DNA from: Azolla caroliniana
Lineage: Eukaryota > Plantae > Polypodiophyta
Direction: 5' to 3'
Length of the DNA stretch: 64,000 bases
NCBI GenBank assembly: GCA_043228905.1
Contig: JBHGNT010000017.1
Span: forward strand, 14,260,001 to 14,324,000
Both the position numbers and the translations under genes were made by a program. Position 1 is the first letter of the stretch. Each line of letters opens with the position of its first letter. The notes under the pieces were generated by a model, which searched no databases, was not told the DNA's origin, and was given only the letters and a program-made list of their open reading frames with translations. Positions 1 to 64,000 of this stretch are shown one piece after another.

Positions 1-83
1 AGTCAACAAAATCATAGGTGCATAGACAAGGATACAATAGACAATTATAATATTACATAGTCAATTAAATCTAAATTCATAGT

Positions 84-169
84 CCGACCTTATCTCAATT
101 GGTAGAGCGGAGGATTGTAGTGTATGCATAGAAACCCTTAGGTTGTTGGTTCGAATCCGACAGGTCGGA
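84..169 (+). tRNA. tRNA-Tyr(GTA) with 13-nt intron, degenerate copy (probable pseudogene)
   Basis: Plant tRNA-Tyr sequence with changes G10T, G15A, C32T, T39C. Confidence 0.8.
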
Positions 170-621
170 CTTAATATTGCGATTACAATGTCGTCAAAGA
201 TATTTACATGTACATGCACAGGAACAAATCAGGCTTTTTATATACCAATGTGGGTCGACGAACAAATAACAATGCATGTATACACACCCTTATGTCGAGG
301 GTTTGTGTTTCACATATCTTTGGCTTAGCCTTATTTCATTATTGTAGGAATAAAGAGAACACCACTTCGTCTTCTAAGATTGTATATATGATGATTAGTC
401 GGTCTATTATTGGAAACTTTTAGAACTATGCTACTTGTATTTCTACGTTTTGGATATAATATCACTTCTTGGTCTACGGAAAATGTTATCACGATATTAT
501 AAATCACCATTTGAAAGAAAAACAAAACGGTGATATAAAGTCAACAAAATCATAGGTGTATAGACAAGGATACAATAGAGAATTATAATATTACATAGTC
601 AATTAAATCTAAATTCATAGT

Positions 622-707
622 CCGACCTTAGCTCAGTTGATAGAGCGGAGGACTGTAGTGTATGCATAGACATCCTTAGGTCGTTGGTTCGAATCCGACA
701 GGTCGGA
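622..707 (+). tRNA. tRNA-Tyr(GTA) with intron; D-loop G19A
   Basis: CCGACCTTAGCTCAGTTGATAGAGCGGAGGACTGTAG-intron-ATCCTTAGGTCGTTGGTTCGAATCCGACAGGTCGGA. Confidence 0.88.
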
Positions 708-2051
708 CTTAAAATTGTGATTACAATGTTGTCAAAGATATTTGCATGTACATGCACAGGAACAAATCAGGCTTTTTACATACCAATGTGGGTCGACGAA
801 CAAATAACAATGCATGTATACACACCCTTATGTCGAGGGTTTCTGTTTCATATATCTTTGGCTTAGCCTTATTTCATTATTGTAGGAATAAATAGAACAC
901 CACTTCGTCTTCTAAGATTTATATATGATGAGTAGTCGGTCTATTGTTAGAAACTTTTAGAACTATGCAACTTCTATTTCTACGTTTTGGATATAATATC
1001 ACTTCTTGGTCTACGGAAAATGTTATCACGATATTATAAATCACCATTTGAAAGAATAACAAAACGGTGATATAAAGTCAACAAACTCAAAGGTGCATAG
1101 ACAAGGAAACATTAGAAACTTATATTATTAAATAGTCAATTAAATCTTTTTTAAGATTGCTTAAAGTGTGCGGCACTTCATCGAGGGTTGTTTGGGGTGG
1201 ACTCAAGTTTAGATCTTATTTGTATGTCTAAACATAAGTAGTGATATAGTTTTAGAAGAATAGAAAAGTGAGGGCGTGGGTGGGGGTTAGGGGAGTGTAG
1301 CTTGTTGAAATTATCAAAAGTATTTAAACCTAATCAAAGTTTTTAGAATATATTAAAGATCATTGGGATAACTTAAGTTATTAGACAACAATAACGTACT
1401 ATTAAAACACCAATATAGAGTATTATTAAAACGGGACCACACTCTTAGATGAACGGGAGTTGTTTAAACACACGCTTAAGCAAACACTTAAAAGAAAGAT
1501 TATTATAAAAAATAAGAATAAAAATAAAAATAGAAAAGAGAGATTGAGATTAAAAAATGATTATGGTTAAGAAGGGATTATGATTAAGGGGGAAGGGGTT
1601 GCTAAACAAAGTACTTAAACGAATGTTTAAACAAATATTTAGATAAGAAAACACTTGGGCAAACACTTAACGCAAGGTTAGGATTAAAAGAGAAGGGAGG
1701 GATTATGGTTAAAGAAAAGGGGTCATGGTTGAGAAGAGAATGATTATGATTAAGAGAGGAGAATACTTAAACAAATGTTTAAACAAAAAGTTAAACCTAA
1801 AAATGATTGAACAAGTACTTAAAAAAAAGGGGTTAAACAAGTACGTAATAAAAATGTTTATTAAACAAGTACTTAATAGAAAATGAATAAATAAATGCTT
1901 AAAAACTTAAGACAAAATTTTTTTTGATAAAAAAGTGATTAAACAAGTACTTAATAAAAATTTATTAAATAAGTACTTAAGAACTTAAGACAAAAAATTA
2001 GATAAGAGCAACACATAGAAGGAAATAAAGCTTTACTATCATAAGGCAACG

Positions 2052-2097
2052 ATCGGCAAATGCATTTCGCCTCGATGGAGGCTCTTCAGTGCCCGAT
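2052..2097 (-). ncRNA. Minimal type I hammerhead ribozyme
   Basis: Minus strand reads ATCGGGCA-CTGAAGA-GCCTC-CATC-GAGGC-GAAA-TGCA-TT-TGCCGAT: CUGANGA/GAAA core, 5-bp stem II, stem I with one bulge, and a palindromic minimal stem III. Confidence 0.85.
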
Positions 2098-2259
2098 GTA
2101 CAAATGATGAAAACTAAGCCTACTAGGTTGCTCTTTTTATAGGGAGAGGGAGGAGAGTCCTTTGTATGTGGGACATACAAAAGTGTGTACAAAGGGAAGG
2201 TACAAGAGTGTACACCAGACTTTAGGTGGGGGTTAAGAGGGGTGAGAGTACATAAAACA

Positions 2260-3993
2260 TTAGGTGGGGGGAAAGGATGCGTGTACTAGGTGGTTTCTTA
2301 GTTTTTTACCATTTAGCCAACACGTGAGAGGGGGTGTAAGGGAACTGTATTGTGGTTGTCCTAGAAGGGGTTTAAGTTTGTTTCTCACGAGCGCTCCGAT
2401 TTGGAGTTTTTTGATACATGGGGAGTATCGAAGCTTAAAAACAATGGGTGGAGGTTTTTTGTTGTTGGGTTGGTTAGAGAGTAGTTGGTTTCGTATGGAG
2501 TAGGGGACGGTCGAAAAACACTTGAGTAGGAACTTCGATGGGTAGCCCCTAGCTCTTAGGCGGTCGTAGAACTTTTTGTGTAGTTCCATGTAGCCATTTT
2601 CCGAGCTCTCCCGGATAGCATACCGTTTTAGTTCGCCCGTGATGAAGCCCTTTTTGTGTGCTATGGGGTGCGAGGATTTCCACGGGAGGTACATGTAGGC
2701 ATTGAGAGGTTTTTGGTGGCATGTGGTGTCGAGGATGCCGAATTCTTTAAAGTATGGGCCTTTGAAGAAGACGACGTCCAGGATGGTGATCTCTTTAGGG
2801 GAGGTTGTTGATTCAATACGGATGTGTTGTTGTAGAGGCACGCCGTATTGGTGTAAGAAGGTGTGAAGTGTATCAGGGGAACCTTCCCAAACTCCTATGG
2901 CATCATCGATGTAGCGTTTGTAGTAGAGTAGTTGCGGTGTTTGGAAAGCTAGGTTGTCGTCCTCTAGCTGCGAAAGAAACAAGCAAGCGTAAACAACCGC
3001 AAAATTACTACCCATCGCAGTGCCTTTAATTTGTAACCAAAAAGCATTATTAAAGGAGAGAAAATTGTTTCTAAGTATTAGTTCGGCAACACTCATAATG
3101 ATTTTGGTTTTGTGTGGTGGGAAATGATGTGAAATAGATTTTTTAAAAACCAATAGACCTTCCGGGGTAGGTATACTGGGATATAGTGACACTACGTCAA
3201 AAGAAAACAACATGCAAGTTTTGGGGAAGGTGTGGTGTGCTAGGTCCTTAACAAGTGTTAAGGAGTCTTTGAGGTGTTGTTTTTTAGACAATAAGACAGG
3301 ATGTAATAGATGGTGTAGCCATTTAGAGGCTCTTTCGAAAACATAATTGTTGTAGGCGCAAATAGGGCGTCCTACAACAATGGGCTTGTGGATTTTGGGG
3401 ATGATGTAGAAACGACATATCCTGAAACCATGTTTGGGTTTCTGAAGGAGGAATCTAATTTCCTCATTGGAGAGGTGGGGGGAAGCTTTCAGACATAGGT
3501 GTTCAAGTCGACTGCGGAGAGTTTCTAGGGGGACGTCTTTGACGGGGGTGTAAGTGTTTCTGTCGTTGAGCTGTCTAAGGCATTCGTTAAGGTACCAATC
3601 CTTAGAGAGAATGCACGTGCCTAGATTTTTATCCGCGGGTTTAATAACTATGTCTTGATTTTTTTTGAGATTATGTAGTGCAGTTCTAAAGTTCCTATGA
3701 GGGCGAGGTTGGATGGTGGGTGGGGAGGGGAGGGCAGAGGTGATAGATGTGATGGTTTGTGTGATTTCTGGCACGGCTGGGGGATTCCAACTGGGGTTCG
3801 GTATTCTAAATGGAGAGATAATGTTAGTAGAGTTTCTAAAGAAATATTTGAGGCAGTAAGTTCTATCCAAGGATACAACGACATCTATCAATTGTTGTTT
3901 TCTAATAGGTTGGGGTGGGGGAATAAAGTCTAGACCTAAGCTTAGAAGTTTGAGTTGGGGTGGAGGAAGGTGGAAAGAGGAAAGGTTGTGCAA
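2260..3993 (-). CDS. Penelope-type reverse transcriptase, no C-terminal GIY-YIG domain; frame stays open upstream to ~4650, probably entered by -1 frameshift
   Basis: Motifs NLSS..L...LLSLGLDFIP, IKPADKNLG, YIIPKIHK..GRPI, SFDVVSLYPSIP, GTAMGS, YKRYIDD, thumb YLPWKSSHP...RGYP. The ORF ends shortly after the thumb. Confidence 0.93.
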   Translation of the reverse strand: MHNLSSFHLPPPQLKLLSLGLDFIPPPQPIRKQQLIDVVVSLDRTYCLKYFFRNSTNIISPFRIPNPSWNPPAVPEITQTITSITSALPSPPTIQPRPHRNFRTALHNLKKNQDIVIKPADKNLGTCILSKDWYLNECLRQLNDRNTYTPVKDVPLETLRSRLEHLCLKASPHLSNEEIRFLLQKPKHGFRICRFYIIPKIHKPIVVGRPICAYNNYVFERASKWLHHLLHPVLLSKKQHLKDSLTLVKDLAHHTFPKTCMLFSFDVVSLYPSIPTPEGLLVFKKSISHHFPPHKTKIIMSVAELILRNNFLSFNNAFWLQIKGTAMGSNFAVVYACLFLSQLEDDNLAFQTPQLLYYKRYIDDAIGVWEGSPDTLHTFLHQYGVPLQQHIRIESTTSPKEITILDVVFFKGPYFKEFGILDTTCHQKPLNAYMYLPWKSSHPIAHKKGFITGELKRYAIRESSENGYMELHKKFYDRLRARGYPSKFLLKCFSTVPYSIRNQLLSNQPNNKKPPPIVFKLRYSPCIKKLQIGALVRNKLKPLLGQPQYSSLTPPLTCWLNGKKLRNHLVHASFPPT

Positions 3994-4061
3994 TGAGTGA
4001 TTAGTGATCCTATTCTCGAGCTGGGAGGGTGTTTGCCTTCCCAGTAAAATGTGGAGGTAGG

Positions 4062-5869
4062 TTAACGGTTGAAGAAGCGGGAGCCAATGTAATTTTCTAA
4101 GTCTACCCCTACGTATTTTCTTGGTAGAGGATTTAGTTTCGGTCCCGTGGTGCGTGTGTTGGGTGCGCCTTGCGGGACTGGGGGCCGGGGATGAGGAGTA
4201 GGTCGTTTGACTGTGGGCCGGGGGTAAGGCGTGGGTCGTGAAATTGGGGGTCGAGGGACTGGGGGTTGTGAAATTGGGGGTCGAGGGACTGGGGGTTGAA
4301 GGACTGGGGGTCGAGGAACTGAGGGTCGAGGATAGGACCGTGTGGTGGGTTTGAAGGTCTCGAAGTGAGACATTGATTGTTTCATAGGTGGGGGTAGGGA
4401 GGTAGGTGGTGGTACATTCATCGGGACAAATATAGGGTACGTGGGGGGTATGGGATGTGTGGGTGGTACGGGATAAGCATAGCTTTGTCCATAACTTGGG
4501 ATAAAGGACTGGGTCCTTAAGAAGGAGGTGGGGGCAGTGGGGGATGAATTTGATGCTTTGTGTGTCCTTGTGCCCCCATTTTTTGTCGGGGGCATAGCCG
4601 TGTTTTTTGGATGTGTGTTGGGGTTTTCCTTGATCTTTTTTAGCCCATCATCTATTAGAGTATTTATTGTTTTTTCTTTGCCCATCGTCATGGATTTCGA
4701 GACGATGGCGTCCTGGGCTGATTTATTAGCCACTTTAGTTTTAGCTTCTAAGGAAATCTGTATGCTAAATTCTAAGGTGGCTTGCTCTAGGTGGCTATTA
4801 AATTTAGCAAAAGTTTCATTTTTCCAATGTTGGAGTTTTTCCTCCCATTGGTGTGATGTGACAAGGTTGTGCAATGGGATATCCAAGAGCATTGATACAA
4901 TGTCTTGGAGTCTTTGCTCAACCGTGGTGGGGAACTTGTTGATAGTTTCAGTAAAACTAATAGCTAGGTTTTTTGGGCCTCTATTAACGCTAAGGTGCAA
5001 TTTTTTCTATATTCTGCAGTGAGATCGTTTAGTTTTTTATTGAGGATATTTTGTGCGTTTTCATTATTTATCGTTACCCTAGGAGGGTTAATGCGCAAGG
5101 AGTTAGGGATGAAGTTCTCCTTGAGATCGGTTTCATATTTATTGAGTACATCTTGGGCTCTATGGCGTTTAGACAAGAGTTCTTTATATTCTAATACGGA
5201 GCCTTGGCAAATGGTGTCAAAGTGGATGGGAATAGGTAAGTTTTCTAAAGAGTTTTGTGCCTCGAGGGGCGGGTTTGAGTTTTCTATGCTAGTTTTTCCC
5301 TTTTCTTGTGTGTTTGGGGTTGTTATTTTCCTTTTACCTTTGTCTTGTGGACGTGGGTTTGTGTGGGTGTGGTGGTCGCTAGAGGACACATGGGCGTGTT
5401 CAAAAGGAGATTTTGTTATTGTAGGCATGCAAAGGGGATCTCCACCACCCCATTCTAGGGGAGGTGAGCTAAAGGTATTAAACAACTTCTGAAAGAAGAT
5501 GACCTTCTTTGCGGGCGAGAGTTTGGTGATGAATTCTTTATAACCTTCCATTTTAAGGTCTTCTAAGTTTTCTATGAGTGAACTAAATGGAGATTTGGGG
5601 GAGGGGGAGGGAATGCTTTGCGTGCTACTAGGGCTAGTTGGGGCTAAATCTAGTTGTAGCATCCTAGATGGCGGGGGGATTTTTTTAGGTGGGGATTTGG
5701 GGTTGTTAAGACACACATTATATAGATGTTGGATTTCATGTGGGACTTCGTTATTTGTAAATTGACAAGAAAGAGGGTGGGGTGAGTGAGCTTCCCTGTT
5801 TACAACGGTCGTTTGAGTGTTGGCGACGACGTGCTTGAGATTGGTCGTCATTGGTGGAGAATCCGGCAC
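4062..5869 (-). CDS. PLE ORF1 (coiled-coil plus proline-rich), split by a 1-nt indel in an A6 run at ~4970 and open up to the 5' truncation junction
   Basis: ORFs 4964-5869 and 4062-5000 join (EAQK/NLAISF) if one A is added. Helical segment ..KYETDLKENFIPNSLRINPP.. and 30-bp PRPPISQPPV repeats. Confidence 0.72.
4571..4608 (-). promoter_or_regulatory. Putative -1 programmed ribosomal frameshift signal
   Basis: A_AAA_AAC heptamer in the ORF1 frame (4608-4602), a 7-nt spacer, then hairpin TGCCCCC-GACAAAAAAT-GGGGGCA. The -1 frame is stop-free from here into the RT. Confidence 0.75.
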
Positions 5870-5916
5870 AAAGTCGATGGTGGTTGTGGGTAGATCCGTC
5901 GGTATGTCGGCGATGA

Positions 5917-6349
5917 TGTTTTCTTTTGACGTAGTGTCACTATATCCCAGTATACCTACCCCGGAAGGTCTATTGGTTTTTAAAAAATCTATTTCACATC
6001 ATTTCCCACCACACAAAACCAAAATCATTATGAGTGTTGCCGAACTAATACTTAGAAACAATTTTCTCTCCTTTAATAATGCTTTTTGGTTACAAATTAA
6101 AGGCACTGCGATGGGTAGTAATTTTGCGGTTGTTTACGCTTGCTTGTTTCTTTCGCAGCTAGAGGACGACAACCTAGCTTTCCAAACACCGCAACTACTC
6201 ACTACAAACGCTACATCGATGATGCCATAGGAGTTTGGGAAGGTTCCCCCGATACACTTCACACCTTCTTACACCAATACGGCGTGCCTCTACAACAACA
6301 CATCCGTATTGAATCAACAACCTCCCCTAAAGAGATTACCATCCTGGAC
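5917..6349 (+). repeat. Inverted copy of PLE RT core segment (2776-3209)
   Basis: Near-identical reverse complement with a 1-nt deletion; ORFs 5817-6230 and 6140-6442 repeat the RT peptides. Confidence 0.95.
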
Positions 6350-6561
6350 TATGAAACTTTTAGAACTATGCAACTTCTATTTCTACGTTTTGGATATAAT
6401 ATCACTTCTTGGTCTACGGAAAATGTTATCACGATATTATAAATCACCATTTGAAAGAATAACAAAACGGTGATATAAAGTCAACAAACTCAAAGGTGCA
6501 TAGACAAGGAAACATTAGAAACTTATATTATTAAATAGTCAATTAAATCTAATTTCATAGT

Positions 6562-6647
6562 CAGACCTTAGCTCAGTTGGTAGAGCGGAGGACTGTAGTG
6601 TATGTATAGACATCCTTAGGGCGTTGGTTCGAATCCGACAGGTCGGA
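6562..6647 (+). tRNA. tRNA-Tyr(GTA) with intron; C2A acceptor mismatch
   Basis: Array copy directly downstream of the PLE duplication. Confidence 0.85.
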
Positions 6648-7543
6648 CTTAAATTTGCGAATACTTCACATTGCAACATGCATATAATTGGATTGGTGGG
6701 TCGATGAACAATGTCGTCAAAGATAACTTAATCAGTTTGATTTCAACATACATGCACTGAAACATTTCAGGCTCTTTACATACCTATGTGGGTCGACCAA
6801 CAAATAACAATGCATGTATACACACCGTTATGTCGAGGGTTTGTGTTTCACAAGTCTTTGGTTTAGCCTTATTTCATTGTTGTAGGTATAAATACAACAT
6901 CACTTCGTATTCTAATATTGTATATATGATGATTAGTTGGTCTATTATTAGAAACTTTTAGAAGTATGCCACTTTTATTTCTACGTTTTTCATATGTTAT
7001 CACTTCTTGGTCTACGCAAAATGTTATCACGATATTATAAATCACCATTTGAAAGAAAAACAAAACGGTGATATAAAGTCAACAAATTCATAGGTGCATA
7101 GACAAGGATACAATAGAAAATTATAATATTATATAGTCAATTAAATTTAAATTCATAGTCCGATCGTCAAAGATATTTGAACGTACATGCACAGGAACAT
7201 TTCAGGCTCTTTACATACCAATGTGGGTCGACAAACAAATTACAATGCATGTATACAGACCCTTATGTCGAGGGTTTGTGTTTCACAAGTCTTTGGCTTA
7301 GCCTCATTTCATTATTGTAGGTATAAATAGAACACCACTTCGTATTCTAAGATTGTATATATGATGATTAGTTGGTCTATTATTAGAAACTATTAGAACT
7401 ATGCTACTTCTATATCTACGTTTTGCATGTAATATCACTTCTTGGTCTACGTAAAATGTTATCACGAGATTATAAATCACCATTAGAAAGCAAAACAAAA
7501 CTGTGATATAAAGTCAACAAATTCATAGATGCATAGACAAGGA

Positions 7544-10500
7544 TGTTGGGATTTCGGTCCCTCCGGATGGGATGTCCGGAGATGAATGACGGCAAGCCCG
7601 GTTGCGGTTACGGAACCGGATGATGAAGAGTACCCGGCATGAAGCCGGATGAAGAGTACCCGGATACGGATCCGGATGATGAAGACCCCGGCTACGGAGC
7701 CGGATGCTGAAGACCCCGGCTACGGAGCCGGATGACGAATGTACCCGGAGAGAGATCCGGATGCGGGGACATATTTGTGAATATGTTTGCCAAGAGCCCT
7801 TGAGGCTATATTTGTAAATAGCCCGAAAGTCATATGTGTATAAATATGACTTAGGGCAAACAGTTTGTTGTTGTTGCTCATTTTTCTGTTTTCCACGAAG
7901 AGGGAGCGAAGTGAGAGCAGCCGAGAGAGAGAGAGAGAGAGAGAGACGAAGAGGTCGTTGCCTCTGTGTATTACCGCCGCCTGTGGCGAAGACAGTGAGC
8001 TCAAGGTTGTTGCCTTGCAGCTTCACCAGTGTACATCCCTGTTCATAGTGATCGTTGGAGTTAGAGGACTCCCGTGGTTTTTTCCCATTTAGGGTTTTCC
8101 ACGTAAAATATCCAGTGTACCTTTCTCTCTATTGTCCTCGTGCACTTTGTATTTCCCGTTTTCTGTGAGTTGATCCTATTCCTCGGTTGTGGCCGAGCGC
8201 TGTCTGCAACAAAGTGGTATCAGAGCGACGGTAACACAGAAAATGGAAGGCGGCGGTAGTGGGCCTCCGGGCATGATGGTGTTGAACTCACAGAACTACG
8301 CCGACTGGAAGATAAAGATGGAAGACCTTCTCATCGTCCGAGACCTGTACGAACCGATCGACAATGCCGAGATACCCAAGGGGGTAATAGAGTCGGAGTG
8401 GAAGCTCCTGAACCGGAAAGCCGTAGCGACGATCCGGCAATATGTCGATGTAAGTGTTCTGCAACATGTCGCGAACGATACGAACGCCTATGAGATGTGG
8501 CGGAAGCTGTCGGGCCTCTACGAGAGGAAGAATGCGTTGAACCGGACCTCCCTGATGAGGAAGATAGTGAACCTCAAGTACCGGGACGGCGAGAGTATGG
8601 TGGAACACGTAAGCACGTTCATGGGATTCGTGAACCAGCTTGCGGCGATCAAGTTCCCGTTGGAGGATGCAATGCAAGCCATCATCCTGATGTGTACATT
8701 GCCGGAAAGCTGGGAGAACTTGGTGGTGACTCTCAGCACCTCCTGCACCGAAGAAAACTTGTCCCTACAAACGGTAAAGACAAGTATTTTGAACGAAGAA
8801 GCGCGTCGGAGAGATAAAGAACCGGCCTCCGATCCGAAGATGCTGCTTACCGAATCGGATCGGGGAAGACAACGGAACCGGAGTCCGCAAAGATGGGAGA
8901 AGTCGGGGACCCGGTCGCAGTCAAGAGGAAGGCCCACATGCTTCCACTGTGGGAAGCCGGGGCACTTCCGGAAGAATTGTCGGCATTACCGAAAAGACAA
9001 CGGAGCCGACGACACCGATTCGAAGAAGTCACCGGAGCGAAACGGCGCATACCGGGGAGCCACGGACCGGAGAGGTCCGGATCGGCGAGGGCAGGACCGG
9101 AAAGGAACGACGGCACTCGCGGCAAGTGAAGAAGAGATAATGCTCATTACCGAAGAGAGGGAGCTGAACCTTGCCGGTGAAGAGATGACCTGGGTGGTCG
9201 ATTCCGGAGCGTCGTTCCACCTGACACCGGAGAAGAAATACTTCTCATCCTACACAGCCGGTGAGCACGGCTGTGTCCGGATGGGAAATGAAGGTACATG
9301 CCGGATTGCCGGCATAGGAGACGTGTGGCTGATGACATCAACCGGATGCAAGATGCTGCTGAAGGATGTACGACACGTTCCGGAGGTCCGATTGAACCTG
9401 ATTTCGGCCAAGAGGCTAGACGATGAAGGCTACACAGGTAGCATCCGGAACGGTGTCATGAAGTTCAGCAAAGGGAGCCTGATAGTGGCTCGGGCCCGGA
9501 AGGTCAACACACTGTACCTGATGAATTCCCGGCTATGTCCGGAGGAGCTGAACGTGGCAGCCAATACTGCCGGTGAGCTATGGCACAAGAGACTGTGCCA
9601 CATGAGCGAGAAGGGGATGAAGAGGCTTGCCGAAGACAACCTGATACCGGTAAAGCATTTACACTTGGGGAAGTGTACCGACTGTCTGGCCGGTAAGCAA
9701 AACCGGACCTCCTTCCACTCAAGGCCACCGACGAGACGTAGCGCACCATTGGAGTTGGTGCACACTGACGTGTGTCAGGTAGAAACGAAGTCACATGGCG
9801 GAGCCCAATACTTTGTAACATTCATAGATGACCATAGCCGGAAGCTGTGGACGGCACTGTTGAAGACAAAGGACCAAGTATTGTCCGTCTTCAAAGAACT
9901 CCACGCGAGAGTGGAAAGGGAATCCGGCAAGGAGCTGAAAGCGATACGAGCGGATAACGGAGGGGAATACCGGGGGCAGTTCGAGGAGTACTGTCGCTCG
10001 AAGGGAATCCGGCTCGAGTTTACTGTGCCGAAGACGCCGGAACTGAATGGGCTGGCCGAGAGGATGAACCGGACCATAATGGAGAGGGTCCGGAGTATGC
10101 TGGCGCATGCGAAATTACCCAAGGGGTTTTGGGCTGAGGCAATGTCGACGGCGACATACATGATAAACAGATCACCCTTAGTACCTTTGGACGGAGACAC
10201 GCCGCAGAGAGTGTGGACCGGTAGGGAAGTATCCTACCGGCATCTGAAGGTGTTCGGGTGTCTCGCATACGTGCATGTGGCAAAGGACCGGAGAGGAAAG
10301 TTAGATCCAAAGACCCGGCCATGCATATTCCTCGGTTACGGCGACGACGAGTTCGGCTACCGAGTATGGGACCCGGTCGACAAAAAGATATTCCGGAGTC
10401 GTGATATCATCTTCATGGAGGACAAGACACTCGCCGACTGGGAGTCGGAGAAGAAGATGAAGAGCTCCAAGTCGACCGGTGAGGATCAACTCTACGAGGA

Positions 10501-12993
10501 GCAGTCCCGACCGGCAAGGGACCGGTTAGCACTCGAGGATCCGGCCGAAGACGGTGAAGAAACAGAACCGGCCGAGGAAGATGAAACTGATACCGAAACC
10601 GGCCCCGATCCCGAAATGGATTCGGATGAAGAGGAAACGGAGGAGCCGGTTACCGAAGCTCCGGAACGGAGATATCCTCTAAGAGAGAGAAGGGCCCCCC
10701 GGAGATTTCCGGAACCAGAGCACGTGCTGCTAACCGACGAGGGGGAGCCGGAGAGTTTTGAAGAAGCAAAGCTTGACACCCATAGCCGCAGGTGGTTAAG
10801 TGCCATGCAGGAGGAGAGGAATTCCCTGCATGAGAACCACACATATGAACTTGTGGAGTTGCCGAAAGGAAAGCGGGCGCTTCGAAACAAGTGGGTGTTC
10901 AAGCTGAAACCGGGAGATGCCGGAAACCCCCCGAGATACAAAGCCAGGATCGTGGTGAAGGGGTTCCAGCAGAAGAAAGGCGTCGACTTCGACGAGATAT
11001 TTGCCCCGGTAGTGAAGATGACCTCCATCCGGACGGTGCTGAGCATAGCGGCAAGCATGGACCTCGAGGTAGAACAGATGGACGTGAAGACGACATTCCT
11101 TCACGGGGACCTCGAAGAAGAGATCTACATGCAGCAACCAGAAGGATTCGAGAAGAAAGGGAAGGAGCACCTGGTATGCCGGTTGAAGAAGAGCCTTTAC
11201 GGACTGAAGCAGGCTCCCCTGCAATGGTACCGGAAGTTCGACTCTTTCATGACCGACGAAGGGTACCACAAAACGCAGTCCGATCACTGCATGTTTGTGA
11301 AGAAGTTCGAAGGAGGAGATTTTCTAATACTCCTCCTGTACGTGGACGACATGTTGATCGTCGGACGGGACCAGGTCAAGATACGGATGCTGAAGAAAGC
11401 GCTTCACCGAACCTTCTCAATGAAGGACCTGGGTCCGACGAGGCAAATACTAGGGATGCACATCATCCGGGACCGGAAGAAGAAGCAGTTGTGGCTGTCA
11501 CAGGAGAAGTACGTGACAAAGGTGCTTCACCGGTTCAACATGTCGGAAGCAAGACCGGTCGGGTCAACCCTCCCGGCAAACTGCAAGCTGTCCAGCAAGC
11601 AAAGCCCCAAGACAAGGGCTGAGAAGGAGGACATGATGAAAGTACCATATGCCTCTGCCGTCGGAAGCTTGATGTACGCAATGGTGTGTACCCGACCAGA
11701 CATTGGATACGCAATCGGAGTGGTGAGCCGGTATATGAGTAATCCCAGCAAGGAGCACTGGAACGCGGTCAAATGGATACTCCGATACTTAAAGGGCACT
11801 TCGAACATGTGCCTCCGATTCGGCTCCGGTAAGCCCGAACTCGATGGATTTACCGATTCGGACATGTCGGCTGATGCGGATACCAGCCGGTCTACATCAG
11901 GGTATGTAATGACATATGCAGGGGGAGCTGTTTCGTGGCAGTCGAGGTTGCAGAAGACGGTTGCGTTGTCAACCACGGAGGCGGAGTACATGGCGGCTGT
12001 TGAAGCCGGCAAGGAAATAATTTGGATGAAGGACTTCATTAAAGAGCTCGGTATCCGGCAGGAGGAGTACCGCTCTACTGCGATAGTCAGAGTGCCATCC
12101 ACCTTGCGAAGAACGCGGCCTACCATTCCCGGACGAAACACATCCAGCGTAGATACCACTGGATCTGGGAAAGGATAGAAGATAAAGAGCTCGTACTGAC
12201 GAAGGTCCACACGGACGAGAACGGGTCGGATATGCTGACCAAGGTGCTCACACCCGACAAGCTGGAAGCATGCCGGAAGAGGATCGGATTGGAGAGACAT
12301 CCCATGCCGAAGTGAAGGGGGAGTTTGTTGGGATTTCGGTCCCTCCGGATGGGATGTCCGGAGATGAATGACGGCAAGCCCGGTTGCGGTTACGGAACCG
12401 GATGATGAAGAGTACCCGGCATGAACCCGGATGAAGAGTACCCGGATACGGATCCGGATGATGAAGACCCCGGATACGGAGCCGGATGCTGAAGACCCCG
12501 GCTACGGAGCCGGATGACGAATGTACCCGGAGAGAGATCCGGATGCGGGGACATATTTGTGAATATGTTTGCCAAGAGCCCTTGAGGCTATATTTGTAAA
12601 TAGCCCGAAAGTCATATGTGTATAAATATGACTTAGGGCAAACAGTTTGTTGTTGTTGCTCATTTTTCTGTTTTCCACGAAGAGGGAGCGAAGTGAGAGC
12701 AGCCGAGAGAGAGAGAGAGAGAGAGAGACGAAGAGGTCGTTGCCTCTGTGTATTACCGCCGCCTGTGGCGAAGACAGTGAGCTCAAGGTTGTTGCCTTGC
12801 AGCTTCACCAGTGTACATCCCTGTTCATAGTGATCGTTGGAGTTAGAGGACTCCCGTGGTTTTTTCCCATTTAGGGTTTTCCACGTAAAATATCCAGTGT
12901 ACCTTTCTCTCTATTGTCCTCGTGCACTTTGTATTTCCCGTTTTCTGTGAGTTGATCCTATTCCTCGGTTGTGGCCGAGCGCTGTCTGCAACA
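7544..12993 (+). mobile_element. Young full-length Ty1/Copia LTR retrotransposon (Tnt1/Tork-like)
   Basis: 668-bp LTRs at 7544-8211 and 12326-12993 (TG..CA, ~2 differences seen), TSD AAGGA, tRNA-iMet PBS TGGTATCAGAGC at 8215, PPT GAAGGGGGAG. Confidence 0.97.
8243..12315 (+). CDS. Copia gag-pol polyprotein (gag, zinc knuckle, PR, INT, RT, RNase H) with one frameshift at ~12075
   Basis: CFHCGKPGHFRKNC, WVVDSGASFH, LWHKRLCH, integrase core, YVDDML, RNase H TDSD. A 1-nt deletion relative to the sister copy lies near the end. Confidence 0.93.
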
Positions 12994-13049
12994 AAGGATA
13001 CAATAGACAATTATAATATAACATAGTCAATTAAATCTAAATTCATAGT

Positions 13050-13064
13050 CCGACCTTAGCTCAG
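13050..13064 (+). pseudogene. 5' fragment (15 nt) of tRNA-Tyr left by a deletion
   Basis: CCGACCTTAGCTCAG joined through CTTAGC filler to distal spacer. Confidence 0.7.
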
Positions 13065-13173
13065 CTTAGCAAAACGAAACGGTGATATAAAGTCAACAAA
13101 CTCATGGGTGCATAGACAAGAAAACATTAGAAACTTATGTTATTAAATAGTCAATTATATCTAATTTCATAGT

Positions 13174-13259
13174 CAGACCTTTGCTCAGTTGGTAGAGCGG
13201 AGGACTGTAGTGTATGTATAGACATCCTTAGGGCGTTGGTTCGAATCCGACAGGTCGGA
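13174..13259 (+). tRNA. tRNA-Tyr(GTA) with intron; C2A, A9T
   Basis: Array copy, B unit. Confidence 0.82.
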
Positions 13260-13771
13260 CTTAAATTTGCGAATACTTCACATTGCAACATGCATATAAT
13301 TGGATTGGTGGGCCGATGAACAATGTAGTTAAATATACATAAATTAATTTGATTTCAACATACATGCACTGAAACATTTCAGGCTCTTTACATACCTATG
13401 TGGGTCGACCAACAAATAACAATGCATGTATACACACCGTTATGTCGAGGTTTTGTGTTTCACAAATCTTTGGTTTAGCCTTATTTCATTATTGTAGGTA
13501 TAAATAGAACATCAGTTCGTATTCTAAGATTGTATATATGATGCTTAGTCGGTCTATTATTAGAAACTTTTAGAACTATGCTACTTGTATTTCTACGTTT
13601 TGCATATGATATCACTTCTTGGTCTACTGAAAATGTTATCACGAGATTATAAATCAACATTTGAAAGAAAAACAAAACGGTGATATAAAGTCAACAAAAT
13701 CATAGGTGCATAGACAAGGATACCATAGACAATTATAATATTACATAGTCAATTAAATCTAAATTCATAGT

Positions 13772-13857
13772 CCGACCTTAGCTCAGTTGGTAGAGCGGAG
13801 AATTGTAGTGTATGCATAGACATCCTTAGGTCGTTGGTTCGAATCCGACAGGTCGGA
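13772..13857 (+). tRNA. tRNA-Tyr(GTA) with intron; anticodon-arm changes G30A, C32T
   Basis: Array copy, A unit. Confidence 0.82.
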
Positions 13858-14309
13858 CTTAAAATTGCGATTACAATGTCGTCAAAGATATTTGCATGTA
13901 CATGCAGAGGAACAAATCAGGCTCTCTACATACCAATGTGGGTCGACGAACAAATAACAATTCATGTATACACACCCTTATGTCGAGGGTTTCTATTTCA
14001 CATATCTTTGGCTTAGCCTTATTTCATTATTGTAGGAATAAAGAGAACACCACTTCGTCTTCTAAGATTGTATATATGATGATTAGTCGGTCTATTATTA
14101 GAAACTTTTAGAACTATGAAACTTCTATTTCTATGTTTTGGATATAATATCACTTCTTGGTCTACGGAAAATGTTATCACAATATTATAAATCACCATTT
14201 GAAAGAAAAACAAAACGGTGATATAAAGTCAACAAAATCATAGGTGCCTAGACAAGGATACAATAGACAATTATAATATTACATAGTCAAGTAAATCTAA
14301 ATTCATAGT

Positions 14310-14395
14310 CCGACCTTAGCTCAGTTGGTAGAGCGGAGGACTGTAGTGTATGCATAGACATCCTTAGGTCGTTGGTTCGAATCCGACAGGTCGGA
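14310..14395 (+). tRNA. tRNA-Tyr(GTA) with intron, consensus intact
   Basis: Full cloverleaf, A/B boxes and 13-nt intron after G37. Confidence 0.95.
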
Positions 14396-14907
14396 CTTAA
14401 ATTTGCGAATACTTCACATTGCAACATGCATATAATTGGATTGGTGGGTCGATGAACAATATAATTAAATATACATACATTAATTTGATTTCAACATACA
14501 TGCACTGAAACATTTCAGGCTCTTTACATACCTATGTGGGTCAACCAACAAATAACAATGCATGTATACACACCGTTATGTCGAGGGTTTGTGTTTCACA
14601 AATCTTTGGTTTAGCCTTATTTCATTATTGTAGGTATAAATAGAACATCAGTTCGTATTCTAAGATTGTATATATGATGATTAGTTGGTCTATTATTACA
14701 AACTTTTAGAACTATGCTACTTGTATTTCTACGTTTTGCATATTATATCACTTCTTGGTCTACTGAAAATGTTATCACGAGATTATAAATCAACATTTGA
14801 AAGAAAAACAAAACGGTGATATAAAGTCAACAAAATCATAGGTGCACAGACAAGGATACAATAGACAATTATAATATTACACAGTCAATTAAATCTAAAT
14901 TCATAGT

Positions 14908-14993
14908 CCGACCTTAGCTCAGTTGGTAGAGCGGAGGACTGTATTGTATGCATAGAAATCCTTAGGACGTTGGTTCGAATCCGACAGGTCGGA
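14908..14993 (+). tRNA. tRNA-Tyr(GTA) with intron; G37T, T47A
   Basis: Array copy. Confidence 0.85.
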
Positions 14994-15445
14994 CTTAAAA
15001 TTGCGATTACAATGTTCTCAAAGATATTTGCATGTACATGCACAGGAACAAATCAGGTGTTTTACATACCAATGTGGGTTGACGAACAAATAACAATGCA
15101 TGTATACACACCCTTATGTCGAGGGTTTGTGTTTCATATATCTTTGGCTTAGCCTTATTTCATTATTGTAGGAATAAATAGAACACCACTTCGTCTTCTA
15201 AGATTGTATATATGATGATTAGTCGGTCTATTATTAGAAACTTTTAGAACTATGCTACTTGTATTTCTATGTTTTGTATATAATATCACTTCTTGGTCTA
15301 TGGAAAATGTTATCACGATATTATAAATCACAATTTGAAAGAAAAACAAAACGGTGATATAAAGTCAACAAAATCATAGGTGCATAGACAAGGATACAAT
15401 AGAGAATTATAATATTACATAGTCAATTAAATCCAAATTCATAGT

Positions 15446-15531
15446 CCGACCTTAGCTCAGTTGGTAGAGCGGAGGACTGTAGTGTATGCATAGAAATCCT
15501 TAGGTCGTTGGTTCGAATCCGACAGGTCGGA
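15446..15531 (+). tRNA. tRNA-Tyr(GTA) with intron, consensus intact
   Basis: Full cloverleaf. Confidence 0.95.
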
Positions 15532-15983
15532 CTTAAAATTGCGATTACAATGTTCTCAAAGATATTTGCATGTACATGCACAGGAACAAATCAGGCGTTT
15601 TACATACCAATGTGGGTCGACGAACAAATAACAATGCATGTATACACACCCTTATGTCGAGGGTTTCTGTTTCATATATCTTTGGCTTAGCCTTATTTCA
15701 TTATTGTAGGAATAAATAGAACACCACTTCGTCTTCTAAGATTGTATATATGATGATTAGTCGGTCTATTATTAGAAACTTTTAGAACTATGCTACTTGT
15801 ATTTCTATGTTTTGTATATAATATCACTTCTTGGTCTATGGAAAATGTTATCACGATATTATAAATCACAATTTGAAAGAAAAACAAAACGGTGATATAA
15901 AGTCAACAAAATCATAGGTGCATAGACAAGGATACAATAGAGAATTATAATATTACATAGTCAATTAAATCCAAATTCATAGT

Positions 15984-16069
15984 CCGACCTTAGCTCAGTT
16001 GGTAGAGCGGAGGACTGTAGTGTATGCATAGAAATCCTTAGGTCGTTGGTTCGAATCCGACAGGTCGGA
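15984..16069 (+). tRNA. tRNA-Tyr(GTA) with intron, consensus intact
   Basis: Full cloverleaf. Confidence 0.95.
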
Positions 16070-16521
16070 CTTAAAATTGCGATTACAATGTTCTCAAAGA
16101 TATTTGCATATACATACACAGGAACAAATCAGGCGTTTTACATACCAATGTGGGTCGACGAACAAATAACAATGCATGTATACACACCCTTATGTCGAGG
16201 GTTTCTGTTTCATATATCTTTGGCTTAGCCTTATTTCATTATTGTAGGAATAAATAGAACACCACTTCGTCTTCTAAGATTGTATATATGATGATTAGTC
16301 GGTCTATTATTAGAAACTTTTAGAACTATGCTACTTGTATTTCTATGTTTTGTATATAATATCACTTCTTGGTCTACGGAAAATGTTATCACGATATTAT
16401 AAATCACAATTTGAAAGAAAAACAAAACGGTGATATAAAGTCAACAAAATCATAGGTGCATAGACAAGGATACAATAGAGAATTATAATATTACATAGTC
16501 AATTAAATCCAAATTCATAGT

Positions 16522-16607
16522 CCGACCTTAGCTCAGTCGGTAGAGCGGAGGACTGTAGTGTATGCATAGAAATCCTTAGGTCGTTGGTTCGAATCCGACA
16601 GGTCGGA
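16522..16607 (+). tRNA. tRNA-Tyr(GTA) with intron; T17C in D-loop
   Basis: Full cloverleaf. Confidence 0.93.
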
Positions 16608-17059
16608 CTTAAAATTGCGATTACAATGTTCTCAAAGATATTTGCATGTACATGCACAGGAACAAATCAGGCGTTTTACATACCAATGTGGGTCGACGAA
16701 CAAATAACAATGCATGTATACACACCCTTATGTCGAGGGTTTCTGTTTCATATATCTTTGGCTTAGCCTTATTTCATTATTGTAGGAATAAATAGAACAC
16801 CACTTCGTCTTCTAAGATTGTATATATGATGATTAGTCGGTCTATTATTAGAAACTTTTAGAACTATGCTACTTGTATTTCTATGTTTTGTATATAATAT
16901 CACTTCTTGGTCTACGGAAAATGTTATCACGATATTATAAATCACAATTTGAAAGAAAAACAAAACGGTGATATAAAGTCAACAAAATCATAGGTGCATA
17001 GACAAGGATACAATAGAGAATTATAATATTACATAGTCAATTAAATCCAAATTCATAGT

Positions 17060-17145
17060 CCGACCTTAGCTCAGTTGGTAGAGCGGAGGACTGTAGTGTA
17101 TGCATAGAAATCCTTAGGTCGTTGGTTCGAATCCGACAGGTCGGA
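17060..17145 (+). tRNA. tRNA-Tyr(GTA) with intron, consensus intact
   Basis: Full cloverleaf. Confidence 0.95.
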
Positions 17146-17597
17146 CTTAAAATTGCGATTACAATGTTCTCAAAGATATTTGCATGTACATGCACAGGAA
17201 CAAATCAGGCGTTTTACATACCAATGTGGGTCGACGAACAAATAACAATGCATGTATACACACCCTTATGTCGAGGGTTTCTGTTTCATATATCTTTGGC
17301 TTAGCCTTATTTCATTATTGTAGGAATAAATAGAACACCACTTCGTCTTCTAAGATTGTATATATGATGATTAGTCGGTCTATTATTAGAAACTTTTAGA
17401 ACTATGCTACTTGTATTTCTATGTTTTGTATATAATATCACTTCTTGGTCTACGGAAAATGTTATCACGATATTATAAATCACAATTTGAAAGAAAAACC
17501 AAACGGTGATATAAAGTCAACAAAATCATAGGTGCACAGACAAGGATACAATAGAGAATTATTATATTACATAGTCAATTAAATCCAAATTCATAGT

Positions 17598-17683
17598 CCG
17601 ACCTTAGCTCAGTAGGTAGAGCGGAGGACTGTAGTGTATGCATAGAAATCCTTAGGTCGTTGGTTCGAATCCGACAGGTCGGA
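17598..17683 (+). tRNA. tRNA-Tyr(GTA) with intron; T17A
   Basis: Full cloverleaf. Confidence 0.92.
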
Positions 17684-18134
17684 CTTAAAATTGCGATTAC
17701 AATGTTCTCAAAGATATTTGCATGTACATGCACAGGAACAAATCAGGCGTTTTACATACCAATGTGGGTCGACGAACAAATAACAATGCATGTATACACA
17801 CCCTTATGTCGAGGGTTTCTGTTTCATATATCTTTGGCTTAGCCTTATTTCATTATTGTAGGAATAAATAGAACACCACTTCGTCTTCTAAGATTTATAT
17901 ATGATGATTAGTCGGTCTATTATTAGAAACTTTTAGAACTATTCAACTTCTATTTCTACGTTTTGGATATAATATCACTTCTTGGTCTACGGAAAATGTT
18001 ATCACGATATTATAAATCACAATTTGAAAGAAAAACAAAACGGTGATATAAAGTCAACAAAATCATAGGTGCATAGACAAGGATACAATAGAGAATTATA
18101 ATATTACATAGTCAATTAAATCCAAATTCATAGT

Positions 18135-18220
18135 CCGACCTTAGCTCAGTTGGTAGAGCGGAGGACTGTAGTGTATGCATAGAAATCCTTAGGTCGTTGG
18201 TTCGAATCCGACAGGTCGGA
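18135..18220 (+). tRNA. tRNA-Tyr(GTA) with intron, consensus intact
   Basis: Full cloverleaf. Confidence 0.95.
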
Positions 18221-18672
18221 CTTAAAATTGCGATTACAATGTTCTCAAAGATATTTGCATGTACATGCACAGGAACAAATCAGGCGTTTTACATACCAAT
18301 GTGGGTCGACGAACAAATAACAATGCATGTATACACACCCTTATGTCGAGGGTTTCTGTTTCATATATCTTTGGCTTAGCCTTATTTCATTATTGTAGGA
18401 ATAAATAGAACACCACTTCGTCTTCTAAGATTGTATATATGATGATTAGTCGGTCTATTATTAGAAACTTTTAGAACTATGCTACTTGTATTTCTATGTT
18501 TTGTATATAATATCACTTCTTGGTCTACGGAAAATGTTATCACGATATTATAAATCACAATTTGAAAGAAAAACCAAACGGTGATATAAAGTCAACAAAA
18601 TCATAGGTGCACAGACAAGGATACAATAGAGAATTATTATATTACATAGTCAATTAAATCCAAATTCATAGT

Positions 18673-18758
18673 CCGACCTTAGCTCAGTTGGTAGAGCGGA
18701 GGACTGTAGTGTATGCATAGAAATCCTTAGGTCGTTGGTTCGAATCCGACAGGTCGGA
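18673..18758 (+). tRNA. tRNA-Tyr(GTA) with intron, consensus intact
   Basis: Full cloverleaf. Confidence 0.95.
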
Positions 18759-19208
18759 CTTAAAATTGCGATTACAATGTTCTCAAAGATATTTGCATGT
18801 ACATGCACAGGAACAAATCAGGCGTTTTACATACCAATGTGGGTCGACGAACAAATAACAATGCATGTATACACACCCTTATGTCGAGGGTTTCTGTTTC
18901 ATATATCTTTGGCTTAGCCTTATTTCATTATTGTAGGAATAAATAGAACACCACTTCGTCTTCTAAGATTTATATATGATGATTAGTCGGTCTATTATTA
19001 GAAACTTTTAGAACTATTCAACTTCTATTTCTACGTTTTAGATATAATATCACTTCTTGGTCTACGGAAATGTTATCACGATATTATAAATCACCATTTG
19101 AAAGAATAACAAAACGGTGATATAAAGTCAACAAACTCAAAGGTGCATAGACAAGGAAATATTAGAAACTTATATTATTAAATAGTCAATTAAATCTAAT
19201 TTCATAGG

Positions 19209-19294
19209 CAGACCTTAGCTCAGTTGGTAGAGCGGAGGACCGTAGTGTATGTATAGACATCCTTAGGGCGTTGGTTCGAATCCGACAAGTCGGA
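19209..19294 (+). tRNA. tRNA-Tyr(GTA) with intron, degenerate (C2A, T33C, G67A)
   Basis: Array copy, B unit. Confidence 0.8.
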
Positions 19295-19806
19295 CTTAAA
19301 TTTGCGAATACTTCACATTGCAACATGCATATAATTGGATTGGTGGGTCGATGAACAATATAGTTAAATATACATAAATTAATTTGATTTCACCATACAT
19401 GCACTGAAACATTTCAGGCTCTTTACATACCTATGTGGGTCGACCAACAAATAACAATGCATGTATACACACCGTTATGTCGAGGGTTTGTGTTTCACAA
19501 ATCTTTGGTTTAGCCTTATTTCATTATTGTAGGTATAAATAGAACATCAGTTCGTATTCTAAGATTGTATATATGATGATTAGTTGGTCTATTATTACAA
19601 ACTTTTAGAACTATGCTACTTGTATTTCTACGTTTTGCATATGATATCACTTCTTGGTCTACTGAAAATGTTATCACGAGATTATAAATCAATATTTGAA
19701 AGAAAAACAAAACGGTGATATAAAGTCAACAAAATCATAGGTGCATAGACAAGGATACAATAGACAATTATAATATTACATAGTCAATTAAATCTAAATT
19801 CATAGT

Positions 19807-19892
19807 CCGACCTTATCTCAATTGGTAGAGCGGAGGACTGTAGTGTATGCATAGACATCCTTAGGTCGTTGGTTCGAATTCGACAGGTCGGA
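19807..19892 (+). tRNA. tRNA-Tyr(GTA) with intron, degenerate (G10T, G15A, C61T)
   Basis: Array copy. Confidence 0.8.
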
Positions 19893-20259
19893 CTTAAAAT
19901 TGCGATTACAATGTCGTCAAAGATATTTGCATGTACATGCAGAGGAACAAATCAGGCTCTTTACATACCAATGTGGGTCGACGAACAAATAACAATGCAT
20001 GTATACACACCCTTATGTCGAGGGTTTCTGTTTCACATATCTTTGGCTTAGCCTTATTTCATTATTGAAGGAATAAAGAGAACACCACTTCGTCTTCTAA
20101 GATTGTATATATGATGATTAGTCGGTCTATTATTAGAAACTTTTAGAACTATGCTACTTGTATTTCTACGTTTTGGATATAATATCACTTCTTGGTCTAC
20201 GGAAAATGTTATCACGATATTATAAATCACCATTTGAACGAAAAACAAAACGGTGATAT

Positions 20260-23200
20260 TGTGAAATGCTCAAGATGTGAAATGCTCTCAAGAATAGCCC
20301 CCTTTTCATTATGTCTCAAGTTACATTTTATAGACTCTCTCTTAGCGTGGAGGGTGTTCTCCCGCTCCAATTAGCTCTACTAATTATGGGGCTTGGTGGG
20401 GGCCTAGGTTGGGTGTGGTGCATGAGGCTTGGTAGGGGCCTAATTTGGGTGTGGTGCATGTGTGGTGCATGGGGCCTAGTAGGGGCCTAATCTAGGTGTG
20501 GTCCATGTGACCACCACAATTCCCCCTTGTAAAAAAAAAGTTACTGTGCAGTCGAAGCGCGACGAGGCGTGGAAGACGGTTCCAGACGGGGGGATGACAG
20601 GGGCGTGGGCATAGGCATGAGTGTGGGCGGGGGCGGTGGTAGTTGATGGAAGGGCTTCATGCGAGACTGGTGTGCAAAGGTAGAGCGGTTGTTGGAGGCG
20701 CGGCGGAGCAGGTATGTAGTGTTGCGTATCTGCTTTTGAACTTCGAAGGGACCGATCCATCGTTGCATGAGCGATTCGCTGAGACCGCGACGACGGATGG
20801 GGAAGTAGACGAGGACTTTGTCACCGACGTGGTATTGATGGTCGACACGGCCTATATCGTGTTGTCGTTTTTGGCGTAGTTGTGCCTGGTGCAGGTTGCT
20901 CGTGATGGCTTTGCGGAGGAGGGGCTGGAGTTGTTGTAGGTGGGACCACCAAGACACTGCGTCAGCGTGGAGTCGTGTGGTTGGTTGCGGGACTGCCACT
21001 TCTGGGGGTAAGCGCGGGTCCCTTCCGTAAAGGGCCCGAAATGGGCTAATGCGGGTAGAGGCTTGCACAGTTGTGTTGTAGGCATGCGTAACGAAGGGCA
21101 AGATTCAGTCCCAGGTTGAGTGCAGCGGATCGATGTAGGCTGAGATTTGTTGTTTTAAGGTTCGATTGAGGCGCTCCATCAACCCATTCGTTTGCGGATG
21201 GTAGGGTGACGTGAATAACTGTTGGATTCCTACTTGTGTTGAAACGAGGCGTAGGAGCTCACCGTTGAACTGGGGTCCTCGATCGGACAAGATTTGGAGT
21301 GGGCAACCGTGGGGGAAGATGATTTTCTCCAATAGTTTGGAGGCGATGGTCATAGCCTTTGCATTTGGGATAGCGGCCGTCTCAGCCCAACGCGTCAAGT
21401 ACTCGGTGATGATGAGGATGAATTTGTTCCCTCCTTGTGACTCGGGAAAGGGGCCCATAATGTCCCATCCGACGATTTCAAATGGAGCTTGAACTTGTAT
21501 CGGATGTAAGAGGCCTTGAGCCACTTGAGGTGATTTGATGGCCTGACATAAGTTGCATGCTTTGATGTAGGAGGCGACCTCGTGGCGTAGCCCAGGCCAA
21601 TAGAATTTGCGACAAATTTTGTCGAGCACCTTATGAAAACCCAAGTGGCCGGACAACGGGTGATCGTGGAAGAAACGAAGGTAAGACTGGCGTAGTTGCT
21701 CAGGCACGTAGACTCGGGGTTCTTTGCCTACTTGACAAAAAAGTAGGACATTATCCTGGATCATGAATTGCTTGGTGAGGGATGATGTCGGTTCAGCTTG
21801 TAGGCGGTGGCAGATATCTTGGATTTGTTTGTCGTGTTGTTGCATGTTGGCCATTTGGGACGAGGATATGGGGAAATTCATTGTGTTGGAGGTGATCTGG
21901 TTCGCCTGAAAGAATATGCGGGATAATCCATCGGCGACGATGTTTTGTGGACCATGGCGATAGCGCAGAGTGAATGTGTAATCCTGTAGCGCCAAAACCC
22001 AACAAAGTAAGCGGCCGGGTGGATGAGCCTTCTTTATGAGGGAGAGCAATGGCTGATGGTCGGTTTCGACTGATGTATTTGATCCGTGAAGGTATGGGTG
22101 GAAACGATGGAATGCCCAGACGATGGCGAGGAACTCTTTTTCAGTTGTCGAGTAATTTTGTTCGGCTTTGGTAAGTGACCGACTGATGTAGGCAATCGGG
22201 CGGAGTTGGTCGTTGTCGTCGGATTGGAGCAGGACCGCACCAAGGCCGACATTGGAGGCATCCGTCTGCAGATGGAAAGGCTTCGTGAAATCAGGGTGGG
22301 CCAGGAGGTCAGAGGCTTGGAGTGTTCTCTTGAGCTGCAGGAAGCTGGATTCGCAGGCTTCGGTCCACAGGAAGGGTGCGTCTTTTTGTAGGAGCGCGCG
22401 TAGTGGGGCTGACAGGTCGGCTAGCCGTGGGATGAAACGAAGAGAGAACGTGAGGAGGCCGAGGAAGCGTTGAAGCTGCTTGACTGTGGTGGGGCGTGGG
22501 AATTTTTGGACTGCTTCTGTCTTCTCCGGGTCCATTTGTATTCCGTCGAAGGAGATGACGTACCCAAGGAAGCGGAGGCACGTACTACCCCATCGGCACT
22601 TCTTCCATTGCAGCTGCAATCGATAGCGTTGAACACAAGTTAGGACCTCCCGAAGGACTTGAAGGTGTTCTGCCCAAGTGCTTGTATGTACCAGAATATC
22701 GTCTAGATAGACGATGACGACACGGCGGGTGATGAGATCATCGAAGATGGCATTAGCCATTCGCTGGAATGTGCTTCCCGCATCAGATAGGCCAAAGGGC
22801 ATCCGTGTGAACTGAAAAATGCCTTTTCTAGTGCGGAATGCAGTTTTGTGTGCATCGTGAGGATTCATCGAGATCTGCCAATATCCCGAGGCTAGATCTA
22901 GGGAGGTGAAGTACTTTGATTTGCCAAGCTGGTCGAGGAGGTCATCGATACGAGGGAGAGGGTATCGGTCATGGGTGGTGACATGGTTCAGTTGTCGGAA
23001 GTCGACACAAAAGCGGTAAGAACCATCTCCTTTCTTTACCATGTGTGGCTCCGAGATCCACTCGCTCTTGGAAGGTGTGATAATCCCTTGTTGGAGCATA
23101 GTTTTGACGGCATTGTCGATGCGCTCGTGGTCGAGAGGCGAGCGACGTCGGGGAGCTGCGTTGATGGGGCGGGCGTTGCCTGTAGGAATCGTGTGGTGAA

Positions 23201-23882
23201 TCGGAAAACGGACCGAGGGAGGTTTTACAGGTGGTGTAGACAACGACGGAAAGGTGGCGAGGAGCCGTCTGATGTCGTTGATACGCTCCGCCAGTGATAT
23301 CAGGTGCTGTGTGTTGCTGATGTGGGTGGTATCCCGCGGAGTAGTGAAGAGCGCGATCGCAATGTGATTTGGGAGGATGAGCTGTTGTGCGGAGAAATCG
23401 AGACAGGCTCGACTATGGAGGAACCAATCACATCCCAAGGTGATTGGGAACAACTGGCGCGGGAGGACGTAGAAACGATGGTGGATCTGGGCGAAACTAA
23501 TGGTGAGCATGCACCTGATTTGCTTATGTGAGTGGTACACCCGTTGTTGGTCGCCGAAGAGGATTTTAATGGGCGGTGCGTGGCTCGTAGGAAGTTGTAA
23601 TTGGGTCGTCATCTCCACCAAGATGTGAAATGCTCAAGATGTGAAATGCTCTCAAGAATAGCCCCCTTTTCATTATGTCTCAAGTTACATTTTATAGACT
23701 CTCTCTTAGCGTGGAGGGTGTTCTCCCGCTCCAATTAGCTCTACTAATTATGGGGCTTGGTGGGGGCCTAGTTTGGGTGTGGTGCATGAGGCTTGCTAGC
23801 GGCCTAATTTGGGTGTGGTCTATGTGTGGTGCATGGGGCTTGGTAGGGGCCTAATCTAGGTGTGGTCCATGTGACCACCACA
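20260..23882 (-). mobile_element. Ty3/Gypsy LTR retrotransposon, internally deleted (no gag)
   Basis: 259-bp LTRs at 20260-20518 and 23624-23882 (~7 differences), 4-bp TSD ATAT, PBS TGGTGGAGATG (tRNA-Ala), PPT AAGGGGGAAT. Confidence 0.93.
20541..23621 (-). pseudogene. Gypsy pol: C-terminal half of protease, RT, RNase H, integrase; in-frame stop at ~21105
   Basis: RFCVDFRQLN, YLDDIL, TDAS, GHLG..C..C, SDRGPQF, HPQTNGLMER, WIGPF. Confidence 0.9.
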
Positions 23883-23971
23883 ATATAAAGTCAACAAACT
23901 CATGGGTGTATAGACAAGAAAACATTAGAAACTTATATTATTAAATAGTCAATTAAATCTAATTTCATAGT

Positions 23972-24057
23972 CCGACCTTAGCTCAGTTGGTAGAGCGGAG
24001 GACTGTAGTGTAGGTATAGACATCCTTAGGGCGTTGGTTCGAATCCGACAGGTCGGA
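23972..24057 (+). tRNA. tRNA-Tyr(GTA) with intron; T47G only
   Basis: Full cloverleaf. Confidence 0.92.
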
Positions 24058-24569
24058 CTTAAATTTGCGAATACTTCACATTGCAACATGCATATAATTG
24101 GAATGGTGGGTCGATGAACAATGTCGTCAAAGATAACTTAATCAGTTTGATTTCAACATCCATGCACTGAAACATTTCAGGCTCTTTACATACCTATGTA
24201 TGTCGACCAACAAATTACAATGCATGTATACACACCTTTATGTCGAGGGTTTGTGTTTCACAAGTCTTTGGTTTAGCCTTATTTCATTGTTGTAGGTATA
24301 AATAGAGCATCACTTCGTATTCTAATATTGTATATATGATGATTAGTTGGTCTATTATTAGAAACTTTTAGAACTATGCTACTTGTATTTCTACGTTTTG
24401 CATATGATATCACTTCTTGGTCTACGGAAAATGTTATCACGCGATTATAAATCAACATTTGAAAGAAAAACAAAACGGTGAGATAAAGTCAACAAAGTCA
24501 TAAGTGCATAGACAAGGATACAATAGACAATTATAATATTACATAGTCAATTAAATCTAAATTCATAGT

Positions 24570-24655
24570 CCGACCTTATCTCAATTGGTAGAGCGGAGGA
24601 CTGTAGTGTATGCATAGACATCCTTAGGTCGTTGGTTCGAATCCGACATGTCGGA
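24570..24655 (+). tRNA. tRNA-Tyr(GTA) with intron, degenerate (G10T, G15A, G67T)
   Basis: Array copy. Confidence 0.8.
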
Positions 24656-25107
24656 CTTAAAATTGCGATTACAATGTCGTCAAAGATATTTGCATGTACA
24701 TGCACAGTAACAAATCAGGCTCTTTACATACCAATGTGGGTCGACGAACAAATAACAATGCATGTATACACACCCTTATGTCGAGGGTTTCTGTTTCACA
24801 TATCTTTGGCTTAGCCTTATTTCATTATTGTAGGAATAAATAGAACACTACTTCGTCTTCTAAGATTGTATATATGATGATTAGTCGGTCTATTATTAGA
24901 AACTTTTAGAACTATGTTACTTCTATCTCTACGTTTTGGATATAATATCACTTCTTGGTGTACAGAAAATGTTATCACGATATTATAAATCACCATTTGA
25001 AAGAAAAACAAAACGGTGATATAAAGTCAACAAACTCATAGGTGCATAGACAAGGAAACATTAGAAACTTATATTATTAAATAGTCAATTAAATCTAATT
25101 TCATAGT

Positions 25108-25193
25108 CCGACCTTAGCTCAGTTGGTAGAGCGGAGGACTGTAGTTTATGTATAGACATCGTTAGGCCGTTGGTTCGAATCCGACAGGTCGGA
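25108..25193 (+). tRNA. tRNA-Tyr(GTA) with intron; C41G, T47C
   Basis: Array copy, 524-bp unit. Confidence 0.83.
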
Positions 25194-25631
25194 CTTAAAT
25201 TTGCGAATACTTCACATTGCAACATGCACAGGAACATTTCAGGGTCTTTACATACCAATGTGGGTCGACCAACAAATAACAATGCATGTATATACACCTT
25301 TATGTCGAGGGTTTGTGTTTCACAAGTTATTGGTTTGGCCTTATTTCATTATTGTAGGTATAAATAGAACATCAGTTCGTATTCTAAGATTGAATATATG
25401 ATGATTAGGTGGTCTATTATTAGAAACTTTTAGAACTATGCTACTTGTATGTCTACGTTTTGCATATGATATCACTTCTTGGTCTACGGAAAATGTTATC
25501 ACGATAATATAAATAACTATTTGAAAGAAAAACAAAACGGTGATATAAAGTCAACAAAATTATAGGGGCATAGACAGGGAAACATTATAAAATTATAATA
25601 TTAAATAGTCAATTAAATCTAATTTCATAGT

Positions 25632-25717
25632 CCGACCTTAGCTCAGTTGGTAGAGCGGAGGACTGTAGTGTACGTATATGCATCCCTAGGGCGTTGGTTC
25701 GAATCCGACAGGTCGGA
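25632..25717 (+). tRNA. tRNA-Tyr(GTA) with intron; T42C, T47G
   Basis: Array copy. Confidence 0.83.
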
Positions 25718-26229
25718 CTTAAATTTTCGAATAGTTCACATTGCAACATGTATATAATTGGATTGGTGTGTCGATGAACAATGTCGTCAAAGATACATTA
25801 ATCAGTTTGATTTGAACGTACATGCACAGGAACATTTCAGGCTCTTTACATACCAATGTGGGTCGACCAACAAATAACAAAGCATGTATACACACCTTTA
25901 TGTCGAGGGTTTGTGTTTCACAAGTCTTTGGTTTAGCCTTATTTCATTGTTGTAGGTATCAATAGAACATTACTTCGTATTCTAATATTGTATATATTAT
26001 GATTAGTTGGTCTATTATTAGAAACTTTTAGAACTATGCTACTTTTATTTCTACGTTTTGCATATAATATCACTTCTAGGTCTACGTAAAATGTTATCAC
26101 GAGATTATAAATCAATATTTGAAAGAAAAACAAAACGGTGATATAAAGTCAATAAATTCATAGGTGCATAGATAAGGAAACATTAGAAAATTATAATATT
26201 AAATAGTGAATTAATTCTAAATTCATAGT

Positions 26230-26315
26230 CCGACCTTAGCTCAGTTGGTAGAGTGGAGGACTGTAGTGTACGTATATATATCGCTAGGGCGCTGGTTCGG
26301 ATCCGACAGGTCGGA
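26230..26315 (+). tRNA. tRNA-Tyr(GTA) with intron, degenerate
   Basis: Several stem mismatches. Confidence 0.75.
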
Positions 26316-26827
26316 CTTAAATTTGCAAATACTTCACATTGCCACATGCATATAATTGGATTGGTGGGTTGATGAACAATGTCGTTAAAGATACATAAAT
26401 TAGTTTGATTTCAACATACATGTAGAGAAAATTTTCAGGCTATTTACATACCTATGTGGGTCGATCAACAAATAACAATGCATGGATACACATCGTTATG
26501 TCGAGGGTTTGTGTTTCACAAGTCTTTGTTTTAGCCTTATTTCATTATTGTAGGTATCAATAGAACATCGCTTCGTATTTTGAGATTCTATATATGATGA
26601 TTAGTTGGTGTATTATTAGATACTTTTAGAACTATGGTAATTGTATTTCTACGTTTTGCATATTATATCAGTTTCTGTTCTACGGAAAATGTTATCATGA
26701 GATTATAAATAAGCATTTGAAAGAAAAACAAAACGGTGATATAAAGTCAACGAATTCATACGTGTATCGGCAAGGAAACAATAGAAAATGATAATATTAA
26801 GTAGTCAATTAAATCTAAATTCATAGT

Positions 26828-26913
26828 CCGACCTTAGCTTAGTTGGTAGAGCGGAGCACTGTAGTGTATGTATAGACATGCTTAGGTCGGTGGTTCGAAT
26901 TTGACAAGTCGGA
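26828..26913 (+). tRNA. tRNA-Tyr(GTA) with intron, degenerate terminal copy
   Basis: Damaged T arm; last recognisable gene of the array. Confidence 0.72.
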
Positions 26914-27985
26914 CTTAAATTTGGGTATGGTTTACATTGCAACATATATATAATGTGATTGGTGGGTTGATGAAGAATGTCTGTCAAAGATATATAAATC
27001 AGTTTGATTTGAATATACAAGCATAGAAATATTTGAGACTCTTTACATACCTATGTGGGTCCACGAACAAATAACAATATATGTATACACACCATTGAGT
27101 TGGTGAGAAAATTACAATGCATATATATATATATCCTTATGTCTAGGGATTGAGTTACAGAAGTCGTTGGTTCATCCTTATTTCATTACTGTAGGTATAA
27201 ATAGAACATCACTTCGTATTCTAAGATTGTATATATGATGATTAGTTGGTTCATTATTAGAAACTTTCGACAATATGCTAGTTGTATTTCTACATTGTGG
27301 ATATAATATCTCTTCTTGGTCTACATATATTGTTGAGATACAAGCTCAACATTGGGTGCGTAATATGACATGTAACTTAGTGCGTAGGCTGAACACGTAA
27401 GTTAGTACGCACAACATGGCCGTATCGGTGCGTAAACCAAAAGGCCATTGGAAAGTGATTCGTCGTACGGAATACTTTTGGGAGTGAGTGTCGTGGCTCA
27501 TTTATGAGTAGTCAAGTACTGCCATTACTTGTGTCAGCCCTATTGTCAAGGCCTATATAAAAGGTACTCAATGAGCACGGTGTATGTACAGAACAAAGAA
27601 TTATTTTGAATTTGATCTATTGTGTCTCTCTATCTCTGTCTCTCCCTCTCCCTCTCCATCTCTGTGTTTTCTGTGTTTTTGGGTTTACTGAACTTTGTAC
27701 TGTGCGTTTTACGCACACGCTTCCCCACTACGTGTTCTTTTACATGGTATTAGAGTGCAAGGGTTGAAGTCCTCTGCAACCGACAAGAAAAGCTTGCGTC
27801 AAAACAAAGTTGAAGGTGTTCTTTGTTTCTTCAGAAAAGGAAAAGACATCAGATATGAACATAGGTATGGGAAGCTTGCTATCGACTAAGAAGCTCGACA
27901 GGAGCAACTATGCATCTTGATCGTACAAGATGCACCAGTATATGCTCGGTCACGGCTACTACAGTTTGTTGGGAGACAGGTCCCT

Positions 27986-28235
27986 CCGGATGGTGCAGGC
28001 CCGGTATGAACCGGATGACGAGTACCCGGCTACAGAGAGCCGGATGGTGCAGGCCTGGTATGAACCGGATGAGGAGTACCCGGCTACGGAGAGCTGGATG
28101 GTGCAGGCCCGGTATGAACCGGATGAGGAGTACTTGGCTACGGAGAGTCAGATGGTGCAGGCCCGGTATGAACCGGATGAGGAATACCCGGTTACGGAGA
28201 GCCGGATGGTGCAGAACAGGTATGAACCGGAGGAA
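27986..28235 (+). repeat. 54-bp tandem repeat in LTR U3
   Basis: Unit CCGGATGGTGCAGGCCCGGTATGAACCGGATGAGGAGTACCCGGCTACGGAGAG, ~4.6 copies. Confidence 0.9.
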
Positions 28236-28718
28236 GAGACATATTCGTAAATATGTTTCTGAGAGCCCATTGTGGCTATATTTGTAAATAGCCGAAAAGT
28301 CATATTAGTATAAATATGACTTAGGGCAAACTAATATTATGTTATTGTTATTTTTCCTTGTTGGTGCAAGAAGAAGAGAGAGTGCATAACTGTACAGAGA
28401 GAGAGAGAGAGACGAGGTCGTTGCCTCTATTGTAACCGCCGCCTGTGGCGAAGATCGTGAGTCCGAGGTCGTTGCCTCCGTGAACTCACTGTTTTGTACA
28501 TTCATACATAGTGACAGTTTGCAGCCTGTGGGCTGCCGTGGTTTTTTCCCCTAGTTTGGGGTTTTCCACGTTAACCTCCTATGTATCTTTCTCCTCTTTG
28601 TGTCGTGTTCTATTTCCCATTTTCTGTGTATGAAAAGAATCTCGGTTGTGGCCGAGCGTTGCGCATAAGGAACGTCCAGTTCTCGTCAATTGGTATTAGA
28701 GCGAAATCGACACAGAAA

Positions 28719-31700
28719 ATGGACGAATCGTTTGGCGGCATGTTCAAGCTCATCGGCTCCAACTATTCAGTGTGGAAGTCGAAGATGAGGGACATGCTGG
28801 TTGTCAAAGACCTCTGGCTGCCGGTTCAGTTCGGGGACAAGAGACCGGACAAAATCGACGCCGCGATATGGGAGGTGATGCACATGAAGACAACGACGTA
28901 CATACGGTGCTTCATCGACATGAGCCTATACAACAACTTCAATGAAGAGAGCAAGGTTCATGAGCTCTGGGAGAAGATCGGCATAATGTTCCAGAACAAA
29001 AATGCTATCAATCAGGTGTCGGTATTCCGAAAGCTAGTAAGACTCCGATACCAAGATGGCTCTAGCATGGCGGAGCACATGAATACCTTCCAGGGGCTGA
29101 TCCACCAGGCAACGTCATTGGAAGTACCTCTTGCCGACGAGGTACTAGCGCTACTCCTGCTCGGTTCCCTCCCGGATAGCTGGGAGACATTGGTTGTCAC
29201 TTTGGGCAACGCCGGGCCGGAAGGAAAGCGGTTATCCCTAGCAAGAGTAAAGTCGAGCTTGCTAGATGAGGAGGCGCGTCGGAAAGACAAAGATACGAGC
29301 TCCGACTCCAAAGCGCTTCTTACCGAATCGGAACGTGGAAGACAGAGAAACCGTAGTCCCCAGAACTGGGAGAAGTCGGGGACACGGTCAAAGTCAAGAG
29401 GGAGGCCTACTTGCTTCTATTGCGGCAAGCCGGGACACTTCCAAAAGAACTGTCGGCATTTCCGTAAAGACAAAGAAACCGACGGTACCGATTCAAAGCA
29501 AACCCCAAACCGGAACGGTAAAGATCGGAGAGGGCCGGACCGGAAGGGAACGACGACGATCGCGGCAAGTGAAGAAGAGTTGATGCTCATCACCGAGGAG
29601 AGTGAAATAAACCTTACCGGCGACGAGATGACCTGGGTGGTAGACTCCGGAGCGTCGTTCCACCTTACCCTGGACCGGAAATGCTTCTCATCCTACTCAG
29701 CCGGTGACCACGGCTGTGTCCGGATGGGGAATGAAGGTACATGTCGAATTATCGGCATAGGAGACGTGTGGCTGTCAACACCAACCGGATGCAAGTTGCT
29801 GCCGAAGGATGTTCGACACGTTCCGGAGGTCCGTCTGAACCTGATATCAGCCGGTCGGCTAGATGATGAAGGCTACACGGGTAGCATCCGGAACAGGGTC
29901 ATGAGGTTCAGCAAAGGGAGCCTGATTGTGGCTCGGGCCCGGAAGGTAAACACACTGTACCTGATGAATGCCCGGTTATGTCCGGAAGAAGTGAACGTGG
30001 CATCCGACACTGCCGGTGAGCTGTGGCACAAGAGGCTGTGTCATATGAGCGAGAAGGGGATGAAGAGGCTTGCAGACGACAACCTCATTCCAGTGAAGAA
30101 CGTGCACTTAGAGAAGTGCACTGATTGTCTGGCCGGTAAGCAGAACCGGACCTCCTTCCGACTAAGGCCACTGATGAGACGTAATGCACCACTGGAGCTG
30201 GTGCATACGAATGTGTGTTAAGTAGACACGAAGTCACATGCCGGAGCGCAGTACGTCGTGACATTCATTGATCACCACAGCCGGAAGCTGTGGGCCACAC
30301 CATTGAAGACGAAGGATCAGGTGTTATCCGTCTTCAAAGAGCTCCACGCGAGAGTGGAAAGAGAAACCGGCCGGAAGCTGAAGGCGGTTCGAGCAGACAA
30401 CGGAGGAGAATACCGGGGGTAGTTCGAGGAGTACTGCCGCTCGAAGGGAATCCGGCTCGAATTTACCATGCCGAAGACGCCGGAACTAAACGAACTGGCC
30501 GAGAGGATGAACCAGACCATAATGGAGAGGGTCCAGAGTAGGCTAGTGCATGCAAAACTACCCAAGAAGTTTTGGGCTGAGGCACTGTCGACGGCGACAT
30601 ATGTGATAAATAGATCACCCTCAGTACCCTTGGACGGAGACACGCCAAAGAGAGTATGGACCAGTAAGGAAGTGTCCTACCGGCATCTGAGGGTGTTCGG
30701 GTGTCTCGCGTACGTGCATGTAGCAAGGGACCGGAGAGGAAAGTTAGATCCAAAGACCCGGCCATGCATATTCCTCGGTTACGGTGACGATGAGTTTGGC
30801 TACCGAGTGTGGGACCCGGTCGACAAGAAGGTATTCCGGAGTCGAGATATTATCTTCATGGAGGACAAGACGCTCGCCGACTGGGAGTCGGAGAAGAAGA
30901 TAATGAACTCTGAGTCGACCGGTAAGGATAGACTCTACGATGAGCAGACCCAACCGGCAAGAGACCGGTTAGCACTCGAGGAACCAGCCGGTTACGGTGA
31001 GGATACCGAACCGGTAGAAGAAGAATTAGAGGAAGCTGAAACCGGAACCGGCCAAAGACCCCGAATCGGATTCGGATGAAGAGCAAATGGAGGAGCCGAA
31101 GCCCGAAGACGGAGATATCCTCTCAGAGAGAGAAGGGACCCCGGAGATTTCCGGATGTAGAGCATGTTCTGCTGACCGATGAGGGGGAGCCGGAAAGCTT
31201 CGAAGAAGCGAAGGAGGACACCAACAACCGAAAATGGTTAAGTGCCATGTTGGATGAGATGGATTCCTTGCATGAGAACCATACGTACAAATTGGTGGAG
31301 CTGCCGAAAGGAAAGCGGGCACTCCGAAACAAGTGGGTGTACAAGTTGAAACCGGGAGATGCCGGCAACCCCCCGAGATACAAAGCCAGGATCGTGGTCA
31401 AGGGGTTCCAGCAGAAGAAGGGCGTGGACTTCGACGAGATATTTGCCCCGGTAGTAAAGATGACCTCCATCCGGACGGTGCTGAGTATAGCAGCAAGCAT
31501 GGACCTTGAGGTAGAGCAGCTGGACGTGAAGACGACATTCCTTCACGGTGACCTCGAAGAGGCGATCTACATGCAGCAACCGGAAGGATTCGTGGAGAAA
31601 GGGAAGGAGCACCTGGTATGCCGGTTGAAGAAGAGCCTGTACGGACTGAAGCAGGCTCCCCGGCAATGGTACCGGAAGTTCGACTCCTTCATGAACGATC

Positions 31701-31943
31701 AAGGGTACCACAAGACACAGGCCGATCACTGCGTATTTGTGAAGATGTTCGAAGGAGGCGACTTCTTAATACTCCTCCTATACGTGGATGACATGTTGAT
31801 CGTCAGACGTGACCAAGTAAAAATACGGATGCTGAAGAAGGCTCTCAACCGGACCTTCTCAATGAAAGACTTGGGTCCGGCAAGACAGATGCTGGGGATG
31901 CACATCATCCGTAACCGGAAAGCGAAGCAATTATGGCTGTCAC
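28719..31943 (+). pseudogene. Copia gag-pol (5' part) with stops and frameshift, interrupted in RT by Gypsy; continues at 41775-42590
   Basis: ORFs 28581-30221, 30468-31079 and 31076-31993 are homologous to 8243-12315. Confidence 0.9.
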
Positions 31944-32423
31944 TGTTACCGTCCGGCAAAGGAGTCCAGAGTGGGAAACGGAGAGCTAATTAAGTAGTAG
32001 GAATGTGGTTGTAATTAAGCTATGAGTGTGGATGGACGGACCGGAATCGGTATGCCGTTCCGGATCCGGACCGATCCCGAACAGGTGCGGATGGCACCGT
32101 TTTGTAATACAGACCGGAAACCTATTTAAAGGCCCGGATACAATGTAATAGTTAGCGGTTAATTAATGAAAGCTTAAGCGTTGTTATATCTCTGTCAATT
32201 GCCGTTCTGTCTTAATTGTATATCTTACGCGTGTTATGAAGACGATCCTAATAAGTAACTTAACTAAGTCGGATTAAGCGTTGAAGTCTAATCCGGTTGC
32301 CGTAACACCCTTTGGTGAAGTGTCTCACGTAGACACCCTGTGTTAGGCCATTGTCCGGCCCGAAGAGTTAACACAGTTTTTGGCGACCACGATTCCTGTT
32401 TTTGCAGCGAACGACGGCACGGA

Positions 32424-35239
32424 TGGATGTCGAGATCAATGCACGACCTGGTTATAGATCGAACTCGACGCCTTGCCGAAAGGCAAAGGAGACGCGAGGC
32501 CTTCCAGCAAGCGGCGCAGGAATTTAGAGCGGATCGCTCGTTTTCCAACGTAATTCGGAGAGTAGCGGAGGACTCCCACTGGTTACAGCAAACATCACTC
32601 CCGGACGACGGCAGCAGCCTAAGTAGCCTCCGGGAAACCGAATCCCTTCTCCACGCATTGGCAAACAGAGAAGGCGAAGCAGAGGCCTTTTCAGCATATG
32701 AATCAGACTCCGAAGGGGAATACAGCGTGCACACAAACTACCGTACAGCAACGAAACCCCAGGCGGACCGGAGGACGAAGGATCCGATACCTTACCGACA
32801 CCGGAAGTGCTAACGCTGGAAACCCTGGAACCAGCAGAAGAAGAACGACCTCCGACACCGGAAGTCGAGGAGGAGAGGCCTCTGTCACCAGCGGAAGAGA
32901 AACAACCGACACCGGAATCAAATCGGGAAAGACCACCGACACCGGAGAAAATTCCAGAACGAGCACCAACACTACCAGCCCGCGCACCGATACTGGATGA
33001 CGACATGCCGTTCCAGTACTCCAAGTATAGAGATGATCCGGACGCGGAAGCTCATGTGCACGCATTTGAACAGACATGGGAAGCCAACCATGTGTCCCAG
33101 CGACTGACACCGGAGGAAGAAGAACGCTCTAAGATAGCAGAGTTTGGCGTCACATTGGAGGGACCGACAGCAAGATGGCGTCGGACGCAGGACCCGTCTA
33201 CCATCAACACCTTTGTAGATTTAAAAGCTAAATTCATGCATTTTTTTCAAAAGGAGGTGGACCAGACCGTAATGGTAGGCTTATTTTATACTATCCGGCA
33301 GGAGGCAGGGGAGAGCATTCCCCAATTTGTCATCCGGTTTCAACGGATGCATAGTCAGCTTACCCGTGCACCCCCGGAGGAGGAATTACGGACGATATTC
33401 CTAAACGTGTTCCGGGAACCCCTACGCACGGTTTGCACGGTAATCGATTTCCATACAAGTACCATCGACCAAGTCATTGACCGGGTGAAAGAGATGGAAA
33501 AGACAAGCTCCTGGCTCACACTGGGCGTACTTCAACGGGCGTTACCGTCCGATGAAGACCTCTGGTTTCGGCAAGCAATACAGTGCACAACCTGCTTGAA
33601 TTCCGGACACTCGGCTCTAGAATGCACTATGAGGACGCAATGTGTAATCTGTTAGTCCAAGAGCCAGACGACGGATAGGTGCGAGTATAATCTGTTGACT
33701 CGGCAAGCATCGCCCGTCCGACAAATTGAGCCACGCAGCAACCGGGACGAAGAAGACGAACGCTGGCGGCGAATGGACCGTGACCGACCGGCACAGGATG
33801 TCCGGTATGGCGAGCGACGGGAAAATAATGTCCGGTACGGCGAGCGACGGGAAAATGATGTCCGGTACGGTGATCGGCGAGATAACTATGACCGGCATGA
33901 TCGGCACCAGGATTACAATAGACGATACGAACAGTACAACCGGGAGCACTCCCCCGGGTATCGTCAGCAACGGGAGGAATACGGCCGATATAACGGGCAA
34001 CCCTGTCAAGAGTACCGTAATAAGAAGAGCTTTAACAAAAAACGGCATTTTAAAAAAGGCGGCTACCCCCGGGACCCGGAACAAGGCGCTCCAAGTAGCC
34101 AACCGGTACAAAACCCCGTGCGTACCGTAGGACTTGCCCCGGGTACAACAGACAATGCCGAATCTAGCAATGCCCGGAAAGCCTACTGCTACTACTGCAA
34201 ACAGGAAGGCCATTATAGTAACCAATGCCCGGTGAAGAGCTATGAAAAATGACCGGCGGTAAATATGGTAGTCCCTGAGGTGGCAGACCTGCAGCAAGTG
34301 ACCACAAGATCGAAGGGCATGGCGAAAGAATGGGAGACGCAGGAGACCATCCGCAAACAAGCAATGGAATGGGTAAAGAAAGCAAACGAATAGAATGTCA
34401 CAGACTTACAGCAGCAAAAGGAGAACACTGCAGGGCTTGCCGGCGGTAGTCACTCCGAGAATGAGACATGGCAGGCGTTGCAAGAATGCCAGATTACGTT
34501 ACCACTAGGAAGACTCCTACAACTCGTGCCTAGATTCACGGAAGGACTGAAGACGGCCTTGACGGCAGGAGAACCATCATCGGTACCGGTACTCTTCTCG
34601 AAACCGGAGGAGGGACCAACAATGGTAGACACCAGCAGTCCGGTAATCACTGCCATTGTAAAAGGGAAAGAACTCCCCGGCACAGTTATAGACGAAGGCT
34701 CTGGGGTAAATGTAATAAGCCTCCGGACCTGTGAGGACCTAGGAATCCACGAGTGGGAGCCGTGTTCGTTCTGGTTGCGGATGGCCGATACAAGCTCAGT
34801 GCGGCCGACAGGATTAATACGGAAATTAGAAGTCACCGTCGGTGGGCATACATTTCACATCTCGGCCGTAGTGCTACAATTACAGGCACAAGGCGCATAC
34901 CCACTATTGCTGGGGCGGCCATGGTTGAAAATGGCACATATCAAACAGAATTGGCGAAAAAATATAATTACCTTCCGGCGAGGAAAAGCCAAGGTACGGG
35001 TACCAACACAGCCAAGGACGAGCACTGTCAAGGAATGTACACCGTTGTATGCGGAATGCGTCAACATGCTCGAAGGGTTAGCGGACGAAGAAGAAGCTCA
35101 ATACCTGCAGGAAAACCCGAAGATCATACCCCTCTTCGAAATTGACATTGCCGAAGCCGTAGCACCTTACTTACCGCAACCGGAAGAGGCGGAAGCAGAA
35201 CCGGATAAAGACACAATCCGGGAGTTACGGCAAGCGTAG
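32424..35239 (+). pseudogene. Gypsy gag (two zinc knuckles) and protease, with stops and frameshift
   Basis: CTTCLNSGHSALEC, CYYCKQEGHYSNQC, VIDEGSGVNVI, LLLGRPWL. Confidence 0.85.
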
Positions 35240-35245
35240 GAAGCG

Positions 35246-38200
35246 TTGGAACGGGAAATGGCCGTTTCACAGCGCGTGAAAGCATCGCAATTGGAAGAGG
35301 TGAATTTAGGCACCACGGACGAAGCAAAACCGGTGCACATCGCCAAGGAGATGAAGTCCGGAGACAAAACGACGATGATAACACTTCTCACGGAATTTCG
35401 CGACGTATTCGCCTGGTCATATGAAGACATGCGAGGACTCGACCCTCAGTTATACCAGCATCAAGTGCACTTGAGCAAAGACGCAAAACCAATGGCACAA
35501 AGACGGTACCGAATGAATCCCAATTATGCTGCCAAGATCAAGGAAGAAATCGACAAACTGCTAAGAGTTGGCTTTATCCGTCCGGTAAAGAAAGCAACAT
35601 GGCTGAGCCCGATCGTAGTCGTACCGAAGAAGATCGGAAAAATTCGAGTTTGCGTGGACTACCGGAAACTCAATGCGGCTACGGTAACGGATGCATTTCC
35701 ACTTCCGTTCACAGATGGAGTGTTGGATGCCGTCGCCGGCCATGAGGTCTATAGCTTCCTAGACGGATTCAGCGGATATAATCAGATCCAGATGCACCCC
35801 GACGACCAAGAGAAAACGGCATTCGTCACCGAATGGGGGGTGTTTGTGGCCGTGGTGATGATGTTCGGACTCAAAACAGCACCGGCAACATTTCAAAGAA
35901 TCATCATGGAAATCTTTGGTGAATATATACCGGCTTTTATGCAGGTTTTCCTTGACGATTTCGCCGTCTATAGCCGGGAGGAGGACCATTTTCAGCATCT
36001 CCGTCTTTGTCTAGAAAAGTGTAGAGCGTACCAGCTAAGCTTGAATCTGGCAAAGTGTGTATTTGGCGTGTCCAATGGAACTTTATTAGGACATATCGTA
36101 AGCCAGGAAGGTATAGCAGTCGACCCGGACAAAGTGAAAGCCACATTAGAAGCACCGGCGCCGGCAACGGCAAAGGCATTGAGCCGGTTCTTAGGCCAGA
36201 TCCGGTGGCACAGCCGGATGCTCCGATACTTGGCCGACCTGGCTACACCGTTGCATGCCGCCGTACATCAGACACCATTCCAGTGGACCGATACTGAGGA
36301 TAGGGCGTATAAGGCCCTCAAGGTACTATTATCGCAGGCACCGATAGTACAACCTCCGGATTGGAGTAAAGAATTTCACGTGTTCGTGGACGCCTCCAAC
36401 ATCGCAATCGGAAATGTACTGATGCAGCTTACGGAACCAAACTGGTACCGGCCAGTGTACTATGCCAGCCGGAAGCTATCCCAAGCAGAACGGAACTACT
36501 CTACTACGGAACGGGAAGCTCTAGGAATGATCTACAGTGTGACAAAGTTTCGGCACTATTTATTGGGAAGGAAGTTTTCCTTCCATGTAGATCATTCAAC
36601 ACTCCTTTACCTGGTGTCCAAGGCGTCACTCACCGACAAATTGGCCCGGTGGACCTTACTGTTACAGGAGTTCGAGTTTGAAATATTCCACCGACCCGGT
36701 ATACAGCATGCCGTAGCAGATTACTTAAGCCGATTGGAGTCCGGAGAGACGGGTGACGGAGTACCGGATGAGTTTCCGGATGCGGAGCTGTTTCGAGTCA
36801 CTACGGAGACGGCAACAGATGAGACAGTAGCCCAGGAAGACAAGTGGCTCACAAATATGCACCAGTTTCTGAGCACGGGACTACCTCCGGAAGAGCTGAA
36901 CCGGGACGAACGGAAACGCCTGGCGGTACAAAACCGACATTTCTGCTTACTGCAAGACACACTGTACCACAAGGGAGCTGACGGCATATGGAGACGGGCG
37001 GTGCGCAGCGATGAAAAGGAACTGATACTGAGGGAAGCCCACTGCAGAGTTGCCGGAGGTCACTATGCCGGAGATGTGACAACCAGAAAAATATGGCAAA
37101 GTGGCCTATGGTGGCCAACGACATTAAGAGATGTGGTACGGTACGCAAAAGAATGTGACCTATGCCAGAGAATGGGCCAGCCAACGGAGCAGGCTCGTAT
37201 GCCACACCAGCCGGTACTACCACTCAAGCCATTCCAAAAGTGGGGGTTGGACTTTGTAGGACCGTTCAAGCCATCGGCAATGAGAACGGGTAATCGGTAC
37301 GTTATCGTTGCTACGGATTACTGCACGAAATGGGTGGAGGCCAAAGCTTTACGGGATAACACCGTTGCGTCAATGGCAAAGTTTCTATATGAGTACATCT
37401 GGTGCCGTTACGGATGCCCCATTGAATTGATAAGTGACCAAGGGGGCCACTTTCTCGGACAAGTGGTGGAAAGCCTAACGACCTTCTATGCCGTGGTCCA
37501 CAAACGAAGCACACCTTACTATCCACAGGCGAACGGATTAGCGGAATCAACAAACAAGACGCTCCAGAACATCCTTCGGAAGATCGTCAACGAGAACCGG
37601 ACAGATTGGGACACAAAGCTACATAGCGCGCTTTGGGCATACCGGACGACATACAAAACGAGCATCCGAACAACACCGTTCCGGTTGGCGTTCGGACTCG
37701 AGGTGGTCATGCCGGTAGAATTTCAAGTACCTGGCTTACGGATTCAGCTACGAGAACGGCTGAACGAGAAGGAGTCGGAGACAATAAGGTTGACAGCGTT
37801 GTGTGAGCTGGAGGAACAACGGTTGGCAAGCATCCTACATTTAGAATTAGAGCAACGGCGACGGAAAGCATTCGTCGACCGGCACAGGAAAGGTAACGAA
37901 AAAATGTTCGCAATTGGCAAACCAATGCTAGTATTCCAAACCCGGATGGGCAAGATGCCGGGTAAACTAAGGTTTAGATGGACCGGACCATATTGGCTAA
38001 CACGGGAGTATAATGGGTCCTACCAGTTGGGGACACTTGCCGGCGAAGTGCTGGGCAAATGGGTGAATGGATTCCGGTTAAAGGCATATAGAGGACCGAT
38101 GCCTAAGAACCCGTTTGAGCAAAGGACCGACGGCAACCACGAAGACGGCAGAGACGGCAAGCCGGTAACCGGAGAGAATGTGGAGGACCAACGGACATGT

Positions 38201-38278
38201 GACGTCACACTAATAATAATAATAACTGAAAAAAAAAAAAAAAAAACAATCATGCAAAAGCGAGGAATGAAGGGATGA
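35246..38278 (+). CDS. Gypsy pol: RT, RNase H, integrase
   Basis: RVCVDYRKLN, FLDDF, VDAS, H..GH..C..C, DFVGPF, SDQG, YPQANGLAE, WTGPY. Confidence 0.93.
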   Translation: MEREMAVSQRVKASQLEEVNLGTTDEAKPVHIAKEMKSGDKTTMITLLTEFRDVFAWSYEDMRGLDPQLYQHQVHLSKDAKPMAQRRYRMNPNYAAKIKEEIDKLLRVGFIRPVKKATWLSPIVVVPKKIGKIRVCVDYRKLNAATVTDAFPLPFTDGVLDAVAGHEVYSFLDGFSGYNQIQMHPDDQEKTAFVTEWGVFVAVVMMFGLKTAPATFQRIIMEIFGEYIPAFMQVFLDDFAVYSREEDHFQHLRLCLEKCRAYQLSLNLAKCVFGVSNGTLLGHIVSQEGIAVDPDKVKATLEAPAPATAKALSRFLGQIRWHSRMLRYLADLATPLHAAVHQTPFQWTDTEDRAYKALKVLLSQAPIVQPPDWSKEFHVFVDASNIAIGNVLMQLTEPNWYRPVYYASRKLSQAERNYSTTEREALGMIYSVTKFRHYLLGRKFSFHVDHSTLLYLVSKASLTDKLARWTLLLQEFEFEIFHRPGIQHAVADYLSRLESGETGDGVPDEFPDAELFRVTTETATDETVAQEDKWLTNMHQFLSTGLPPEELNRDERKRLAVQNRHFCLLQDTLYHKGADGIWRRAVRSDEKELILREAHCRVAGGHYAGDVTTRKIWQSGLWWPTTLRDVVRYAKECDLCQRMGQPTEQARMPHQPVLPLKPFQKWGLDFVGPFKPSAMRTGNRYVIVATDYCTKWVEAKALRDNTVASMAKFLYEYIWCRYGCPIELISDQGGHFLGQVVESLTTFYAVVHKRSTPYYPQANGLAESTNKTLQNILRKIVNENRTDWDTKLHSALWAYRTTYKTSIRTTPFRLAFGLEVVMPVEFQVPGLRIQLRERLNEKESETIRLTALCELEEQRLASILHLELEQRRRKAFVDRHRKGNEKMFAIGKPMLVFQTRMGKMPGKLRFRWTGPYWLTREYNGSYQLGTLAGEVLGKWVNGFRLKAYRGPMPKNPFEQRTDGNHEDGRDGKPVTGENVEDQRTCDVTLIIIITEKKKKKTIMQKRGMKG

Positions 38279-38384
38279 AAGAGCGTGGAGCGAAAAGGTA
38301 CGTAGTGGGCATTTAAAGCGCCACCACAGGACATAATGCTATTTTAAGTACACGACATGCACAAACTCGAGAAAAGGCGCCAGA

Positions 38385-41285
38385 ATGCACAGACAAAAAC
38401 CATTGCGCGTAGAGACCCTCTATTTTCGCGAACCCAGGAGCACAGAAGCACTGAAACGCTGCAAGATTATCAGAAGAGAACCTGCGCACAGAGAACCCCC
38501 GCCTTCTGAACTCTCTCTTTCTCAACCCCGCTATCATCACCATCCATCCTCGCCACCACAGTCCGACCCCGACACAGAGTGATCAAGGAAAGTACCGCCA
38601 CACAAAGAAGCCGACAAAGTGATCAAGGAAATCGATACAGAGGTCATAACGGCAGAGGCGATTCGAGCGTTAACAGGCCTTCTGGAGGGAGGCATACTCA
38701 CGATCGACAATCCAACCCTGGAGCAACTCATCAGGTATTTTGGTGAGTACTCTCTAGCCAGCAAGGGCTATCGGACACAGGGCGGCGGAGATATGCTGTT
38801 CCGCGAAATTGCTCGTGTGCTCCATGAATACGGCCACGTATACCCTAGACCCCCTGTCATGCCGCAGAACCGGGCAGGGATGATCATCGCCACCTATGAA
38901 GGGATCAAGGTGGATTGGCCGGTATTGATTGCAGACGGGTTGTGTGCGGCGATCGAGATCGTCAGAGGCAAAGACGGCAAAGAAGGTCGAGACGGACGAA
39001 GGATATGGCACGCCGTAACGCAGTGGCTCACCCTGCTGGTGCCACCCGTTCAGACCGTCCAGCCCAAGAAGCGAGGAAGAGTGTCAAACGGCACCCCAAG
39101 GACGGCTTCCAAACGGCAGCAGCTGTTGGCCTCTAAGGCCAGTAAGGGAAAGGCGGTGGATGCAGACCAGGTGGTAGCAGGAAGTGGCAGCTGGAAGCAC
39201 CCAACGGAGGCGCAGGAGGAACCACCGGCACGACCCGTAAAGGTCACACTCCGCCGACCGGTGAATGGAGAAGTGGACCCCTTGGCGGCAAAACTCAATG
39301 CCGGAGCTCAGGAGGAGGAAATAGAGGAGGAGCCTACGGAGCACCTCCAGCGACGGTCGTCGGCAAGGACCGTTGAGACAGCCGGGAAACTTTCGGACCC
39401 TCAGACGGAGGGAACACCGGCTCCCCATACTGAGACTCCTACGCCAAGGAAGGTACTGGAACCGGTGCAGAAGGAACCGAAAACAGAAGCCCCGGCACCA
39501 CCGGCAACACCGGCAAGTCCCATTCCGCCAGAGCCGGAAAGGTCACTGCAGCCTCCCTCGGTCAGCCAAGAAGAAGCGCAAGGGGACCAAGGACAGCAGG
39601 ATGGTCCACGGGCAGAAACGGAACTGCAACTCGGCGCAACCAGGCGGGACCACCCCTCTACAAGTGAGCCCATCTATCAAACCTCCGTGCAAGCACAACA
39701 AGGCACCGGTAGCCTGTGGCTCCGGTGGATAGGCGAACAGATAGCCGGAGCAGTGGGGTATATAGAGGCGGAAGAAAGAGCGCAAAGCGAACGGTTGCTC
39801 GTCACAACCGAACAACTAGAGACGGGCCGGTCCAGAATCCGGTGCCTTGAAAAAGATTTGGATCAGGTCACGACAGAGATGGCTAAAATACGGATCCAAT
39901 CACCGGTGACTCCGGTAAGTGTACAGAATAATGAAACAGAACGACCTGTACATAGGAATAAGACCCCGGCAACAGAAACCATTCCGGCGAGAGATGCGGC
40001 GCAAGCTCAGGAGCTTGCGGAATTGAGAGAGGAACTTGCCGCACAAGAAGCGCTAAGGAGCCGTGAACGAGAATTGAAGACGGCGGTTGAAGACGAATTA
40101 AAGAAGACTGCTGAGAACCTCCGCCGGGCAGAGGAGAGCCTCCGGAAAGGCCATCAAGCGTACGACCGGCTAAAGGAGGAGAAAGACAAAGTGCTGCAGG
40201 AAAAGGACAAGCTGCGGAAAATGGCGGAAATAGAGATAGAACGGCTAAAGGAAGAGCTCCGCCAGTAGAAGGACCGCGAGGACCGGGCCCGTCGTCAGAT
40301 CAACGCACGACTCAAGCAAAAGATGGATGATTTTGAGCACCTGCACCAGGACTACAAATGGCTGGAAATAGAGCATAAAGAACGGATGGCCGAGCTCCAG
40401 CAGGCAGTTGATCGGGCCGCAACGGCGATCGCCGACGAACGGACGGAAAATACAAGATGCTTGGAAGAGGCGGAGAAGGTCCGGATGGAGCTCCAGAAGC
40501 AGCAGCAGGAAGACAAAGAGAGAGCGTCTACAGTATTGCAGAAATTACAAAGTACATATCAAAGGAAACTGACGCATTACAAGGCGCAGGCGGAGGACAA
40601 CGGAAAAATCATCAAACAACTGAAGGAGGAACGGCAAGCGGCAGAAACCAAATCGCAATTGGGAACGAGCCGGATTCAGTCCATCCTCCGGGCATGGCTG
40701 AATCAGACGAAGCACTTGATTGATGAAAGCTCCGTAAAATGGTGGACAAAGTGGGCACAAAACGCGGCGGAACTCCAGTTGCTACGGGCGGATGTGGCAA
40801 ACCAGCGGAAGGAAGGAGATGACTGTTATAAGCTGACTTCCGAGGACTTCACCGCCACACGGGACAAGCTGGCCGACGACTTCCAAGTCCTGGCAGATGA
40901 ACAGCTAGCGCAGGTCAGACAGCTCGTAGCTCAGCTGGACGATGATAGGCTGGACGCTCAAATCTAGTTTGAAAGCTACGAGCGGTCCCGGGTACGGGAA
41001 GAAAAAGCACAGGAAGCGACAACGGTTAACCTTAGTGATGAGGAACCGTCGTCGGTTGAGGGCCAGCCGGGAACCAGTCAACCGGAGACCACCACGACGC
41101 AGGGAGCAACGACGGAGACGCCGGGGTCAGAGCCACAAACAGAGGAGCAGCCGCAGCAACCACCAACGGACCCGCCGCAGTAGACAATAACAGAGCAGCA
41201 ACAGCAACAACAACAACAACCACTTCCAGGTGAACCATTGGAGCCTCTCGAACAGAGCATTCTGGACATTTTGGACGAAGAATAG
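38385..41285 (+). pseudogene. Additional sense ORF of the Gypsy element (~960 codons, long coiled coil), with four in-frame stops
   Basis: ORFs 38385-38582, 38619-40268 and 40323-40967 and the downstream segment share one frame, separated by single TGA/TAG codons; E/K/R/Q-rich heptad pattern. Confidence 0.75.
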
Positions 41286-41774
41286 CAAGGGTCGGTTGTG
41301 GATTCGACGTACAAGGTACTGTCCCACGGGCGTGCCATGTGTCACCGGCCGGCAAAGGAGTCCAGAGTGGGAAACGGAGAGCTAATTAAGTAGTAGGAAT
41401 GTGGTTGTAATTAAGCTATGAGTGTGGACGGACGGACCGGAATCGGTATGCCGTTCTGGATCCGGACCGATCCCGAACAGGTGCGGATGGCACCGTTTTG
41501 TAATACAGACCGGAAACCTATTTAAAGGCCCAGATACAATGTAATAGTTAGCGGTTAATTAATGAAAGCTTAAGCGTTGTTATATCTCTGTCAATTGCCG
41601 TTCTGTCTTAATTGTATATCTTACGTGTGTTATGAAGACGATCCTAATAAGTAACTTAACTAAGTCGGATTAAGCGTTGAAGTCTAATCCGGTTGCCGTA
41701 ACACCCTTTGGTGAAGTGTCTCACGTAGACACCCTGTGTTAGGCCATTGTCCAGCCCGAAGAGTTAACAATCAT

Positions 41775-42590
41775 AGGAGAAGTACGTGACAAAGGTGCTT
41801 CACCGGTTCAACATGTCAGAAGCGAAACAGGTCAGATCGACACTTCCGGCAAACTGCAGGCTATCCGGTAAGCAAAGCCGGAAGACGAAAGCAGAGAAGG
41901 CGGATATGATGAAGATCCCATATGCCTCTACCGTCGGGAGCTTGATGTACGCAATTGTTTGTACCCGACCAAACATAGGATACGCAATCGGAGTAGTGAG
42001 CCGGTTTATGAGCAATCCCGGCAAGGAGCATTGGAACGCGGTCAAGTGGATTCTCCAGTATTTGAAGGGCACTTCAAATATGTGTCTCCGATTCGGCTCC
42101 GGAAAACCTCAACTGGATGGTTTCACCGATTCGGACATGTCGGCTGATGTGGATACCGGCCGGTCTACATCCGGGTATGTGATGACATATGCAGGGGGAG
42201 CTGTTTCGTGGTAGTCGAGACTGCAGAAGACGGTTGCATTGTCAACCACAGAGGTTGAGTACATGGCGGTTGTGGAAGCCGGCAAGGAAATATTATGGAT
42301 GAAGGACTTCATCGGAGAGCTCGGTATCCGGCAAGAGGAATATCGACTCCACTGCGACAGTCAAAGTGCCATCCACCTTGCTAAGAATGCGACCTACCAT
42401 TCCCGGACAAAGCATATCCAGCGGAGGTATCACTGGATCCGGGAAAGAGTAGATGACCAGGAGTTCGCACTGACGAAGATCCACACGGCCGAGAACGGGT
42501 CAGATATGCTGACCAAAGTGGACGCATGCCGACAAGCTGGACGCATGCCGGAAGAGGATCAGACTGGTAAGACACCCCATGCCGGAGTGA
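41775..42590 (+). pseudogene. 3' part of nested Copia RT/RNase H
   Basis: IPYASTVGSLMYA, FTDSDMSAD, HSRTKHI. Confidence 0.9.
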
Positions 42591-43214
42591 AGGGGGAGTT
42601 TGTTGGGAGACAGGTCCCTCCGGATGGTGCAGGCCCGGTATGAACCGGATGAGGAGTACCCGGCTACAGAGAGCCGGATGGTGCAGGCCCGATATGAACC
42701 GGATGAGGAATACCTGGTTACGGAGAGCCGGATGGTGCAGACCCGGTATGAACCAGAGGAAGAGACATATTTGTAAATATGTTTCTGAGAGCCCATTGTG
42801 GCTATATTTGTAAATAGCCGAAAAGTCATATTAGTATAAATATGACTTAGGGCAAACTAATATTATGTTGTTGTTATTTTTCCTTGTTGGTGCAAGAAGA
42901 AGAGAGAGTGCGTAACTGTACACAGAGAGAGAGAGAGACGAGGTCGTTGCCTCTGTTGTAACCGCCACTTGTGGCGAAGATCGTGAGTCCGAGGTCGTTG
43001 CCTCTGTGAACTCATTGTTTTGTACATTCATACATAGTGACAGTTTGCAGCCTGTGGGCTGCCGTGGTTTTTTCCCCTAGTTTGGGGTTTTCCACGTTAA
43101 CCTCCGGTGTATCTTTCTCGTCTTTGTGTCGTGTTCTATTTCCCGTTTTCTGTGTATGAAAAGAATCTTGGTTGTGGCCGAGCGTTGCGCATAAGGAACG
43201 TCCAGTTCTCGTCA

Positions 43215-46200
43215 GTTACGTCGAAGGAGCTAATGATGTAGCACCTGATTCGACACACAAAGATTTTTCGGCTTGGGAACAAGCAGCAAGCAGAGTTCTC
43301 TACTGCTTTGCATCCTGTGTGAGCGACCAACTATTGAGCTGTATTCGGGATGCTAAGACACCAAAGGACGCATGGGCGAATCTCAAAAAGCTCTTCACCG
43401 CAAGCAGTACAGCCATGAAGCTTCAACTCAAGCAAGAGTTGAGCAATGTACGACAATGAGATATGTGGGTGGCTGACTACACCACCAAGATCAAAGAAAT
43501 GTGCGACTCACTCGACTCTGTCAACGTGAACGTTGAGGAGGAAGAGATGGTGCAGGTTTGTCTTGGCGGGTTAGCGTCTAAGTTCGGAGCTTTCTGAATG
43601 GCGGTCTACACGAGGGAGAATACGCCCTCGGTTTTCGAGCTTCAGTCAATGTTGCTCGTAGAAGAAAACCACGCGGGTGCATCAACGAGTGTGCAAGCCG
43701 ATGGCAAGATGCTCTACACAGAGGATGATAGGCCCCGTGGTCGTGGTGAACGAGGCGGATCGGCGCGTAATGGAGGCGGCCGAAAAGAGAAGAATGGACG
43801 GCATAATTAAGATGCCGGAAGCAATTCCGAACCCTCCGGAAGCAAGGGGAATCATGGTGGCGCCGGAAGACGGCAAGAGAAGGCCGCGTCAGAATGTTGG
43901 TACTATGACAAGAAATTCCACAAGGAGAGCGAGTGCTGGAAGAAACAAGTTGATACAAACTAAGCTGGATCGAGCAGAAGAGGCGCAGGAAGGCATCAGA
44001 AGTTGCAGTACATGGAAGGCTCGGAACGAGCTGGAAATGGAGCGGGCTCTGCCTTCGTAATGAAGCATAACACCAACTCAATGGCCGTGAACACCTCGAA
44101 ATCAAGCAAGGTGTGGTATATCGATTCCAGAGCGTCAAATCATCTAACGAATCACGAGGAATGGTTCTCGTACTTGGAGAAGCCGGAATCACGAGGGGTT
44201 TTCGAAACGGGAGATGACACCCCGCATACCATCGAACATGTCGGCGAAGTTCCCCTCAGCCACGTCGGGTAGAAAGGGAAGCTAATGAACGTGCTACATG
44301 TCCCGAATATAACCAAGAACCTGTTGTCGGTCGGTCAGATCGTTGACCAAGGTATGCAAGTTCGATTCACGTACCTCGACTGCTTCATAGAAGAGGAAGG
44401 CAAAGTGATCGCGCAAGGGCGCCGTGAAGGGAGGATGTTTATCCTCGACACTATTCAAGCCAGAACTGCGTTGTACGCGAAAGGACAAAAGGCTGAATCG
44501 GATATCGACCTATGGCACAAGCGGTTTGGCCATGTAAATTTCCCACGGCTTCGTTAGATGCAGAAGAAGAACATTGTTTTCGGCTTGCCGAAGTTTTGGG
44601 GTCGGAATGCCCAAGTCTGCGAAGCCTGTCAGATGGGAAAACAACACCGACTTCCATTCCCCAATGAGCGTAATGATAGTCGAAGTCTGCTGGATTTGAT
44701 CCATTCGGATGTGTGGGGTCCGGCATAGAACGTGAGTCTCAGTGGAAACAGTTACTTTGTAACATGAATCGATGACTTCACTCGGCACACGTGGGCATGC
44801 CTGATTGAGAAGAAGAGCGAAGTCTTCGCATGTTTCCTGAAGGTGAAGAGCCTTGCGGAAAGGGGAACATGGCGTAAGATTAAATGCCTATGGTTCGATG
44901 GCGGGAAGGAGTACTTCTCCGACCAGTTCACAAGTTATGTACAGAAGGAGGGAATTTGACACGAATTCTCATGTAGATATGCACCGCAGTAGAACAACGT
45001 GGCTGAGCGGAAGAATCGGACGATTGAAGAAGCGGCCAGGGCAATGCTTGAAGAGAAGCATATGCTGAAATTCTATTGGGCTGAAGTCGTGAAGACGGCT
45101 GTCTACTTGCAGAATCAGAATTCTGCTAATGGAGAAGTGTCGCCACATGAGCTGTATTTCAGGAAGAAGCCGAACTTGGCACATTTGAGGATTTTTGGCA
45201 GCATCGCGTATGTGCACGTACCGAAGGAGAAAAGGAGGAAACTAGATGGCAAGGCTGAGAAATGTATCTTGGTCGGCTATTCAGATGAGAAAAAGGGGTA
45301 TAAGTGCTATAACCCCCAAACAAAGGAAGTACGCGTAAGCCGCGATGTCGGATTTGACGAGTCCGCTTCGTGGTACTTGCCTTCTCCTCCATTACCTCAC
45401 GACTCCATTCCGATTTCTGAAGACGAAGTCAGCGAGGCTGAGATGCCTCTGTATGATGAGGACATCGGAGCTCTGAGAGAGAGTCCGATCTCATTCCGAC
45501 TGAGTGGGCCTAATGATGGGTTGGGCCGAGATGGCCAACCAGATGATGAGACGCCGAGCAGTGGAGACTCAGCCGTGATGTTCCCGCGTAAAGAACCGAG
45601 GAGACGGTTTACGCGCAAGGAGAAAGGGAAGAAGAAGACGCCGGAATACGATTTCGGTAGTGCCGAGTCGGTTCGAAGCGAATCTGAACTCGAGCCAGTC
45701 GAGAAGGAACCTCCATGGAAGAGGTCGAAATCAGCCGACAAGGTCACAAAATCGAGTAATCATGAATTATGCCGATCTACCCGCCAGAAGAACCCCGTAA
45801 AGAGGTATGGGTATAATGAGTACATGGCGCACCATTACGCATACATGACGCGAGTGGTGGAAGTGGGTGAGCTGGAGAGCTACGCAAAAGCGGCGAAAGA
45901 TGCGAATTGGCATGCCGCAATGGAGGAAGAGATGCGCGCATTATCGAAGAATGAAATCTGGAACCTAGTTGACGCACCGAAGGGTGTAAAGCCGATCGGA
46001 TGCAGATGAGTGTATAAGGCGATGGCTCTATTGACCGTTACAAGGCCCGTTTAGTAGCGAAAGGCTACGCGCAAAAGCACGGCGTGGACTATGACGAAAC
46101 CTTTGTAGCTGTCGCAAAGATGACTATTGTGCGAGTCCTCCTAGTCGTAGCAGCGGGAAAGGGGTGGCACTTACATCAGATTGATGTAAAGAACATGTTC

Positions 46201-47665
46201 CTGCAAGGTGATCTTGAGGAACAGGTGTATATGGTACAACACCCCGGATTTCTATCCGAACAAAACACCTCGGCAGTTTGCCGATTGAAGAAGTCCTTGT
46301 ACGGACTTAAGCAAGCCCCGCGATCCTGGAACGCGAAGATTACACAATAGCTGCGTAGGATGGGCTTTTCGACATCAAAGTCTAACTCTTCATTATTTGT
46401 TCGGCAAAGTCGACATGGCTTGCTAAGACTTCTATTGTATGTTGATGATTTAGTCATCACCGGTGCCGATCTAGAAGAAATCCGCCGCGTAAAGTCTCAA
46501 CTTGCGGCATCGTTTGAAATGAAGGATCTTGGAGACCTTCATTACTTCCTTGGGATCGAAGTGATCCGAACCCCGAAGGCATCTTGATCAGCCAATGTCA
46601 TTACGCGTTGAATATGCTCTTCAGGTTTGGGATAGCAAACTGTAAGCCCATCTCGACCCCTCTAGATAGAAACGCAAAGCTTCGCTGAGATTCGGGAAAG
46701 GCACGCGACCCGACACGGTTCCGATAGATTGTCGGAAGCCTTATCTATCTGACGCTTACTCGGCCGGATCTTAGTTATCCAGTTAGGCTAATTAGTCAAT
46801 TCATGTCGCAGCCTACGGCCGAACACTTTCAGTGCGCGCAATGGAACCGTTAGTCGGCTACACGGATGCCGATTGGGCCGGAAACACCAGCGATCATAGA
46901 TCCACATCTAGATACACCTTCTCGTTAGGAAGTGCGGCGATCACATTATGCATCAAAAAGCAGTCGACAATGGCACTGTCGAGCACGAAGACCAAATATT
47001 GAGGGGCGACAATTGCTACGTGCGAAGTCATTTGGCTGAAATGGCTATTACGGGATTTGCTAGTAGAGGTGTTTGATCCGACGATGATCTTTTGTGACAA
47101 CCTCAACAGTATCCACCATGAGAAGAACCCCGTTTTCCACGCCCGGACCAAGCACATTGAGGTGCATTACTATTTTGTCCGCGAGCAGGTCCTTTCAGGT
47201 GAAATCGGACTGGTGCATGTTCCGATTGATCGGCAAGTTGTCGACATCTTCACCAAGCCTCTTGGCCTCGACAAGTTACGACATTTCTTGGGTGAGCTAG
47301 GGTTGTGTCACCTCGACATGCCGAACTTGACGGGGAGAAAGGATCACGATGAACAGGAACAAGAGCGTGAAAGGAGCGGAGGTGTTCATCACAGCCGAAG
47401 TGATCGTGATCGGGAATCAGACGGGGAATTCGATTTTGGACCGGCTAAAGAAGCCAAAGAAGAAAGCAAGGGCCACAATCGTAGGGAAGAGCCGAGGACA
47501 GCCAACTCAGGGGGAGATATAGCCAAGAAGGGCATAAAGGCCAAGACCAAGACGTGGTCTGATGTAGTCAAAGGCCTAAAGATAGGAGACGAATTGCAAC
47601 AACCAATTCGGATGAGAGCGGAATTGAATCAGAAGCGTTCGATTTGGATACGCCAAATCAACTAA
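43215..47665 (+). pseudogene. Degenerate gag-pol of the outer Copia
   Basis: Fragments WYIDS, LWHKRFGH, AERKNRT, YVDDL, FHARTKHIEVHY with many stops. Confidence 0.9.
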
Positions 47666-48377
47666 AGGCCAAGCGGAGAAAAGGGAAGCGAAGGACACGT
47701 CGACACCGTTACAGCAAGGGAACTAAGAAGGACCAAACAAGCAGACAAGCCGACTGGAAGGGTTGAAGCGCGCGGAATCGAACGGGTCGAGGAGCGCAAG
47801 CGAGGTGTGAAGCCAGAAGTAACCGGAGTGTAGATCCGGAAGAGCAGACAAAACCTCAAGTTCAGCTTGAGGGGGAGTGTTGAGATACAAGCTCAACATT
47901 GGGTGCGTAATATGACGTGTAACTTAGTGCGTAGGCTGAACGCGTAAGTTAGTACGCACAACTTGGCCATATTGGTGCGTAAACCGAAAGGCCGTTGGAA
48001 AGCTATTCCTCGTAAGGAATAATTTTGGGAGTAAGTGTCGCGGCTCATTTATGAGCAGTCAAGTATTGTCAGTACTTGTGTCAGCCCGATTGTCAAGGCT
48101 TGTATAAAAGGTGCTCATTGAGCACGGTGTATGTACATAATAGAGAATTATTTTGAATTTGATCTATTGTGTTTCTCTGTCTATGTCTCTCCCTCTCCCT
48201 CTCCATCTCTGTGTTTTCTGTGTTTACTGAACTCTATACTGTGCCTTTTACGCACATGCTTCCACACAACATATTCTTTTACATATATGTTATCACGATA
48301 TTATAAATCACCATTTGAAAGAAAAACAAAACGGTGATATAAAGTCAACAAATTCATAGGTACATAGACAAGGAAAT

Positions 48378-51300
48378 TGTAAAAGAATACGTTGTGCGGA
48401 AGCAATAGAAAACCGAACACAGAAAACATAGGTTTAATGGAGAGCTTAGAATATACACAGTACGTGGGAGAGACAGAGAATGAGCAGAACGTTAATAATC
48501 TATTACAAAACAATAATAGTTCTCTGTACATGAAACGTGTTCAACAACACTATTTATACAAGTCCTAAGAGGACTGACAGAAGTACAAGGTACTTCAATG
48601 CTCACTCGAGCGTCTGACACTAACTACGAGACTATAAATTACCTAGTAGTCTAGGCTACTACTAGGTTTCCGGTTGCTGTTCGATCTAGCTAACCGGCTC
48701 CCCAGCTCACCGGCTCGTTTCACTCACCGGGTGCTCATCGGCTTGCTGAACTATCTCGTTCACCAGCTCAGGCTTATTCAGTCAATCCCACTCTAGGTGA
48801 GCTTGCTGCTCAACACTCCCCCTCAAGCTTAACTTGAGGTCGGATCGCAGTATCAGTGTCTGTGGTAGCCGGTCCCTCCACTCGACTCCTTCTGGTGTCA
48901 CTCCGCCTCGCTCGCGCTCCTCATCCGGTCTAGTCCTGTTTGCCGCGACCCCTCTGGTTCTGCGCGCCTTGACCTCCTCAGTCAACTTGTCTACTCAACA
49001 AGCCCAATTCAGCTCCCTCGCTGTTGTGACTTCGGCGTTTGTCGATTCGCCGATTCCTTCATGTTGGCGTCGACTTTTTCTGCCATCTCGTCCTCTTGGC
49101 CTTGAATTGATCCGGTTCTTCCGAATCCGTTTGTTGAACCGAATCGACTATCTCCGATTCGTTCCAGCTCTTGTCCGAATCGGTCGCTCCTGATTTGTCT
49201 TCCGGTTCCAGGTCCTTCACCACATCGGACCATGTTTGGGTCCTGGCCTTCTTCTTCTAGTCGGCTTTGTCCTTCTTGGCTCTGCCGCCACTGCCACTTG
49301 TTCCGACTTGTTCGGATGTGTCAACTTCCTTTGTCGACTCGGCTCCTTTCTTCTTCTTGTCTCTCCCCGTGTCGATTCTTCCCTTACTGGCGCAATCGAC
49401 AATATCTTTGCCTTTGCCCATTCTAGTGTCTTTGCCTGTTCTCCCTCTCAAGTGTGGCATGTCGAGATGTTGAACACCAAGCATTTTGGTGAAGTGTTGC
49501 AATTTGTTCGATCCGAGCGGTTTTGTGAAGATGTCGGCAACTTGTCGATCCGTATGAACATACCGAAGTTTGACTTCACCGCTCAGAACATGCTCACGCA
49601 CGAAGTGATAGTGCACTTCTATGTGCTTTGTGCGAGCATGGAATATGGGGTTCTTGGCGAGCTGCATGCTGCCGATGTTGTCATATTAGATTAGGATCGG
49701 GGTCGGCACCTCAATCCGTAGGTCTAGCATATGTCACCGAAGCAAAATGGCTTCATAGGTGGCAATAGTAGCGCCCCAATATTCAGCCTCAGTGCTCGAT
49801 AGAGCCACTGTTGGCTGCTTTTTGCTGCTCCACGCAATAGTTGCGCTACCAAGGCAGAACATGTAGCCAAAGGTAGATCGGCGATCCGATGCATCGCCGG
49901 CCCAGTCGGCATCGGTGTAGCCGACTAGCTCTTCGGTTATACCATGCTGGTATAACAATCCACATTCCTTCGTGCCGCTCACATATCGAAAAATTCGATG
50001 TGCGCACAAAAGGTGCTCCATGGTCGGCTTCTGCATATATTGGTTGATCAAGCCGACTGGATAATTGATGTCAGGTCGGGTGATTGTCAGATATATAAGG
50101 CTTCCGAACATTTTTCGATACTGTTTCTCATCGTAGGTAGGTCCGGAGTCGGGACGGAGCTTCTGGTTCCGATCCAGGGGTGTGGATATCGGTCGGCATT
50201 CCGTCATGCCGAACTTGTACAACATATTCAACACATAGTGTCTTTGTGAGACCAATATGCCGTCGGGGGTTCGGATCACCTCGATCCCAAGGAAATAGTG
50301 AAGGTCCCCCAAATCCTTCATCTCAAATGCACTCGAGAACTGGGAATTGACTCGGCTGATTTCATCGAGTCTGGGTCCGGTGATGACTAGATCATCAACA
50401 TAGAACAAGATGCAAACCGGACCGTCTGGACCTTGCTAGATGAACAACGAAGAGTCAGACATGGAGGCCGCAAACCCCGTCTTACGCAACTGGTGCGTAA
50501 TCTTCGCATTCCAAGCTTGAGGGGCTTGCTTCAGGCCATAAAGTGACTTCTTCAGCCGGCATACTGCCGACTTGTTCATCCCCAACTGGAAATCGGGGGG
50601 TTGGATCATAAAGACCTCTTCTTCAAGATCTCCTTGAAGAAATGCATTCCTGACATCCATTTGGTGAAGATGCCACCCCCTTGCCGTTGCAACCGCCAAC
50701 ACCACATGAACCGTCGTCATCTTCGCTATTGGAGCAAAGGTCTCGTCATAGTCAATTCCGTGGGTCTGCGCGTATCCGTTCGCCACTAACCGGGCCTTGT
50801 ACCGGTTAACCGAACCATCGACATTGTACTTTACCTTGTATACCCACTTACGTCCGATCGGTTTGTAGTGTCAGGGAGGGTCAACGAGGTCCCATGTGTC
50901 GTTGGCATCAAGTGCCCGTATTTCTTCCTTCATAGCGGCACGCCAATTTGCGTCCTTTGCCGCTTCTACGTAACTCTCCGGCTCACGCACTTCTGCCACC
51001 TTGGTCATGTATGCATAATGATGCTCCATGTATTCATTGTACTCGTACCGCATAACTTGGTTCTTTAGGCAGGAAGACCGGTGTAACTTGGTATTACCCG
51101 GTTTGGGGCCCTTCTTGGCCGGTTCAGACTTCATTGCTGAATTCCGTCTTCATCCTTTCCGGAGTCGGACTCGCTCCGATCCAATTGAATGCTAACGGTT
51201 TCGTATTCCGACATCTTCTTCTTCCCGTTCTCTTTGCGCATTAACCGTCTCTTTGGTTCCTTGCATGGGGAGAGCACGGCAGAGTCTCCATTACTCGCCG

Positions 51301-51485
51301 GTTCCTCATCCGACTGGTCATCCCGATTCAGCCGCTCATTCGGTCCACTGAACTGAAATGAGATCAGACTCTCTTCTAGAGTGCCGAGGTCTTCATCTAC
51401 CTGGACCGATTCAGGCTCACTAGCCTCATCCTCCAGTATCGGGTCGAGGTCGGAAGTCGGCGCCGGTAAGGCATACCATGATGTT
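48378..51485 (-). mobile_element. 5'-truncated Copia (3' LTR plus degenerate RT/RNase H)
   Basis: LTR at 48378-48815 with adjacent PPT (CTCCCCCTCAAG on +); RT/RH ORFs at 49257-51532. Confidence 0.88.
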
Positions 51486-51530
51486 GTTTCCTTGTCTATG
51501 CACCTATGAATTTGTTGACTTCTGATCACC

Positions 51531-54500
51531 ATTTTCTTTTTTTTTTCCTTTTAAAAATGAAGCTACTTTCCTATTAGTTAGGAGAGATTATTACAAAAAG
51601 ACTGTACGAGGAGGCTTATACACAAATCCGGGAATATCCCTCTGATCATGTTCAAGAAATTGAAACTGCTTACATAGCCTTTTGCATTGACTACTTAATG
51701 TAGGTAGATATCTATAGCTAAAAATGGTGCCCTTCAGTGTTGGCTTGTACGAGCCAATTCCTGGGGCCTACAACGAAGGGAGGGAGGCAGGTGAGTTGGA
51801 AACAACCAGCGTGCGGCCCGGTAGTTCCACCTTGGGCCACTTCCTCCTTGTGTCATTATAGGCGTGTTTCACCATTTCTGCCAAAAGCGAAAACGGGCAG
51901 TGACTTTGTCGTTGGAATGGCGGCAAAACTCGTCCAATTGCCCTCTTAGGCAACTGATAAGCGCAAACCATATGTGCATGATCACTTCCTCCGGGGGCCG
52001 TACGGGATCTTGAAACACCTTTAGGCAACACACTTTCCATATATACCACAGGGTGAAGACTGCGAACAACGCCCAAATTTCCAGGAACCTAGGGGATGTG
52101 GACTACAAGCCTCTCTCAAAACGAATCTTGGCGATTTTTCCTCTCGTGCATACGTAGCACGAACTCTCGACATTGAAGACGTCCGTCCACCTATCAACGG
52201 ATTGATCAATCCATGCCGCAACACTCCATGATGTTGTTCCTTCCGCTTCACAGGCCGCAAGGAGGCGAGTCACTCTATCCCACACCTTTTGAGCTTGAGG
52301 GCAATGCCACAGAAAATGTCTCAGAGTCTCAATAGGTGAAGGGCAAACTGGGCAACCTAATGTGCCGCCACGTCTACTTAGCCATTTACCAATAGGAACC
52401 ACATTATGACCGACTTACCACCAAAAGAGCGTGATCTTTTTAGGCATGTGGAGATGCTAGAGACCCTTCCAAAAGGTAATGCGCACCTCATGAGGGATGC
52501 CCAATGTTCGCCAACCATTGCGTAAGGGGCCTTCTAGCTGCAGTTGTAAAGTCCGGCCAAATTTAGTGTTGTACTCGAAGAACTGGCGGAATCTGCCATC
52601 ATATTTCCACCTAAAATCCCATGGGTCCCATTCTAGTTCGATGAGGGGACGACAACCGTATACCCATAAATTCCAATGGGGTTCCACCTTTGCAACATCC
52701 GGGTCTGTCTTCTAGCTATTATCAACTTGCACCACCACTCGGATTGGGTTCTAAGAGCCCCTACTCTGACTCTCCCCAAAATTTGTATCTCTTCCTGATT
52801 CGCTCACGCCCTTTAGCAACTTAACCATTCCAGCCTCATCAAAGAGACCAAACTATGCATCTTCTCTCATCTCCCCCAACGGAACCCTATCAACTGCCTC
52901 AACTATCAATCTCCGCATTTTCATGGCTCCCTTGAGGGGATGAAACGAGGCCTCCTGGGCTCCTCTTGAAGCCACCGTGCGTCTCCAATCATGTATAGAG
53001 TGGAGCCCTATCTGCGCCAACTTTCCTCATGCTAGGCCCTTAAGCTGCCCTAAAATCATGTTGTCACTTGTTCGCACCTGAGGGTTCCAAAATAATGGTT
53101 GTCTAGACCACTCGATTAGTGTCTCTAGGGTGTGCTAGACCAAATGATGTTGTATGTGACACCATGCCCGCAAGATGAAGTTCGTGACCTTGTCCTCCGA
53201 TTGACAAGCCATCTTGGGTGGGACTCCGCTCGTGCAACACCAATTTAAGGAGTCAGGCCAAGGCCTACCATATTTGGGAGTCCTTGCTTGCAACCTGTTG
53301 CGAAGTAGTACCTTCCAACACCCCTTACCTGGCAGGAGGCATCGAACCACCATTTTGACTAGCAATGCTCCGCTCTGCATTAAGGGCTCTATGAGTCCAA
53401 GCCCCCCTTTGGCCCGTAGTTGTGTTAATGAATGCCATGACACTCTGGCGGTAGCCATCAGGTCGTCCTGACCTGACCATATAAACCCCCTTATCGTAGC
53501 CTTAATTGCGTGCAAACTTGCAGGAGACTGAGTGCCATATGGTGGCGATCATCACTTGGTTCGCAATAAGAACCCTACCAACGAAGGATAATTTAGATCT
53601 GCTCCATTGGTTCAACTTCTTGCTTATTTTGGTTTGCACATGGGACAATTGCACTCCCTTGGGGATTGCCCTCCCCATCATAAATCCTAGGTACTTGAAT
53701 GTCGTCCCATCAGGGACCCATGTAAAATCAGCGTGGGGTTACCACCTTAGTTTCTCTAGTTTGTTGAACCAGAGGCCTTGGGTTTTATCCCAATTGACCT
53801 TGGCACCAGCAGCTTGACAAAAGTCCTCAACAAGATGTTCAGCCCGCTGCAAATTCTCATCATTGCCCTGCAAGAAAAGGACTGTATCGTTGGCATATTC
53901 AGATAACAGAAGATCTTCAATCACATTGGGGATGGGCAATCCCCTCATTCCGTTGCTTGGTGCTTGTAAGTAGGCAGAGAAAGCCTCGGTTACAAATAGA
54001 TAGAGATAGGGGGCTAGGGGACAACCTTGCCTCACTGAGCGATGTAGTTGGAAGGAGGGGCCCCTAGCACGCTACTAGTAGCAGTCTGATAGAGTGCAGA
54101 AGTGCAATTCCTCCATTGTTGGGGTAGGCCCATAGCTCTCATCACACATTCCAAAAAGGACCATAACACCCTTTCATAGGCCTTCTCAAAGTCTAACATC
54201 AAAATAGCCGAGCTCGAAACGGAGCGATCTACCAATGCCATAACTTCCCAAAGAACCAACACATTATCAAAGATACACCTACCCTTGATATACCCTATTT
54301 GATTCTCATGTATGATGTCTAGTAAGAAGCTTGCTATCCGCCGAGCTAGGACTTTTGCGAGTATCGTGTATATCGTGTTAAGGATCGTGATTGGACGCCA
54401 TTGTCGAAGCTGTAGGCCTCGCCCTGCCACTTTAGGGATGAGATAGATCATCCCCTCAGCCAGGCCAGTCGGCATCATACCTGAGGTCCAAATCTCTTGA

Positions 54501-55187
54501 ACCCTAGCTTCCAATGAAAGGATAACACTTTCCCAATGAGTCTCAAAAAAATCTCGCGAGAGACCATTGGGGCCGGGGCAATGCTCCTCTCCACAATTCT
54601 CTGAGTGCCTCCGAGAGTTCTAATTGACAAATGGGGCTATCAAGCACAACTTCCATCTCATGGGTTACCTTGGGGTGAATGCAAGCCATCACCCTCTCAG
54701 CCACCTCCGTGTTTTGCCGCATATGCACAGGTGCGAGCAGGCCGCGATAATATTGTGTTTCCATATGCTAAATCTCAAGGTTGTCCTTTGTTATTGAGCC
54801 GTCTGGTTTGCGCAACCCTTGTATATGTCCACCACCATCCTTGGGTGCCCTAGACTGAACGAAATGTCGGTTGATCTTGTCATCTATTCTAGCCCACCAT
54901 GTTGTGGTCCTTCGAAATACCATTCGGTTCTTCTCCAACATCCTTTCCTGCAGCTTCATCTTTGCTTCCTCCAGCTCAGCTCTAGACAAATTGCAACCAA
55001 GGTCTGCTTGTAGCAACTGTTGCGTTGCCACAACGGACTTCCTTAATTTTGTTTCAATGGATCTGACTTGCTAGAGGGCCTGTTTGGTTTCCTGTTCTAA
55101 AAAGGAGGAGGAGAGGGCCAATTTTTTCCGCAAACCCTCACTAGCCGATTCACTTATATTGGTCTTCCGCCATATACTCTGTAGACC
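51531..55187 (-). mobile_element. Degenerate L1-type LINE (ORF2 RT plus C-terminal zinc finger), cut off by a Copia insertion
   Basis: WRPITILNTIY, LDFEKAYERV, RQGCPLAPYLY, EYAND, CPVC..ETLRHFLWHC; T-rich tail at ~51532-51552. Confidence 0.88.
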
Positions 55188-58148
55188 TGTTAAGAAATGG
55201 AGTTTGTGGTGATTGCAATGCAGCGGAAGATGAGAGACTATGTGTGTGTGTGTGTGTGTAGCAACAGAGAGAGAGAGAGAGAGAGAGTGAAAGCTCAAAG
55301 ACAGAGATAATCAAACTGTATATTACATAAGACTTCCAACATTAGCTAAGTTACAATGAGTTGGTTTATATACCAACTAAACTAGGGCAAGCACCCTTTC
55401 TACTATTTACAAAACTAGCCTGGTATGTCCATGGGCTAGTGTGAAGCTATTCCTATGGGAAGTTGAGTTCGATTCTCAACACGCCCCTTCGAACACAACT
55501 TCCATCTGTTCGGTTTTAAGTTCGGCGTACATATCTGCGTATCAATGCATACTTTGCATACTCCCCCTCAAGCTCGGCAATGTAGGCAGCATGAGACCAA
55601 GATCCAATGCAAATTGCTCGAGTTTGTCTACTCCTAAGGCCTTCGTAAATATGTCAGCAAGCTAGAGGTGTGTGTTGATGTGTTGGAGATCGATTTCTCC
55701 AACCTGTACGCACTTGCGGATGAAGTGGTAGTGCACTTCGATGTGTTTAGTCCGCACGTGAAATACAGGATTGCGCGCCAAGTAGATACTGCTCATGTTG
55801 TCACAGTATAGACGTATTGGATCTTTGATGGGAACGCCAAGATCCTTGAGGACGCGCTTAAGCCATACATCTTCACATGCGGCGACTGTTGCGCCCCTAT
55901 ATTCGGCTTCTGTGCTCAACAGTGCGACTGCCGGCTGTTTCTTGCTGCTCTAGGAGATTGCTCCGCTGTCGAGGGAGAAGACGAATCCGGATGTGGATCG
56001 TCTATCTGCTTTGTATCCTGCCCAGTCCGCATCTATGTACCCTCCATGTTGAACAGTCTTATTCGACTTATATACGATGTCGTGATCCATTGTTGTAGTG
56101 ACATACCGTAGTATCCTCTTAGCACAATCAAGATGAAGGTTACACGGATTCTGCATAAATTGGCTAAGTAGGCCGACCAAATAACTTAGGTCGGGTCGCG
56201 TAATGGGGAGATAGATCAAGTTACCGATCAGTTGGCGATACTTAGTCGGTTCAGTCTCAGCCGTGCCGGAACTAGCATCAATCTTGATATTGCGATCAAG
56301 AGGGGTAGTCATAGGTTTGCACTTTGTCATTCCAAATTTGTACAGTAAGTTGAGGACATAGTGCCGTTGTGAGATCATTATCCCGACTAGTGTCCGAATT
56401 ACTTCAATACCTAGGAAGTAATGAAGTTCGTGCAGGTCTTTCATTTCGAATCTGCCGGAAAGAAGTGATTTAACTTTGTTAATCTCAGCGAGATCCTTTC
56501 CTCCGATGACCAAATCATCCAGGTACAAGATGATGATTGTCGGGCTATCCGACTTGTTTCGGATATACAGAGAGGTGTCGGATTTTGACATCCGAAATCC
56601 GACTTGATGAAGATATTGCGTGATCTTCGAATGCCAAGCACACAATGCTTGTTTGAGGCCGTAAAGTTGCTTCTTGAGTCGGCAAATGGCGTGCGGATGT
56701 TTACGCGATTCGAATCCGGGTGGTTGTGTCATATACACTTCTTCTTCTTGCTCTCCTTGGAGGAAGGTGTTTTTCACGTCCATTTGGTGGAGGTGCCACC
56801 CTTTCGCTGCGGCAAGTGCAATTACGGTTCGTACTATGGTCATCATTGCCACTGGGGGAAAGGTCTCTTCGTAGTCTACACCGTGTGTTTGTGCGTATCC
56901 TTTTGCAACGAGCCGTGCTTTGAAGCGATTTACAGAGTCGTCGGCATTATGTTTCAATTTGTAAATCCACCTACAACCGATCGGTTTCTTCTTCGGGGGA
57001 TGAGGAACGAGATCCCATGTCTCGTTTTTACATAACGCTTCCATTTCCTCATTCATTGCATTAACCCATCGCGGATCCTTCATAGCTTCAGAAAGCGTTT
57101 TTTGGCTCCCGTATAGACGCTACCTTCATCATGAAGGCGTAATGATACGCTAAGTACTCATCATAGTCGTAGCGGTTTATGGGGTTTTTCTCACGCGTAG
57201 ATCGGCGTGGCTTGTCATTTGTGGACTCTAGAGGTTTCTTCACGCTGTCCGTGTGAATGTCAAGGCCTTCGAACTCACTATCAAGATCGAAATGGTCTTC
57301 GTATTCCTGCATTTTCTCCTTGCCTTTGTCTAGCTTCTGACTTGGCCAAAATGTGCTTTTATTACTTGGGGGCTCTTGCGGTCCACGCAGCCATGTCATA
57401 GTTGGGTTGTCTTCGAACATCTACGTGAGCCGATCCTCTGCTTCTATTCTTATTTCAGTGTCATCCACATCGAGCGGACTCGAAGTATTCTTTGGTGCAT
57501 ACTAGGATGCGGACTCGTCGAACACTACGTCTCGACTGATGCGAACTTTTCGGGTAGATGGGTTGTAGCATTTGTACCCCTTTTGTGTGAGCGAGTATCC
57601 CACGAGGATGCATTTCTCCGACTTTGGATCGAGCTTTTGCCGCATATCGTCGGGAATGTGTACATAGGCAATTGAGCCGAAAATGCGGACATGCAATAAG
57701 TTCGGATTCTTCCCGAAAAACTTCTCATGCAGAGTTATATCGTGTACTGCCGAGGTTGTGCACCTATTCATGAGGTATACGGCCGTGTTTGCCGCTTCTG
57801 CCCAGTACGATTTTGGCAGGTTCTTTTCATTCCTCATGGCTCGTGCAACTTCTACTACATGGCGATTTTTACGCTCTGCTACGCCGTTTTGCTGAGGCGT
57901 GTGTTGACACGAGAACTCTCGTCGAATTCCTTCTTTTCGGAGATACACCGTAAACTCATACGAAAAGTATTCTTTACCTCCATTTGATCGAAGACAGCGT
58001 ACATGTTGACCCGTAGTTTTTTCGACTTCGGCTTTGAATGTCTCAAAGTGCCTGAACACTTCACTCTTCTGTTTCATCGGATAGACTCAGGTGTTCCTGG
58101 AGAATTCGTCGATGAACGTCACATAATAACAACATCCACTAAAGGTAG
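55188..58148 (-). mobile_element. Copia 3' half (LTR 55188-55481, RT/RH/INT remnants), interrupted in integrase
   Basis: TG..CA LTR containing (TG)n/(GA)n; ORFs 55662-55919, 55950-57083 and 57502-58077. Confidence 0.85.
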
Positions 58149-58665
58149 TGTTGAGCGGCAAGCTCAACCGGAGCCGGATCGGCTGAATAAGCCGGAGCCG
58201 GTAAGCGAGACGGATCGGGCGAAACGGATCGGTATGACGGTGAGCAACCAAACCGGCAAGCAGTGGAGGCCGGGTGCAATCCGTAACCGGCAGTCCAATC
58301 GGAAGCCTAGTATAGGATAGACTACTAGGTAGCTATAGTCTCGTAGTAAGTGTCAGATGCTCGTGTGAGCATTGAAGTACATGGTACTTCTGTCAGTCCC
58401 AAGAGGACTTGTATAAATAGTGCTACTTAGCACAGTGCGTACAGTCAGTGAGTCTTGATATAATTTTGAAATCGTGTTCTGCTCTCTCTGTCTCTCTCGC
58501 TCTCTCTCTCTCTCTCTCCCTCTCTCTCTATTGTTCTCTGTTTTATGCTTCCGCAAACACTTACATTTACATGGTATCAGAGCGCGAGGGTTGAGAACCT
58601 CTGCTGCAGACATTTACTCTTGAGAAGAAAACCCTAACAGGTCGAAAACAGACACAGTAGAAGAC

Positions 58666-61600
58666 ATGGATAGAGGCATGGCTACGTCGCTCCCGGTGGA
58701 GAAGCTCGACAGGAGCAACTACGCATCCTGGTCTTACAAGATGCACCAATACCTGCTTGGACACAAGTACTGGAGTTATGTCGAAGGAGCGAATGATGCG
58801 GCGCCAGACTCGGCACACAAGGACTTCCCGGTATGGGAACAAGCGGCAAGCAGGGTGATGTACTGCTTCGCGTCCAGTGTCGGCGATCAGCTGCTCAGCC
58901 ACATCCGTGACGCCAAGACACCGAAGGATGCTTGGGGGAACCTGAAAAAGGTTTTCGCCGCAAGTACCACTGCCCGGAAGCTGCAACTCAAACAGGAGTT
59001 GAGCAATGTTCGACAAAAGAACATGTCCGTGGTAGACTACGCGAGCCGGATAAAGGAGATCTGCGACTCGCTCGCCTCTACCAGTGCATCCCCGGACAGC
59101 CGAATGTTGTACACGGGAACGGATCAGCTCCGTGGGCGTGGTGGAAGAGGTGGGTCGGCACGCAATGGAGGCGGCCAACAAGAGCAGGAACGGAGGCACT
59201 ATGAGTGTGCCGACAGCAGTTCCGGGACTTCCACAAGCAGGGGGAGTCAAGGTGGTGCCGGAGGCCGGCAAGACAAATCCGCTACGGAATGCTGGTACTG
59301 TGGCAAAAAAGGCCACAGGGAAAGCGAGTGCTGGAGAAAGCGTGCCGATTCGGACAAATCCGGATCCGGCAAGACCGGTAAGGATGGCCGGCAAAACTCG
59401 CACTACGCAAACGGATCAGGGGGATCTGGAACCGGAAAGGCCGGTAAGGGACCAGCCTTGGTGATGAATCACAAGGCAAACTCAATGAAGAAGACCACTT
59501 CCAAAACGGAGGAAGTGTGGTATGTTGATTCCGGCGCGTCGAACCACATGACGAGCCACAAAGAGTGGTTCTCCTTTCTGGAGAAACCGGATCAACCAGG
59601 AGTAGTCGAAACCGGAGACGACACTCCTCACCCAATCGTGCACGTCGGAGAAGTCCCTCTAAGCCACGTCGGACAGAAAGGGAAGCTGATGAACGTATTA
59701 CACGTTCCGACAATCACGAAGAACCTGGTGTCCGTCGGTCAGATTGTCGACCAAGGGATGTAGGTGCGGTTTACACACCTCGGGTGCTTCATTGAGGGCG
59801 CAGAGACGGGAGGATGTTTATCCTCAACACCAATGACCTTGGCACCGCTCTGTTCGCGAATCGACAGAAGGTCGAGTCGGAAATCGACCTGTGGCACAAG
59901 CGAATAGGCCACGTCAACTACCGGAGGCTTCAAGACCTGCAAACGAAACAAGTCGTTTTCGGTTTGCCGAAGTTCAGCGGCCGGAGAGCCGAAATTTGTG
60001 AAGCCTGCCAACTTGGGAAGCAACACCGGCTTCCATTCCCCACCGAACGGAACCGGAACCGTAACAAGCTCGATCTCATCCATTCGGATGTGTGGGGACC
60101 GGCACAAAGTGTAAGCCTTGGCGGGAGCCGATACTTCGTCTCCTTCATCGACGACTATACTCGACATACTTGGATCTACCTCATTGAGGGGAAGAGTGAA
60201 GTCTTCGACTGTTTCCGAAGCCTCCAGAAGATGGTGGAACGGGAATCGGAGAGGAAGATCAAATGCCTTCGGTCGGATGGCGGAAAGGAATATTTTTCCG
60301 GCCAATTCACTAGTTATCTGCAGCAGAAGGGAATTCGGTGAGAGTTCAGCTGCAGATACACACCGGAGCAAAACGGTGTGGCCGAAAGGAAGAACCGGAC
60401 ACTCGTCGAAGCGGCAAGGGCAATGCTGGAGGAGAAGAGCATGCCCCGGTTCTACTGGGCGGAGGCGGTCCAGTCAGCCGTCTACATACAAAACCGCATT
60501 GGTGACAAGGTGTCAGCTCATGAGCTGTATTTCGGGCGCAACCCGAACTTAAGACACCTTCAGATATTCGGCAGCATAGCGTATGTGCATGTACCGGATC
60601 AGAAGCGGAGAAAGCTGGATGCAAAATCAGAAAAATGCATCCTAATGGGCTATGCTCAAGAGCAAAAGGGGTATAAGTGCTATAACCCCCGGACGAAGGA
60701 AGTCCGAGTTAGCCGGGATGTCGAGTTCGACGAATCAGCATCCTGGTACTCCGTACCGACTCCGACTTCCGATCCCAACCCAATGCCGGAAGATCAGGCC
60801 AGTGAGCCTGAATCAGCCCTGGTAGAGGATGATGAAGCCGGGACTCAAGATGAGAGTCCGGAATCGTTTCGGTTGAGTGGACCGAACGAGCGACTGAGTC
60901 GGTTGGACCAGTCGAATGAAGAGACGGCAAGTGGTGGAGACTTTGCCGTGCTCTCCCCGCGCAAGGAACCGAGGAAACGGTACACGCGCAAAGAGAAGGG
61001 GAAGAGGAAGATGCCGGAATTCGAAACCGGCAACGATGAGTCGGATCGGTGCGTATCCGACTCCGGAAAGGAGAAAGGCAGATCTTCGCTAACGAAGACC
61101 GAACTGGCCAAGAAGGGCCTCAAATCAGGTGACGGTGCGTTGCGCCGATCAACCCGCCAGAAGGATCCCGTCATACGGTACGGGTACAATGAATACACGG
61201 CGCATCATTATGCATACATGACTAAGGTGACAGAAGTGCGTGAGCCGGAGAGCTACGCAGAAGCGGCAAAGGACGCAAATTGGCGTGCCGCTATGGACAA
61301 AGAGATGCGGGCGCTTGATGCCAACGAAACTTGGGACCTAGTTGATCCTCCCCGTCACTGTAAACCGATCGGATGCAAGTGGGTTTACAAGGTCAAGTAC
61401 AATGCCAACGGTTCTGTTAACCGGTACAAAGCCCGGTTAGTGGTGAAGGGATACGTGCAGACCCACGGAATCGACTACGACGAGACCTTCGCTCCTGTGG
61501 CGAAGATGATGACGGTTCGTGTGGTACTGGCGGTTGCTGCGGCAAGGGGTGGCATCTTCACCAGATGGATGTGAAGAACGCCTTCCTTCAAGGAGAGCTT

Positions 61601-62931
61601 GAAGAAGAATTCGTTATGACTCAGCCCCCCGGATTTCAATCGGAGATGAACAAGTCGATGGTATGCCGACTGAAGAAGTCGCTTTACGGCTTGAAGCAAG
61701 CCCCCCGAGCTTGGAACGCGAAGATCACGCACCAGTTGCGTAAGCTGGGGTTTGTTGTCTCTAAGTCAGACTCTTCGTTGTTCATCCGGCAAGGCTCTGA
61801 CGGTCCAGTATGTGTACTCTTGTATGTGGATGATTTAGTCATCACCGGACCGGGTCTTCCCGAAATCAACCGCGTCAAGTCCCAGTTGTCGGACGCATTC
61901 GAAATGAAGGACCTGGGGGACCTTCATTATTTTCTTGGGCTCGAAGTGATCCGGACTGACGACGGCATATTGCTCTCACAACGACATTACGTGTTGAATA
62001 TGTTGTATAAGTTCGGCATGACGGATTGTCGACCTGTCTCCACACCCCTGGACCGGAACCAGAAGCTCCGTCCCAACTCCGGACCTGCCTCCAATGAGAA
62101 ACAGTTCCAACAGGTTGTCGGAAGCCTGATCTACTTAACCATCACCCGACCCGACATCAGCTATCCGGTCGGCATGGTAAGCCAATTCATGCAGAAGCCG
62201 ACCATGGAGCACCTTCAGTGTGCGCAACGAATATTACAGTATGTCAACGGCACTAAGGACCGGGGACTGCTATACCGGCGAGGTATACCCGAAGAGCTCG
62301 TCGGTTACACAGATGCTGACTAGGCCGGCGATGCGTCTGATCGCCGCTCCACTTCTGAATACATGTTCTCCATAGGTAGCGCGACCGTTGCGTGGAGCAG
62401 CAAGAAGCAGCCCACAGTGGCTTTGTCAAGCACTAAGGCTGAGTACCGGGCCGCTACCATTGCCACTTGTGAAGCCATCTTGCTTCGGCGATTGCTGCGA
62501 GACTTGCGGATCGAGGTACGGACCCCGATCCCGATTTACTGCGATAACATGAGCAGCCTGCAGCTCGCCAGGAACCCTTTGTTCCATGCTCGCACAAAGC
62601 ACATCGAGGTGCACTACCACTTCGTGCGTGAGCGGGTCCTGAGCGGTGAAGTTGACCTACGGTATGTTCATACGAATCGGCAAGTTGCCAACATCTTCAC
62701 CAAGCCGCTCGGATCGGACAAGTTGCAGCACTTTACCAACATGCTTGGTATTCAGCATCTCGACGTGCCGCACTTGAGGGGGAGAAGCAAGGGCAAAGTC
62801 TCTACCGAAACGGGCAAAGGCCAAAAACCTGTTGAACCCGTCGGTAAGAGGAGAGCCGGAAGAAGAGGAGACAAGAAGCTGAAGGAAGCCGAGTCGACGA
62901 AGGAAGTTGACACATCCGAACAGGTCGGAGC
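58666..62931 (+). pseudogene. Copia gag-pol with stops, frameshifts and small deletions
   Basis: CWYCGKKGHRESEC, WYVDSGAS, LWHKRIGH, YVDDL, YTDAD, FHARTKHIEVHYHF. Confidence 0.9.
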
Positions 62932-63445
62932 TGTTGGGAGACAGGTCCCTCCGGATGGGAAGGGAGAGGAACAGTGCCGAAGAACAGAGCCGGATGATAC
63001 AGACCCGGTGAGGACCGGATGAGGAGTACCCGGCTACGGAGAGCCAGATGATACAGTCACGGTGAAGATCGGATGAGGAGTACCCGGCTACGGAGAGCCG
63101 GATGATACAGTCCCGGTGAAGACCGGATGAGGAGTACCCGGCTACGGAGAGCCGGATGATACAGGCCCGGTGTGAACCGGATGAGGAGTACCCGGCTACG
63201 GAGAGCCGGATGGTGCAGGCCCGGTGTGAACCGGATGAGGAGTACCCGGCTACGGGGAGCCGGATGGTGCAGAACCAGTGAGAACCGGAGGAAGAGACAT
63301 ATTCGTAAATATGTTTCTGAGAGCCCATCGAGGCTATATTTGTAAATAGCCGAAAAGTCATATTAGTATAAATATGACTTAGGGCAAACTTTTAGTGTGT
63401 TGTTGTCATTTTCTGTTTTGCACGAGATCAGTGTGCGTAACTGTA

Positions 63446-63480
<35 letters not shown>

Positions 63481-63760
63481 CGTTGCCTCTGTTGTAACCG
63501 CCGACTGTGGCGAAGATTTGTGAGCACTAGGTCGGTGCCTCAGTGAACTCACTGTTGTATATTTCTACATAGTGACAGTTTGCAGCCTGTGGGCTACCGT
63601 GGTTTTTCCCCTAGTTTGGGGTTTTCCACATAAACCTCCTGTGTATTCTCTCCTTCTTTGTGTCTCGTTTTATTTCCCGTGTTTTTGTGTATCATTCTAA
63701 GCTCGGTTGTGGCCGAGCGTTGCGCATAAGGAACGTTGGCTTCCCGACAAGTGGTATCAG
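62932..63760 (+). mobile_element. Single LTR plus PBS of the Tork-like family, flanked by a 113-bp duplication
   Basis: LTR at 62932-63749 (54-bp repeats, related to 27967-28688), then TGGTATCAG; 62819-62931 is repeated at 63761-63873. Confidence 0.88.
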
Positions 63761-64000
63761 GGCCAAAAACCTGTTGAACCCGTCGGTAAGAGGAGAGCCG
63801 GAAGAAGAGGAGACAAGAAGCTGAAGGAAGCCGAGTCGACGAAGGAAGTTGACACATCCGAACAGGTCGAAGCAAGCGGCTGTGAAGAAGAGTTGTGCAC
63901 TCAGGAAGAGAAGCGCATGCTGTGCGGAGGTCATCACGATAGTACTGACCATGATATAGAGTCGAATGAAGAATTCGATTTTGGTTCACCGGCTGAAGAA

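What the first reader, a model, noticed from the sequence alone, without database searches (positions are those of the whole stretch)
1148..6352. Endonuclease-less Penelope-like retroelement (ORF1, -1 frameshift, RT, hammerhead) inserted in a tRNA gene array rather than a telomere
Seen: an intact PLE RT that stops after the thumb with no GIY-YIG domain, an upstream coiled-coil ORF1, a frameshift signal and a 3' hammerhead. Its 3' end joins 12 nt upstream of a tRNA-Tyr gene position, and there are no telomeric repeat tracts at either junction. Known: EN-minus PLEs (Athena, Coprina and relatives) are mainly described as priming on telomere ends. Inference: this may be a plant EN-minus PLE lineage that uses 3'-OH ends generated at Pol III genes or tRNA arrays (stalled forks or breaks).
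Basis: partly seen in the sequence, partly recalled or inferred. Interest (0 to 1): 0.85.

Follow-up and report, generated by a model that had tools for sequence, protein, structure and literature searches.

The report
Endonuclease-less retroelement patched an internal break
A plant jumping gene that has no DNA-cutting enzyme, of a kind known mainly from chromosome tips, sits inside a tRNA gene array between two identical 198-base copies of the target, which likely records how such elements patch internal DNA breaks, but nothing here shows that the family seeks out tRNA genes.

Summary
In detail: a minus-strand Penelope-like element (PLE) with an open RT frame that ends after the thumb, no GIY-YIG in any frame, a helical ORF1, a conserved -1 frameshift signal, a type I hammerhead, and a 3' end 11-12 bp upstream of a tRNA-Tyr position with no telomeric tract. 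The RT groups with Selaginella, Ginkgo and Cryptomeria proteins and shares the RT4 motif of the Selaginella reference beside Coprina, so it is the known plant EN-minus lineage. tRNA targeting is not supported: 12 contig ends at the same 3' terminus in 3 of 4 runs match nothing in this array, and 0 of 6 related loci hold a tRNA. Targeting of dispersed tRNA genes is untested. Best reading: an endonuclease-free insertion at a staggered break whose two ends were joined through element cDNA, in a spacer that LTR elements also hit. EN-less, non-telomeric plant PLEs are already in print, with the mechanism stated as open; this copy is a useful footprint of it.

The parts
950..1147 (+). Left copy of the 198-bp target-site duplication (tRNA-Tyr array spacer, positions -209 to -12 of the unit)
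   Evidence: 100% identical to 6353-6550; nearest other array unit differs at 4 sites, and removing the insert plus one copy restores 537-bp spacing against a 538-bp period
1148..1243 (-). Element 3' terminus: short A run, conserved motif at 1182-1159 and a hairpin at about 1239-1204
   Evidence: Motif and hairpin kept in L002, L003, L005; single match in the window; same end point in other copies (table 7)
2054..2095 (-). Type I hammerhead ribozyme motif with 5-bp stem II and palindromic minimal stem III; predicted cut after 2059
   Evidence: Core CTGAAGA and GAAA conserved in L001-L006; cleavage not tested
2260..4647 (-). ORF2 (-1 frame), PLE reverse transcriptase ending after the thumb and linker; no endonuclease
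   Evidence: Open frame; 8 of 593 residues differ from L001; homologs and trees; EN profile negative
4571..4608 (-). Predicted -1 ribosomal frameshift signal: A AAA AAC, 7-nt spacer, 8-bp stem with 8-nt loop
   Evidence: 32 of 32 cells paired in 4 sequences, 2 pairs changed on both sides in L003 (32 of 500 shuffles reach it, so modest)
4062..5915 (-). ORF1, helical core plus proline-rich tail; 5'-truncated, 1-nt deletion at 4966, 45-nt in-frame deletion at 4629
   Evidence: One unbroken ORF in L001-L003; base present in all 4 runs laid (table 4); alignment to L001; fold of the L001 core
5913..6349 (+). Inverted 437-bp copy of the RT interior (3213-2776), joined to the truncated ORF1 through a 3-nt microhomology (ATG)
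   Evidence: 99.1% identity; shares 3 variants with the main copy that L001 and L002 lack; junction sequences
6350..6352 (+). 3-nt filler matching neither element nor target
6353..6550 (+). Right copy of the target-site duplication
6562..6647 (+). Intron-containing tRNA-Tyr-type gene copy, one of 22 tRNA matches of the array in this window
   Evidence: Rfam RF00005, 51.8 bits; ARAGORN did not call this copy

Best explanation
This is a dead, 5'-truncated copy of a plant endonuclease-less Penelope-like retroelement of the Selaginella (Coprina-group) lineage, which likely inserted by using the two free 3' ends of a pre-existing staggered break in a tRNA-gene spacer rather than by seeking tRNA genes. 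Shown: the anatomy, the 198-bp duplication, the inverted piece and the lineage. Inferred: active copies make ORF1 and, by -1 frameshift, an ORF1-RT fusion; the RNA is likely processed by the hammerhead and recognised at its 3' hairpin. The top-strand 3' end at 1147 primed cDNA at the RNA 3' terminus and ran 4.77 kb. The other end of the break (bottom strand at 950) was joined through a second 437-nt copy of the RT interior, either primed from that end on a second RNA or made by fold-back of the first cDNA, and closed with a 3-nt microhomology and a 3-nt filler. Fill-in of the 198-nt stagger gave the duplication. The source of the stagger is inferred to be host-made; a fork stalled just before the tRNA gene is my preferred source but rests on one copy.
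For: No EN in any frame; 0 of 100 search hits at 33% identity or more carry it, and 79 of the 82 of these that reach the C-terminal region end within 30 residues of where this RT ends; all 18 EN+ hits are at 32.4% or less. Clade with Selaginella, Ginkgo, Cryptomeria: FastTree 0.994 (88 of 158 eligible rows), SH-aLRT 97.2 (41 rows). GTAMGSNFAVVYAC and no IFD as in row 'Selagine1' of Fig. S1 of PMC8557442, and in no other row on that page. TSD and restored spacing. Main and inverted pieces share private variants. 12 contigs in X5, X8, X6 end at 1147 and continue into mutually unlike sequence, agreement 0.53-0.55. L003 lies beside exons of what I recognise from memory as a tomosyn-like gene, with 16 nt of telomere G-strand repeat at its 5' junction, as expected where a broken end was extended. 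Three LTR elements and a fourth break fall at -52, -86, -145 and about -50 of the same unit (circular test p 0.013 to 0.08).
Against: A 198-bp clean duplication is not what simple break capture gives: EN-independent L1 insertions were defined by lack of TSDs and 18 of 21 deleted target DNA (PMC1920257, passages). In L1 twin priming the two cDNAs meet within 1-10 bp (PMC11702581, passages), whereas here they overlap by 437 bp and stop 2.7 kb apart. There is no microhomology between the right target end and the RNA. Only one insertion has both junctions resolved; L003 shows no TSD (longest match 9 nt) and may be a chimeric short-read contig. The 3' flanks are short (medians 38, 47, 245 nt), up to one per run may be the head-to-tail read-through seen in L001 and L002, and they cannot exclude dispersed tRNA genes. 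The spacer clustering was noticed after the fact and the region is also the most AT-rich part of the unit.
Confidence: 0.62

Rival explanations
1. The family is specialised for Pol III genes: it primes on nascent-strand ends at forks stalled by the Pol III complex just upstream of tRNA genes, across many tRNA loci.
For: 3' junction at -11/-12 of a tRNA gene; precedent for precise EN-less targeting of a repeated RNA gene, PLE-X1 in Selaginella 28S rDNA (PMC8557442, results and supplement sheet); unrelated 3' flanks are what dispersed tRNA upstream regions would look like; the window subfamily has no telomere-complement stretch at its 3' end.
Against: No second copy among the 22 tRNA matches of the window; no listed contig joins the element end to another place in this spacer (tables 5 and 7; 163 loose-end rows not shown); 0 of 2 informative 5' flanks (L003 1437 bp, L004 1330 bp) and 0 of 2 3' flanks (L003, L005) of the 85-86% sister family hold a tRNA.
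Confidence: 0.13
2. The nicks were made in trans by an endonuclease of another element (a LINE, or an EN+ PLE), and this RT only used them, as a non-autonomous partner.
For: A clean TSD with both ends preserved is the signature of staggered nicks in L1 work (PMC11702581, passages); the junction reads T/AA on the primed strand.
Against: L1-type staggers are 7-20 bp (PMC1920257, passages), not 198; the site CT/AA is a poor match to TTTT/A; no EN+ PLE closer than 32.4% identity was found, though the host genome could not be searched.
Confidence: 0.15
3. The family is an ordinary telomere-attaching Coprina-type element; this copy is a rare stray, and the window may be subtelomeric.
For: Telomere-complement stretches are kept: AAACCCTAAACCCTAA in the L001 5' UTR and CCCTAAACC at the 3' ends of L003 and L004; head-to-tail junctions in L001, L002, L004.
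Against: No telomeric tract in the window; none of the three consensus strings of loose ends at 1147 is telomeric, though they are mixtures; depth over the RT and 3' UTR is several times that over ORF1 in X5, X6 and X8, as for many 5'-truncated copies (table 2; not a copy number).
Confidence: 0.1

Closest known systems
Coprina-group EN-minus PLEs of Selaginella moellendorffii (Sm1/Sm2; Gladyshev and Arkhipova 2007, not held; seen through PMC8557442, PMC4209133, PMC13159263)
   Same: RT clade and RT4 motif, DKN motif, no IFD, no EN, type I hammerhead, head-to-tail tandems, telomere-complement stretches in family members.
   Different: This copy is interstitial, has no telomeric repeat at either junction and carries a 198-bp TSD; its hammerhead has a minimal palindromic stem III, whereas the Selaginella ones are described as canonical (PMC4209133, passages).
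EN(-) PLEs of conifers (Lin et al. 2016, not held; seen only as cited in PMC9033089)
   Same: Plant EN-less PLEs; Cryptomeria and Ginkgo proteins are 38-47% identical and in the same clade.
   Different: Their insertion sites and junctions could not be compared because the paper was not available.
PLE-X (EN-less Chlamys subclade) of Selaginella and Chara (PMC8557442)
   Same: EN-less, hammerhead-bearing, non-telomeric plant PLEs; one targets a repeated RNA gene (28S rDNA); mechanism stated as unknown.
   Different: PLE-X lie in the Naiad/Chlamys clade with CxC-type motifs; this RT has no IFD and groups with the Selaginella Coprina-type proteins; no precise target shown here.
Athena / Terminon and two-ORF fungal Coprina (PMC8557442 Fig. 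1 legend; PMC13159263)
   Same: Coiled-coil ORF1 optionally separated from RT by a frameshift; hammerhead; EN-minus.
   Different: Those attach to telomeric repeats at chromosome ends; here a stem-loop, not a demonstrated pseudoknot, follows the slippery site.
L1 twin priming and EN-independent L1 insertion (PMC11702581, PMC1920257)
   Same: 5' inversion, microhomology at the inversion junction, use of both ends of a break.
   Different: TSD about ten times longer; the inverted piece duplicates 437 bp already copied; no EN is encoded.

Membership tests
Penelope-like elements (order) | PLE-type RT with N-terminal GxKF/DKG-region motifs and thumb | tested here: met
   Motifs located; homologs grade into GIY-YIG-bearing PLEs
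Penelope-like elements (order) | 5' truncation, partial tandems (pLTR) and an inverted truncated copy at the 5' end | tested here: met
   Truncation and inverted piece; tandems in L002-L004; the inverted piece is internal rather than a 3' end
Coprina (EN-minus PLE clade) | No GIY-YIG endonuclease N- or C-terminal | tested here: met
   including full-length units L001 and L002
Coprina (EN-minus PLE clade) | RT phylogeny with named Coprina elements | tested here: inconclusive
   Groups with an S. moellendorffii protein that closely matches row 'Selagine1' by eye; no named Coprina, Athena, Naiad or Chlamys reference sequence was in the tree
Coprina (EN-minus PLE clade) | Hammerhead motif in the 3' region | tested here: met
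   (motif only; activity untested)
Coprina (EN-minus PLE clade) | Short reverse-complement telomeric repeats in the element | tested here: inconclusive
   Absent from this truncated copy; present in the L001 5' UTR and at sister-family 3' ends
Coprina (EN-minus PLE clade) | Attachment to telomeric repeats at chromosome ends | tested here: not met
   This copy is inside a tRNA array with a TSD; L003-L005 flanks are non-telomeric; whether some family copies are telomeric could not be tested
Naiad/Chlamys including PLE-X | IFD between RT3 and RT4 | tested here: not met
   RT3-RT4 spacing (residues 281-340) equals the IFD-less rows of Fig. S1
Naiad/Chlamys including PLE-X | N-terminal GIY-YIG or CxC motif before RT | tested here: not met
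   No EN profile hit (profile built from C-terminal ENs, so less sensitive to Chlamys ENs); the region before RT is a helical ORF1 and shows no conserved CxC
Penelope/Poseidon (Dryad), Neptune, Nematis, Hydra | C-terminal GIY-YIG after the thumb | tested here: not met
   Stop codon follows the linker in window and L001-L005
Pol III-targeting retroelements (Ty3-like; recalled) | Most copies at a fixed distance upstream of tRNA genes | tested here: inconclusive
   One copy at -11/-12; array-specific targeting not seen; sister-family flanks negative; dispersed tRNA genes not testable without the genome

The most novel reading that the evidence does not exclude
A plant Coprina-lineage retroelement has left telomeres and primes on nascent DNA ends at replication forks stalled by the Pol III complex; the 198-bp duplication is one Okazaki-fragment-sized offset between the leading-arm end and the lagging-arm gap of sister chromatids joined through the element's cDNA. 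This would give endonuclease-less PLEs a general, nuclease-free route into chromosome interiors and tRNA genes.
Probability: 0.15. Interest if true: 0.78.

Novelty: new variant of a known kind. Interest (0 to 1): 0.42.

Why it matters
Craig et al. 2021 state that it remains to be seen how EN-less plant PLEs insert genome-wide or into rDNA. A young interstitial copy with both junctions intact, a 198-bp TSD and cDNA at both ends of the break is a direct footprint of that process and gives a measurable prediction (TSD length and distance to Pol III genes across copies). It also extends the Selaginella/conifer EN-minus lineage to a multi-copy family with a well-conserved -1 frameshift. As a claim of tRNA targeting it is a single event and should not be taken as shown.

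Tried and rejected
Whole-genome mapping of copies: no genome held. RT search in viral and prokaryote collections: 0 relatives; 3'-end motif in the same collections: 0 matches. No RNA holder listed, so nothing on expression. PDB sequence search: 0. ORF1: Pfam only sub-threshold helical families; Atlas recognition too low to use; first fold without depth was poor, pLDDT 43; Foldseek of the better model found no match at E 0.001; the wider structural search was not run. A crude heptad score was uninformative. The break in ORF1 near 4966 as a programmed frameshift: rejected, the missing base is present in all 4 runs and in L001/L002. The 198-bp repeat as mere array similarity: rejected, it abuts both junctions and restores the period, although three other pairs of units are also identical over this stretch. 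Rfam found no ribozyme in window or loci. IQ-TREE with ultrafast bootstrap timed out; SH-aLRT used instead. [quoted passage not shown] 2017, Lin et al. 2016. Earlier-findings look-ups by sequence and by words were empty; two searches returned mostly an unrelated Gypsy topic.
Full report
What is there. The window opens in a tandem array of intron-containing tRNA-Tyr-type genes with a period near 538 bp; Rfam lists 22 tRNA matches. At 1148-6352 the array is interrupted. On the minus strand, reading from the right, lie a truncated ORF1, an overlapping open ORF2 (2260-4647) and a 1.1-kb 3' UTR. ORF2 holds all PLE RT motifs and stops after the thumb and a short linker.

The target is duplicated: 950-1147 equals 6353-6550 at 198 of 198 bases. 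The nearest of the 19 other array units compared differs at 4 sites, and removing the insert and one copy leaves 537 bp between tRNA starts. Three other pairs of units are also identical over this stretch, so identity alone is not proof, but position and spacing are. The 5' end is an inverted 437-bp copy of the RT interior (5913-6349 = 3213-2776), joined to the cut ORF1 by ATG microhomology and to the target by a 3-nt filler. The two RT copies share three variants absent from L001 and L002 and differ at three internal sites, so they came from one source and are young. ORF1 lacks its start, has a private 1-nt deletion at 4966 and a 45-nt deletion at 4629. Since RT has no start of its own in this frame and likely needs ORF1, the copy is dead.

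Expression signals. A AAA AAC sits in ORF1 phase 39 nt after the -1 frame opens, followed by 7 nt and an 8-bp stem. It is kept in L001-L004, with two pairs changed on both sides in the L003 subfamily (four related sequences, 32 of 500 shuffles reach the value). The hammerhead has stem I, a 5-bp stem II and a palindromic minimal stem III, conserved in all six loci; such forms are thought to act as dimers (PMC4209133, passages). A terminal hairpin and 24-nt motif are kept at the 3' end of both subfamilies. The ORF1 core has 22 relatives among cluster representatives and folds as three long helices and a fourth (pLDDT 81) with no significant structural match.

Lineage. The RT search returned 1555 proteins, 120 listed; named top hits are Cryptomeria, Selaginella moellendorffii, Ginkgo and Closterium. 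The search for longer forms returned 61; the closest are ORF1-RT fusions of Closterium without EN. Of 181 non-redundant hits, 0 of 100 at 33% identity or more carry the EN and all 18 EN+ lie at 32.4% or less. FastTree on 88 of 158 eligible rows (cluster members dropped, unlabelled rows thinned) puts the window RT in a clade with Selaginella, Ginkgo and Cryptomeria at 0.994; IQ-TREE on 41 rows gives SH-aLRT 97.2, with Closterium as sister. No named Coprina or Athena sequence was in these trees. The link is by eye to Fig. S1 of PMC8557442, where row 'Selagine1', listed beside CoprinaP1, has the same GTAMGSNFAVVYAC and no IFD. I take this as the Selaginella EN-minus lineage called Coprina Sm1/Sm2 (names seen in PMC13159263). 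An earlier unchecked note calls the host a fern; I did not test that.

Is it tRNA-targeted? No genome was held. Contigs of four runs were laid on 720-6555, which covers the spacer but not the tRNA body. At 1147, 4 contigs of X5, 3 of X8 and 5 of X6 continue into sequence that fits nothing in the stretch and agrees among contigs at only 0.53-0.55; none was shown for X10, and 163 loose-end rows were not shown. So other copies end at the same base but not in this array. Against over-reading: the flanks are short, up to one per run may be the tandem read-through, and upstream regions of dispersed tRNA genes would look the same. Six related loci hold no tRNA. Only L003-L005 have true flanks, and they belong to a sister family at 85-86% identity: two 5' flanks of 1437 and 1330 bp, where a tRNA would be expected in the window's geometry, and two 3' flanks. 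L003 abuts host exons and has 16 nt of G-strand telomere repeat at its 5' junction, and L003 and L004 end in CCCTAAACC: the lineage keeps telomere-type signals yet sits at internal sites. Within the window, three LTR elements and one more break fall at -52, -86, -145 and about -50 of the same unit, p 0.013 to 0.08 by a post hoc circular test. The spacer upstream of these tRNA genes thus looks open to unrelated elements, which explains the site without special targeting.

Mechanism. A TSD with cDNA on both sides implies two 3' ends offset by 198 nt. The left one primed at the RNA 3' end (2-nt match to the read-through RNA at most). The right one was closed by the inverted piece, made either by priming on a second RNA or by fold-back; the sequence cannot tell these apart. 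With no EN encoded, the ends were likely host-made. Plain break capture usually deletes target DNA (PMC1920257, passages) and L1 staggers are short, so I favour a replication-linked offset, for example a fork stalled before the tRNA gene; that Okazaki fragments are about 200 nt and that Pol III genes stall forks is recalled, not from a call. Confidence in opportunistic use of a break 0.62; Pol III targeting 0.13; borrowed endonuclease 0.15; stray of a telomeric family 0.10.

What is known. PMC8557442 (parts 1-6 of 10 of the text; supplement parts 1, 2, 54 of 59 and a term search) describes EN-minus PLEs as generally telomeric, inverted 5' copies as typical, and EN-less PLE-X families that are genome-wide in Chara or target 28S rDNA in Selaginella, with the mechanism open. 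PMC9033089 (passages) lists EN(-) PLEs in Selaginella and conifers. PMC12477314 and PMC10088271 (passages) add only the telomeric cases. Searches for PLEs at tRNA genes, internal Coprina copies or fern PLEs (listings only unless named above) found no such report, but the three primary papers on EN-minus PLEs were not held and may already describe internal copies or long TSDs.

Verdict. A real, well-formed observation; a known plant lineage; an interstitial variant with an informative 198-bp footprint; tRNA specialisation unproven and unlikely on present evidence. Interest 0.42.

Noticed in passing
window 7544-12996, 20260-23884, 27331-48284, 48376: A Copia element (LTRs 99.7% identical), a Ty3/gypsy element (261-bp LTRs), a third LTR element and one more break all interrupt the array within 150 bp upstream of a tRNA start (-52, -86, -145, about -50).
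   Followed up: partly
window 1-27324: Array of 22 intron-containing tRNA-Tyr-type genes in units of about 538 and 598 bp; several are degenerate, and blocks near 15237-18660 are nearly identical, suggesting recent homogenisation.
   Followed up: partly
L003:1437-1452: Sixteen bases of G-strand plant telomere repeat between host DNA and a 5'-truncated PLE copy at an internal site; may record telomerase seeding or PLE priming at a broken end.
   Followed up: partly
L001:237-252; L003:2529-2540 and 7772-7781; L004:4936-4947: Short telomere-complement stretches in the 5' UTR of the window's family and at the 3' end of the sister family; the window's subfamily ends in a short A run instead.
   Followed up: partly
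L004:1294-1330: A GC-rich stretch of about 40 nt of unknown origin between the AT-rich flank and the truncated element.
   Followed up: no
window 4608-4062: After the slippery site both frames stay open for about 180 codons in both subfamilies, with a conserved block read as CPHLLL-PVLYPKLW in the RT frame; dual coding or an RNA element.
   Followed up: no
L001:1076-1816: The ORF1 core is a conserved long-helix bundle with an IPxSLRxxPP loop, 22 relatives, fused to RT in Closterium and Ginkgo proteins, with no Pfam family or solved-structure match.
   Followed up: partly
window 48287-48376 and 51484-51545: Isolated pieces of the array spacer about 21 kb beyond the main array, the second inverted.
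   Followed up: no
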